A DNA stretch of 64,000 nt from Protoeuglena noctilucae (Eukaryota), in the NCBI GenBank assembly GCA_958009085.1, contig OY253687.1, positions 682,001 to 746,000 of the forward strand. The letters are read 5' to 3'. Below, in pieces: positions 1-64,000 of this stretch. Positions within the stretch are counted from its first letter, which is position 1, and each line of letters opens with the position of its first letter. The notes beneath the pieces were generated by a model that was not told where the DNA came from, made no database searches, and saw only the letters and a list, made by a program, of their open reading frames with translations. The position numbers and the translations under genes were made by a program.

Positions 1-299
1 TTTCGCCGGCGCCTCGCATGCCCTGGCATTTCACCGCTCGCACTCCTCGTCCGGGCGCGCGAGGCCCAGGCCATTCAGTTGGCAGCAAAGACACCGTGGA
101 CTCACGCTCGGGGGCTTTGCGTGTCTACCTTGCAGGTCACGTTGCGCATCCTCCTCCTGAGGAGCGCTGACGAGGGAAAGCGAGCGCGCTGGCGAGAGCG
201 TGACACATGCAGTCCTCTGGTGCGTGCAGTGGGCGGGCTTGCTCGGGGGATCGGCCGGAGGACACCCCTTGGGCCCTGCGTGGCAAGAGGGAGGCCGCC

Positions 300-2590
300 A
301 TGGCATTTAGAGAGCCTGCCGACCCATTGTTTGGGATATTGAGTGGTCATGATGGCGGCAATGTGGCAGGCGAGTGCGCGCAACCGCGCGCGTGGGTTTT
401 GCGCCCGAAGTGCGCGTCCACCCATCGCGCTCCCCACAGCGCCCTGCGCGCTGCCGCCCGAGCCACTGGGACGCCCTATCGGTCCTGACGCAGCGGTTTA
501 TCTGTGCTAGTGGAATCGCTGTTCCGGCGTGGCCTAGCTCGCCGATCGCGCGGCATTTCTGCGACTTCCCTAAAAGGGCGCTTGCTTGCAGGGCATCGCA
601 CGGACGCCGGCCTGCTGGGCGCGACGATATCGAATGCGAAACCGGTGAGGGACCTATCGCGCCCTTCCGTGCCTTTTCTGAATCCCCCGCGCGGACGAAC
701 GGCTCAGCGCACGACGCGTGCCCCCTCGTCGTGCCCTGCAGGCCAACGCCGTCGCGCCGAGACCCTTCCCGCTCGCGGCACCGCCGTCTCTGACCATCCC
801 AGCGCCCAACCCGCCGCTGTCAGCGCTCATCCTGCAGGGTCTCCGGCAGAAAATTGCCGATTTGCCGCCACTGGACGCCCCGCGTGGGCCCGTGCCCGTC
901 CCCGCGGAGGGGCCACTAGAGGCCGTCCTGCGCCTCCTCGCAGCCGGCTGCGTTCCCCGCAGCCCCCCCGCCAGCGCCGTCGTCCCCCTGGCGCCGCCCA
1001 CCACCCTGGCCACCCTCCCGGTGCTGCCGCCCCTGCCCGGCGTGCCCCTCCCCGCCTTCTCAGGCGCCCACCTGCCCCTGGGCCTCGCCGGCGCTGCTCT
1101 CGGGCTGCAGGATATGCGGCTGCCGGTCCTCCCGGACGTGTTCGACCATCACAACCCCATCCCAATGGTGAGCCTACACAGGCGTGGCGCCGCATTGGTG
1201 GGGTCGCACAGACCGCACGCGCGTGGGTGCAGCGCGGAGAGCGCGGCCGGCGAGCGCGAGCCCGACGGACCCCTCCCGCCCGTCGCAGGCCAACCCCACC
1301 CGGGCCAAGGGTTCCCCTGCNNNNNNNNNNNNNNNNNNNNNNNNNNNNNNNNNNNNNNNNNNNNNNNNNNNNNNNNNNNNNNNNNNNNNNNNNNNNNNNN
1401 NNNNNNNNNNNNNNNNNNNNNNNNNNNNNNNNNNNNNNNNNNNNNNNNNNNNNNNNNNNNNNNNNNNNNNNNNNNNNNNNNNNNNNNNNNNNNNNNNNNN
1501 NNNNNNNNNNNNNNNNNNNNGTCCACGCGGCCCAACAGCGCGCCACGATCCGGGCCTCGGGCCGCGCCTGCCCTCTGCGCCCACCCCCGGGGACGACCAG
1601 GTGGCGCTGATGATCGCCAGCGCGAGCGGCGCCGCCGCCGCCGCCGCCGCGTGCGTCCTGGCGGTCCTGCGTGGCCAGGGCCTGGACGCCAGCATCATGG
1701 GCGCCGGACCGGGGCCGTGTTCTGCGAGACATGGCGCGGCAGAACCCGTCCGGGGTCCCGCTCCACTCGCCCACGCCCGCGCGGAGCCGCCGCGGGGCCC
1801 TGTCGCACCCCTCGGGGGCGCCCGACACACGGGGCGAACCTGGGAGGTGGCTCGAGGGATCGGACGGGGAGCGGGGGGGCCACCGGGCAGGCGGACACGG
1901 ACGCGGGCCGCGGCACGGTCGGGAGCGGCGGGTCGCTCGTCAGCAACAACGCCGCGCAGGGCGGCAGCTCCACGGCCGGCGCCGTGGCGGCGTTGCGCCC
2001 CCCGCTGCGCCCGGCGTCCGCCCCACGCCCCGCGGCTCTCCCGGCGCCCAGCCGGGGCCCACAGCTGTCCGTGCCGCACACCGAGGCCCTCGTGCAGGCG
2101 CCGGCCCTCCTGCAGCTCATGCTGAGCCAGGGCATCCCGAAGGCCATCCCTGTAAACGGCACCGCACCTGGGGCCTCGCGCCCCGCCGCGGACGCGGTCC
2201 CAGCGGCGCTGAGTCAGGCGGAGATCGCCGCGGTCGCGGGCCGCGACGGCGCACGCGGTGGTGGCCATGGCGGGCACGTTCACGATGGCGGTGAGGTCCC
2301 TGGCGCTGGCGCCGGGCGCGGCGACGCCGGGAGCGGCGGAGGGGAGCGACCCGGAGGCCCCGGCGCCCTGCATGGCGTCGTCGGGCGGCGGCAAGGCCGA
2401 GCCCGCCACGCGCCGGGGGCGGCGGTCCAGCGGGGCTGACGAGAGCGGGAAGGGCCACAGCTCCGACAAGCAGTCGTATGAGATGGACTCCCGCGGGCTT
2501 AGCACCGTCGCGCCGATGGAATTCGCGCCCTTGCCCGACCGCGCCCTGCCGCGCGCGGCGGTGCCCGGCGCCACGGCCGCGTCCCGGTGA
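300..2590 (+). CDS. Putative multi-exon Pro/Ala/Gly-rich low-complexity protein of unknown function (model incomplete, spans a gap)
   Basis: Long GC3-rich open frames at 742-1167 (ending in a GTGAG donor) and about 1600-2590. No recognisable domain. Interrupted by the N gap and apparent frame changes. Confidence 0.35.
1321..1520. other. Assembly gap (200 N)
   Basis: Run of N. Confidence 1.
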
Positions 2591-2705
2591 GAGCTGCGGG
2601 CTTTGTTTGGGCAGATGGACGATGGTCACCAGGATGAGTGACGGGGCTCGCCGGGGATGGTTGATGAATGAGGGGGGCTGGACAGGGATGGGTGGCGTTG
2701 GAGAT

Positions 2706-2787
2706 GCTCTGGAGCAATGGAGTAGGGGCGCCTTGCAGAATGACGAGCTCTGGAGCAATGGAGGAGGGGCGCCTTGCAGAATGACGA
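2706..2787. repeat. 41-bp direct tandem duplication
   Basis: gctctggagcaatggag(t/g)aggggcgccttgcagaatgacga twice, with one mismatch. Confidence 0.95.
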
Positions 2788-2914
2788 AACGTCTTCTATG
2801 CAACGATTGTGGCTCGGGACGCAGCTCACTAAAGCTCTTTGCTCTTGTCGACCTCCGCAGGGACGCCCGGCCCCTATCCCGTCCTAAGCAAGGAGAGGAG
2901 AGGCAGTGGCAGGA

Positions 2915-3130
2915 AGCGCAGGGTAGCCACTTGGGTAGCCGAGGTGAGGCGCAGAGCAACCACTTGGGCAGTGGGGGTGAGGGGCAGGGCAGCTGACGGG
3001 GCAGTCCGGGTGAGGTGCACGGCAACCGGTTGGGCAATCTGGGTGGAGGACAGGGTGAGGTGCTCGGCAGCCAGTTGGGCAGTGGGGGTGCGGCCAGGGG
3101 AGCCACCTGGGCAGTCGAGGTGAGGCGGCC
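2915..3130 (-). repeat. Degenerate ~30-bp minisatellite; translates on the minus strand as ~10-aa LTxTAQVxA repeats in a frameshifted ORF
   Basis: Recurrent 'ccacttgggcagtgggggtgagg'-like units. Peptides LTSTAQVAP, TPTAQLAAEH, LTPTAQVVAL and LTSATQVATL fall in two frames. Confidence 0.6.
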
Positions 3131-4444
3131 ACGTGCACATCCCTCGAAGTGCTGTATTACGCTTGGTCCCTCCTGCAAATCACGTAGCACAAGCACGTAG
3201 CACCCCTCGCGCTCCTGCACGTGCTTGGCATCCGCAAACGCGTGCTCGGCGTCGCTGTGGCTGCAGATGGACAGGCCGAGTTACAGGGAGACGCGGGGTC
3301 GGGGCAGGCTCCGCAAGGCCAGGTTTTGGACAGCTGCGGGAGCGACCAGAAGTCGCAGGTGAGGCGGCTGCGGGGTCTACTACAAAGTAACGGGCGAGGA
3401 GCGTGCCAGCGATCGTTGCCAGTCACCATCCATCCTGCGCGCGTCGATCGATCAAGCCCGAGCCACCCCTCGCCCACCACTGCCCTGTGCCTCAACTCTC
3501 GCTCGCGCGTCCGCCCCGCAGGTCGCCGGCCGCCCCGAGTCGGGCCTGTCGCTGGCACAGGCCACAGAGGTGGTCCCTGCGTCCCTCCCCGCGACACCGC
3601 CGGTGCTGCCCCCGCCGGTCGTCGCCACCGGCACCGCCCCTTCCTAACGCGACGTCTTTCGTGTCACTAAGGTCTGTATTGAGAAGAAACAAAAACCTTC
3701 CTGCCGGTGCCTCAGATCACGAGGCCACTCGAGCGCCCTCTCCCTTACGGAGCCCTCCCACCGCGCGAGTCGCTTCACACGTCCCGTCCCCCGTCTCACC
3801 CTGTCTCACCCTGTTTCTCGCTCGCCCCCACTAGCAGGGCAGGGCAGGAGCGCGACTCCACGTGCACGTCGATAGTGGTGCTAGATTGATGCAACGATTG
3901 CCGATCGTTTCCGGGGTATTCCTTACGAACACGCCGTGGGCGGACTGGTCATCGTGACAATCTCGACCCCGTAGCGCTCCTCGACGCTTTCTAACCTTTT
4001 TCCGCTCCTAGACCTCTTCTCCTGCGTTAGCGCCCCCTTCTCACCCCTTTGACCCCTTCCTCTGACTCCCTCCCAACCCCACTCGCGCTAACCGCAACTA
4101 CGTACCCTTTTCCAGCCCACCCACTTTGCCCGCTTCCCGCCCACTTGCCCCTTTCTCACGCCTCACTGGCGTCTCTTTTCCAGCTCTCACAGCTTTCACA
4201 GGCCAGCAGCACGCCAACTTCGCTTGAAGAGGAATTGCAGTGGACATTGGAAGGCCAGTTAGGGTCCACGACGTGTGCTGTAGACGGTCAACAGCACTTA
4301 GCACAGCACATGCACCCTCGTCACGGCCAGTGAGAGTGACAGTGACGCCTCTTAATGCAGAGATTCAACAGCACAGCACGTGCCCTCCGTCACGGCCAGC
4401 CAAAGCGCATCTCCCATGACACAGACACAGGCACCACGCATCAC

Positions 4445-6159
4445 TCACGCCGCCTTGGCCGCGGCAGTGGCCTTCTTGAGGCTGGCGACGATGGCGTCGG
4501 CGTTGTCCCGCACCCACCGCACCCTCTTAGCGTACGCGCCCGCGCGCGACGTGAGGCTTTCGATTGAGTCCTCGCCCGCCCGCGCCCGCCCGACGAAATA
4601 GACCGCGTTGGAGAGGATGCGCAGGTTGATGCAGTCGGGGACCACCGCCATCTCGTCCGCCGTCAGCTCCGCGTGCATCATGTAGCCCTGGATGAAGTCC
4701 TGCGGGGGGCAGGGTGGAGAGCAAAGGGGGATGAGAAGAGGCCATGATGCGCTACTCGTGCATGGCAGTGCACTATACTTTGTAATGATGATGTATCGTG
4801 ATCTGCTGTATCGCAACGTGCTTTGTGCTGGGCTGGGCTCGTGTACTGGGCCGGCAAGACGGCCAGGAGCTGTGACAGCACGTCGCGTGCTGTCGTGCTG
4901 CGAACAGGCCCTAACCCTGCAAGCGCCTCACCTCGACGAGGGGCAGGGGCTCCGCATCGCCCACGTACTTGGACAGGCAGACGGCGAGCTCCATGACACG
5001 CCAGTCGCGGGCAACGAACTCGAAGTCGAGGATGCCGCTGACACGGTCATCTGGCGTCGCGAGCACGTTGTCGCTGCGCAGGAAACAGAAGCAGGGTCGG
5101 CTCGCCATTGCACCCATGATGGATAAGCAAGTGCGCAGTACCTGTTGCCAAGACAGCAGTGCCACGTGCGTGACTCACTAGTGCACGTCGCCGTGGATGA
5201 GCTGCTGCGGGAGGTCCATCTCGTGCGCGCGCGACAACAGGCGGTCCTCCAGGCGCATGAGCTCCTCCAGCAGCGCGTCGGCCGCCTCACGGCACGCGTC
5301 CATGGCCGGGGACGCCATGTCCTCCATGAAGACCTCCCGGCTGCTCGCGTGGTGCACGCGGTACAGGTCGTAGTAGGGCGCGATCGGAGGCTTCATGTGG
5401 TCCACCTGCACCACAGGTGGACAGCCACGCGTCACACCAGCGCATGACAGGGTTAGACGAGCACTCAGGTGGCGTACACGGCACAGCACCTGTCGACAGG
5501 TGGCGCACTGCACGGTAACCTGGCGCGCGCTCGCCCACAGTGCCCCGCTCTCCGCCTCACACCTGGACTCGGGCCATGGCGCGCGTGAGCTCCCCCGCCG
5601 CCCGCCCGACCTCGCGGGGCGTCGTGGTGCGCGCCAGCGAGCCGGGGATCAGGAAGAAGACGCACGCGTCCGAGCCGTCCGCCAGCTGCTCGTGGTTGCG
5701 GCCGTTGCGCGACGGCAGGGCCTTGGGGACCTGGAAGCTCAGCGCCGGGCCCGCGTTGAGCTGCGCCAAGACGGCGTGCTCAAACTCGGCCTTCTCCGGC
5801 TTCCTCCCGTTGTTGTAGATGCGGAGGAGGTACTTGGTGCCGTCCGGCGTCTCGACATACTGCATGACGTTGTTGACGCCCCCGGTGGTGGCCGAGAGGG
5901 TCAGCTTGTCGGCGGGGCAGTCGGGGAAGAAGAGGCTCAGGGCCTCGGCCACGAGCTCCTCGGGGGCCGTGTGGAAGCCCGTGCGAGGAGCGGCGGGCGC
6001 CGAGGTGGCGGCGGCGGCCGCGGCGACAGAGGGCCAGGCGGGGGCGGTCGGGCGCGCCATCGGGCGCGGCTGGAGCGCGGCCGCGGTGGGGCGCGGCTGG
6101 GACGCGGCGCTGACGGAGGGATGGGACAACGCCCGGACGCTTCCGGCAATGCTAGCCAT
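4445..6159 (-). CDS. APH-family phosphotransferase, type II homoserine-kinase-like, with N-terminal organellar transit peptide (4 exons)
   Basis: GGVNN, YLLRIYN, FEHAVL, IHGDVH-x-DN (split by an intron) and GILDFEF motifs. Exons join at GT-AG junctions; TGA at 4447-4445. Confidence 0.85.
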
Positions 6160-6878
6160 CGGGGCGGCGCCTCGGGCTGGATGGACGTGCGTTCCTGCGA
6201 GCGGCTCAGAGCGATGCGCGTGTTGCGGCAATGTCTGCGCGTCAAATCCCTCCTCGCGTGCATATCCCCTCGCAGCCGGCGTCACTCGTCCCGTTGCAAT
6301 GGCGCAAAGTTGCACACGCTGCGCGGGAACGCGCAGGCGGGTCCCCTGACACAGCGGGGGAGGCGCGACGTCGAGAGTCGACTAAAAGCCACCTAGGCAT
6401 GCCTGTCTGATAACTTTGTGTCGTTTGTACGCGTCGAAGGCCACGGTGGCTCCCCGCACGGCTGCGTCGGCACACCGGCACCAATCTCACCTGCTCCTTC
6501 GAAAAGCTCGCAATCGCCTGGCCAGATAGGCGTGTTTTGTATGTGTCGTTTGTATATGTCGCGCCTTGCGATGCCGAGGAGGACGCCAGGTCTTGCAAGA
6601 ACCTACCCCACCAACACTCGACTAGATGTTCAAGAAAGACGCATTTAGGAAAACGAGACGATGCACTATGAGCCAAACGACCGCCCACACGTGCCATCAC
6701 AATGAAAGCGCATCCAGGAATCAAATCACGTGGCGACGCCACTGCGAGCGAGTGGGCCTTGTAGGTCACCTCCTGACGTCCTCCGCCATGCAATTCTCAT
6801 GAACGTGGGCGACTCTAGCATCAGTGGGTCTGGACTACATAGTCACCTCCTCCTCGCCGTCAAGAGCCGTCTGATCGG

Positions 6879-9201
6879 TTACAGGCGAAGAGTCCGCCAC
6901 TCCTCCAGCAGCTGGGTCAGGTCCGCCCCCGACAGCGCGAAGAAAACGTCCGGGACTCGCGAGACTGGGAAGCTGGCAATGATGGTCCCGAAATCGTTGC
7001 TCCCGCTCCCATGGATCACATCGAAATTCACCAGGTTCGCCACTGCGGGCAAACGTGCGTGCCTCGCTCCCCGCAAGGCCCCTGACAGCTCACTGCGAGT
7101 CTCCCTGCTGCCCGCGCGACTCACCCGTATCCTCCGCGCCGCTCGCGCTGCCCCTGGCCCCCACGCCAGCCGTGGCCCCCGGGTCCCCCGCCCAGACCAA
7201 ACGCGATGCCTCGGCCGGGCAGCAGAGGAGCACCCGCAGGAGCGCGTCCGTCCGCGAGAAGTTGGCCGGCGCGAGCCTCTCCGTCCCGTGCAGCACGCCC
7301 TGGTCGGCGTGCCACGCCACATCGATGGCCCACAGGGCCCTGCCGTCGTCGCCCCTGGCGCAGCCCGTGTCCGGGCACCGGCACTGGATGCCCAGGGCCT
7401 CCCAGCAGACGCGCGTCAGCCACTTGTAGAGCTCGACGGAGAAGGCCTGGCTCAGCCACTGGCCGGACAGCCCCTTCGGGACCGTGGCTGCAGGGGTTCG
7501 TGCATGACACATGTAACGTTGTGTCTGGTATCCTGGTATGGTGGGAACTGTTAACAGGCGATCAGTGGCAAGTCGATTTCTGGGCGTGTTGTTCTCACCG
7601 GTGGCGATGGGGAAGACCGGCAGCACCACGCGCGTGCAGTCCGGGGGGCCCGCCATCTGCTGGAGCTGCGGGCAGGGCAGGGCGCAGGCATCGAGGGTTG
7701 CCGTTGTCGCGTTGCCTACCTCTCGTGGACCGACCGTAAGCTCCCAGTTCGCATCGTAAGACTGCGAATCTCTGCCTCACCTCGACTGCTCCGAAGGCAT
7801 CCACGAGCATGGACAGGGCGGCCGGGAGCGCCACACGGTCGGAGTCCCGTACCACGGGATGCTCGCCGTACCGCAAATCAAACTCGGAAATGGATGACCT
7901 GTGAGGGTCAGGCAGCGCATGGGGGCTTTAGTCCAGTCCTGTGCTACAGGGATGGGTTAGGGATCGCTCAGCAAGACATACAAGGCGAGGTCTAGCCGGC
8001 GCCCTCACCGATAGCCGCGCATAGACATGACCCGCAGGCGGCGGTACAGGCACGCCACGAAGGCGTCCACGGTGAGCGCGACGCACTTGTCGAAAGCAGC
8101 TTCCTGCGAATGGACACGGCGCAGTGAGGCTCTGCTACACAGTGCAGTCAAGGTTGCCGCATCCGTCGCCGCAGCATGTCTTGACATCTCTCGTCACCTG
8201 GAGGCCGTGCCCGTTGCTCCAGAGCGCCTGCGCGGCCTCGATGGTTTGTCGGGAAGGAGCGTGGCCGAGCGCGTCGAAAAGGCTAGACATGAGGGTGGAA
8301 TGACGCTTGGACTGCGCGCAAGGGTCGAGACGCGTGTTCCCCGACCGCCGTGCAGCTGCGGAAGCACAGCAGTGCGCCTGCCTCTCGCTGTACCTTGTGG
8401 CGGGCGAGGTCGCGTAGTGCTTGCGAAGACAGCACGTGGCGCAACAGGGACTCGAGGTGCGCGCGAAGGGCGAGGAGGTGCAGCTTGACGGGCTCGACGG
8501 ACGCGTCCGACGGAACGCGATGCCCGAAATGGCTGGCCAGGAGCTCCCGGGCCGCAGCAGGCAGGTTGGGCGGTGACGGAGGCGATGCAGGCGCGGGCGA
8601 AGATCGGGAAACGGGGAGCGGGGGTGCATCCGAGGAAGCTGCGCTTAGCGCGACTGTCCGGCTGCGAGCGCATTGGTGGCGACGGTGTTAACTGCGTGCA
8701 AATCCCGCGTCGTGCAAAGCCCCTGTCCAAAATCCCTCCCTCGCCTCGCCTGGACAGATCGGAGCGGGTCCGCCGTCGTAATTCATCTTTCCCTGTCGAT
8801 TGGGATGGCCCTTTCTCCAGGATGCTCCGCAGGCTGCGTGAACATCATGTGGGCCCAGCGTTTGCACGCATGATCGCCCTCGCGAGCTAAGCTGCCTGCG
8901 CATCGCTCGACGCATATCTTCCTTGTCACCTGATTGACTTTCCGACGGGCGCCCTTCTCGTGAGGATCGACCCTGAGCTACGTGAGCTACCCGACACGGA
9001 CACCGTGCGCTCCCCATCCTGCTGCTGCTTGTTCTCGGCCAGATCCAGCCCCGCCGCGTCAACCAGATCCTCCAGCGGCGGCGGCGCGTCCTTCCGCGCG
9101 TGGCTCATCGAGGGCACCCGGAACAGCCATTTCGGGGTTTTGGGCGGCGCCGAGTCCTCATGGCGGAGTCTGCCGCTCCTGGACCCGTCCCTCCCTTTCA
9201 T
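6879..9201 (-). CDS. Multi-exon orphan protein; central region reminiscent of partitivirus coat protein (unverified)
   Basis: Seven exons from about 8600 to 6879 join in phase via GT-AG (...LARHK|SKRHSTLMSS...GLQ|EAAFDKC...RGYR|SSISEFDLRYGEHP...FGAVE|...). TAA at 6881-6879. The 5' start at 9201 is tentative. Confidence 0.6.
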
Positions 9202-9491
9202 CGCGTTGTAGGCCCCGTACGGCGGGGCGAGAGCCGCTTTGTGCGTTCCTGCAGGTGCAAACTCTGGCGTGGCGGAGCGCCAGCGAGGCTCACCACTCCC
9301 TAGTGGCCCAGGCTCGTCGCCGGCGCAATCCGAACGAGACCTGTGCAAACGTAATTGTGGCAGGAAGAGGCGTGCAAGCAAGTCGGTCCTCTCGTTTGAA
9401 TTGCTGAGCTACGCAATCAAATAGCTTTGCAAACTGCGCCTGGACTCGCTGGGGGAGAACGACTTAGCATTCCTCGGACGCTGGCAGGGAA

Positions 9492-10223
9492 ATGGAGGGC
9501 AGCAACCTGGGCGCGGGGGCGCAGGTGGTGCGTGTCGTGCATGGCATCGAGTCGCATGTTTTGGCCCTCCCCTGTGGTCTGCGGGGCCCCGGCCCACCTG
9601 CCGCAGCGTCACCATTGCAGTGGGAAGCAGACGCTGCGCGCGCCCCGTTCGCAGGTCATGGCATCTTGCTGCGACTACCGCTTCCCGCCCGACAACATGC
9701 TGGAAGTGTCGGAAGAAACCTTTTGGGCCACGACGGGGGGCTTCCCTCAAGAGTTTATCATCGACTTGGGCGGCGTAGCGCAGGTGGGGGTGCTTCTCAG
9801 GGCAGGCACTCGTCCTGGTCGATGGTCGAGTGTGCGCCTGGGCAAAAGTGCTTGCCCCAGCGCCCGCAGGTGGCGGCGGTGGACTTTGTCTCCATCAACG
9901 TGCGCAAGTTGTCGCTTGAGACTTGCGAGGGGGACATGCCCGACCGATGGGACGTGGTCGCGAAGCAGCTCGAGATGCCCAACATGCAGGACCGCACCCA
10001 GGTGAGTTGGGTGCGCAAGAGGGGAGGCACACCCGCCCCACATCTGCCCACGACCATGCCACGTGCGGGCGTGCGTCGATCTCTGGGCCTGCGCACCCAC
10101 ACGCAGTCGCAACGCAACTTGAAGGTGAACCGGAAGGCACGATACCTCAAGTTCACCATCATGGACGGCTGGCAGGAGTTCTGTGCCGTCAACTATGTGG
10201 GGGTGCGAGGCACCATGCAGTAG
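9492..10223 (+). CDS. IFT25: Intraflagellar transport protein 25 (HSPB11 family), 4 exons
   Basis: GAGAQV|VMAS...FPPDNML...ETFWATTGGFPQEFIIDL, VRKLSLE and ARYLKFTIMDGWQEFCAV match the IFT25 pattern. Confidence 0.9.
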   Translation: MEGSNLGAGAQVVRVVHGIESHVLALPCGLRGPGPPAAASPLQWEADAARAPFAGHGILLRLPLPARQHAGSVGRNLLGHDGGLPSRVYHRLGRRSAGGGASQGRHSSWSMVECAPGQKCLPQRPQVAAVDFVSINVRKLSLETCEGDMPDRWDVVAKQLEMPNMQDRTQVSWVRKRGGTPAPHLPTTMPRAGVRRSLGLRTHTQSQRNLKVNRKARYLKFTIMDGWQEFCAVNYVGVRGTMQ

Positions 10224-10530
10224 CTGCAGCTGGCACGGCTGGGGCAGGGCGCAAGCATGCGGTTGCACGTGAGACCCTTTGCTGGCACGGGCGCCTGGCG
10301 GGAGGACGTCACTAGGCTCGCCGTCAGGATAGCTGTACACTCACATAGATGCAAGGGCGGGGTACCGTTTGTATATCTGTCCACGTGTTGAAAGCTTTTT
10401 CTTTGGTTGCCCATCTTGTCCAGCCCTCGGACCCGCTGAAGTATCGCAATCAAGTGCTGCTGACAATAACTGTCGCATTGTGTAACCCCGGACAGCCGCA
10501 GCGCTTGAGTGACAGCTCATGCGGGGCGCC

Positions 10531-12048
10531 ATGCTCTCGGCCGGGTGCTCGCCCAGCACAAGCGGGCGACCGACCCACTCTCCTCGGCTCCTGGCGACGC
10601 TGCGGATGAGGAGGACAAGCCAAGGTCGTAAACCGTTCACCGCGTGGGCGGCGAGGCGTTTCGTCGACGCGTCGCAGGCGAGCGGCCCCAAGCGACGTTT
10701 ACGGCTGCCTGCCCGTCGCCCTGCGCACCGGAGCGTCTATAATCCTGGCCGCTCGCTCGGTGTAATGCTGAACGACATATCCAGCAAACCACAGCACGCG
10801 CAACCCGCAGGAGGAGGTGGCGGTGGCGGACCGGGGACATGTGGAGGGGGCGGAGGTGCAAACAGTGCAGTGGTTCCCGGGACACATCGCGCGCGCCGAG
10901 AGGATGTTGCGCGAGCAGCTGAAGGTCGTTGACGTTATCCTGGAGGTCCGCGACGCTCGCTGCATCCTCTCCACCGAGCACCCACAGCTCGACACGTGGG
11001 CCCACAACAAGCCGCGGCTGCTGATCATCAACCGCGTGGACATGATATCGCCGGAGGACCAGAAGCAGTGGCAGAGGTGCCCGCCGCGGCCGAGGGGGCT
11101 TTCCTGTGTTGCGGCGGCTGTATAACTGCGAGTTGCTCCGACCACACCATGGAGGCCGCCCTTGTGGAGCTTTGCGCGCCCCGTTTCCTCCGCAGGTACT
11201 TCGACCGCCAGCGGCTGAGCGTGTTCTGGACGGTGGGCCAGTCCGGCGACGGCGTCGCTGGCGTCCAGCGCGCGTGCCGCCGCATCGCGTCCGACATCAA
11301 CGAGCGCCGCTCCCGCCGGGGCCTGCGCGCGCGCTCCGTGCGTGCCGTCGCGATCGGCTTCCCGAACGTCGGCAAGTCCGCGCTGCTCAACCGCCTGGCG
11401 GGCCGCAAGGTGTACGACAGCGCACCCAAGCCCGGCGTCACGCGCTCGCTGAAATGGGTCCGGGTGGACGATGGGGTCGACCTCCTCGATGCCCCGGGCG
11501 TCCTGCCGATGCGATTCGACGACCAGGTCGCCGCCGTCAGGCTCTGCATGGTCAACAACATCGGGGAGGCGTCGTACGTGCCATCGCGGGTGAGGGGCTG
11601 AGCAAGGGGCCACAATGCTCGTATATTCCCGTGCGAGTCGTGCATCTCATCGCGTCGTTCCGTGGATCCCCAGGTGGCTGCGGCGCTTGTGGCGAGGCTC
11701 CGGGCGCTCCCGGCTTACGACGCCTGCCTCCGCCCCGCGATGTGCCGGCGGTGGGGCATTCCCGAGGACGCCATCGACGGCATGACGGCCGAAGAGGTGA
11801 GGAGTGGTGAATGATGGGTTGGGCCAATGGCGGGCTTGGCGTATAGACGGGTGCGCATTGCGCGCTGTGGATCTTTGGCACACGCACGCATGCCATCTCC
11901 TGGCCCGCAACGGCTCCCGCAGGTCGTCCGAGCCGCGTCTCAGTCGCTCTTTCTCGGAGACATCGAGAAGGGCGCCGTGCGCGTTCTGAAGGACTTCCGA
12001 ACGCTGTCGTTGGGGCCTGTCGCGCTGGAGGCGCCACCTCTAAGTTGA
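10531..12048 (+). CDS. RbgA: Plastid ribosome-biogenesis circularly permuted GTPase (RbgA/YlqF family)
   Basis: QWFPGHI, VDVILEVRDAR, IINRVD, GFPNVGKSALLNRL, PGVTR, LLDAPGVL. First intron (10678-10810) is GC-AG. Confidence 0.9.
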
Positions 12049-12238
12049 ACAAGCTTGCGTGGAAAGCGTGACTGAGGCAGCAGGGCTGGGACGCGAAAAC
12101 AAGCCGCTTTTAAACAGCATCATGACCGATGCGCCAAGCCTGCTTCAGAATCAATGGTCGTTGACATGCAGTTGCAGAAGTCTGTACATTGCCACTGCAA
12201 AGGCAGTCGTTCGGCAACACAGATTGTGCGCCAGTAGG

Positions 12239-13952
12239 TCATCGCCGCGCCCGTGCTGGGCCACTCTGCGCCAAGGCTCGCAGCACCCCAAGAGCCGCCT
12301 GGTCCGCTGCCGTGCCACCCTGCTCCTCCAAAATGGTCTCCACGTCCGCCGCCCGCGCCACCTGCCGCCCAGCGCCGCGCCCCATGGCCGTGGCCGCGCC
12401 CACCGCGTTGGCCAGCGACAGCGTCACGTCCTCGCCCAGGCGCTGAGAGAACCCCGCGACCACCGCGGCAGCGAAGGAGTCACCGCAGCCTACCGTGTCG
12501 GCCACTGGCACCTGCGGGGGACCAGAGTGCGGAACGTGGGAGCGAGCGGTGGTGCCACGTACTCCCATCACTGTCACTGACCGTCACTGCCTGTGGCAGT
12601 GGCCTGGCAACTGCGATGGAGGGTGAAGCGCACCTTGAACCCCGGTCGGTGCACCACGGCCCGAGAGGACCGCGTCACGAGCGTGCTGCCGCGCCCGCCC
12701 TGCTTGACCACCACCCACTCGAGCCGGGAGCCGGGGCCCGCGAGGAGAGCCCTCGCCATCGACACCGCGTCCCTCTCGCCCGTGACCGCCTGCGAGCGCG
12801 GCACGGCGACGAAAGCTGTAACAAAGGCGTACAACGCAAGCCGACGGGTCCGGAATCAGCAAATGTAAAACTGCTACCTCACCTCTCCTTCCTCCTCTGT
12901 GACCAGCACTCCGTCGGACACGGCCAGGACGGCATCGAGGGCTTCCCTGCGCGGCCCCTCACGCATCGTCCAGCAGCGCGGGCCTGGGTCGAAAAACACC
13001 GACGCCCCGCTCCCACGGGCTTCCTGGCAAGCCTCCAGGACGGTCTGCGGGTCGTGGTAAGGTACCACTGCGTCGGCGTCGTTGCGTGCTCGAGCAGCGG
13101 AGCGGCAGAGCAGCAAGACGCAAGGGTGTCTGTCATCGCTGGGTAAAGATGTCAATTGTCAGTCGCACCTGTAAGGGTAGCTCGTCAAAGGTGAATCCGT
13201 TGATCCAGACAGCTCCCGTGTGTCGCAATGCGTCGCGTGCCTGAGTGCTGAGCTGCACGGAGGTGCCCAAAAGCGGCCAGGGGCCGAAGTCGTAGCTGCT
13301 GACAAACGCATGGCGTCCTTGGGGATCCACGAGCACGTAGCACACCAGCGTGTCCGTGGGGCCGCTGGGGCTGTTGGCGACCGGCACCAGCTGAACACCC
13401 TCCTCGTCCACCATGACGCGGCGCATGAAGTCGCCGAAAGCGTCCCTGCAGCGCAGGATAGCCCAACAGTTCGCCGATCCTCCGCAAAAAAGCCAGAAGC
13501 GCATTGCAGAGCTGCGGTGCCACTCACCTCCCCAGGTGGCCCACGCTGACGCTCGACAGACCTATGCGAGACGCAGCGATGAGAAAGTTCGTGTTCCCGC
13601 CAACCTCCCAAGTCTCGGGCTCGGGAGGGCGGTCGGAGCGCTGCCGCAACAGGGCAACGCGTCCCTCGACGTCCGTTGCGGCGGGAAGGGCGGGAAGCGG
13701 GACCACCACGTCAACACATAGGTTGCTCAGTGCCACAACATCACTCCCGGGCCTCTCCGCGATCGCTCGCGCGGCCAGCGTTGCGCGGGCACCCCGACCA
13801 TCCCAACGCGAACGACCGCGGCGAGGCAGATCCGCGTAACCGCGCTCCGGGCTCAGGTGTGTGAGCTGGCCATATCCATACACAACCGCGCGGCGTTCAG
13901 ACGTCGACGCGATCCCCGTGGAGGCCGGGGCCCCAGGTACGAGGCTGCCCAT
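12239..13952 (-). CDS. PfkB/ribokinase-family kinase, plastid nucleoside kinase (PNK1)-like
   Basis: DVVALSNLCVDVV, WEVGGNTNFLIAASRIG, FFDPGPR, VVVKQGGRGS and DTVGCGDSF (PfkB signature). Confidence 0.88.
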
Positions 13953-14255
13953 CCGCAGCCGCGACCTTTGGATTTCCAGCAGCGCCGCGCCAGCTAAGAG
14001 AGTCTACTGGGCTGGAAAGAGATGCACGGATGCTCCGTGTCGCGCTGCGGATGGCTCCTACGGCTCGCACGGCTTCGGTTACGGGCGCTGCAAGCACGAG
14101 CGCAGCGCTGAGCGCAGGGATGACGTTCGCAATCAGTTCACAAGTGCAGGGTGATGCCACCCTTGCCAAAGACAGCGCAGGCGCGGCTGTGACTGGCAGT
14201 GACAGCGACGCTTCTGGGTGACAACGGTGAACATTGTCGCACAGCACTGGGGCGC

Positions 14256-16503
14256 TTAAGCGCTCGCAGCCAGCTCGCGCCCCTCCGCCTCCTCGCTCTC
14301 CTCAACGACGCAGTGCTCGAAGCCCTCCTGCAGCAGCGCCGCGTCGAGCTCCCGCCCGATAAAGACCATCTTTGACACGCGGCGCTCGCCCTCCTTCCAC
14401 TTGGTCCCCGGCAGGCCGTCGAACATCATGTGCACGCCCTGGAACACGAAGCGCTCCTCGACTCCCTTGATGGCCAGGATGCCCTGCACGGAGGGAGCGG
14501 GGGCGACTTGCTCGCCCCAGTACCACCCAAAACACGGCTCTGCAAGCCTGTCGACCTCGCATGCGCCCCGCAGTCTCACCTTCATGCGGTAGATGTCCTC
14601 CCCGCGGAACTGCACCACCATGCCCAGCCACTGGTTGACCTTCTCCAGGTCGAGCTCCCCGTCGATGCGAAGCGACACTGAGGAAACGAAGGCGCATAGG
14701 ATGGAACCTCGCGACGTCGCCGTATGCAACCATTTGCATGTTTGAATGAATAATTCAAGCGCGCCAGGGCTCACCCGACTTGACGAGGTCGTCGTGGATC
14801 TCGTGGTTGCAGTCCGCCCCGCACTTGTGCCCCTCCTCTCCGTGCGCCGGGTTGCCGTGCGCGTGGGCGTGCGAGTGATCGTGGTGCTCGTGCCCGCAGT
14901 CCGGCCCGCACTTGTGCCCTTCCTCCCCATGAGCATGGGCATGCGCGTGACCGTGCTCGTGCTCATGCCCGTGCTCATGCTTGTGGTCATGGTCGTGACT
15001 GCACCCCGGCCCGCACTGGTGCCCCGCCTCTCCGTGCGCCGGGTTGCTCTCCTTCAGCAGCTCCCCGTTCACCTCGGCCTCGACTCGCTCGAGGTCAAAC
15101 CCACCCACGCCCAGAACCCAGCCGAGGTCCACCTTGGACATGCGGGACTCGCGCACCTGCGCCGCCCGGTTGATCTCGCGGATCCTGCGGGGGCGCCGAT
15201 GACCTTGTGACGCGTCAGACGCACTGGCGTGTCCCAGCCCGTCCAAATGCGCCTGCTCAGCTCACACTCGCGGGGCCGCTTGCGCTGCACAACCCCTGCT
15301 ATACGTATCCTCCCGAGAGACAACTGGCACCCCAGCCCTATAAACCCAGAAACTGGGGTTAGACCCGTTCCCGCACCTGCTAAGCACCTTGGCCTTCTGG
15401 GCATCGTCCACCAGGTCGCACTTGTTGAGCAGGATGCGGTCCGCATACGCTACTTGCTCCACGGCCTCGTTCACCGCTCCGTTCTCAGCCTTCCGGTCCA
15501 TTTGCATCATCGCGTGCTGCGAGGGGCGCGTGCGTGGAGCCGTGACGCTAACAACCCCATCGCTCGCGCAGCCAAGCACAGCCGTGAAACCAACCATCAC
15601 GACCACGTGAGACACCAAACGGGCTGCTGAACGGCACTTGTGCGGCGGGGCAGAATCCGGCTCGACGGCCGTGGCACGCCCGGCCTGGGCATCGCTCCGT
15701 CGCTCACCTTGGCGTCCACGACCGTGACGACCCCGTCGACTGCGTACTGTTGGAACAGGTTCGGCTCCGCGAAGAAGGTCTGGAGGATCGGCGCGGGGTT
15801 CGCGAGACCCGTGGTCTCAATCACGATGTGGTCGAAGCTGCTGCGGCGCTCCAGGAGGCTCTCCAGGGTCTTGACCAGATCCCCGCGCACGCTGCAGCAC
15901 AGGCACCCGTTGTTCAGCACCACGACCTCCTCGGCCCCGAGGTCCTGCTTCAGGGCGACCAGCTCCCCGTCGATGTCCGTCTCGCCAAACTCGTTCTGCA
16001 AGGGGACACAGCAACGCGAACAGGGTGGGTCACCAAAGCACCGAGCACGGGCAGGGTGCTTGACCTCGACATCTCTGGAAGTTAGCGACACGCCAGTCCA
16101 TGAATGCACGGATCTGCTACGTGCGAACGCGCACCTCGATGACGGCGATGCGGAGGCCGTGGTCGCCCTGCAGGATGTGGTTGAGAAGCGTGGTCTTGCC
16201 GCTGCCCAGGAAGCCCGTCAGAATGGTGACCGGGATCTTGGTATCCTGCTCCGCGGATGCCGGAGCAGCGGGCTGCGCGGCCTGGCTCGCGGCCTGGACC
16301 GCCGCGCGGCCCCGGGGCGCGACGTCCACCGTCAGCGGACGCCACGCATCCATGACGCGCGCCGGCACGCGTCGCGGGAGCTCCGCGGCGCACATGGCCT
16401 GCGTGGAGGTGCGCATAGTGACGTTGGTCCCGAAGCGGCAAACGCGGGGGCCCCAGCGTGCGTGCGCCGGCGCGAGGGAGGCCGTGGTTTGGTACCAAGC
16501 CAC
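14256..16503 (-). CDS. COG0523/CobW-family G3E metallochaperone GTPase (ZNG1-like) with transit peptide and His/Cys-rich insert
   Basis: [54 protein letters not shown]-terminal RMKG...FQGVH...VFIGR. Confidence 0.93.
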
Positions 16504-17019
16504 CAGACCGAGGCGCGAGCCCTCGCCTTCGCCGTCCGCGCGGTCCCGACCTCCCTTCCCGCGACATAGCTAGCCTTCAGTGTCGAACACATGTTCATGG
16601 TCTCCCCGATGCGGTCGTGGCGCCAGGCTGCGTGCGGAAAGGACCGGGTCAGCTACAACGGTGCGCGCCTCTCCTGGGGACCGGGGGCGCGGTTCCGCAG
16701 ACACACTCGCTTCACATAACAACAACCGCACCTTTGGCAACCGCGGACGCCTTGCATACCGCACACGCGGGCCGAGGAGGGGGCACGTCTGAGCCACGGG
16801 AGCTACTCGCCAGGCAGCGGCGATTCGCGCAGCAATGAAGTATCAGCGCAGTGGGTGAAGCCAGCGACACGAATGTGGTCTCGGCCGGTCGCTGGGCGAT
16901 GCATGTTCGCTGCCCTCGCCGTGCCACTGGCACCGACGGAACCGGCGACCTAAAGCGGCTCGCGCCGGACCTGCCGACAGATCCGTATCTTTGATCCGCG
17001 GCAGGTCCAGGGAACAGCC

Positions 17020-19222
17020 ATGGCCAGCCTCACGTCCATCGCCCAGGTCTCGGCCTCGACCACCGGCCGCAGGACGGCCGAGGTCGCCAAGGTGCGAAGC
17101 GCGTCCTGCTTTTCCGTTGTTCAGATGCATGCCGGGGACTCGGCGAGTGATCTCGTTCCCCCACGGGCTGCATCCGGCCTTGCCAAGTGCCCGGAGCGGC
17201 GTCGCCGCTCTGGACGCGGGCGCCTTCCACCCGCAAGCTCTCTGGGAGCGCGAGTGACGACATTGCGGCGATGCGCGTCCGCTGGGGCCCGGGGCGCGCG
17301 CTTGGCCCTTGACGAATGCCGGCCCTCAGTTTGGCGATTATCCTGCCGGGCGCGGCGCCGCGCCAGCCCGATCGGGAGCGCTGGTCGTGCTCAATAAGCG
17401 CATAAATGGCGATTTCGGATGGCTGTGTCGGTTTCGGGGCCCCTCGCTCCCTGGCGGGGCTGGACAGCGCCCCAGGGAAAGCAACACGGCTGCCGCTTCC
17501 TCTGGCGAAGCCGTGACGCCTCCACGATGCCCTACCAGACCATTGGCATCGATGTCTTCCTGGCGACGCTCTAGGAGCTTCCCCGCGACGCGCGTGCCTC
17601 CATTTCCCCGCAGGCCTCCGTGATGCGGAGCGCGGCGTCCGCGTCCTCCAAGGCCTCCGCCTTCGCCGGCTCGCGCGCCGGCGTCGCGCAGGGCAAGTCC
17701 GCCCGCGGCGCTGCCCGCTCGGCTCGCCGGGCCGTCGCCGTCTCCGCCAAGCTGGGGCAGTACCTGGAGGAGTTCCTGCTGGAGAACGTGAAGGAGAACG
17801 ACGTCCGCCAGTCCATGCTGGCCCTTTCCGAGGCCTCGCGCGCCATCGCCCACAAGGCGAGTGACAGCCCAACCGGCCCTTCCCTCCCCGTTCCACACGG
17901 TCGCGTCATCCGCACCATGCACGCGACCTCCTGCAGGTCCGCACCGCGTCCTGCGACGCCATCGGCTGCGTCAACTCGTTCGGCGACAACCAGCTCGCCG
18001 TCGACGTGCTGGCGGACAAGACCCTGTTTGAGTCCCTCCGCTTCTCCAATGTCTGCTTTGCCGCGTGCTCGGAGGAGGTGCCCGAGCCCGTTCCCATGAA
18101 CCCGGAGGCCAACCTCTGCGTCGCCTTCGACCCCCTCGACGGCTCGTCCATCATCGACACCAACTTCTCCGTCGGTACCATCTTTGGCGTGTACCGGTGA
18201 GCCCCACACGCCGTGCGATGCTGGCACAGGCGCTTTGGTCAGGCAACGCGGCGCGAGGAGCTAAGGGGTCCGTCTTGTCGGCCCAGCGGCCCCAAATGTG
18301 CTACCAGCATCGCCTCTGCAGGGGCAAGGCCCTCAAGGGCATCACCGGCCGGGACCTGGAGGCTGCGGGCATCACCCAGTACGGCCCCCGCACGGTCTTC
18401 TGCGTGGCGTTCAAGGAGGTCCCCGGGTGCCACGAGTTCCTGCTGCAGGTGCGGAGACACTAAGGGATGGTGGCGATGTGGCGAACTGTGTTTGCAAACC
18501 CATGGGGTGGCCCCGTGGAATGGGTTTCCTACCGCAGCGATGGGGCCGGGTCATGATGGGTCGCACGCCTCGGTGCACGCAGGACGATGGGCGCTGGGTG
18601 CACGTGAAGGAGACGCACCAGATCAAGGAGGGCAAGATGTTCAGCCCTGGCAACCTGCGCGCCACGTTCGACAACGAGCCCTACGAGAAGCTCATCAACT
18701 ACTACCTGACGGAGAAGTACACGCTCCGCTACACGGGCGGCATGGTGCCCGACGTGTTCCAGATCATCGTCAAGGAGAAGGGTGTCTTCACCAACATCTC
18801 CTCGCCCTCTTCCAAGGCCAAGCTCCGGTGAATGCGGGCGGCGTGGGAGGGGCGGCATTAAGGCAGGCACAATGAGCGCACAATGAGACGGGCGCACATG
18901 AGACGGGCATGTGGGGTGCACGCAGGGGTGCAGCGAGCGCCCAGCCGGCGCCGGAAAGAGTCCTCAGCTGGCGCAGGTTGACGTGGCGAGCGAGAGCGCC
19001 CCGCACCGCCCCCGCAGGATCCTTTTCGAGGTGGCGCCCATCGCTCTGCTCATTGAGAAGGCGGGCGGCGCCTCGTCCGTCGACGGTGTGTCGGCCCTCG
19101 ACGTGCCGATCGAGGCGTACGATCAGCGCACGCAGATCATCTACGGGTCCAAGGGGGAGGTGGCTTTCGCCGAGAAGACGCTCTACGGCAAGTCCGTACG
19201 CTTCGAGCAGGTCCTGGCCTGA
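17020..19222 (+). CDS. SBPase: Sedoheptulose-1,7-bisphosphatase, chloroplast
   Basis: Transit peptide, [17 protein letters not shown] (redox CxxxxC), [59 protein letters not shown]. Confidence 0.97.
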
Positions 19223-19504
19223 TCGGGCAAGTCCTGGCCTGATCGGCCTGAACCCGTCCTAGGCTATGCGTAGCCCCGTCACGTGTTGATACCGCTTGGG
19301 TGCGAGATAGGTGGGCCACCCTAGGCCTGCGTTCAATACAGCAAAATCGTGACACGTCAGCAGCTGGCACGCCCGTTCCGGCCGCGCGAAGGTTTAGGGG
19401 CTCCTGCGCACGGTCTCCGACATTCGCTTAGTAGAGAGCGAGATTCGCAGGGCGGCCTTAGCACGAGTGAACCTCCGTCGACGCGATATCGCCCGTCCTT
19501 GCGC

Positions 19505-22306
19505 ATGCACACCAATCACCCGCCGAGGACTCGCAATCTCGATGTTTCAGAGCTCGACGAGCTCCTGCGGGAGCTTGTTGACGACACGGGCGCGGAACGC
19601 GTGCTCCTGCTGCCCTCTCGCCGCGGGGCGGGGCCCATCCGTGGGTGGTGAGAGGGACACCCACAGGGAGGGCCAATTGGGCGCATGTCGCCATGTCTGA
19701 GAGAAATGCTGACGACTCCTCAAACAATCTCATCTGACAGACTTGACGGGAGACTGGCAGGCCCATCTGCTGCGAATTCGCGGCGCTTGTGCACCGACAT
19801 TTGCGCGGGGCGGACATTCGCGCCGCGCCGGAGCGCAGCTGCGACGACTTAGAGCTGCCCGCCCTTACCGACCACGCAGGGTCTCGGGTTCGTCGGACTC
19901 TCGTTAGGATCGCGGCATCAGCCAGCGACGACTCCAAGAGGGAGGACCGCTCCAAGAAGGGCTCGTCGTACGAGCAGGGGACGCGACGGCGCGGGAGGCC
20001 TGCGTGGAAGCGCTCCCCCTATGACACGCCCCTCCGGGATGGCAATCGCGACCGTTTGATCGGCCTCGTGACCGGTGCGTGCAGATTACGCTGCACTGCT
20101 GCCTAGGCGCGCCCTCGAGGGCTATATGCGGCCCTCCGACCCGCCACTGCAACAAAATCGTCGGATTTGCCTGCCGCGATCGCAGACCGCGCGGCTAGGA
20201 TGCTGTGCACGGAGCTGTCTCTGGGCCCGGATGCAGCGCTGGGGGCGTGGTTCCTCGCGTTCGTCGAGCGGCACCCGATTCCTCGCGACGGCGCCTGGGA
20301 CGACGTCTCCGGCGAGGCTTTCCTCAGGTGCGCGGGCCGCCGTCGACTCGTCCCAGTTTGCTAAATAGGGCGGCATGCCTTGACCACATCCTCGCCCGCC
20401 GCCTGTGGATATCTCGTGCTCTTCGCCGGCTCAGGGCGCTCCTGACGATGGACTTCACCTCGTCCGAGTGGGACGCGGCGCTGTTCGGGCCCTTGGTGGC
20501 CGCGCAGGGCGACCCGGTCGAGGTGGATGTTAAACTGGATGCCGACGAGGACGTCCCGCGGATGGACCCGCGAGCCCTGGCGTTGCGTGTCATGGAATTG
20601 AGGTGCGGTTGGGCGTTGGGATGATGCGGAGATATCGGTCGAGCGAAGCGCGCGAGGGCCCAGTCGAGTCATCGATCGCAGGGCGCAAGTCGCGGCGGAT
20701 TTCACGGCTGTTCTGGGCGGCGTGAAGGACGCCAATGCCGAGCTGCTGCGGGAGGTCCTGCAGCGGTCCCTGGAAGGGTCGGGGGGCGAAAGCACCAGCA
20801 CGGTGACGGCAGGAGGCGCATGGATGGCGTGCATCCGCCACCGATGATCCCCTCAACATCTGGGGATATAAATAGCATTTCAGCAAGCTGCCTCCGCCGC
20901 GTGACGCTGCAGAGTACGACTGAGAAAGAGAAGGAGAAGGACGGCAAGGCGGAGGCGGAGGCCGGCTCCGAAGCTGTGAGCAAGGCGCCCTCTGCTGCGG
21001 CCACTGCAGCCACCGACGGCAAGGACCAGGGACCGGCCAAGGGCGCCTCCAAAGACGCTGGCGCAGCCAATGGCAAGGCCAAGGGCGAGACCAAGAGCGA
21101 GGGCGACCTTTCGCAAGACGCCTCGCCCACGGCCGTGGCGACGCGCAAAGCCAACTCCGAGCGCATCATCGGGCTTTTGACCGGTGAGCACGGAAAGGGC
21201 TCTGATACATTGCAAGCTTGTGTGCTGCACTCCTAGGTCATCTCATATCAATTGCTGCCTCCCTCGCATTGCCACGCCATGATGCGTCACTGCCCGTGCA
21301 TTGCATCACATCGCCGCGGCTGATCCCCGCAGCATAAATCAAATAACACTTGTCACCCTTGCCCGATCACCCTCGCCTTGTTGCCTCCCACGCAGACCGC
21401 GCGTCGAAGACGCTGGCGTATTACTTGATGGAGACCAACCCGACCCTCTGCGCCTGGTGGACTGACTTCCTCCGGGTGTCCCGCATCACGTGGGACCAGG
21501 GCGGACCCCACGCGTCCGGCGAGATCTTCCTCAGGCGAGTGCGGGTAGTCACGCACCCTCATGTCTGATCGTGCTTTCCATGCTCGGTTGCCAGCCTGTT
21601 CGTCTGTTCGCTGTTGCACGGTTGCGCTCTATCGACTGGAGTAGGGCCGCGACGTTGCACACAGCAGCACCTTGTGCCATGCGCAACGGCGCCACAAGCA
21701 CGCTTCACACGCGACCGCACTCGCATGACCCATGCTGTGATGGCTCCCATCGTGCATCGCAGGCGCCTCTTCTCGATGAACCTGACGACGGCGTCGTGGG
21801 GCGAGCACGTGGGGATGGACGAGATGTACCGCAACTTTGGCGCCATTGCCGTGGACCCCCGCCAGATGGCGCAGCGGGTGATGGACATCCGGTGAGTGGA
21901 GAACCATGCAATAGAGATGCGCAACATCAGGCAATAGAGATGCGTAACAGCAGGCGGTAGAGGCATAGCGGGTGATGGACATCCGGTGAGGGGAGCAGCA
22001 GGCGGTAGTGAGCATAACAACAGGCAATAGAGGTGCATAGTGGGTGATGGCCATTTGTGGGAGGAGCAGCACTCCCTCACCCCACTCTCGCTTGCGCCCC
22101 CTCCCTGCTCATCCCACCTGACACCACCACCACCACCACGTGTCCCCACCCCCAGTGCCCAACTGGCCAAGGAGTTCATCGATGATCTGTCCAACATGGA
22201 GGAAGAGAACGCGATCTTGTACCGGGAAGCCCTGCAGAGGTCGTTCCAGTTCACCGTCAAGAGCATGGACGACCTCAACGACCTCGCGGGTGGCAAGAGG
22301 GCCTAA
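19505..22306 (+). CDS. Protein with two tandem RbcX-like domains joined by a ~110-aa K/E/A/G-rich linker (5' end uncertain)
   Basis: In-phase exons: ~19880-20074, 20186-20327, 20435-20602, 20682-20802, 20913-21183, 21396-21534, 21763-21891, 22156-22306. Motifs LLTDRAS...LMETNP...W...F, SGEIFLRRL, AQRVMDIRAQLA and EEENAILYREAL. Confidence 0.75.
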
Positions 22307-23028
22307 GCACGGGGCGATGAGAGCTTCTGACCGACGGCGGGTCGATGGGTGGGTCATGGGTGGCAAGAGCACCTAAGCGAGGGCGACAACACCGCCTGTG
22401 CCACAACGGGTGGGCGTGCCTTGCCCCATCACAGCCTGCATGTTGCCATCCAATCATGCTCGCTTTTTCCCGCCAGCGTTTTCCCCAGATTGCTGGTCGG
22501 GACCAGCCATTTGGCAGACCACATGTTTGTTTGTTGTTTGTTTGTTTGTTTCCGTGTCTCATTTTGCCAGGATGAGTCGACTTGGCACGCCCCACCCCTC
22601 CTCGTGCACCTCTCTCCTGCCCGGCAGCAGCCCAGCTCTGCCGAGCGTCATGATTCTGGCAAGACGCAATCCAGCCGGATGATTCCTTAGTCAGGGAACG
22701 CAGGACCGGCAATCGCTCGTTTCGCGCTTTATGCCGCGGACCGAGGCTAGCAGCTCCTCCGCACAGTGCGGGGGATGGCACATGCCCTGGGCCTGACTCA
22801 GTAGCGAGCCTTAAGCGAGCCCTGCGGGGCGCGCCGTTGAATGAACGCGTTGCTTGTGAACTACACTTGTGGCGTGGCGACTCATGGCAGCTTTACAGTC
22901 GCGTGCGCACCCAGCAATGCCTCTAGTCCAGCTGGCAGAGCAATACGTGGCAGTCCACCATGCTCCCTCTCCACTCCACTCCACTACGCTCCCCCACTGC
23001 GCTCACTCTTCCCTCCACCGTGCACCCT

Positions 23029-25464
23029 TCAGCTGCACGCCCGCTCCACGCGCCTCACTGCCTCCTCCAGCAACTCCGCCGCCATGTGCAGTACCCCAGC
23101 ATCCACGCCGCCCATCACGAGCCACCCTGCCGACCCCTCTGCATGCGAATTACCACCCCCGCTGGCCCCTGTGCCCGTCACTCCACCCACCGCCTGCGTC
23201 GCAGCGCCCGCCTGGCCTCGGGGCGGCACCAGGGGTCGATCGGCGTGCGTGAACCCAACTGCTGATAGGAACGCCATGGCCCCATCCAAGCGACCTGCCG
23301 CAGCTTGCAGTCGGGCGTTGGATTGGCGCAGCTGCCTCTTCTGCAGGTCGAACGGATTCGACGCCACGTTGCGCACGATGGAGAGGAGCAGCTGGAAGGC
23401 CGCCGTCGCCTGCAGGGACAGGGCGCAAGGGTGCATGAGAGGGTGGGTTACGCACAAGAGAGGTTGGGGTGCATGACATGGCAGGGTGGGGTACATGAGA
23501 GGTGAGGCCTAGCGGATGGGCCAGGTAGTCACGGGTGCAGGGGTACATGAACAGAGATGGATGGGCAAGCGTCTTGCAAAGTCTCACCTCACCTCAGCGG
23601 GGCTGCTCGCCGCCCGGACGACGCGGTCTGCCAATCCCCGCAACTCCGTCGCCTTCATCACCGCCGCGTCCGCCTCAGCGACGCCCCCGTCGATCTCCCA
23701 TGCGCCGAACACGCACGCATCGCGCCAATTATTGACGGTCCCATCCCCACCGACGCCATTGTCGGCGTCACCCCGGCCTGTGGCTAAAACATCGCTCATG
23801 TGCCAATCCTCTCCGCCCGCCTCCCCACCAGACGCCACCCCGGCATCCACGCCACCCTCACTGTCGCCGGACTGAGCGGGGGACGGGCCAGCATTGGAGC
23901 CACTCGTCCCATTAAGGCCAGGCTCAGCCCTGTTTGACGCATTGTCAGCCCTATCCCCCAAACCCTCCTGGGCCCTTTGCTCTGGATGCCCATTCCCATC
24001 TCTTGTCTGCATTGCGCTCCCAGCCGCCACCCCATCCCGTCCGCCCGCCCTTCCACCCCCTCCACGCTCCCGCTCCCGCCGGATCATCGCCAGTTGCGCC
24101 TCCACAGCCCTCAATGCCTCCTCCGCACTCATCGTCCCACTAGCGCCCCCAGCGCTCGCCCCTCCGCCCCAAAAGCGCCCCGCCTCCCGCAGCAGCTGCG
24201 CGCACGGCAGTCAGAGCATGACACACTCCCCACAAAGTCATCATGCCACAAGCCACACTCCACGCTATCCGCTTGCACCTTTTGCCATGCCCCCTGCCCC
24301 AAGCGGGGCAGTGAGAGGGTGCCAGCCACGCTCTGGTGCTGCCAGGCACCGCGCCTACTGCCCCGCTGCTGCGGTCTTACCTGGGAGTTGAATGCCTTGA
24401 AGTCGTCGTCGTGGTCGCTGAACACCATGTGCGCCAACTCGTGCACCATCACTTGGCGCACTGACTCGAATTTCCGGAAGCCCCGGAGGTCGTCCGTGCG
24501 CAGCCTGAAGGCACGGGCAGGATCGCGAAATGAACAAATGGATAAGGTTGAATGCACAGGAACCAGTTCCATGCTTAATTGCTTGGGTCTCGTACCGCAG
24601 CGCAATCTGCTGGCCGCGGTTGATGTTGACGCCGAGGACGCAGACCGGGGAGACGCCCACGAGGCCTTCCGGTGGCATCTCCCGGAGCACCGGGACGTGC
24701 CAGCGGTGCGTGCGCATGAGGTGCGCGATGCCAGGATCTGCCGCAACCCTGTGGAGGAGCGCCTCTGCTTTGTCCAGGGCCGGCGAAAGGCCCGGGCGAC
24801 GCCAGAGCTCGAATGCACCGAAACCATAGCCGCTGGAGTCTGTATAACGGGGAACGAAGGGGTTGGAACCTGTCGAAAGCGCACAGACGCAACGCGCGGG
24901 TGCGCAAAGGGTGACATTCGCACAGCAGTGCAGGCGCCCCCGGCCAGCGTCGCCTGCGCAGCCTGCGCACCCGCAGAAGGCCCCGGCTGTGACTGAAGAC
25001 TCGCTCGCAGTCGCCGTGCATGTCGCTCCATCTCCTCGTCGAAGCCAACGACCGTGCGGTCCTCGCGCAGATGCCGCAACTCGTCGATCCTCGCCGCTTC
25101 GGTACAGAGGACGACACCGCGCAGAACCCCATCCGGAGCAGAAACTCCGAACCAGCTGCTTGGAGAAACAGCGGGGGACGAGGTGCACTGGGCGCCACGC
25201 TGGAGAGCTCGCCATAACCTAATCGGTCCAATGCGCGCCATTTCACCTGCCAACGGTGGTACTCGTTGTTGCTGCCGCATACGTAAGCGGTTTCTTTCCC
25301 TTCACGATAATCTGGGCTGTCTGGATGTCCGCTGAGGCCTTGAGCTGCGTCTCGCAGGCGCAAACAACTTCCCGGAGCAAATTGAGGGCCAGGGAATCCG
25401 CTTCCACGTTGAATTCGAGCGGTGTACCACCACGAAAGGACAGAAGAAACGTACACCGCGACAT
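23029..25464 (-). CDS. Ubiquitin-like + WLM (Wss1-type) metalloprotease + PUB domain protein
   Basis: N-terminal Ubl (QIIVKGK), LREMPP...LGVNINRGQQIALR, VMVHELAHMVFSDH (HExxH), PUB-like IVRNVASNPFDLQKRQL...FLSAVGF. Confidence 0.88.
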
Positions 25465-25667
25465 TATTAGCGAAAACACAACAGAAGCGCTGCCACAGCA
25501 AAGACGTCACGCGGGCCCTCTCCAGGCGCGAAGAATCGAACGTACGCTACTCGAACGAACTGGGCGGGTCTGATCTGGGTCAGATCTCTTGGTTGGGAGG
25601 GCGAGCTGGCCATGACCTAATGGCCGCAGCGTTCTAACGCTTCCCACCGCCAGCCAGCACGAAATTC

Positions 25668-25867
25668 NNNNNNNNNNNNNNNNNNNNNNNNNNNNNNNNN
25701 NNNNNNNNNNNNNNNNNNNNNNNNNNNNNNNNNNNNNNNNNNNNNNNNNNNNNNNNNNNNNNNNNNNNNNNNNNNNNNNNNNNNNNNNNNNNNNNNNNNN
25801 NNNNNNNNNNNNNNNNNNNNNNNNNNNNNNNNNNNNNNNNNNNNNNNNNNNNNNNNNNNNNNNNNNN
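25668..25867. other. Assembly gap (200 N)
   Basis: Run of N. Confidence 1.
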
Positions 25868-25899
25868 GAGTCCCCGACGTCCTGTGACCAGACCCAGGC

Positions 25900-26193
25900 C
25901 TCGACGCACCTCCTAGGCGCTCCCGCAATCTCTCGAGGCCAGCTTCGACGTCGTCCGGGCCGTCGAGGGACTTCTCGCGCAGCGACCTGACCGACGCTGT
26001 CGAGGGCGCGGACTCCGGCGCTACCTTGGACCCAACAATAGCGCGAAGCATGATGAAAGATGGACGCCCTGGCTTCGTGGGCCCAGGTGATCGGCGACGT
26101 GACCCCCCGCCCGTGATTCTCAACGACGAAGCTGTCCCGTGCGACAATGATGCTGCTCTCAATGACTGCCAAGCGAGTGCTTTAAAGGGCTGA
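25900..26193 (+). CDS. Possible 3' exon of a small unknown gene whose 5' part lies in the gap
   Basis: Open frame ...TDAVEGADSGATLDPTIARSMMKDGRPGF...SALKG* with coding-like codon use. Confidence 0.25.
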   Translation, partial: LDAPPRRSRNLSRPASTSSGPSRDFSRSDLTDAVEGADSGATLDPTIARSMMKDGRPGFVGPGDRRRDPPPVILNDEAVPCDNDAALNDCQASALKG

Positions 26194-26429
26194 GAGAAGC
26201 TCTCCAGCTGCCTGTGCCCTCCCTCGTGCGGCACACCGGCACACGCTCATACGACGAGCAACATATCAGGCCTAACGCAAGCTGTACGACGACATACGAC
26301 TAAAGCAAGCAAGCTATGTTCTAAAGCTAAGAGCGCTGCATGGATAGAAATCAAATGTTAAAGGGCTGGTACTGAGAAGGGTACAATCGAGCACCGTGTT
26401 GTCATCCCACAACACGAAACGAAGAGTAC

Positions 26430-29400
26430 CTACGATCCGACGTCCGAGAACGGCCCGTTCTCGTCCCGCCCACGCCCCCGCGCACCTGCCCGCCGCCGGC
26501 CCCGCTGCGTCGCCGCCAGCCCCGGCAGGAGGAGCGATAGCGAGCCCCGCGCGTTGGAGGGCGCCGCGCCGGCCTCGGACAGGCGCACGGTGGCCGCGTG
26601 GCCCGAGCTCTCCGTCACCACGGAGCCCCTGCCGGCGCGATGGGCCGACCGACCCCCGCCCCGCCCCACTCCGTACTCCGACATGCCGGACCCCAAAGGA
26701 GTGCCCGGGTACGCAGCGGACGCGCCCGAGGTCGACTCGCTCACGACCGAGTTGTTCACGCTGCTCTTGCCCACCCGGCGGCCCGAGGGGACCTGGGGCA
26801 CGCTCACGGGGGGCGCGCTCGGCGGCGTGTGGTGCGACGTGCTGGCCCCCATTCCGGACACCCTCCGGGGCGGCGACATCGCCGCGGCGCCCGCGCCCGC
26901 CGCTGCCGGGCCCGCCTGGGCGGGCGGCACGCGCAGGATGGTCCCACTGTTGGAGCTGACGGTGCGCTTGAGGGTGCCTGTGCGCAGCATCTGAACCAGG
27001 TGCGTGGGCGCCGAGTGCAGCGACGTGAGCTCCATCTCCACCCGCGGCGAGCCGTCCGGGGACAGGGGAGAGAGCCCGGCCTGCACGCCGCCTGGCAGGC
27101 GGCGCAGCGGGGCGATTGTCGAGTGGGCCGACCCCGATGCCGTCTGCGGGGACACGGGGCAACACACGACATATCTCGATGGGACCGCTAGACGACGTCA
27201 AGAAGATGTATGAGGAGCATGCGTTGCTTGCACGCACAGGCTTGCACGGGTCCCCGCTCAGCCCCGCTGCTTGCTGCAACAGTGTCGCTCATGGGACCCC
27301 TGACCCACTGTGTCACCTGGGCGGACGGCGAGAGGTCCGCGGCGCCTCCGACCGTCGGTGCCTCCGAGCTCCTCTGCGCCCTCAGCGGCGGCAGCTCCGG
27401 GATGCTGGTGTGCGGCTGCAAGTCCGGCCCAGCCTCGCTGTCGTGGATGTTGTGGGGGCTCGGGTGCACCCTCGCCCGGTGCAGACCCCGCCCGGCTGGC
27501 CCATCCGTCCTCGATTCGAAAATTGCAGGCTTCTGCTCATGCCTGCTGGTACCCGGCGCCCCCTCGCTCCCTGACGCGGCCTCTCCCGTGCTCGCCACGC
27601 GCAGCCCCGATCCCCTCGCGCTCCCCGCATACGCGTCACGCCGGCTCCACCCGCCGCTCCGCCGGCTCCCGCCGTCGCTGCCCCGGCCCGTGGAGCCGGG
27701 CCCCGGCTGCCCCGGACCCGACAGGTCCGCCAGTCCTTTCAGCACGTTCGGCGAAGACAAAGACAAAGCGTCGCTGCCCCGAGGGGCGGCCCGGAGATCC
27801 GTCGCGGCGCTGTCCGTCCACCGCCCCCGCGGCTCTCGCCCAGTCACCGCATGCGCGACCTCCGGGAGGGACGCCCGCACCAAGGGGCTGCCCTGGGCCG
27901 GCGAGGTGTCCAGGGCGGGCAGCACTCGCAGGCCCGACTGCGGGTGCGCCGGGGGTGCCCCCGGAGGTCCCGCCGGCCATGCCCGGGGCGCCTCGTCCCC
28001 GCCCTCGCTGATACCCATCGCGAGCAGCTCCGTGGCGGCACGCCGACGGTTCTCAGCCGGCGCGTAGATGGCCTGCCCGCCCCGGAGCACCGTCTCGAGC
28101 AGCGGCTCGGACAGGAGCGACTCCACGGTGTGCGCCTGGTCCGTCCCCACACCCCCGGAGTCCCGGGCCGTGGCGCGTGCTGCCGCCAGCCACCGCTGCC
28201 GCGTGGGGCTGTCGCCGCCCTCTTCCGCTCCGCCGAGCCCCAGCGAGGTAGCCGCCGCCGGCCGCCTCTCGACCATCGGGGCCACCGCTTGGGGCCGCGG
28301 GTGCACGTGAATGACCATCGGACCGGCCGCCTGCGCCGCGGCATTGTCGCCCACCGACCCCGTCCTCATCAGCTTCAGGAAGTGATCACTGAGAAAAGAA
28401 ATACGCTAGGCATCGATGAGGGATTTTCTCTGCATGTGTTGCATTGCCAAGGAGCCACGGGAAGTAGTGATACAGCCCACCCAAGGGACCGCGAGACCAG
28501 CACACCGTTGGCCCCATCCCATCGCTCCGTCGTAACAGCCCATAGCAGCTCAGGTGCCACTCAGACTCCACGCGAGCCACGCGCGCGCTCACCGCTCCTC
28601 TTGCGCCACATGCTTTCGCACCACGGGGTGGTCCAGCACGCCCTCCGCGCTCGGTCGGTCCGCGGGCTGCTCCGCCAGGCACCGCTCGACCAGGTCCCGC
28701 TCCAGGTGGGCCAGGGTGTGCGGGAACTGCATGTTGCGCTTGATGATACGCTGCCGTACCTCATCGGGCCCCGACCCCGCAAACGGAGACAGCTTGCTGC
28801 CGGACAGGAGGATGCACAGCAGGCACCCCAGCGCCCAGATGTCGAGCTTGTGGGTGTAGGGCCGCCGCAGGTCCTCGGGCACTTCCTCCCGGGCAGCCGC
28901 GAAGCCCCCCTGGGCGTTGACGGTCACTTCGGGGGCAGAGAACTCCACCTGCCCGACATCGCCCGTCACGGGCCGCTCCTCCGCAGCGTTGATGCACCAG
29001 TCCCAGCTCGACAGCGCCACCTCCCCGGATGGCCGAACCACCTGCGGGGGCGGTGGGGGCAGACCAGGTGCGTCGTTGGCAATCACCAGGCCATAACACC
29101 GCGCTTTTGCAGGGATGCGTCAGGAATGCACGCGGGGTGATACAAGGGCACGCCAAGGGCGAAGGGCGGCACACTGGCCGCCTGCTCACCAGCGCCTTTA
29201 TGCTCAAGTTGCGATGCAGGATTTTGAGCTCGTGCAGGTAGCCCAGGGCGGAGACCACGGGGCACACGACGCGAACAAAAAGGGCCCGACTGTCCTGTTG
29301 ACACGAGGCAATGATCTCGTGCGATGGCTGCGCACGGGGCAGGGGAGCGGACAATGAGATCGCCGCCACAGCTGCAGGGTCCGTCGCGCGCGCTCTTCGC

Positions 29401-29900
29401 GCTGCGGTGCACCTTTGTCAGCTCCTGGACGATGTACAACGAAGTGGCGTCGTCGAAAACGGCGAAGATGGGCACCAGGTGGGGATGGGAAATGCGCGAG
29501 AGGATCAGCAGCTGTCTCCGCACGGCGCGCTCTTGTGTGGCGTTCAGCCTAAACTTGCGTACGCGCTGCGGGCGGGGTCGCGGGCAGGATCCAATCGCTG
29601 GTGTGCACCGCGCGTACCAAATAAACGGAGGATGCTCGCAAACCGGGCCGCGCTCGCCTTGATCGCCACGGTAGTGCCGGAGACGGTGTCACGGCCCTCA
29701 AAAACCTCGCCCAGCAGCCCCTCGCCCAGCTTGCGCATGACTGAGGGGGAGCGGCGGGTGGTGCGTGAGGGTCTTGTGCCAACGCGATGGTGGGCCGAAG
29801 CGAGCGCGCGCGCGCTCACATGTGAACCTCTTGAGATCCCACGCCGCCGAGGCGTCCTGGAAGAGCGCGCGCGGGCAGGCCGCGCCGAGCATTGGCAGCT
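26430..29900 (-). CDS. Aurora/CAMK-like probable pseudokinase with long disordered C-terminus (5' exon unresolved)
   Basis: LGEGLLGEVF, VAIK, HPHLV, ILHRN, SAPEV, KLDIWALG, ADRPSA. Spliced in phase (QEER|DHFLKLMRTG) to the 28369-27316 and 27146-26430 exons. Confidence 0.8.
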
Positions 29901-30639
29901 GCGAAGCAGGGAAACGACCAGGACTTCAGCTCACGCGGGCACGCAACGCCGAGCATTGGCAGCTGCGAGGCACAGACGCGGCCAAGTTTAAAGCTTGGAT
30001 GGGGGAGACGTGGGCTGCGGCCGCGTCGCTGATTTGGCCGCCCGGCTGAAATGGTGGCCATCTCAGCCGAGGTTACGCGCGCTCTCGTGTGCCAGCGCCT
30101 AAGAGACATCGCCAGCCCGTTGGCCAGTAATCTCACCGTAATGCCGTGCCATTCGGATGCTCGCTCGGCTCCGCTTTTCGATCCAAAGCCCCGGTTCGGG
30201 GCCCCGCTGGCGGCCGACATGCGGCCCAAAGGCCTCGGGAGGCCCCCCGAGGTCAAAAGGCAGCGAATGACCGCGGTGATGCGTCGCTGCGACGATTGTG
30301 GCCGATTTCGTGCCCGCCAGAAACACAGGGGTAGATTTGACGGGGCCTCTGTGGCAGGCGCTGCCGTGGATCGACAGCAGGCGGCTGGAGGGGAGGATAG
30401 TTTACAACTCCTCCTGGTATGCAGTCCTTCTCGACGAGAAAGCACCGTGGTAGTGCTACCATCGCCTTCACATTGCGTGCGTGGGAACAGGGACATACCG
30501 CGTAGTAGACAGGCATCAGGGAGAGGCAAGCGACGAGGGCATATGCGGCGTCACTTGGTATCCGCTAAGCAGGCGTGGCGACAGCGACAGGGCAAGCGAC
30601 AGGAACGCGTGCGGCATATGCGTCACTTGCACAGTAGGA

Positions 30640-33600
30640 TTACTTGCTGTACGGAGCATCGATCCTCGCCCAGTGGCAGATCTGCTCGTACTTCTCCGCC
30701 GCCTTGCCCCAGCTCAGGTCCTTCTCCATGCCCCTCCGCATGATCTGCTGCCACGACTCCTTGTGCAGCCAGTACGTCTGCAGGGCCTCCCAGGTCGCGG
30801 CCTTCAGCCCGTCCGCATTGCACTGCGTGAACTGCCACCCGGTGCCCGTGTTCTCGAAGGGCTTGTAGGGCTCCACCGTGTCCCGTAGGCCCCCCGTGGC
30901 GTGCACAATGGGGATGGTGCCGTACCGCATCGCGTACATCTGCACAGGGAGCGGGAGAGAGAGCTGGGAGGTCCAGCTTGCATGAGCATGGGAGCTCGAG
31001 CTTGCACGCAGCCATCACGTCCACACATGCAGCATCGCACGCCGCAGCCACGCCCACCTGGCTGAGCCCGCACGGCTCGAAGCGGCTGGGCATCAGGAGG
31101 ATGTCCGCAGCAGCGATGAGCTTGTGAGAGAAGCCCACGTTGAACCCCACCCACGCACGCGCCGCATGACGGTTCCCGCCCTCCACGGCCTGCGGGGCGA
31201 CAAGGGGAGGCGACAACACATGGGAAGGTCCTCAGTCTAAGGAAAGCCCTGGCTATGCGAGACTCCCAACCCTACCCTAACACCACTCTTCTGCCACCCT
31301 GTTTGCGACTTACTCCCCACCCACCTCAACCTGCCCCATCCCCATAGCCCCTCACCCGCATCCAGTCCTCCAGGCCCTTCTCCCCCGCCCCCAGATACAC
31401 CACTTGGCACCCGTGGCTGATCAACCACGGCGCTGCCTCCAAGGCCATGTCCGCGCCCTTCTGATAGTCGAGGCGACCAATGAAGGCCACCAGGGGCGCA
31501 TCAGGGCGCTGCGTGCACGAAGGAGTCGAAAGTTGCTGACATTTATGCGGGCTCTCGACATCACCACCTACCGCCTACCGCCATCCTACCGCAGTTACAC
31601 TCGCCGCCCCCTTTACCCCACAGCTCGCCACCTGCACCCCCTCGCCTCCAGCAGCCTTCACTCCCCCTTCACCCCTCCAGCACACCCCCCACCCATCCCC
31701 TCACCTCCAGCAGCCTTCACTCCTACCGCACCCCCTCACCCCTCAAGCACCCTCTGCACCCCCCCTTACCCCTTAAGCACCCCCCCACACCCCCTCACCT
31801 CCGGCAGCCCTTACTCCTTCTGCAGCTCCCTCTTGCACGCGGCCTTCCCCTCCAGGACATCCTCGACGCCGTAGTTGCGCGGCAAGTGCGTGTCCGTCGC
31901 CGGGTTCCAATCCACCTCGTCCACCCCATTCAAAACCCCGTCCACCACGAACCGACGAGACCCCAGCATCCACTCCATGCCCCACCCGCCCTGGGGGGTC
32001 TGTATCTCCTGCAGGGGGGCACAGGAGACGCGAGATGAGAAGCTGAGGGCTACGTCTGTAGTAAAACTCTATCATCCATGCCTACGTCTGCTCCCTTCCG
32101 CGTGCAGCGTCTCTCACCTCTACCTCTGCCCCACACCCCCTCAACCCCCCACACCCCCTCACGCGTCACCCACCTGAGAGAACGTGGGCGACACGGTGAC
32201 GATGCGATCGGCCGTGGCAATGGCGCCCTTGAGGGTGTTGACCGCACGGCCCTCCTCCTCGTAAGCCCCGCTACGCAGGTGGGGAGGGTACTGCCACTCC
32301 AGCGCACCGTACCACTCATCGGGCAGACCCAGGGAGCTGAAAGTCGCGGGAGGGAAGACACCCTGGTACCTGCGAGGGGGGCAACGGGGTAGCAAGAATG
32401 GCAAATGAGAAGCATTACAAGACAGGCGCATGACACATGTTGCTGGGACGGCACAAGTACAACAGCGAGGGCGTGTTTTGGGATGGTGGACTAGCACGAG
32501 TTTGGCAGCGTGGATCGTCTCACCTGAGGTTGTGGATGGCCAGGACGGTGCGTGCGTCGCGGTAGGTCCCGTGGCGGCGGTAATGCGCCGCCACGTAGAC
32601 CGGCACGAGCCCCGCGTGCCAGTCGTTGGCGATGAACACGCAGTTCTCCCCATAGACCCCGTCCTCGCCCAGCTCGAGCTGCAGGGGCGCCTCCAGCGCC
32701 GCCAGGCACATGAGCTTGTACCGCCACTGGTTGTCCCCGTAAGTGCCGTGGGCGTCCCCATAGAGCCCGCCGGGGCGCTGGTACGAGGGGTGGTCGATGA
32801 ACACGTAATCGACGTTGTTCTTGACCTCGTGGAAGAACCCCACCTCCGCGCCGTGGATCACGCAGCGGTGGCCCGTGTCGAGGGCCCCGGGGTAGTTGTC
32901 GTACCTGGGGGTGAGAGAGAGGGGAGGTGCGGTGAGAGGGTGGGCGAGGTGAGGTGAGGTGAGGTGAGAGGGTGAGCGGGGTGAGTGAGGTGGGTGAGCA
33001 CGGAGCTGGCCATAGAGTAGCACCTGGGGGTGACCACCATCACGCGGTGGCCGCGCGCGGCGAGCGCCTCGGGCAAAGACCCCATCACGTCCGCCAGGCC
33101 TCCCGACTTGCTGTACGGCTCGCACTCGCTCGTCACAAAGACGAGGTCCATTGCCGCGATGCCCTCGGGCCGCTCCACCAGCACCCGGCGGCGCCCGGCA
33201 GGCTCCTGCGTCTCGCCGTCGCTGTTCTGCGGCTCTGCGGGGCGACGCGGAGAGGACGATGCGCATGAGACGAGATGGTATCCTACCGTCCTGGGCGGCA
33301 AGGTGCAGGGGCTGGTGCAGGCTCGTTTGGCGCGGCCGCGGCAAAGGTGCGCCGGGAAAGGGACCAAGGATAACAGGCAAAGCAAGCGCGCACTTGCCGG
33401 TGCTCTCGATAGTATCCGCCACGGCTCCCTCCGCAGCGTCCAGCATGCGGTCATCGGCAATGTAGGTCTCGACCGCGCTCGCGGCCTCCACGGTCCCGGG
33501 CGTCCACGTGGTCTGGCTCTCGACACCATCGGTCGGCTGCGCAGCACGAGGGCGGCGAACGTGGCTTCAGTCTCGCTTCTCGAGCCCCAAGGCTCCCGAA

Positions 33601-33809
33601 AGCTCGCGCGCTCCCGCCGATGAGCAGCGCGCCGGCGCCCGGGCACCGCGAGCTCGCAATGACGTTCCATTTGACGCGCAGGAATGCAGCAAAGGCCGCG
33701 GAGGCGCGGCGAGGGCGGCCGGGACTAACGATCCCTGCGACCTCGAGGCCCCCCCCCGCGGCCCCCCAGCGTGGCAAGCGCTACATCCGGCAACGAGGGA
33801 CACCGACAT
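30640..33809 (-). CDS. SS1: Soluble starch synthase I (GT5), chloroplast; one in-frame TAA at 31813-31811
   Basis: [72 protein letters not shown]-like C-terminus WARIDAPY. Transit-peptide-like first exon is tentative. Confidence 0.92.
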
Positions 33810-34223
33810 CTTTTCGCGCCCGCCCCCCGATCGCCCGCACCTCGGCTCGGGGCACGACCAGTGGCCGCCGAGTCAAACGGGCGCCCTGAGACCCGATGTT
33901 CCGTCGTGCGACATGAGCCCCGTCCAGCGCTCTCGCCCGCGACGAGGCCGCGGCGAGGGCGCCTGCCAAACGCATCCTCCACTTGAAAGTTGTCTTCAAA
34001 AAAAATTAAGAGCTACCAGACGTCGCGCTCCGCGCCATCATTCGGACTGAGCAAGCCCGCCCCGACAGCGAGCGGATGAACCGGCGCCGGGAGCCCCTGC
34101 CACCCCACACACAAGCGCCAGACGCACACAGCCGAAATCCTGCGGCGCGAGATCCAGCTTGCCGGCCCGGGGGCACACGGCAGGGCGGAGTCAGGCGACA
34201 CGCACTCGCGCCTGGTGGTGACG

Positions 34224-35665
34224 TCACGCCTGGCGCAGCTGCTGCTGCAGTCGCAGCACCTGCTCGCGCTGGTGGGGCTCGAGCTTGGCAATCTGCTCCG
34301 GCGTGAGCCTCAGCACTTGGTCCAAAAGCCGCTGCTGTTCCGGACTGACGGCAGGAGCCGCAGCGGGCGGCGGGGCGGCCGCTGCGGGGGCCCCGGGCGC
34401 TGCTGCAGGGGGGGCCCGTGCCGGCACTGCCCAGGTCCCCTGCCGCGCAGGCGCGGGCTGCGCGGGCGGGACGGCGGCAGCTGCTGGCGGCGCATCGAAC
34501 TGTTGACCTGGATAGGGGCTCGCGCGGAGGGGCGGACCCGGCCGAGGGGGCCCCGCTTCATACGACGGGCCAGGGACCGGGGGCGTGAAGCCCGACCTGC
34601 AGGCACGCGCGACAGAACACTTGTCGACCCACGTGCGCGCGGGCATGAGAGCGAGCCGGGCGCCGCGTGAGGGATGCGTCGGCCAGCAGGGGCACGCGTC
34701 CTACGTCACGCACCCGCCCGCGGAAGGCCCCCGGGCGCCGTTGTCCGGCGGCGGCGGCGGCACGACGAGCCCGAGCAAGATCTCCGCCTGCAGCAAGGCG
34801 CGCGTGAGCTGCGGGTGCGTGACCAGCAGGTGCCGGGCCTGCGTTGGGTCGTCTTGCAGAATCCCCTTCATCTGCGAGAGCACCTCCCACAGCTGCGCCT
34901 CTGTCAGCCCGCTCAGCACTTGCGTCACGGCATCCGGACGCCCCTGCCGGTCCGTCACCGGCCCTGGCGCCATCACGGCGACGCCGTCCCCCGACTTCAT
35001 CGCTCGGTCTGCAAAGCGCCGGGGGATCAGCGGTCGCGCAAAGGCGGGGCTTCATCAGCAAAGACGACACATACATTTGTGTCGTGACAAGACATGCTTG
35101 AAGACAGCGCATGCCAGCCTCGGGCCCAGCGGGAAGGCAGCGCGGTGCCTTTCCGACTTGCCTGCGCCAATGGGCGGCCCCTCCCGGCTCGCACGCTCCC
35201 ACAGCGGGTCCCTCTGCACCCCACTCCACCCCCCGCCACCCCCGCCGCCCCCCGTCCCGCCCTGGGCGGCGCGAATCTGCGCCAGCGACTCCTCGTCGTC
35301 GACCGCCGTGTCAAGGCGCAGCGCCCGCCCCCGAATCTGCGAGCCCTGCAAGTGCCGCTGCGCGGCGACGGCCGTCTCGATGTCGTAGTACTCGACGAAG
35401 CCAAAGCCCCGGGGCTTGCCGGAGTCCTTGTCGTAGGCAAGCCGCACGCCCTGCGCAGGCGGGCGGGAACGGCGGGGTTAGGGTCCCATCGCAGCGCACC
35501 CGCGGACGTAGAGGATCACGGATCGCAGAGCCGGGGACGCACCTTCACCGGCCCGACGCTCCGGAAGTGCGCATCAATCTCGGCCTCGGTGGCATCGTAG
35601 GGGAGGTTCTTCACGAACACGGTCCGCGTGGGCGGCACGGACGTGCCAACCTCCCCCCGCCACAT
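34224..35665 (-). CDS. CSTF64: Cleavage stimulation factor 64-kDa subunit (RRM + hinge + C-terminal domain)
   Basis: TVFVKNLPYDATE, DKDSGKPRGFGFVEY, hinge QLWEVLSQMK...ARHLLVTHPQL, C-terminal LLDQVLRLTPEQIAKL. Confidence 0.92.
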
Positions 35666-36343
35666 CCAAAGGACGCCGCTCCCGCGATGCTCCTCGCCCC
35701 CGGGCGGCTATCGGGTGAAATGGTGGGCCGCCAGCCCGGACCGTCGGGAAAGCCAGGGAACGTGCGCGTAAATGGGCTCTTCTTGCCATGGGCGTGGCGT
35801 CGGCGCAGCGTTTGGGCTGAGCTGGCAACGGCGTGTCAGAGTTGGTGTTTCCTGCGCCGTTGGAGCCCGAGAAAGCCCCTCTCGGCGGCCGCGAGCGTCT
35901 GTTTTTCAACCTCTTTTGTCGCGTTGGGATGGCACATACCGCCACCCCGATGTTGGATCCTAATCTCCAGTCCCCCCAAACAGAACTGTGACGAACGCAC
36001 CCGCCGCAACGACCGCCCCTCAAGGTGTGTTTTTGAATAGACCACACGCTGATGCCCCGGGTGCGCCCCGTCGGGGGCGCAAACGCCGGCGCACGCGTCG
36101 ATCCCTGGGGAACTTGTTAGGGCCGCCTCCCGGCGCCGCGGGGGTCCCTCCTCCCTGTGTCTTTCCTCTCTCGCGTAGGCTTGTCGCGTCTCTCGGTCCT
36201 TATGGCGTCGGTATCGCCGCCCGGGGCCCGACAGGGCCTGGCGCGCGGGCGGGGCGCTGCGTGGGGTTTGCGCCCCCCCCGCGCACCCTAGACGGCGCCC
36301 GGCACGCTTCTTCCGCGCCGAGCGACCTGATTGGGGAAGGAAG

Positions 36344-37251
36344 ATGGCGGTCGTCGCTGCGCCGAATCCTTCCGTGTCCCGCGCCGCGGCCAGCGTCGCT
36401 GTTTGTTGCGTTCCAAACTTGGCACGCACCTCTGTGCGCACGATGATCGCCGTCGCCCACATCGGCTCCACCATCGGAGTCCGTGGTCGTCCGACCGCAG
36501 GCGCCGCCCGGCCCGCTCCGGCCCGGCGCGGCATCTGCGCAGCGGCACCGCCTGAGGGTGCAGGTGCCCTGGACGCGGTTTTCTTGCCGCTCCAGCCCGC
36601 GATCCTGTCGGAGCAGAAGCAAGTGGATCTCCCCGTCCCCGTCGCCGTGGAGTCCAAGATCAGCGCTGCCTCGGGTGCGCGGGCCAGCGGTTAGAATTTC
36701 GTGGAATCTGTGGCCCCCGCGCGCCGCGCAGGAGCCCTGCGCGCCCCCGTTGCGCCCCTGACGTTTTCCTTACTACTATTTGTGCCCCTCTCATGACCGC
36801 GCGCCTGCGTCGGCGGGGCGTGCGCCCGCGACGAGATGCTTGCGTGTTGCCCATGCGCGCCTCCGCGCGCGGCCCGTGCGCGCCCGCCGCGCCCCGACGC
36901 CCGCGTCACCCGCTTCCTTTTCGTTACCCTCTCGCAGACTGGATTCGCCGCCACCTCGTCGTTGCGCGTGGGTCAGTTCCCCTCGTCCCTCCCACCCCCG
37001 TCCCCACTCCGCGCCAGATTAAAGTCAAGGCAGCCTCCGGTGAGCTTTCCCTTGGGACGTCGTGGCACCCGGCTCTCGCGGACAATTGTTTTCCGTAGCC
37101 CTGCCTGCTCTCTTTTGCCGCCGCTGCCGCCGCCCTTCCCACGCCCTTCCCCCGCCCCCCTCGCGCAGACTGGATGCGGCGCCACCTCAGTGTCGCCCGC
37201 GGCGGCGACATCATCAGCGCCGATTCCAGCAAGGGTAACTCTCGTCCCTGA
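36344..37251 (+). CDS. Small, probably plastid-targeted protein with two K(I/V)xAASDW(I/M)RRHLxVARG repeats (3 exons)
   Basis: Exons 36344(or 36443)-36674, 36938-37039 and 37169-37251 are joined by phase-1 GT-AG introns. N-terminus is Arg/Ala/Ser-rich. Confidence 0.6.
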
Positions 37252-37611
37252 ACCCACCCGGTTGTCAAGCGAGCACAGGCGCGGGTACACGCGCAGAGCA
37301 GTAGATAGGTAGTCAGATGCTTGGGCAGATTCCTCACGGGTGAGCCGTTGCTGAGGAGCGGAGAGCGCTTGTGCTGAGGCCGCGCTCTTTCCCAAAGAGC
37401 GCGGGTCATGGTTCCACCGACTGGGTTTGACATGACCGACTGGCGATGGGCCGTGACGCACCGACCGGCCCTGCAGCCCCACATTGACGCATGGACGCCC
37501 GCGATGTGTCTCTTGATGTCCCCGGCATGCGTTTGAAACGGCAGCTGTGCGACTGGGGACTAACCAACCTCGGGCTATGCAGCTAAGGAGGCATATCGCC
37601 TTACACATAAG

Positions 37612-40600
37612 CTAGCTCCCCGTGTCTGGCCCACCGCGTCCCGTCCCTGGCAATGGCCGGAGAGAGGCGGGGGCGGGAGAAGCGCGCTTCTTAGCACCAC
37701 TGCTGCTACCGGGCCCACCACTGCCTCCCTCGCTGCTTGCGGCACCACTGCCACTACCCTTAGATACCCCGCTCCCTTTGCTTCCCTTGCTGCTCGCACG
37801 GCTGCCACCACCCCTGCTCACCCCGCTCGTAGTGCCACCGTTGCTGCCGTCGCCACCGCCACTCCCCATGCCATCAGTCACGTCATCGCGGCTCACTCGG
37901 CTCCGAGCCTTGCCACTCCTGCTGCCACCCGCAGCGCTGCCACCCCCGCTGCCACGCCCACTGCCACCCTCAACCCCTCCCCCACTGCCGCCCTCAACCC
38001 CACCCCCGCCGCTCCCCCTCAGCCCCCCTCCCGCACTGTCGACACCGCCAGCCTCCACGTCCGCCCCCGCGCGCATCACGCCCTGCTCCCGGCACCACTC
38101 CAGCCATCGAGCCCATTTGGGGTCGTTGGATAGCGTGGCTGCGCTGCCAACCACCATGACACCCCGGCGGGCCCGGGTGAGAGCCACGTTCATGCGGCGG
38201 GGGTCTGGGGGCGATGAGAGAAGAACACAGGGTTCGTAATGGCTCAATATCGACAGAGGAGGGGTGGCTGAGTGCTGGAGTCAGTGCCACCCCGCATGCA
38301 AGATGCATTGTGTGATGACAAATGGTCACGGTCTCTCGCCTGCCACGAACCCCAGGCTCCCGTGACGGTTGCTCTTGACGGTGCTGATGATGACCAGGTC
38401 GGCCTCGCGGCCCTGGTAGCCGTCCACTGCGAGGGGCGGGGTGGGGCACGTGGCATGCGCTCGATTGCAGGTGAAGTCACCGTAGTGTAATCGTCGGCAG
38501 TTGTCACACCGCCGCCCTCTTACACCTGTCAATCACCAACAGTCACCACCACCACCACCACCCCACCCCTCACCCGTCGACACCGTCACGCACTCCCCCA
38601 GCAGAGGCGTCCTCCCGTCCACCACATCTGCGACGCGCGACGCCAACAGACGCGCTTGGCCGCGGTAGGGCGTCAGCAGAGCGACGGTCGGCCGCTCATT
38701 GACGAAAGCGCGGCTGCGGATGGCGGTGCGCAGCAGCGCGTCCACCAGTGCGGCCTCCTGGGTGGGTGTGAGTAAGGCAGGGGTGTTGGAATTGATATTT
38801 GAACATCACAACAGTGCTACTGGATGGTCCTCATCCCCCTCTTGCAACAACCACTCCCTCACCCCCTCACCCCAAGCCCAGCCTACACATCCCGGCATAC
38901 TCCCTCACTCCCTCACCCCAGCACCCCCCCAGCCCCCCCCAACCCCCAACCCACCCCCCACTCCACTCACAGTGGCGTTTTTCCAGGACTTGTTCTCGTC
39001 CCGGGATTCGAACCCGGGACCCACGTCCCACATGGCCACGGGCACCTCCGGGCTGGGCCAGGGCAGGCCGGGCAAAAGGGGTCGCTCGTGGGATTCGATC
39101 CCGGACCTCACGCGGCCCTGGTAGAAGAGGCGGGAGGGCAGGAGCGCAATGGCGGGGTGCATGCGGTACTGCACGTCGAGCAGCGCGGGCTCGAGTCCCG
39201 CCGTCATCAGTCGCTGGAAAAGGGTGTCGGAGAGCCCCGCGTCGGCGGCCTCCTTGGAGAGCACCGTGGGGGGGAGCTGGCGGGGGTCGCCAGCCAACAC
39301 GACCATCTGTGGAGTGGGGTGAGAGTGAAGGGGTGGGAGGGAAACGGTGAATGCAGAGGCGTGGGAGTGAGGCGTGGGAGTGAGGCGTGGGAGTGAAGGG
39401 AGAGCGGAGGAAGTGGGTGACAGGGTGCCTAGCTCCCCACCTGCGCCCCCCTGGTCAGTGGTATCAAGCAGTGTGCCTCGGGCACTTGCGCCGCCTCATC
39501 CACAACCACAGCTGTGAACTTCAGCCCCATCTCCGATATCACCGGGTCACCCGCAGCCGCGCACGTCGCCACGATCACTTGGCAGCGGCGCAGCAACTGG
39601 GCGGGAGGGAGAGAGGGATGGCAAACTAAGAGCGACACGGTTGGGCCATCTGCCCACCCTCACACTCAAGCACGTCCACCCTCACCCCACCACCCACTCT
39701 CACCTCCAACCCCACCCCCATGCACCCTCACCGCCCTCCCCACCCCCGCGACTACACCCTCCCCCCACCCCTCCCACCCTCACCTCTTTCCCCACCAATT
39801 TCAGCTCATCCCTCGCCTCCTCCCTCATCCTCACTGCCGCCCTCAGTTCCCTACGCAACCTCTCCCTCTCTTCCCACGCCTCCTCCGATGCCCTACCAGG
39901 TCCCCACTCCTGCGGACGAGACTTTGCTATGAGATGTCGATTAGTAAAACATTTGAATCGTTGCTTGCACTAACAATACTCCCGCCATCACTCATTGCTC
40001 AGACGGCATCGTTTCATAGTACTCATCTCGCCTTTATCATCCCCTCCAGTCGCGCCATCTTCTCTTCAGTCATCTCCACCCTCCCCATCGCCTCCCTCTC
40101 CCGTGCCGCAGCTGCCTGGCCCCGGGGGGATGACCTGGCGCGCGCCTCCAGGGTTTGGTCCCTGCAGGGATGGGTGGGGTAAGGCATCGTGTCTCCTAAT
40201 GCCAGTGTTTAGCGCACATGCAAACGCAAACACACAAACATACAGAGACACATATGCACACACACACTGCACGCACATGCACAAGCACACTTCGATATAT
40301 CATTGCACTGATACCCCCATCGTTTCACCTGAGCTCCTCCCGCACTCTGGCCGGGTTCCCCAGCCGCACCACGTCCACCCCTCTCTTCAACAACCCCTCG
40401 ACGATGTTGTCCGTCGCAGCATTGGTGCCCGCGCAGGCCAGGATGGGACCCATAAGCGCAGGTTTGATGGCAGTGGCGCCGCGGAGGTACTGCGGGGGAA
40501 AGAGGGGAGTGGTGGGCGTGATGGTGTGGGAGTGGTGGAGGTGGCGAGGTTAAGATTGGTATGGGAGTGGTGGAAGTGGATTGGGTCGGAAAGGTGTGGG

Positions 40601-42814
40601 AGTGGGGGGTGGGAGTGGTAGCATGGAGGTAGTGCGGGGTGGAGGGGGTGTGAGTGGGGTGGGAATGGTGTCGCGGCGCTGCATGGATCCGTCACCTGTG
40701 CAGATGCGCTGCCGCGCCTCGCAGGCACCCCGGGCCGCGCGCCCAGTGCTGCGTTGGCGGCCACCATCACTGTCAGAAGCCCCGTCAGAGTCGTGGTTTT
40801 GCCCGTGCCGGGGGGACCCTGCCAGAGCACCACGCTCCTGCAAAGAAAGTGGAGAGAGTGACTCATTAGTGCTATTACTCAGATGCATGTGCGGCAGTGG
40901 GTGTGGGTGTGGGTGTAGGTAGGGGTGGGGGTGGGGGTGTGTGTCAGTAAATCGAGTACAGCACGCCATGCGATGACAATTACCATGCTAGTGCATGTGC
41001 ATGTGCGTAACCCTGTGCATGTGCACGCGCCAGTCACCGCGTGAGTGCAGCCCCGATGGCCCTGCGTTGGCTGTCGTTGAGTCCGGGCAGCGATCGAAGG
41101 GCCTGTCCGGCCGCCTGCAGCCACGCCTGCTCCTCCACCCAGGGTGGGAGCATCTGCAGGCGAGGGATGGGGGGGTGGCGAGTGATGTCTAGTGACTGTT
41201 AAGCGATATTATTGATGCGGGTGTGGACAGCAGATGGAGCAGTGACGATGATGCGCAGTGTGGATGTACAGTAGCAGCCATGCAAGCAGACAGTGCAACA
41301 ATGCATGTAATCACATCAGCTATCCGGGACTCTCACCTTGGACAGCCGGGTTAGGTCCATGCTTGGCTAGCAGACAGGGTAACAGTGCAGCACTGTGCAA
41401 GAATACATTTGCAACTACACGACCCTTGCCTTGGACAGCCGGGTGAGGTCGATGCCTGGCACCGTGACCAGCACCCTCCGCACGTTCACTTCGCTGTCGG
41501 GGGGGATGGACTCACTCCACTCCCTGCAAAGATGGCGTGGGGATGAGCGATGTGGGGGTGTTGAGTGCTAGTGTGCAGCTGTTGAAGGGCTTGGTCTGAC
41601 TCCGATCCCTGCACACAATCCTACCTTGCCTCATGCACCACCCCTCTCCCATTCCCATCCTCACCCGAGGCCCTGTATGGCCCTCCTCAGCTGGTCGTAC
41701 ATCTTGTCCTCGACATCTTCGTCCATCCGCCACCCCACGTGGCACTCCGGGTCCTGCCGCAGCATGCGGGACAACTCCGCGCCCTGCTCCTCGCGCAGCG
41801 CCACCGAAACGTGCTCCCGCGTGACCTCCACCACCACGCCCTCGAACGACTTCACCGGGGCGGGCGCCTGGCATAGCACGGCACGATGCGAGGGGTTAGG
41901 GTGGGGGTGAGGGAGAGGGTGGCAGTGAGGGTGGGGGTACAGCGGGAGGGTGTCAGCAGTGACTTAACATCAGCAGTGGCGTTGCTGAGCGGAATGCAGA
42001 AGGAAGGGGACAAGCGACACGCACCCCCCGCCCTCGCCTCTTCCTCGCCGGACTCCCCGTCGCCCACCCACAGCGCCCCGTTCGCCTCCACCTCCGCCTC
42101 GTCCGGAGCCGCGCTCGCCGGCGCGTCGCCCCGCGCTGGGCGCCCGGAGGCGCCTGCCCTCGACCCCGATCGGCGCGCCGGCTGCTCCGCCGGGCGCCCC
42201 GAAGCGGGTTTTGTATTTGCATTATTTGTCTTGTCGACGCGCGAGACGCGGACGTTGTCTCGGACGGAGAAGCGGTGCCTGCGCATCGTGCCACCGCCGG
42301 CGGGCGTGAGGCGGAAGACGACGTCCGAAAACATCTCGCCCTGCCGCTCGCACGCCAGGTTTGTCACGACGATGCCTTCCCGCTCCAGCGCGGCCAGGCT
42401 CCGGCTGCTGTAGCGCGCTATCTGCGCGGGAAATGCAGGTCCTGCGTCATGCCACGCTCCCAGTGCAGCTGCGGCCGGGCGGACGAGAGGGCGCAGCACG
42501 CATGCGCAGCCACACATGCAGCGCATAGATTCAGCTAAGCGATGCTCGACGGCGCATGGTGCTCGCGCAAAATGCTGCCCCCGGCATGTCACCATTTGCT
42601 CCTTCTGTGCCGCGCGCTCCAACTCAATCGCCATCAGCAGGCGCTTCTGGCGCTCCTTGACGACTTCTCCGAGCGTCACGACGCCATTGGCAGAACCCGC
42701 TCCGCCCCCGCGCCCCGGATGGCCTCGGCGGTCCTCCCTGCCGTCGCCTCGACCCCTTCGCTGACCCCCGACAGCCCCCGTTCGCCATAAACGATGCAGA
42801 GAAACCTGCGGCAT
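37612..42814 (-). CDS. Superfamily 1 Upf1-like helicase, IGHMBP2/SMUBP-2-like, with Gly/Ser-rich tail
   Basis: [59 protein letters not shown]-terminal LLMAIELER...HRFSVRD. Confidence 0.9.
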
Positions 42815-43608
42815 CGACTTAGAGCAGTTATAAAGCCTTGCCTGCACGCCACAGGGAAGCGTTGCTGAACGCATGCCTCCCACGGCGGGCTTCAGCCCCT
42901 ACCCGACCAGCGCATCATCACCTCGCGATCGTTGACATCTCTGGTACGCAATCCAGATCCGCACTGCCGACAGCGCCATCGTTCGGGGCCCGCCAAAGCC
43001 GCACGCCGGGCCGCCGGCCCCGGCGCCGCGCAGGCTCGCATAGGCCGAGCCTCCCCCTCCCCACAAGACAGCGCTGATCTATTGCGCCGCCATGCGCCCC
43101 CTTTCACTGGGCCTCCGGCTTCCCAGGGCTGTGCATACGCAAGTGGAAAGGATCGTTGCGTTGCTCCTCCCAACCAAGGCCAGCTCCTTCCGACACAACC
43201 CAGCGGATGCCGTGGGCGACCACCGACATGTGCATCGGCAGCAGCGCAAGCCTCGACTGACGACTGCCTGACTCGCGCCGGAGCACGACGCACCTGGTAC
43301 TGGCGCACCCGCTTCTCGCTCCTCGATCCGAGAGTTGTTGCCGGCCACAGTTCATGCCGCTTGTCGCGAGTCACATCGGAGTTTTGCGCTTCCGGATATT
43401 AGGCCAGCCATCGCACGTCGAGCGGCATCTGCGACGATCTACGAACAGGCCGGACGGGCCAGCTTGCCGACGACCTGCGCGGCCTGCGCGATGGCATTTG
43501 GCCGTATATAGTGCGAGGTATCCGTTTGTAGCGCCGTCGGATTTACGGCCGGCTCTCGCGGCCGGGAGGGGGGACGCTGGCCGCACGCGGTTGCGGCCAG
43601 CAATTGCG

Positions 43609-46600
43609 ATGCCGCCGCCATGGTCCAGGCGGCCGGCGGGCCTGGCGCTTCGGAGCGCTGACGCGGGTTGGTGCGGCCTGCAACGGACTGGGGCCAGCGC
43701 GCCAGCGGGCGCGCTCCCGATTGCCATCGGCTGTCGTTGCGCTGCCGGGCCGTCCAGCGCCTCAGGGACCCCAGCGATCGGCGGGAGCTTCGGTGGGCGT
43801 CGTGGGTTTGCATCGGCGCTTGTGCGTCTGGTCCTCCAGACGCTCTCAGCCGACGTGGGGGGGTTGGGGGGCGCGTACGTAAGGCAGGCGCGCCCGATGG
43901 CTGCGGTAGCGCACGCGCACCACCAGGCGCGGACCATCGCGTGGAAGATATTCGACGAAATGAAGGTCCTGCACACGGTCAAGGCGCCGACGTCGCTCCG
44001 GAAGGACGCTGGTGAGTGGGCGAGATGGGCCGCTAGAGCTCCGCGGCCGCCGACGCCCCGCGGAGCGCACGCTGCGTTGTGTTCATGCGCCTCTCTAACA
44101 CAGAATCATTTACGCCGTCTCGCGCAGGCTCCCACGTGCCCCTGCCGGTGATGACGGGCCTGCCCAGCACGTGGGCCGGGCTGCGGCAGGCCGTCCGGCA
44201 GGTGCAGCGCGAGGCGGCAGAGGAGCTGCATCATGCGTGGGAGTATATCTCATCCGTGGCCGGCGGGAGCTACGAGAGCCTGGGGAAGGTGCAGGAACAG
44301 CTGGCGAACTACCGGTGAGGGTGGAGCGCAAAGGGCAGAGTGGGCCCATGATGGCCCCAGTTTGATGGCTGCAAGGGTGATGCCAGGGGTCTGGACACTG
44401 CACTGATTGTAATACCCACGTTTACGTTTCCTCTCAGGGGTCTGATCGAATCCAAGATCAATCTGGAAATCCTCCCATATCGTGTGGCAGTGGAGCCCCG
44501 CCTCGTGGCCCTGCTGTGCTCTTTGGAGGTGAGGAGGGCACCGGCAGATGCGTCATTGAAGTGGAGCCACCTTGATCAACTCACTCTTGCTTATGTAGTT
44601 GCTCAAGCCATCACCATAGTCACAATAGTGCCATTCCAGCTCAACACGCACCCGCACCCGCAGCTCGACACGGCGGCGCGCAAGATGGTGCTGTATTCGG
44701 TCCCAGCCGCCCTGGGGGAGCTGTGGCGCAGCACGGACCCCTCCTACGTGAGCCCGCGCAAGCGCCTGGGCATTATGCCGGAATCGCGTTTGCCCAAGTC
44801 GCTGAGGGACAGGGCCGAGGCGGGGACGTGGATGCACCGCAACGTGGCCGTGCCGCTGTCCAGGCTCGCGCACGAGGTGGCCATGGGTGAGTGCCGGGAC
44901 AGAGGAACAGAGGCAGGGGCAGGGGCAACAGCTGGGGTCGATGGTTGGGGCAGTGGCATGCAAGATGGCAATGGATGAGTGGCGGGACAGATGCATGCAA
45001 GGTAGTTATACGTGCTGCACCCTCTCTGATGACAGTCTCCCTTCATCACCCCACCTGACCGCAGTGGCCCGCGCCGTCGCGCTCTCGTGGCTCTTTGCGC
45101 CCGTCCTGTACTCCGCCCCCCTCGTGTTCAGCTTCGACTATGGCCGCGACGCCTGGTGCCGGCTGCTGGTGTGGACGCTCGAAGTCGCCGGCCCTGCGTT
45201 TATCAAGTGGGGCCAGTGGGCTGCCACGCGGCCCGACCTGCTGCCGCGCGACGTCTGCGACGCTCTGGGGAGACTCCACGCCAACGCCAAGGCGCATTCG
45301 TTCAAGGAGGTGAGGGAGATGGGGGAAGGGGTGGTGAGGGAGGCGCCATTGTTTTAGGGACACCCTTGAACACGGAGGAGGGGTGCTCAGTAACGCGCAC
45401 TTCTGCTCGCCGTGACCCCCGCTCTCCATGCTCGCGCTCAAAGTAACGAGTGCCCTTGTCTGCAGACAGAGAGGATGGTGCGGCAGGCGTTCGGCCGGCC
45501 CTTGGATTACCTTTTCGAGGACTTTGAGACGGAGCCGATCGCATCGGGGAGCATTGCGCAGATCCACCGGGCGGTGCTGAGCGAGGCGGGGGCGGCGGAG
45601 ACGGGGTATCCCCAGGGAATGATGGTGGCGATCAAGGTGAGCCACCGCCCCGCGCTTCTTGGCTGTGTGACTGCACGTCACGTTCCTTTCGTCACGCTTC
45701 TTCATGCGTCACGCCCGGCGCTCGTCGCGCAGGTGCGCCACCCGGGCGTGTCGGAGATGATGGAGAAGGACTTTGCGTTGATGGAGCGCATCGCCGAGCT
45801 GGTGGGGAGCCTGGAGAGCCTGCAGTGGGTGCGGCTGGACGAGAGCATCAAGCAGTTCGGGGCGCCCATGCGGTGAGCTTATAGACGCACGCACATATGT
45901 GTTTTATACCAAACAAGCCATCGCGCGTGCGTCTGAGCCGCAGGCGGGCTCCTCGCGGTCAGCTGCACAACACGTTTTCCCTTCGGTCCCCGTCCTCAGG
46001 GAGCAGCTGGACCTGCGCAACGAGGCGCGCAATCTCGATCGCTTCAACGCCAACTTTCGCCGGTGGCCCGAGTGCTGGTTCCCGGAGCCCCTCAAGCCGC
46101 TGGTGACGGAGGATGTGCTGGTGGAGACGTTCGAGTACGGGGAGAGCGTCCTGCGGTACGTGGACGGGACGGCGCGAGCGCTCATCAAGGACGATCCCAG
46201 CGCCACGCCGCTTCGGTGAGAAGCGGGCGCGGAAGGGCAGGATGGCCCAGGCGGCGCGTGGTGCACACGCGGTGCTGCTACTGCACCCTTCTGCGAACGT
46301 GCGTGTTGCCGTTCGATCTCGCAGGACGCACATCTGCAGCATCGGCGTCAACATCTTCTTCAAGATGGTCCTGAACGACAACTTCATCCACGCCGACATG
46401 CACCCGGGGAACGGTGCGTGGGCAGTGCCGCGTCCAGCGCAGCCTGAGACCAACTTCAGTGCGGCCTGAACATTCAGGAGCTTATCAGCACCTCTGGACT
46501 CACGGATTCCATCGCGGCTGGTCTTACCGACGGCCTAGGCCCTCACCCTCCCCCGCAGTGATCGTCATGGCGGACCCCCATCGCGTGCGGACGTGGCCGC

Positions 46601-47536
46601 GCCGTGTGGTGAGCAGCTTCCAGCCCTGGGACCCCATCGCCAAGGTCATTATGCTGGACGCCGGCATGGCCGTGTCTTTGAAGAAGCAGGAGCAGCTCGA
46701 GGTCATGCGCTTCTTCCAGGCTTGCACGGGGCTCGACGGGAGGTCGGCTGGGAAGTCAGGTGCGATGTCTGACCCGTATGGTGCGATGTATGAGTAAACG
46801 CGCACATCGTGACTATCTAGACTGGCCGCCCCTGCTGCTTGGCTGTTTGGCGAGGAGCGAGGACGCGGGGAGTGTTGTGGCGCCTGCAGTGCTCAAGCTG
46901 GGCCGTCAGACGGCGTCGCCCGAGCAGCAGCGGGTGTACGTCGAGGCGATGGAAAAGTATTTCGGGACGCTGACGGAGGAGGACCTCAAGCACCGGAGTT
47001 CCGAAGTGCTGTCCCAGGTACGCTGCCCTTGCTTGCCAGGTGCATCCAGGACAGCCGGCTGGCACCGGCAAGGCAACTCGCGTGCGGGATGACGTGGTCG
47101 TTGTGCCGGCAGCATGTGGCGATGCGACGCGTGACTGAGGGAGCTGCACGTGTCTTGTGATGGCGGCACTTGGAACTGTTGGCCACGCGCTGCTGACGGT
47201 TGGGGCCCACTTGTCGCTTGTCGTTGCAGACGATGGATCTCTTGCGGCAGCACCGCATCAACGTCAGCGGAGTAGTCTCCACTCTCCTCGTACAGATGTT
47301 CGTCCTGGAGGCGAGTCGCGGCGGCGCCTGGCTCGCAGATGTGCTGGCATGGGCGCGGCCCTGACGGCTCTAACGGCCCGTCCTGCGCCGCCCGTTTGCA
47401 GGGGTGGGCGAGCCGACTGGACAACGAGGTCCGCATCATGGAAATCCTCAAGGTCATGATTCCCACCGCCTGGAATTACCGCTTCCCAGGGGCCGTGGAC
47501 AGGCTCATGCGCGCGTCCACGGCCACCGTGCGCTGA
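43609..47536 (+). CDS. ABC1/UbiB atypical kinase, ADCK2/Cqd1-like
   Basis: GPAFIKWGQWAATRPDL, PIASGSIAQIHRA, VAIKVRHPGV, QLDLRNEA, NFIHADMHPGN, MLDAGM. Confidence 0.92.
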
Positions 47537-48126
47537 TGTCGCTGCTACGTCTGAAAGGCGAGATAAATGGCTTGCCAGCAGTGAAGATTCAAGAAATCTT
47601 TAAGAAGACGATGGTACCGTCTTCTTACCCTTGAAACCCTCTACCCGCACGAGGTTAGGATGCTATAGGGAAACCCAGGAAGGGAAAGAGCAGCATGGCG
47701 CAGCAGACAGGACGCTCGCTCATGGGTGGGCACGCGGAACGGGCAGCACTGGGCGCTGTCTATGCGAGGAACGGTCGCTCAAAGGGCGGCAGAGGAAGCC
47801 CGTAGGGTCGGGCGGACGCCCAACGGCATCGGGCAAGCGGTGCGGCGGCTGCCACGCTCCCGACGCAGACGGGGTGGGAGTGGAGCCGGGCTGAGGCGGC
47901 GGGCTCACTGGTCCACCAGCGGGAAGGCCCTGCTGCATTGGAAGGTGCCACTGGGCGCCGCTGGTGACAGGGAAACACCGCCCTCTGCACACTGGGGCCC
48001 GCCGCCCCATCATGGCGGTGCTCGGGCACGCAGGCCAATGGGTAAAAGGGCAACGAATGGGGATGGAAGGCGTGGGGCGGTGCGTGAGGCGCCACTGGAT
48101 GCGCTACGCGAGCCACCGCAGGCGGA

Positions 48127-49200
48127 CTACAACACTAAATCTGCGCCCCACCTTGGATGATAAGCTCCAGACCGGAACCACTGCCAGGGGAGTCGCCTGG
48201 CCAGATTGTCCATTAGCTCCCTCCACTTCTGCGAGTCTGGCTTACCCACACCCGCCCGGTTGTGCAGCCGGGCCATCAGCACTGACAGCCTCACGCCGTT
48301 TGGCACAACGTCCGGGGCCTGCACTGGCAGGTGCACCTGGTTTGCCTCCCTTTCCTCCAGAAGCACGCCCCCGCCTACGACCAGCCGCAGCTGCGGCAGC
48401 CCAAAGGGCACGGAGTTGTGCATGGGATGCTCGATCTTGAGCAGCATCATCGGGTAGCTCAGGCTGTTACAGCCCGTGAGTGCCGGCTCGATCTTCTCCC
48501 ACAGCTGTGCGGGCGCATCCTTGTTTCCCCCCATCGCTTTCTTGATCAGGTCCACGCACGGGACCACAAAGTCATCCTTGGCCATGAGTTCATCGAGGTA
48601 GGACTCCTCCGCCTTGGGCCTGGAGTCGTGGAACCAGAGCTCCACCTGCAAAACATCACTACCATTACCCACTCAGACGACCAAAGCAGACATGGGAATG
48701 TATGAAGGCACCTCTGTTAATACTGTTACTCGCCTCGCCCCCTGGCGAAGTGGCGGTGTGGGCGTCACTGTCCCTGCCTCGCTGGAACTCGACCACGGCA
48801 GCGTCCAGCGGCATCCGCTTGATATGCCAGACCATGAAAGAAAGGCAGTTCTTCAGACTTGCAGAGACGCCCGCCTTGTCCACCATGTCGTTCCACTTGG
48901 ACGCTATGAACGTGAGGAACTGGTCGGAGCTCACTCCTGCACTCCTGCACGCACGAAGACGGACGGAGCAGCGAATTGGAAGTTGTAGCCGTAAACCGCC
49001 GGATCGTAGTGCGGGATAATCAAGACGTGACGGACGGTGTTGACCGCTGGGTTGGGCGACCCCACACTGACGTAGAGCAGGCCAACACGGGTGTGGCCGT
49101 AGCTGAACCCGCTCCGGATGGCCTGCGTCACCGCCGCGTTGACATCAAAGGAGATCCCGCTTTCCTGCTGGTCCCAGTCAGCCGGATCCAGCGCCGCCAT
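48127..49200 (-). pseudogene. Orphan two-exon gene frameshifted by an 8-bp tandem duplication
   Basis: Removing one actcctgc copy (48933-48948) fuses the ORFs (FVRAG-VSSDQ). GC-AG intron 48733-48646 is in phase 0. Confidence 0.55.
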
Positions 49201-49990
49201 GTTCCCCTTCTGTGCGCCACCCACTGCGCGCAAGAGTCGCAGCCCTGCGCACACTCGGGACGCAGATACGAGTGGCAGGATCTAGCGTAGCCATCTCCGC
49301 ACAGCGTGAGCGCAGGCCAGCGCCGTCCGCGAACGAGCGGCGCGGCGTCTTCACGACTGCGCACAGGTGCACCTGCAACGGCCGCCCGCATCCGTCGGGG
49401 GTGCAACGCCGACTTGGAGGCCTGCCGCCGAGCTAGATGGAAAGCTTGTAAATTCCGGATTGCACCGCACTCTATAGGTGGGGAAAAGTGCCCGTGCCGG
49501 AGAAAAAGTCATGCGCATTGCGCGAGGGACGCGTGCGAAGGCGGACGGGCGCCAGCTCGGCGCTCAAGTTCTTAGCGGTATTGACGAAAGACGTCTCGCG
49601 ACGGCGACCGACGCGGCGGGGCCGAACGGGTCCGCGAGGCGGCCCGGCGACCGTGCGTGATGCGGACGGCAGCTTTGAAAGGAGATAATGCGAGGGGCGG
49701 CTGCCGCGGGGCGTCCGCGGCGCGACAGACGCAGCCCGGAGCTGGCTGCAGTGGGCAGGGATCGCGCGCGCTCCGCGGACGACGGCGACGACCTCGCGGC
49801 GGCGACGTGTCCGTTATGACGGGCGCGATCGCACCGCGCGGTACGCAAGGGCCCGGACGTCCCGGCGACCGAGTGCCGGGCGCGCGCAGCGATGCCGTGC
49901 CGCAGCGTTCAACGGGGGCGATCCTGGTGGCTACCGGCGCCGTGCGACGCGCACGCGGCTATGCGTGGGCGGGCCGCGACGAGGACAGGG

Positions 49991-50350
49991 TCACGGCGCC
50001 GCGCGGAGTGCGGCCAGCGACGCGTGGGCCGGGCGCATGTGGCGCATCGCGTGGAGGACCTGGACGATCTTCAGGTCGACCCCGCAGGCCCGGAAGATCT
50101 TCTTGAACTCCTCCCTGCTGTGCCTGACGAAATGCAGCTGCGCGGTTGACTGGACGCGCGACATGGCCACGTACGCGTGGCCGCTGGCGAAGCATCTCGC
50201 GAGGTCGACGAGGACGTCGGTGGCGTACGTGCTGCCCTGGGCCTTGTGCACCGTCATGGCAAAGGCGGCTCGCAGCGGGAATGCCTCCACCCGGTTCTCC
50301 TTGTCGTGCACGCGGAAGTGGAAGTCGCGACGCGTGATGGGGGTCATGTG
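49991..50350 (-). mobile_element. Fragment of Pif1/Helitron-type SF1B helicase C-terminus (Helitron-like relic)
   Basis: FPLRAAFAMTVHKAQGST...VDL...F..GHAYVAMSRV corresponds to helicase motifs V/VI. No N-terminal motifs nearby. Confidence 0.75.
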
Positions 50351-50440
50351 ATGGTCACACGAATCCCATCCTGGTGAACGCCGGTCGCCCCACTTGGGAC
50401 ACACTTGCCATCCGCAGTACCCACAGTCCACCTGGAAAAC

Positions 50441-51202
50441 TAGTCAGGCAGGGTTGACACCCCCAACTCTGGCCCGTACACGCCATGGCTGTCAGGCTGA
50501 CGGCACGAATCGCATACTTATACAGCTGGTTGTCATAAACGACGTCCGTGCGCTTGTCCACCACGTGTGCCTCCGTGCCCGGCAGCCGAAACGACACCGA
50601 CACCAGGGGAATGCACAAGTACTGGCCCGCCTTCACGACCGACGCATGCCTCCTCAAGGGCATCTTTGTGCCCGACGAGAACATCAACCCTTTCAACACC
50701 CTCACCAACGACGGACGCGAGCAAAGGTGCGCGCAGCTTCCCATTGCAAACCCGCAGCGCACAGCCGCTCACACTACGATGCACGCTACCCCCTATTCCC
50801 CCAAACCCCAGGCATCACCTCCCTCATCGAGGTCGACAAAAGGTACCGCATCGACACCTCCGCTTTCCAGTCCTCGCCGAACCCCAACCAGAAGAGCCTC
50901 CTCTCGCGCCCACGGCGCGACCAAGGCCGACGTGGACCGCATCCTCACCGAGATGACCCACGACGCCGCCACGCCCAAGGCCATCCACGACCTACTCCTG
51001 ACCCGCGATGACGCTGACGATGACTGACGCGTATGCCACTGCATGCCTCGCCCTGCTGCTAACCTCCCATACACGCAATTGACCCTCAAAACCCACATCC
51101 TCCTTTATACCCCCTCCTGCGCGACTAAGCCGGGGGCCTGGGCCCCCCGGTCCTGATGATTACTGGCCGGTCAGATTGGGACTACCGGTCCGGTCTGACT
51201 GG
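50441..51202. mobile_element. Degenerate segment bounded by hairpins, with a broken plus-strand ORF; possible Helitron-type termini
   Basis: Minus-strand hairpin followed by CTAG|T at about 50441-50472. GC hairpin at 51130-51150 and a second at 51167-51202. The ORF remnant at 50540-51027 has a stop and frameshifts. Confidence 0.35.
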
Positions 51203-51726
51203 CGGGCGCCGGTGACAACTCGGCGACTTGCGGAACTTTTAGCCATTTCCTTTCGCACAACTATCAACTTCTTGCCAACACAGCGCGACGATCCACACCC
51301 AAGCGGGCCTCAGTTTGCAAAAGCAAATCGGTTGGCTTAGGAAGCGCACAACAGGCTGGCAATCGCACGGGTGAGATCATTATGCGCCCACGGACCTCGC
51401 TGCACCCCCTGACCGAGCAGATTCCTTACGGGAGGGGCCGCCCACCGCCGCCACGCGCGGCGTGCAGACCGCGCAGACCGCGCCGTTCCAGGCCCCTCCG
51501 AGGCGGCTAGCGCCAGCCACACAGCAAGAACACCCTTGCAGTCACGGGGAAGCCTGGACGGGCGTGGCCGGCGGCGCGATTCCCGCGCAGCGGGTAGAAA
51601 CAGTGGGGGGTGGCCTGTCTCACAAGCTCTCTCACGCCGAGCCTCCTGCCCCCCCGCGCCGCATCTGCAGGGACGCTATTCCGTGCACGCGTTAACGGGA
51701 GCTGCTCGCGCGGGGCTCGCGGCGGG

Positions 51727-52117
51727 ATGGGACAGTGCTCCGTGAGGCCGATGAGGGAGCCTCTGGAGGGGTCGTCCGACCAGGCGGCCGACAAGGCGCC
51801 CGTCTGCTGCGTTTGCGGCCACTCGGCGCCCTCTTCGCCGTCGGGGATGAGCAAGGAGCAGGTGCGCTCGCTCCGCGGACGATCGGACGTCGTTTGGGGG
51901 GGTGAGGTGTCCCAGGGACCGCGCCGACCGCCCCGAGGCCCCGCGCTGCCCGCAGAGGATGGCATGGACGGATAGTTGCGAGAACTTCGCCCACAAGGCG
52001 TGCCTGCGGTCCAAGGAGTGCAGTGTTCCCAAGCACATGGCCAAGTCCGGGGAGTGTCCCTCTCACGACGACGGGGGGTCGTTTGGGTTCATGCTTTCGC
52101 ATTCGTCGCTCAAGTGA
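51727..52117 (+). CDS. Small Cys/His protein with PHD/RING-like zinc-finger pattern (2 exons)
   Basis: VCCVCG ... SCENFAHKACL ... ECPSH; intron ~51862-51955 in phase 0. Confidence 0.5.
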
Positions 52118-52903
52118 GAGCCGCGTGGACAGGCCCCGCGCGCGGGAAGGGCCAGATGCCGCTGGATAGGGTGCGCTGGGCGCTGTGGTTGACCGAGCCT
52201 GACGTGCCCCCCGCTTGCAGGAGAGCAAGCCCCAACATGCGCGCCAGCTCCAGTGGGACGGTGTCCCTGTCAGAAAGTTTGCATACCAAGATCTAACGAG
52301 AGTTGGAGCGGAGTGTTTTTGTCGCGCAGGGCCAGTGTCCCTCACCCTTTCACACAGCCCATAATAGGAGCTAGCCGCTCTTGCTTTACCCGATGCGCTT
52401 GCCACGTGAGTAGTGGCAGCAATATGCACTTTGGGCTGCCCTCCCAGTCGTGGCTCCCAGTCGAGAGATCCTTTGCTCGTTTCCCGGCAGCGTGCAACAG
52501 CTGCCTTGCCGCCTTGACGGCGTCTTGCTTTTAACCGTATGGCCGTCTCGTTTTCAATACGTGAGTTGGCGACCAGTGCTGGCAGCGACGCTAGGGGGCT
52601 CTGGCGCCCGTGGTGCAAGTTCACAGCCCGATGACCTCGTCAAGGCCAGCCGAGGCGGCCAGTGCTCGCTCCGCTTCAAGTCATTGCCGACCAGACATCC
52701 GGCACTGCTCAGAAGCGCTTCTATATCCAGTGCTGGTGTCGTTGGCTGCAAGGAGGCATTTCTTTGCCGCTGAGACCCTTCCGAGGAGACTTACCTCTTC
52801 CCTGCCTGCTTAGTTCAACCTATCGCCGGGGTGACGACAAAGCGCGTTTAAACGGGCCCACGGGGACTCCTGAGAGCCACACGGGGCGAGCGCAGGGGCC
52901 AAA

Positions 52904-53941
52904 ATGACCAAGAGGTCAGCGGCGGGGGTGGATAACACAGGTGAGGCGCGTCTCGAAGCCGTTGCCAACTATCGAAGGCGCTGATGCCCCCTCACGGAGC
53001 GCGACGCGACGCCGCGGCCGCACCGGTGCGTGACCGCAGCGCGAAGGACCTGGGACGCGAGCGAGTATGCGGACAAGGCGAAGGAGCGAGAGAAGAAGCA
53101 GACGGAGGAGGAGGAGCTGACAGCGAAGGATCTGCGCAAGAAGCGGCGGCTGGAGCGCGATCCTCTGCATCAGGGCCTCATCGTGTCGCGCGCCAACCTC
53201 CAAGGCACGGGCGGCGCCTCATGCTGGCCTCGCCCGCGCGTTCTGCTCCTTTGCTTCATTGGCAACAGCGGCCCTGCCTCTCTTGCCCGCAGCGCGCGAC
53301 TATGAGCTCAACCTTGATGCCAAGATGGGCAAGACGCAGGTCATCGGCGCCAACACGCCGCTGAGCCAGCAGGCGGGGTACTACTGCTCCGTGTGCGACT
53401 GCGCGCTGCGGGATTCGAAGACGTACCTGGACCACATCAACGGCAAATGGCACCAGCGTGCCCTGGGGATGTCCATGCGGTGAGCGCCGCGCTTCTGCGC
53501 GGTTGTGGCGCTCAGTGCTTGTGCATTTTAGCATCTCGCGTCCAATGGCCGCCGCGCTGCGCCGCACAGGGTCGAACGCTCAACGGTGGACCAGGTCAAG
53601 AGCCGTCTGGCCATGCACAAGGAGCGCAAGGCCCAGGCAAAAGACCAGGAGGACTATACGGTGTTGGACGGGTTTGAAGCCAAGGTTGGGACGTGCAGGA
53701 GCAGCCGGAGCGGGGCGTGGCTGCGTGGTTTTGTCATTTCAATGACGGCACGTCCGCTCCGCCCCTTTTCTGTGCGCAGGTGAAGCAGGCAGAGGAGGAG
53801 GAGAGGCGGGCGCGGGAGGACATGAAGAAGCAAAAGGAGGCGGAGAAGAAGGATCGGGAGTTCGCGCCCCAGGGCGTCGCGAGCGAGCTGGGGGCGGATG
53901 AGGAGGTCATTAAGCTCATGGGTTTCGGGTCCTTCGCCTGA
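52904..53941 (+). CDS. ZMAT2: Zinc finger matrin-type protein 2 / Snu23 spliceosomal factor
   Basis: GVDNTARRTWD, GKTQVI, GYYCSVCDC...DS..YLDHINGKWHQRALGMSMRVERST, MGFGSF. Confidence 0.95.
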
Positions 53942-54309
53942 TGCGGCACCTGCCGTTGAGCAGGTCGTGCACGGCACATTGCCGTGGATATATACCCGGT
54001 GCGCTTGAGATGAAACCGATCTCCCTGGCCCTGTGTCGTCAGACTGGCAGTGCGCCTCGCCCTGCGCTTTTCGGCAGCGCTCAGAGCTGCATGTGGGCGT
54101 AAGATGTCGAATAGCACAACTCTGCCTGGGATGTGTGTAGCGTCGAGGTCCCCGGCGCTAGTGCGGACGGCTGAGACGGCGAAGCGTTGTGTCCCGGTCG
54201 GAGCCGCCGCGCTGCACCGCGCGCCCCAACCTCACGCCGTGCGCTTTATTAAGTGTAATTGATTCCGTCGTGATCCCGCGCATCCGTCCCCAGCGCCTGC
54301 CGGCCACGG

Positions 54310-57300
54310 ATGAACCGCGACCGCAGGCCCCCCGAAGGGGCAGGCGAGTTCCCGCCGCTGCGTCGATGCGTCCCCTTGCAGAGCAGCACAAACGTTTGCG
54401 TATCTCTATTACTGCCATGGTAGACCTGCTTTGGCTCCTGCCGTGCCGCTTGTCCCTTCGACAGAGTGTTGCCGAGCTGCTCCATTCCCCGTAGTCACCC
54501 GGCAGGGTGCGCGGCGCCCGGGCGCCAACGACACCCTTCGCGCGGTCCATGCCGTGGCTGACGTCGTCCGCCGGGCCGCCATCGGCGCCCTGAGCTCTGG
54601 ACCCGCCACGCTCGCTGCGTCGCTGCACCCGTCGTCGTCTGCGGACCTCAGCGACGCCTTCTCTCTGTCCGCCCGGAGCACCGACGCCGTCAGCGACTCC
54701 GACAGTGGCTTCAATTCAAATGCGGAGGTCTCTGGCCCCGCGAGTGGGGCGCACCCGTGCGGCACAGGCGGGGACGCGCCAGCAGGGGACGGCTCCCATG
54801 GAGAGGTTGCCAGCTCTGAGGTCGTTGGCCCTGGCAGCCCGGAGAGCCAAGGAGTGGGCGCTGGGAGGGACGCTGAGGATGGGGTCGCAGAGAGCAGGTG
54901 TGAATGTGTATGGGTTGCTGTGGGGGTGACTGCGTTGGGATGCACATGTGCGCGGGTGTGCATGGGGCAGTGTCTGAGTACCGCAGCCATCTCCCTTTGC
55001 TCTCTGCAGTGAGGGTGGCCGTGCAGGAAATGAGGAGCAGACCAACGCAGACGCAGACGTGGCTGCCAATGACGCGACTGCCGGGGCCGCGTCGGCCAGG
55101 GCCAGCGCGTGGGACCGTCACAAGCACGCGGTGCGGATGGGCGCCAGAATGCAGGGCGCCGCCGATGTTATCCAGAAGACCGTCACTGCGCCCGAGAGGT
55201 GAGTCACTGTTCATGCGTAAGAGGGGTGAGATGCGGTCGACACCATGTATCCATACCCCTACATGTACCCATACCCATACCCCCCATCCCCTCACCACCC
55301 CACACACCCCCCGCAGGATCGCGCGTCTGTGGGAAGAGACGTGCCTGGCGGTGGACGGCCAGGGCACCTTCCCATCCGGATCAGGCCCTCTCATGGCCCA
55401 AGTTCGGCGCGCACAGCACCTGTCGGGCATGCTGCCGCCCCAGCGCCACGCGCAGCTAAGGGCGTTAGAGGCAGCCGCTGCCCACCGCCCTTCGGACCGA
55501 ATGGAAGGCGAGCTGAAGGCCATCTCCGCCGTCCTCGCCACCTGCCCGGGACTCAAGGGCCTGAGTCAGCATGGGCTCACGCTCCTGAGTCAGCAGGTGA
55601 GGCTGGGTGCTAGGGGGGAGTACTATTACAGAGGTCGTCAGCCACGGGTTGGGCTATCGACGCGCTTCCCACTTTCCTTACTACTGCCCATACACAACAT
55701 CTCCCACACAGCATCCCCTGGTGTGTTCTCTTCCTACTCAGGTCGTCCTGCGCTCTTTCCGCCCCGGCCAAGTGGTCTTTGCCAGTGACGCACCCATCGA
55801 CACCTTTGCCCTCATCACGTCAGGCGTGTTTTGTGTGGTGAAGGAACCAAGCATCTTAACATACGAGCCACCTCAAGCAGCGGAGGTCTACGCGCCGGGA
55901 TCTATCATTGACGGGGGTGGGGCAGCGGACATGGCGATGGATAAAGTGGCGACGGGAGCGGGCGTGACACAGACGCATGTCAGCAGTGGTGTGACGGGGG
56001 CTGCGGAGTGGCGGGGCGCGGGGCGCGGGGGCCACGCGGCGGCCGACGGGGCCGTCAGTGGTGCTTTTTCGGGTGCTGCCGCTGCCGGGGTTCGAACCTG
56101 GGACGGCAGCGTGGTGGCGCTCGAGGGCGGGTGCGCGCTGGTGGTGGCGCTGGGGGAGGTGGCGCGGTGCATGTGCGCGACGGAGCAAGTGGAGATGGCG
56201 AGGAAGGTGCAGGCGCTGCAGGGGTGTCCCGCGTTCCAGGGATGGGCAACAGGGCGGCTGAACGACCTGGCGAGGGTGGCGGGTGAGGGGCTGGGGCTGG
56301 GTGGCGGTGGCATGTCAATTGTCAACACCTGTGCATAAGCATGCACGAGGGGTTGATTGGTGGGGCAGTGGGAGACCACACCACTGCCGAATGCCCTTCC
56401 TCCCCTTCACACCGCCACACTCACCACCGCCGTCACCCCCACACACCACCCAGTGTCACACCATACCACCAATCACTCACCACCACCCCACACACCACCG
56501 CCCTGTGTCACACAACACCATTCCCCACTCACCACCCACTCACCACCGCCCTCACCCTTCCCTCCCCCGCAGTGCTGCTGGGCAGTGTTTGATTACACCA
56601 CTTATCACAACCCACTCACCCCTCCCCCCTCCCACCCCCGCAGTGCTGCGTCGGGTCCCCGCGGGCGGCGTCCTGCTGACTCAGGGCGAGCCAGCCCAGT
56701 CCATGTTCGTGGTCAGCACGGGAGAGGCGTCCCTGGTGAAGCTGCTGGATCTGAAGCACCCCCCGCACACGCCTGGGTGCGTGGGCGACAAGGGCGCCAA
56801 GTCTTTGTCGATGATGCGGGGGTCGCGGAAGCTCATGGACGCTGCCAAAGAGCAACTGGACACGGGTGAGGGGTTGTAATGGCAATGGTTGATGTGCTTG
56901 TAATGGTGCTGGTTCATATCTGTGTATCGACAGCTCATGGATGCCGCCAAGGAGCAACTGGATATGGGTGAGTGGTGATAATGGTGGTGATGATGGTGGA
57001 TGTGCTTGTAGTGGTGATGGTTGACACACATATTGTGGGATAGCAGTACTACGCACCCCCCATCAACCACCCATCACCATCACCGATCCCCTTCCCTATC
57101 TCCACCCCCCCAGACTGGGCCCAGCTGTCGCGTGCCCTTATGACGTTTACGCTCGCCAAGGAGATTCAATTAATGGAAATTGAGGAGTCCAAGCGCCGTG
57201 CTCTGTTCCATGAGAACGCGTTGCTCGCTGTGTGCCCGGAGCTGAGCGTGTGTTACCAAGACATGCTGGACAATGGGAGGTGGGAGGTGGACCCTGAGAC

Positions 57301-60300
57301 ATTACAGGTGATGAGTGAACGAGTGAGTGATTGTTAATGGTTAATTAAATGAGCGTGTTGTGAAAAGGTGGGAGATTGCCCCAGACACTCTGCAGGTGAA
57401 AGGATGTGGGAGAGAGCCCGCATTAACGCCCAACCACCACCCCTGCCGCCCCCACCTCCTCCCACCGTCTCTCCACACCCACCGCCCCCACCGCCCCCAC
57501 CTCTCCCACCCGTCTCTGCCCGCAGGTCCCCGTCAAACTCGACCCCCACCATCTGCGCCGCCTGGCCAAGCCCCAGCACTCGCAGCACCCCGCACCCGCA
57601 CCGTCGCCACCGCACCTTTCCACACACCACGCCAACCCGGGACGCAAAGTCACCGTGCCTTCTGCGACGCTCACCCAGCACACCGGGCCACCCAGCCAGG
57701 GCACACGCACTGCCGCTGCGTCGCAACCCCGCGCGGGTGCCTCCTCCACGCACCTGACGCAGCCCCTGACGCAGCCTCTGACTCAGCCGGAGCCGTCCCT
57801 GAGTCATGCGAGTCGAGCGTCGGAAACGACGACACCCCACGTGCCGGCGCTCGTCTTGGGGCGGAAGGGTCGGCCCTTCGAGGCCCCCACAGTGGCCAAT
57901 TCCTCGATTGAGAGCCAGGACTCTCTCACCGAATGTCTATCCCAATCAGAGACACTGACTATGGCAGCCAGGTCAGCGCGTGGGGCGAGGTGTGGGGTGG
58001 GGCATAGGGCTGGCTGTGAGGTGGCTGAGGCGGGTGCTGGGCTGTGCGGGGAACTGGGGGTTGTTGCGGAGGCTGGCAACGCGCGTGTTTCCGACACGAG
58101 AGGGTACGAGTCTGCGGGGGAGGGGCAGGGAGGTGGGGAGCGTGGGAGGCGGGGGCAGCGGCGCAGGAGTAGCAGCTATGGGGGAGAAGGGGGGTGCAAG
58201 CGTGGGTGGGGAGGTGGGGTGGGTGTCGCTGCTGTTGCTGGTGCGGGGATCAAGGGTACAGCGAGCGGTGCGGGTGCAGTAATGGGTGTTACTGAGGAGG
58301 GGTGTGTGTCTGGACACCGGTCGGGACGCGTGTGTGGGGCTGCGGGCGGTGGCGGGGCGGTGTGCGGCGCGGCGGGCGGTAGCGCAGCGTCTGGTCACGA
58401 GGGCGTTCCTCCTGGCGCATTTCTGGCACTCATGTCAGGCGGGCGGCGCGTGGGCCCTGAGTCGGTGCGGGCAGCGAGGCGCAGGATCTTCCAGAGCGGT
58501 GATATGGGCTCAGGGCCGGAGTGGGCCAAGGATATGGGCAACGAGAGCTCCTACTCTCTCACTGAGGTAAACGGGGGCGGACTTTGTGAGCCGGGGGCCA
58601 AGACCGACACTCCCGCACGTGACCGCATGAGTGTGAGGGCGTCAACCCACGAGCGCCCACGGGGTATCAATGCCCACCTCCCCGTCACCCATGACAAAGG
58701 GGGAGTGGAGGGTCACAAGGGCAAGGACGAGGCGGGTGGCGTGGGGTTCGGGGATGTGGGTGGCGTGGGGCATTCATCAGGAGGTGGGGTGCGTGGGGTG
58801 AGCCAGGGCAGTGGGGGCAGTCGAGGCATCAGCCAGGGCAGTAGCCAGGGTAGCCAGGGTGGCAGCAGCGTCGGGGAGTGGTCGGGGGGGTCGCAGGGGA
58901 GCTCCCGGGGAGGCGGGGGGGCGTCAGGCGGGCTGGCGGGCGCTGGCGTTTCTGGCAAGCGCCAGACACGGGCCGGTGCGGGGGCGCATGGGTGCGGGAG
59001 GCTGTGCGACGGGGACGGGATGAAAGGGGTTATGGAGGATCTGGCTCTGGCGTTCGGGTCGGTGACGAGGGCGGTGGGGCGGGGCCGGGCGGGGAGCGAC
59101 CGCCGGGTGAGGGGCAATGTGATGTTGCATTGTGTCTGGCGCATGGACTTACTTGCATTGTCATCGCATGGCGCAGTCAGCAGTGCTAGGGCTTGCAATC
59201 CGTCGGGCGCGACTCACCTTGTTCCACAGTCGTTCACAACTCAACCCCTCTCCTCATTTGTATCTCGTCGCAGGCAGGCCCATTGCTGGAGCGTACCTTG
59301 TTTCGACTCGAGACCATCATTCAAGAGGACGAGGGGGGTAGTCAGACAGACTCCGTGAAGGATCAAGACAATGGCGACGCGGGTGACAGGGACCGACCGT
59401 GGCGGCAGGGGATACGGAAGGCGCCAAAGGTGAGGGGCAATGGCGATGGTGGCGATGGTGATGGTGGTGGTGGTGGTAGTAGTGAAAGTGAGAGTAATTT
59501 GGGCAACAGTGGCTGTTGAGGGGTGAGAAAGGGAGTGGTAGTGGTGGTGGTGGTGGTGGGATCGGGCATGAGCTACAGAGTGTGCTAGTGGAGGCGCAAC
59601 TCACCCCCATCACCCTTACCACCACCCACCACCCCTGACACCCACCACCCCAACCACCACCCAACCCCCAACCCCCGCAGAGCCACCGAGAGCCGCCCCC
59701 GCCACGCCGCGCCAGCCCAGGACACTGCCAGCCTCTGCCCACCTCTCCACCCTCCCGCCAGCCCCTCTCTCCGCCCTCGCACCTTCCTCTGATGTCCCGA
59801 GCCGGCCAAGCCCGATCCACAGCCACCCCAGGCACACCCAGCCCAGGGTTATCGACACACGCACGCCAGCCGATCGACTGCCACCAGAGCTCCACGCGGG
59901 GTGGAGAGTGCACGGTCTTATCGGCCTACGCGCGCTCGCGATCCCAGCGGCTCGCGCAGGGCACCGGGGACGCAAACGTGCCGCACGCGACGCCCGATTC
60001 TGACGTCGCGCGTGCTTTGGCCAAATGTGAGACGACGCGGCGTGAGTGCTCCAGCCCCGGGCCCAGTCTGCCGCTGGGCCGGGATCCGGACGCGCTGCCG
60101 CCCGGGCTGCTCCGCACTCGCGATAGCATCTGGGACGCCATCCTGCGTGGGGGCAGGCCACAGGCGCTGCAGGGTCGGTCCAAGCTACGGGGTCACAAGG
60201 AGGGCGCAGAGGGGTCACGTGCCGCTGCCGGGGCATCTCGGGACTGTGGGAGGTCGCCCCACACAGGCAGGGCTGCGTTTGGGTCGGTGCGAGAGGGCTC

Positions 60301-62164
60301 ACAGGGTGCAGCGGATGGGGCGAGGGTGGCACGACGGTCGGTCAGCCCGGGGCGCGAGGGTGCGCGGCGGGTGTCCCGACGCGCGGGAGAGTGCGCGGGA
60401 TCCACGCGGGGCAGGTCGCCTGGCTCAGAGGCTGGGCCTGGGGCGGGCCGGGGTGCAGGAGCAGCGGTGCTGGAGCGGATGGGGGCGGTAGCAGACGAGG
60501 CGAGACTGAAGGCTGCGCAGGAGGAATCGCAGAGGCGCGGGGAGCGAGAGGAGCGCGTGCGGCGGCGGCGGGCGTTGCTGGCGGACGTGTGGGCGCGGGT
60601 GAACGCGAGCGAGAGGCGGCGGGGGGCGCTGGCGGGGCGGGTGCGGGACCAAGCGGATGCCTTCGTGGCGTCGCTCGCCGGGGCCAAGGTCTGGGCGCCC
60701 GAGGAGGGAAGCGAGGAGTGGGATTTCACCTTCTGGGGGATGCAGGGGTGAAGGCGCAGCTGCGCAGATGGTTGTTGTCATCGTGTGTGCACGACGTGCT
60801 GTGCCCGCGCACGGAGACCGCCGATTACGAGCTCGCGCCGCTTGTGCACACAGGCCGAGTCTCATTGACGCGGCGCGCAACAGTCTCCGTCGCCAGGCGT
60901 CGCTCCGCCACCGCAAACGCGAGCAGAGCGAGCGGCGGGGGTCACGGGGCCCCGGCCGCGCCCGCATCGCAGCGGCCAACGTCGTGCGCCTGCCGGACGT
61001 GAGTGACGCGGAAGATGGCGATGTAAGCGAGGCGGCGCAGGGCAGCGGCTCCGGGACGAAGGCGGCTGCACCCAAGAAGGACATGCGCCGTATCCAGACG
61101 GACGTCCCGCGGCCGCGGCAGGGCCGGCTGGTCATGTGGGAGGTAGAATTCGGTGAGCGAGGATGTGCTGGTGCTCTGTTTGCGGCCGACGAAGCGACGG
61201 AAAGGCGCGTTCGCTTGCTGCGCTCTTACGTGCTGCAGCTCGCTTGCCCGGGCCGAAATGAATGCGCTTTGCCAATCATCGCCGCAGACTCCGATGCCGA
61301 TGCCGACGCCGACGCGCCGGGCCGCAGCGCGGTTGCCAGCGACCGCATCCGGCGCCATGCCTCGAGCTCAGGGCCACTGTCGTTCCGTGCCGAGCTCGAC
61401 GTGACCTCCAGCTCTGCGCTCTCTCTCTCCTCCCGCTGCGTCGCCTCGGGCGTCGGCAACTCCCCCGCGGACCTGGCCATCGCCTTGACGAGCAACGTGA
61501 TGCGGCAGGTCACGGCGCGGAGGGGCGCCGACGTGCGGCCCGAGGAGCTGCAGCTGGTGGAGTACGCGCGGCTCAGTCCCAGCGACTCGTTCGGGGAGGT
61601 GCGTGGAGGAGACAGGGGTGGCGGGTTGCAAAGGATTAAACTGGCATGGTCTGCAGAGTGCCGCTGCCGCTGTCCGCCCATCATCTCAGGCCGACCTGTT
61701 GCCACCACGACTGAGAGCTATGAGTGGCTACAATACAAAGACCATGATCACTGCATGCAGTTGGAGTTGTTCGAGGGCAGTTCGCGCACGGGTAGCGCCG
61801 TGGCCATCACGACGATGGAGGTGGTGGAGATACCGAGGCGGGAGCTGCTGCAAAGGGCAGACCCGGCAGAGAGGCTGCGCATCGAGAAACTGGTGAGCGA
61901 GGCTGGCTGGTTTGCGCAGGGCTGTTCCTTGCCTGTGTTATTCGAGCTGCACCCAATGATATGGCTTTCATTGACTCTTCTTTCGATATTGTCCCCTCTC
62001 AGGCCCGTGAGGCTTTCCGGCATGACAACCGGGAGTTGGTCGAGCTGCACCGGGCGCAGTGCGCGTGGGAGCAGTTCCGGGCACGCCTGGTGGCGAACGT
62101 GCTGTGGGACGCGCACCACCACCGCAAAGCACGGAACGGGACGGCGCACACCGACCGCGCGTGA
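54310..62164 (+). CDS. Large cyclic-nucleotide-binding domain protein (CNBD-like), second CNB domain split by a long disordered insert
   Basis: CNB1 (VLRSFRPGQVVF...FALITSG...GSVVALE). CNB2 N-half (VPAGGVLLTQGEPAQSMFVVSTG) and C-half (LSPSDSFGE|...RTGSAVAITTMEVVEI). In-phase splice MQG|PSLID at ~60748-60853. Confidence 0.7.
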
Positions 62165-62457
62165 GACTGCGCGTCGCATGGCACGTATGCCGCACTGCTA
62201 GAGAGCTTTCACAAGGCGTCTTGTCATGTCGCAGCCAGGGCACGCCCGGCGCTCATTGTGAACAATAGCTTTTCTTTTTGAACTGCGCGCGTCCACTTCC
62301 AATGCATGGCGGTTAATACTGACAGTAGCGTGGCAAAGCTTAGTCATTCGCTCTTTGCTTCATCCACCACACCCATTCCCCCGTCGCCCACTCTTCAGTC
62401 CTCGCCCCTCGGATTAGCCCCTATCACTCATCACCCCACCCCCTCGTCTCTCCCACG

Positions 62458-63700
62458 TCACTCATCCATCAAGGCCCACAGCCTGTCAGCCATCTCCGTC
62501 CGGCTCACAGTCGCATCAAAGTCGAAATGCCGAGGGCCCGCCTTGGACATGTCCACCACAAAGCCCCGCACCCTGCGAGCCAGTCGAGGATATTCACAAG
62601 ATACGAGAGTCATTCGCATAAGAAGAGATGACATAATTAGAGCACACATGAGACATGCACACACACACACACACACACTCTTCGTGGCTGTGCACCTCTG
62701 ACAAGCCCCCTCCACTCTCTGCGACCTCCTCACCTGGACGGCCACCCCGACGGGTCCACGTCGATGCTGGAAATGTGTTTCATCAGCGCCAGCTGCCGCT
62801 GCCGGTCTTCCAGCTCCGCCCTGCGAGGGAAGGGACAGGGAGGACCGAGTCAGGCCTCGCTTGTCAGGAGAGCGGAGAGCGGAACGAACTGGGCTAGGTG
62901 AAGCAATATCTTTTGTTTCACCCTCCTGTCGCGGCAGCCACACTACACTGCCAGGTGTGGGGTAACATGTCGGCGACACACACGTCACCCAGAAACAACA
63001 GCAGGTATCACGTGCTGGTGGGTTTTGGAACTCACTTGAAGGCAGCCACGCGGTCCCTCTCTCCCTCCGCCTGCGCCAATCGGTCCCGGATGTGCTGCCG
63101 GTGTCGCTGCTGGCCCTCCACCATGGCGTGACCCTGTGCGATGCGCTGGTGAGACTCGCGCACCTGCGGGGGACACGCAGGGTCAGGCATTTGGGTTTCT
63201 CATATTCTCCGCTACAAAGCCATGAGCAGTGGGTTCATTGTTGGGGCACCGGCGCGAGTCGAGGCCATGTCGTGGTGCTGTGGCATGGGCGGGTGCAGGC
63301 CTGGGCTCCTTGCCTGTTGGGTGAGGCGGCCCATGGCGTCCTCGTGCGACTCAGCCGTCTCGGGGGGCATCATTTCCGACTCGAGGCGAGACACGTCGCG
63401 CGTCATGGACCGGATCAGGTCGCGCACTGCGGAGATAGAAGCGTTTGGAGCTTGCCACTCGCATCCGCAAGCAAAGCCGACTACAGGGACCGCCTTGCGT
63501 TGAGAGGTCATGCGCGTCCAGTCACAGTTCAGTCAACCTATCGCTTACACCAGTGCTGCCGGCGCGGGCGGCCGTTCCGCACCGGACTGCTCCTTGTTGG
63601 CGACCGTCGCCACTACGTCCTCGTAGGCTTGCTGGATGGCCATGACCTTGGTGCTGTCCTCCGGGCCGAACGACCGTATCAGCTCATCCATGATCCCCAG
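62458..63700 (-). CDS. Coiled-coil protein with Spc24-like (Ndc80 kinetochore complex) C-terminus; 5' end unresolved
   Basis: Coiled-coil exons, then QLALMKHISSI...VRGFV...FDFDATVSRTEMADRLWALMDE*. Confidence 0.5.
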
Positions 63701-64000
63701 ATGCTCCTGCGGGTCGAGCGCGGGGATAGGGCGCAGCGTGGCCAAGCAGGCATGCGGGCGATGTGTGGCCCAGCCGCGCGCGAGTACGCTCCGCTCGGAC
63801 GATGCGACTGCCGATAAACTGGATTTTTCTGTGCATGTCAGATTAGATGGACTCCGCGCTCGCCGCCCGCAGAGCCCGGCGCCACCGTTCAAAATGCCAC
63901 GCACCCTAACAACTCCCGCCATCTCCGTCGCCGTCATCGCCGCGCCCGGGTGTCCCTGGCCAACGGTATGTTGACTTCTGCCTCGACAGGCTTGATGCCG

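Follow-up and report, generated by a model that had tools for sequence, protein, structure and literature searches.

A predicted single-chain protein with two RbcX-like domains, encoded beside an FBPase-family gene in the green alga Protoeuglena noctilucae

Few factors are dedicated to Rubisco assembly; RbcX is among them and is routinely included in efforts to rebuild Rubisco in foreign hosts. Since the RbcX dimer is symmetric and its binding site asymmetric, it has been hard to tell which half does what. In canonical RbcX, about 5-6 residues separate FLR from DPR. RbcX recognises the RbcL tail, EIKFEF(D/E), and favours the assembly of RbcL8. In the passages of PMC4549274 that describe the mechanism, one tail lies in the central cleft, corner residues touch a second RbcL, and each subunit packs its last helix against its partner. 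RbcX-I and cyanobacterial RbcX (Syn7002 'ORF134', 2PEM; Anabaena, 2PEO; AtRbcX2, 4GR6) have the same helical fold and form homodimers of ~15 kDa chains. RbcX-II (CrRbcX-IIa, 5BS1/5BS2; AtRbcX1, 4GR2) is a green-lineage, plastid-targeted, two-chain dimer with the RbcX fold and an insertion after helix 1. RbcX-I has been reported absent from Chlamydomonas-type algae (PMC4549274). Green-algal RbcX-domain proteins outside these classical annotations have been mentioned in Ulva (UM003_0241, 'RbcX-like') and Auxenochlorella (UTEX250_A12.36490, 'RBCX-I candidate'). The former is depicted with a single RbcX domain and a single Rubisco-binding motif (10.64898/2026.07.16.738900) and the latter is credited with one RbcX-like domain (PMC12633428); neither is described as tandem in the passages of these sources that concern it. 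Both were compared with the family reported here by description.

The protein analysed in this study differs from RbcX-I in carrying two domains, each RbcX-like by sequence and by predicted structure, on one chain. It shares with RbcX-I a fold of three helices followed by a long kinked C-terminal helix, and RbcX-I and cyanobacterial RbcX are the best profile matches of its family (E 2.6e-6 to 8e-5), RbcX-II being a weaker sequence relative. In contrast to RbcX-I, it has L at the position of Y17, D/E at Y20 and Y at Q29, an insertion of 25-38 aa between helix 3 and helix 4, and an added conserved basic N-terminal motif. Akin to RbcX-II, it belongs to the green lineage, is putatively imported into the plastid and has Leu in place of Y17 (PMC4549274 for RbcX-II), whereas its insertion precedes helix 4 rather than following helix 1.

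The window, the whole stretch of DNA analysed, comprises 64,000 nucleotides of contig OY253687.1 (assembly GCA_958009085.1), and coordinates refer to it. Residues are numbered by P0001, a 440-aa ORF predicted from public Logan contigs no longer than 2911 nt. RNA evidence consists of assembled contigs from three metatranscriptome runs (X1-X3), representing three samples of one study. The gene has nine coding exons on the + strand and, after splicing and translation, a 473-aa product; its features are as follows.

17575..19225, + strand: upstream neighbour on the same strand, FBPase family, presumably SBPase-type (exon ORFs; Pfam; spliced RNA contigs)
19438..19541, + strand: 5' UTR, minimum extent (X1 and X2 RNA contigs begin at 19438)
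19505, + strand: upstream ATG, out of frame, in the 5' UTR (ATG positions in the sequence)
19542..19647, + strand: coding exon 1, start ATG and first 35 codons of the leader (translation; 19647/19880 junction in an X2 contig)
19648..19879, + strand: intron 1, 232 nt, GT-AG (joint in one of three RNA runs)
19880-20074, 20186-20327, 20435-20602, 20682-20802, 20913-21183, 21396-21534, 21763-21891, 22156-22306, + strand: exons 2-9 (splicing, RNA contigs)
19880..20074, + strand: exon 2, end of the leader, family N-terminal basic motif and start of D1 helix 1 (translation; blastn)
about 19984-20052, + strand: N-terminal basic motif within exon 2 (family alignment)
20038..20784, + strand: domain D1, predicted RbcX fold, residues 56-205, exons 2-5 (family HMM, model, VIA, joints)
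20075-20185, 20328-20434, 20603-20681, + strand: D1 introns (RNA joints)
20785..21125, + strand: disordered A/K/G/S/E-rich linker, residues 206-282 (pLDDT below 50; composition)
20803-20912, + strand: intron inside the linker (joint 20802/20913 in three of three RNA runs)
21126..22258, + strand: domain D2, predicted RbcX fold, residues 283-425, exons 6-9 (family HMM, VIA, joints)
21184-21395, 21535-21762 (GC-AG), 21892-22155, + strand: D2 introns (RNA joints)
22304..22306, + strand: stop codon TAA (translation)
22307..22800, + strand: 3' UTR, to at least 22800 (X1 and X3 RNA contigs extend past 22800)

All seven introns within 19880-22306 are removed in contigs of each of the three RNA runs and none of the seven in DNA run X5; the locus is a genuine nuclear gene that a green alga expresses. 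An earlier note, made from the sequence alone, had read eight exons in phase as one ORF. These exons do splice into one open frame ending at the TAA, as the spliced RNA confirms, and the model lacked a ninth, upstream exon (19542-19647). The junction of that exon, 19647/19880, was found in X2 alone among the three RNA runs; X1 and X3 also yielded contigs that start within intron 1, at 19823 and 19828. The 20802/20913 junction on which the single-chain reading turned is present in all three runs: because intron 20803-20912 is spliced out of the RNA contigs, a single mRNA carries both D1 and D2, and in these contigs D1 does not end at the TGA near 20845. From 'SRVRR' to its end the translation is identical to P0001 letter for letter, the 'MGG' start of P0001 being a GTG at 19641 that the ORF caller took as a start. 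The exon 1 leader is rich in S, T, R and A, without acidic residues, and resembles a transit peptide; the product is probably plastid-targeted. Within exon 2, 19955-20074 matches family loci by blastn. The gene had also been placed directly downstream of SBPase. The + strand gene upstream has Pfam FBPase N and C domains, which place it in the FBPase family; its SBPase type is our assumption.

That the two domains are homologous and have matching introns, as the earlier note had it, agrees with the alignments: D1 and D2 are 36% identical over 148 aa (BLASTP, E 6e-26), score 151.9 and 158.7 bits, respectively, against the family HMM, and share the phase and the aligned position of their three internal introns (between T and D, phase 1; after FLR, phase 2; between (L/I)R and AQ, phase 2). 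An extra loop is likewise present in each, the stretch from FLR to DPR measuring 43 residues in D1 and 30 in D2. The linker, put earlier at ~110 aa, proved shorter: the model shows 77 disordered residues, and the count from 'LQRS' to 'RIIG' is 94. It is low in complexity, and its sequence shows no repeated Rubisco-binding motif.

Profile and structural comparisons point to the same fold for both domains. The Pfam RbcX profile (PF02341; gathering cut-off 27 bits) matches P0001 at 37.4 bits (E 3.3e-9) in three stretches spread across both domains, while none of the eight single-exon pieces, which are too short, gave an RbcX match. Among 16 relatives scanned, the cut-off was reached only by the tandem proteins P0152, P0005, P0007 and P0135; the other 12 fell below it, as single-domain members mostly do, and 35 of 37 family members matched at E<=0.01. 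Searched against the PDB, the family profile retrieved AtRbcX2 (2.6e-6), Anabaena RbcX (3e-6) and Syn7002 RbcX (8e-5), compared with E 0.31 for AtRbcX1 and no match at E<=10 for CrRbcX-IIa. The cyanobacterial RbcX equivalog NF047598, with its cut-off of 150 bits, was not reached by P0001 (33.6), P0155 (23.0) or P0152 (17.5).

The AF2 model was computed from an alignment of only seven sequences, the tandem proteins (A3). A larger MAFFT alignment (A2, P0001 and 75 relatives) was set aside for folding; it matched the relatives' leading halves to D1 and trailing halves to D2 and left residues 124-356 uncovered. The modelled domain cores have pLDDT 82-95, with D1 helices at 58-205, and the predicted domains contain the helical bundle and long kinked C-terminal helix of RbcX. 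Foldseek with this model returned RbcX in every row listed, down to rank 48. By VIA, 19 RbcX entries matched at Z 8.1-10.3, over 104-112 of the 105-123 residues in those entries, and the next unrelated chain scored Z 3.5; the best match of D1 was 5bs1_C (Z 8.3, residues 41-202), while D2 matched RbcX chains at Z 9.2-10.3 (residues 283-426). The model of a single-domain relative, P0155, is likewise RbcX-like, with AtRbcX2 best (E 5.7e-4). The RbcX likeness proposed from motifs is thus borne out, and the lack of a profile or structural match, on which it could have foundered, is contradicted by matches of both kinds.

The homologues sought in other chlorophytes form a chlorophyte-wide family. 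Its members, found in Bryopsis and Ostreobium (ulvophytes), Parachlorella and Chlorella sorokiniana (Chlorellales) and Coccomyxa, normally have a single domain with a conserved basic N-terminal motif, RRxGRPAxxRSPDDTPLRDGNRDR. The domain pattern is GLLTxRA...ETN...W...IPxxGxWDDVSGETFLR...DPRxxAQRIMxIR...EEN (alignment A1), and conservation is strongest in the N-terminal motif and the IPxxGxWDDVSG loop, both specific to the family and absent from RbcX. P0001 ranked second of 129 hits in the family profile search (E 1.2e-107). In the database records examined, family members carry no RbcX name, only 'hypothetical protein', and the names of sequence clusters were uninformative for both the tandem relatives and the marine single-domain genes. 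A tblastn search against phage records found no match, and a family-profile scan of viral contigs found no relative.

Only seven of 235 fetched family members are tandem, and tandem forms originated independently several times. In a mixture-model tree, D1 and D2 fall in one small clade with the same two single-domain relatives, and in a related alga a single-domain positional orthologue adjoins SBPase and CobW. Tree and positional orthologue together support the internal duplication proposed earlier, and by these comparisons the gene arose from a single-domain gene of this chlorophyte family of RbcX relatives through an internal duplication specific to its lineage. A 108-row LG+G4 tree left D1 and D2 apart. 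We considered separate origins on the basis of that tree and set them aside: the branches are long, the AU test did not reject a constraint joining D1 and D2 (p 0.141), and the mixture-model clade speaks against them. An RbcX-like gene adjoins a Calvin-cycle gene in two related algae.

The residues that contact RbcL in known RbcX have changed unequally. At the positions of the cleft tyrosines Y17 and Y20 (Syn7002 RbcX), D1 and D2 both have L and D, and the family has L and E/D. The Leu agrees with RbcX-II, in which CrRbcX-IIa has L57 and F60 at the cleft positions (PMC4549274); the acidic residue agrees with neither RbcX type. Because the cleft tyrosines are replaced throughout the family, the RbcL tail may not bind in the known way. 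Corner positions Q29/E32/N34/R70 read Y, E, N, R in D2 and E, G, D, R in D1. The Q29 position is Y throughout the family, and E32, N34, R70 and R75 are conserved across the family, D2 included; the family profile aligns the Y/E/N columns to RbcX Q29/E32/N34.

The two halves are asymmetric in sequence, in that D1 keeps 36 and D2 keeps 34, in different sets, of the 45 columns conserved at >=85% among 86 single-domain members. D1 retains the N-terminal basic motif, which is complete only before D1, and the IPxxGxWDD loop, both of which D2 has lost. In six of the seven tandem proteins, one domain keeps at most one of the three Y/E/N residues and its partner at least two; decay has affected D1 in three of them and D2 in the other three. 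A real difference in function between the halves is suggested by several lineages having made this fusion and then dropped the same corner residues from one half.

We consider a single-chain RbcX pseudo-dimer acting on Rubisco large subunits to be, by a modest measure, the best overall explanation. An intramolecular D1-D2 pseudo-dimer is likely, and the modelled chain supports it indirectly: pTM reaches 0.60 although no more than 228 of 440 residues have pLDDT>=70, and because so little of the chain is ordered this implies one rigid D1-D2 body (P0155, a single domain, has pTM 0.62 with about 150 of 242 residues ordered). An RbcX-fold domain would need a partner, its last helix packing on the other subunit's bundle, and D1 and D2 would therefore fold back on each other, forming across the flexible linker an arc-shaped RbcX 'dimer' in one chain. 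A symmetric RbcX dimer would face an asymmetric target, with the RbcL tail in the cleft and one corner on the neighbouring RbcL, so that fusion could let the halves specialise. The D2 half would have kept the corner residues Y/E/N plus R; the D1 half would have lost the corner and kept the N-terminal motif and the loop. Such a protein may assemble or hold Rubisco large subunits, working in a single fixed orientation. Three elements of this reading are our inference: import into the plastid, pairing within the chain, and the choice of RbcL as client.

More tentatively, and in our judgement with the balance somewhat against it, the family could constitute a third, unnamed class of RbcX relatives in core green algae, marked by its N-terminal basic motif and an inserted hairpin and fused independently in several lineages, with one half then losing its RbcL-contacting corner. 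If so, it would be a natural experiment indicating that, of its two corners, the RbcX dimer uses just one, and would also offer a ready-made single-chain RbcX with which Rubisco assembly could be engineered asymmetrically. In a single chain with complementarily diverged halves, each site could be mutated separately. A widespread green-algal family of RbcX relatives, hitherto hidden under uninformative labels, may also bear on the reported absence of RbcX-I from Chlamydomonas-type algae (PMC4549274) and on the RbcX-like proteins seen at pyrenoids, as described in parts of a preprint (10.64898/2026.07.16.738900).

Among the alternatives, the one that survives best, though we hold it to be unlikely, is that the RbcX fold has been reused, the chlorophyte family, tandem forms included, binding a client other than RbcL through the N-terminal motif and the IPxxGxWDD loop. 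The replaced cleft tyrosines, one of them by an acidic residue, the strongest conservation in elements absent from RbcX and the weak scores against RbcX models would all fit. Against this stand the retention of corner residues E32, N34 and R70 together with the whole helical architecture, the adjacency to a Calvin-cycle gene seen in two related algae, and the precedent of RbcX-II, which also lacks the tyrosines yet is described as assembling Rubisco (PMC4549274).

Less probable again is a multivalent scaffold, in which D1 and D2 would pair with other chains or bind Rubisco separately, the linker cross-linking partners, for example at the pyrenoid matrix or periphery. A disordered, low-complexity linker of 77-94 aa suits such a role, although the pTM of 0.60 with half the chain disordered points instead to one rigid D1-D2 body, the linker has no visible repeated Rubisco-binding motif, and the family also occurs in Coccomyxa, an alga not known to have a pyrenoid. 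The Ulva 'RbcX-like' protein localises to the pyrenoid's matrix and also to peripheral puncta, according to the portion of the preprint that describes it (10.64898/2026.07.16.738900), but its likeness to the family is one of description.

Far behind the pseudo-dimer and both of these alternatives, two adjacent paralogous genes, with D1 ending at the TGA near 20845 and D2 expressed from its own promoter, are highly improbable and already largely refuted: read-through of the donor at 20803 would indeed meet an in-frame stop at 20845-20847, and assembled contigs drop rare isoforms, but all three RNA runs have one contig over exons 2-9 with the 110-nt intron removed, that intron has GT..AG ends and phase 0, and the post-junction exon offers no in-frame ATG before D2 (residues 206-300 lack M). 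A minor D1-only isoform may exist, as assembled contigs would drop it if rare. With no GT within the 6-nt ambiguity of its joint, the D2 intron at 21535-21762 is of the GC-AG type.

At 19542-22306 on the plus strand, just downstream of an SBPase-type gene, lies a gene whose 473-aa product carries two RbcX-like domains, D1 and D2. The finding is real and the earlier note's reading of it as a tandem RbcX-like protein holds; the tandem single chain is a new RbcX architecture, in a family of RbcX relatives. The whole protein matches Pfam RbcX at 37.4 bits (cut-off 27; E 3.3e-9), as proposed from the sequence. PDB sequence matches of P0001, a 440-aa ORF that matches the gene product and supplies the residue numbers used here, are weak (E 0.12) and to RbcX chains only. 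A family profile built on 37 single-domain relatives matches AtRbcX2 (RbcX-I) at 2.6e-6, Anabaena RbcX at 3e-6 and Syn7002 RbcX at 8e-5; AtRbcX1 (RbcX-II) reaches an E of 0.31 only and CrRbcX-IIa is absent from the matches at E<=10. Judged by these profiles, RbcX-II is more distant from the chlorophyte family than RbcX-I and cyanobacterial RbcX are; the family may be either a fast-evolving RbcX-I orthologue or a third RbcX class.

The predicted fold points in the same direction. An AlphaFold2 model of P0001, for which the seven tandem proteins formed the input alignment, reaches pLDDT 82-95 in the domain cores; its pTM is 0.60, and 228 of the 440 residues are ordered. Among the Foldseek matches listed, all down to rank 48 are RbcX chains (TM 0.52-0.72 by target length), which bears out the suspected structural likeness. 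In VIA-align, D2 (residues 283-426) scores Z 9.2-10.3 and D1 (41-202) 8.3 against RbcX chains, compared with 3.5 for the next unrelated chain. For P0155, a relative with one domain that was modelled from an alignment of 37 sequences, core pLDDT is 87-98, AtRbcX2 is the top match (E 5.7e-4) and about 150 of 242 residues are ordered at pTM 0.62; we infer that the pTM of P0001, with half of the chain disordered, fits a single rigid body made of both domains. In the model, both domains follow the RbcX helix order, and the insertion before the long last helix is a small hairpin in D2 and an extra helix with a disordered acidic loop in D1. An ESM Atlas look-up of P0001 places an RbcX-domain cluster of giant-virus (Nucleocytoviricota) proteins among the nearest clusters; scans with the family found no relatives in viral contigs and phage records.

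Homologues beyond the source alga, for which the earlier note had suggested a search, are numerous: exhaustive HMMER yielded 257 representatives at E<=1e-3, of which 117 reach E<=1e-10. All named members come from Chlorophyta (Coccomyxa, Trebouxia, Myrmecia, Botryococcus, Parachlorella, Chlorella, Scenedesmus, Raphidocelis, Volvox, Astrephomene, Haematococcus, Sanguina, Bryopsis, Ostreobium, a pedinophyte, Chloropicon and Pterosperma) and are labelled hypothetical, unnamed or uncharacterised; we found no RbcX name for the family in database records and no linked study in a full-text literature search. Pfam RbcX is matched at E<=0.01 by 35 of 37 members, and 12 of 16 scanned proteins score below 27 bits, most single-domain members falling just under the cut-off, which probably explains the lack of RbcX annotation. 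The typical member is about 240 aa long, with a leader, the conserved RRxGRPAxxRSPDDTPLRDGNRDR and one domain; some from Volvocales and Sphaeropleales add long C-terminal tails without a Pfam domain. In alignment A1 of the family, many single-domain members carry a short motif after the domain, (F/V/I/A)HPE(L/M), and several of trebouxiophyte type end in DDSA(A/G)G(S/G/N)DD, neither of which occurs in P0001 (examples of single-domain C-terminal tails: P0012, P0015, P0016, P0025, P0027, P0038, P0040 and P0049). Marine metagenomes are rich in intronless members of about 215-226 aa (loci L027-L044 and similar, for example L032 at 5998-6645), which score 126-138 bits against the family HMM and have the basic motif almost at the N-terminus; one 90% cluster of them holds 67 sequences, on contigs of up to 1.57 Mb.

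With a GC content of 65% and with introns, the window resembles nuclear DNA of a green alga. The proposed single ORF of eight exons stands in that splicing leaves one frame to the TAA at 22304-22306, and requires correction in that a ninth, upstream coding exon exists. A 45-aa exon used as query in a word-indexed search retrieved one longer protein, P0001, an ORF from public Logan contigs no longer than 2911 nt. The spliced translation equals P0001 from 'SRVRR' through the C-terminus. The 'MGG' start of P0001 corresponds to a GTG at 19641 with a GT donor just past it, at 19648, and thereby revealed the additional exon, whose in-frame ATG lies at 19542. Residues 1-51 of the full-length product include many S, R, A and T but no acidic residues, the usual look of chloroplast transit peptides, and import into the plastid is predicted from this leader. 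A second ATG, at 19505-19507, lies out of frame 37 nt 5' of the main one and would open an upstream ORF of about 57 codons once intron 1 is spliced, running to about 19905 and overlapping the main start; the start context is weak at both.

That D1 and D2 share one transcript, as first proposed, was confirmed in RNA. Four metatranscriptome runs from one study contain about 0.49 of the sampled words, equal to the exon share; DNA-like runs contain all of them. Splicing was read from contigs of three of the RNA runs (X1-X3) and one DNA run. In all three RNA runs the 110-nt intron 20803-20912 is removed, and a single contig of 1914-1975 nt lacks all seven introns between 20075 and 22155, of which 21535-21762 is necessarily GC-AG; in the DNA run one unspliced piece covers the stretch. 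The first intron (232 nt) is removed in one of the three runs, X2; contigs of X1 and X3 start inside it, at 19823 and 19828, and exon 1 in X1 is a separate short contig. These data, assembled contigs from one study, prove the joined form and leave room for other isoforms. The last intron contains a 23-nt unit repeated 2.4 times (21908-21962). The end of exon 8 with its donor (GGGTGATGGACATCCGGTGAG) recurs within the same intron at about 21968-21990 and, as a decayed third copy, near 22041 (region 21870-22060); the second donor copy, if used, would run straight into a stop. In one X3 contig the SBPase 3' end at 19325 is joined to 19519; the 193 nt left out have CT..AC ends, and only 30 nt lie beyond the joint. 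Candidate explanations are an assembly chimera, an antisense-type intron and read-through.

The two domains are 36% identical over 148 residues (E 6e-26) and, as noted earlier, their three internal introns fall at the same aligned residue and phase in the spliced gene model. The same three positions are interrupted in at least one single-domain gene outside the window: in L065 the breaks lie near family columns 40, 84 and 124. Those introns were therefore already present in the duplicated unit, and the duplication was one of DNA. Between the domains, P0001 residues 206-282 form a linker with much A, K, G, S and E, which the model shows as disordered. Internal duplication is further upheld by the same locus of a related alga, where metagenome contigs L010 and L011 encode a single-domain gene of the P0002 type. 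In their segment 6746-11774 the gene order of window 12341-19194 recurs: an upstream gene, then one of the CobW family, then the SBPase-type gene (exon protein identity 68-86%). Features flanking the gene are:

14256-16569, minus strand: CobW/COG0523-type GTPase gene with a His-rich stretch, in the collinear block
24132-25301, minus strand: long open frame with a Pfam WLM metalloprotease domain (E 2.2e-13), downstream of the gene

In both lineages the RbcX-like gene adjoins SBPase at the block end, in reversed orientation in L010/L011. The duplication thus postdates the split of the lineages, and a local inversion followed the split in one of them. In a more distant lineage (L074, L075, L078), a CobW-like gene (about 5300-8800) lies some 3 kb from a single-domain family gene (about 2000-5200), with no SBPase match found on these contigs; this proximity may be an old linkage or chance.

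Two complete domains occur in seven of 235 fetched proteins (P0001, P0152, P0003, P0005, P0007, P0133 and P0135), and in none of 80 metagenome loci; 30 further proteins have one domain split by unspliced introns. In domain trees, the two domains of P0152 are nearest relatives of each other, as are those of P0003 (support 97-98), those of P0005 share a small, well-supported clade that includes single-domain proteins, and those of P0007 pair weakly. A site-mixture tree groups D1 and D2 of P0001 with single-domain P0002 and P0004 (support 82); a simpler 108-row tree separates them, although the AU test does not reject joining (p 0.141). We read the tandem forms as independent duplications, at least three and probably five in number.

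The halves have diverged in complementary ways. When tandem domains are aligned to the family HMM and scored over the 45 columns with conservation of at least 85% among 86 single-domain members, D1 of P0001 retains 36 and D2 34, in differing sets. In D1 the N-terminal motif is complete and the IPxxGxW loop is present, with Y, E and N of 'YLxETN' lost; in D2 Y, E and N remain, most of the N-motif is gone and the loop lacks its P, G and W. The helix-1 core (G-L/V-T-x-R-A) is retained in both, as is the Arg of 'AxRxM'. In a HMMER alignment to untagged Syn7002 RbcX, the Y/E/N columns correspond to Q29, E32 and N34 and the Arg to R70; equivalents of Q29 and R70 are described as functionally critical contacts to a second RbcL, the Rubisco large subunit (PMC4549274), and PDB titles record Q29A and Y17A/Y20L mutants of Syn7002 RbcX. 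In six of the seven tandem proteins one domain retains at most one of the three Y/E/N residues and its partner at least two, the decayed half being D1 in P0001, P0005 and P0007 and D2 in P0003, P0133 and P0135; P0152 keeps them in both.

In RbcX, as described in PMC4549274, the last helix of each subunit packs against the partner's bundle, the central cleft takes one RbcL tail and conserved corner residues contact a neighbouring RbcL. A lone RbcX-fold domain therefore needs a partner, which in D1 and D2 the tether would supply within the same chain. The chain may form one RbcX-like arc, with a single cleft built by both halves and conserved in both, and a single intact corner, in D2; if so, that lone corner would limit its docking on an RbcL pair to a single orientation. 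The cleft residues (Leu for Y17, Asp/Glu for Y20) argue against the classical RbcX mechanism: RbcX-II, the subject of Bracher et al. 2015, among the closest literature, likewise has Leu at the Y17 position, but both known RbcX types differ from the family's Asp/Glu at Y20. The recurrent fusion and asymmetry merit bench testing. A full-text literature search found no tandem, fused or two-domain RbcX; near items, compared by description only, are an Ulva 'RbcX-like' protein in a preprint, with one Rubisco-binding motif and located at the pyrenoid, and an Auxenochlorella/Chlorella 'RBCX-I' candidate.
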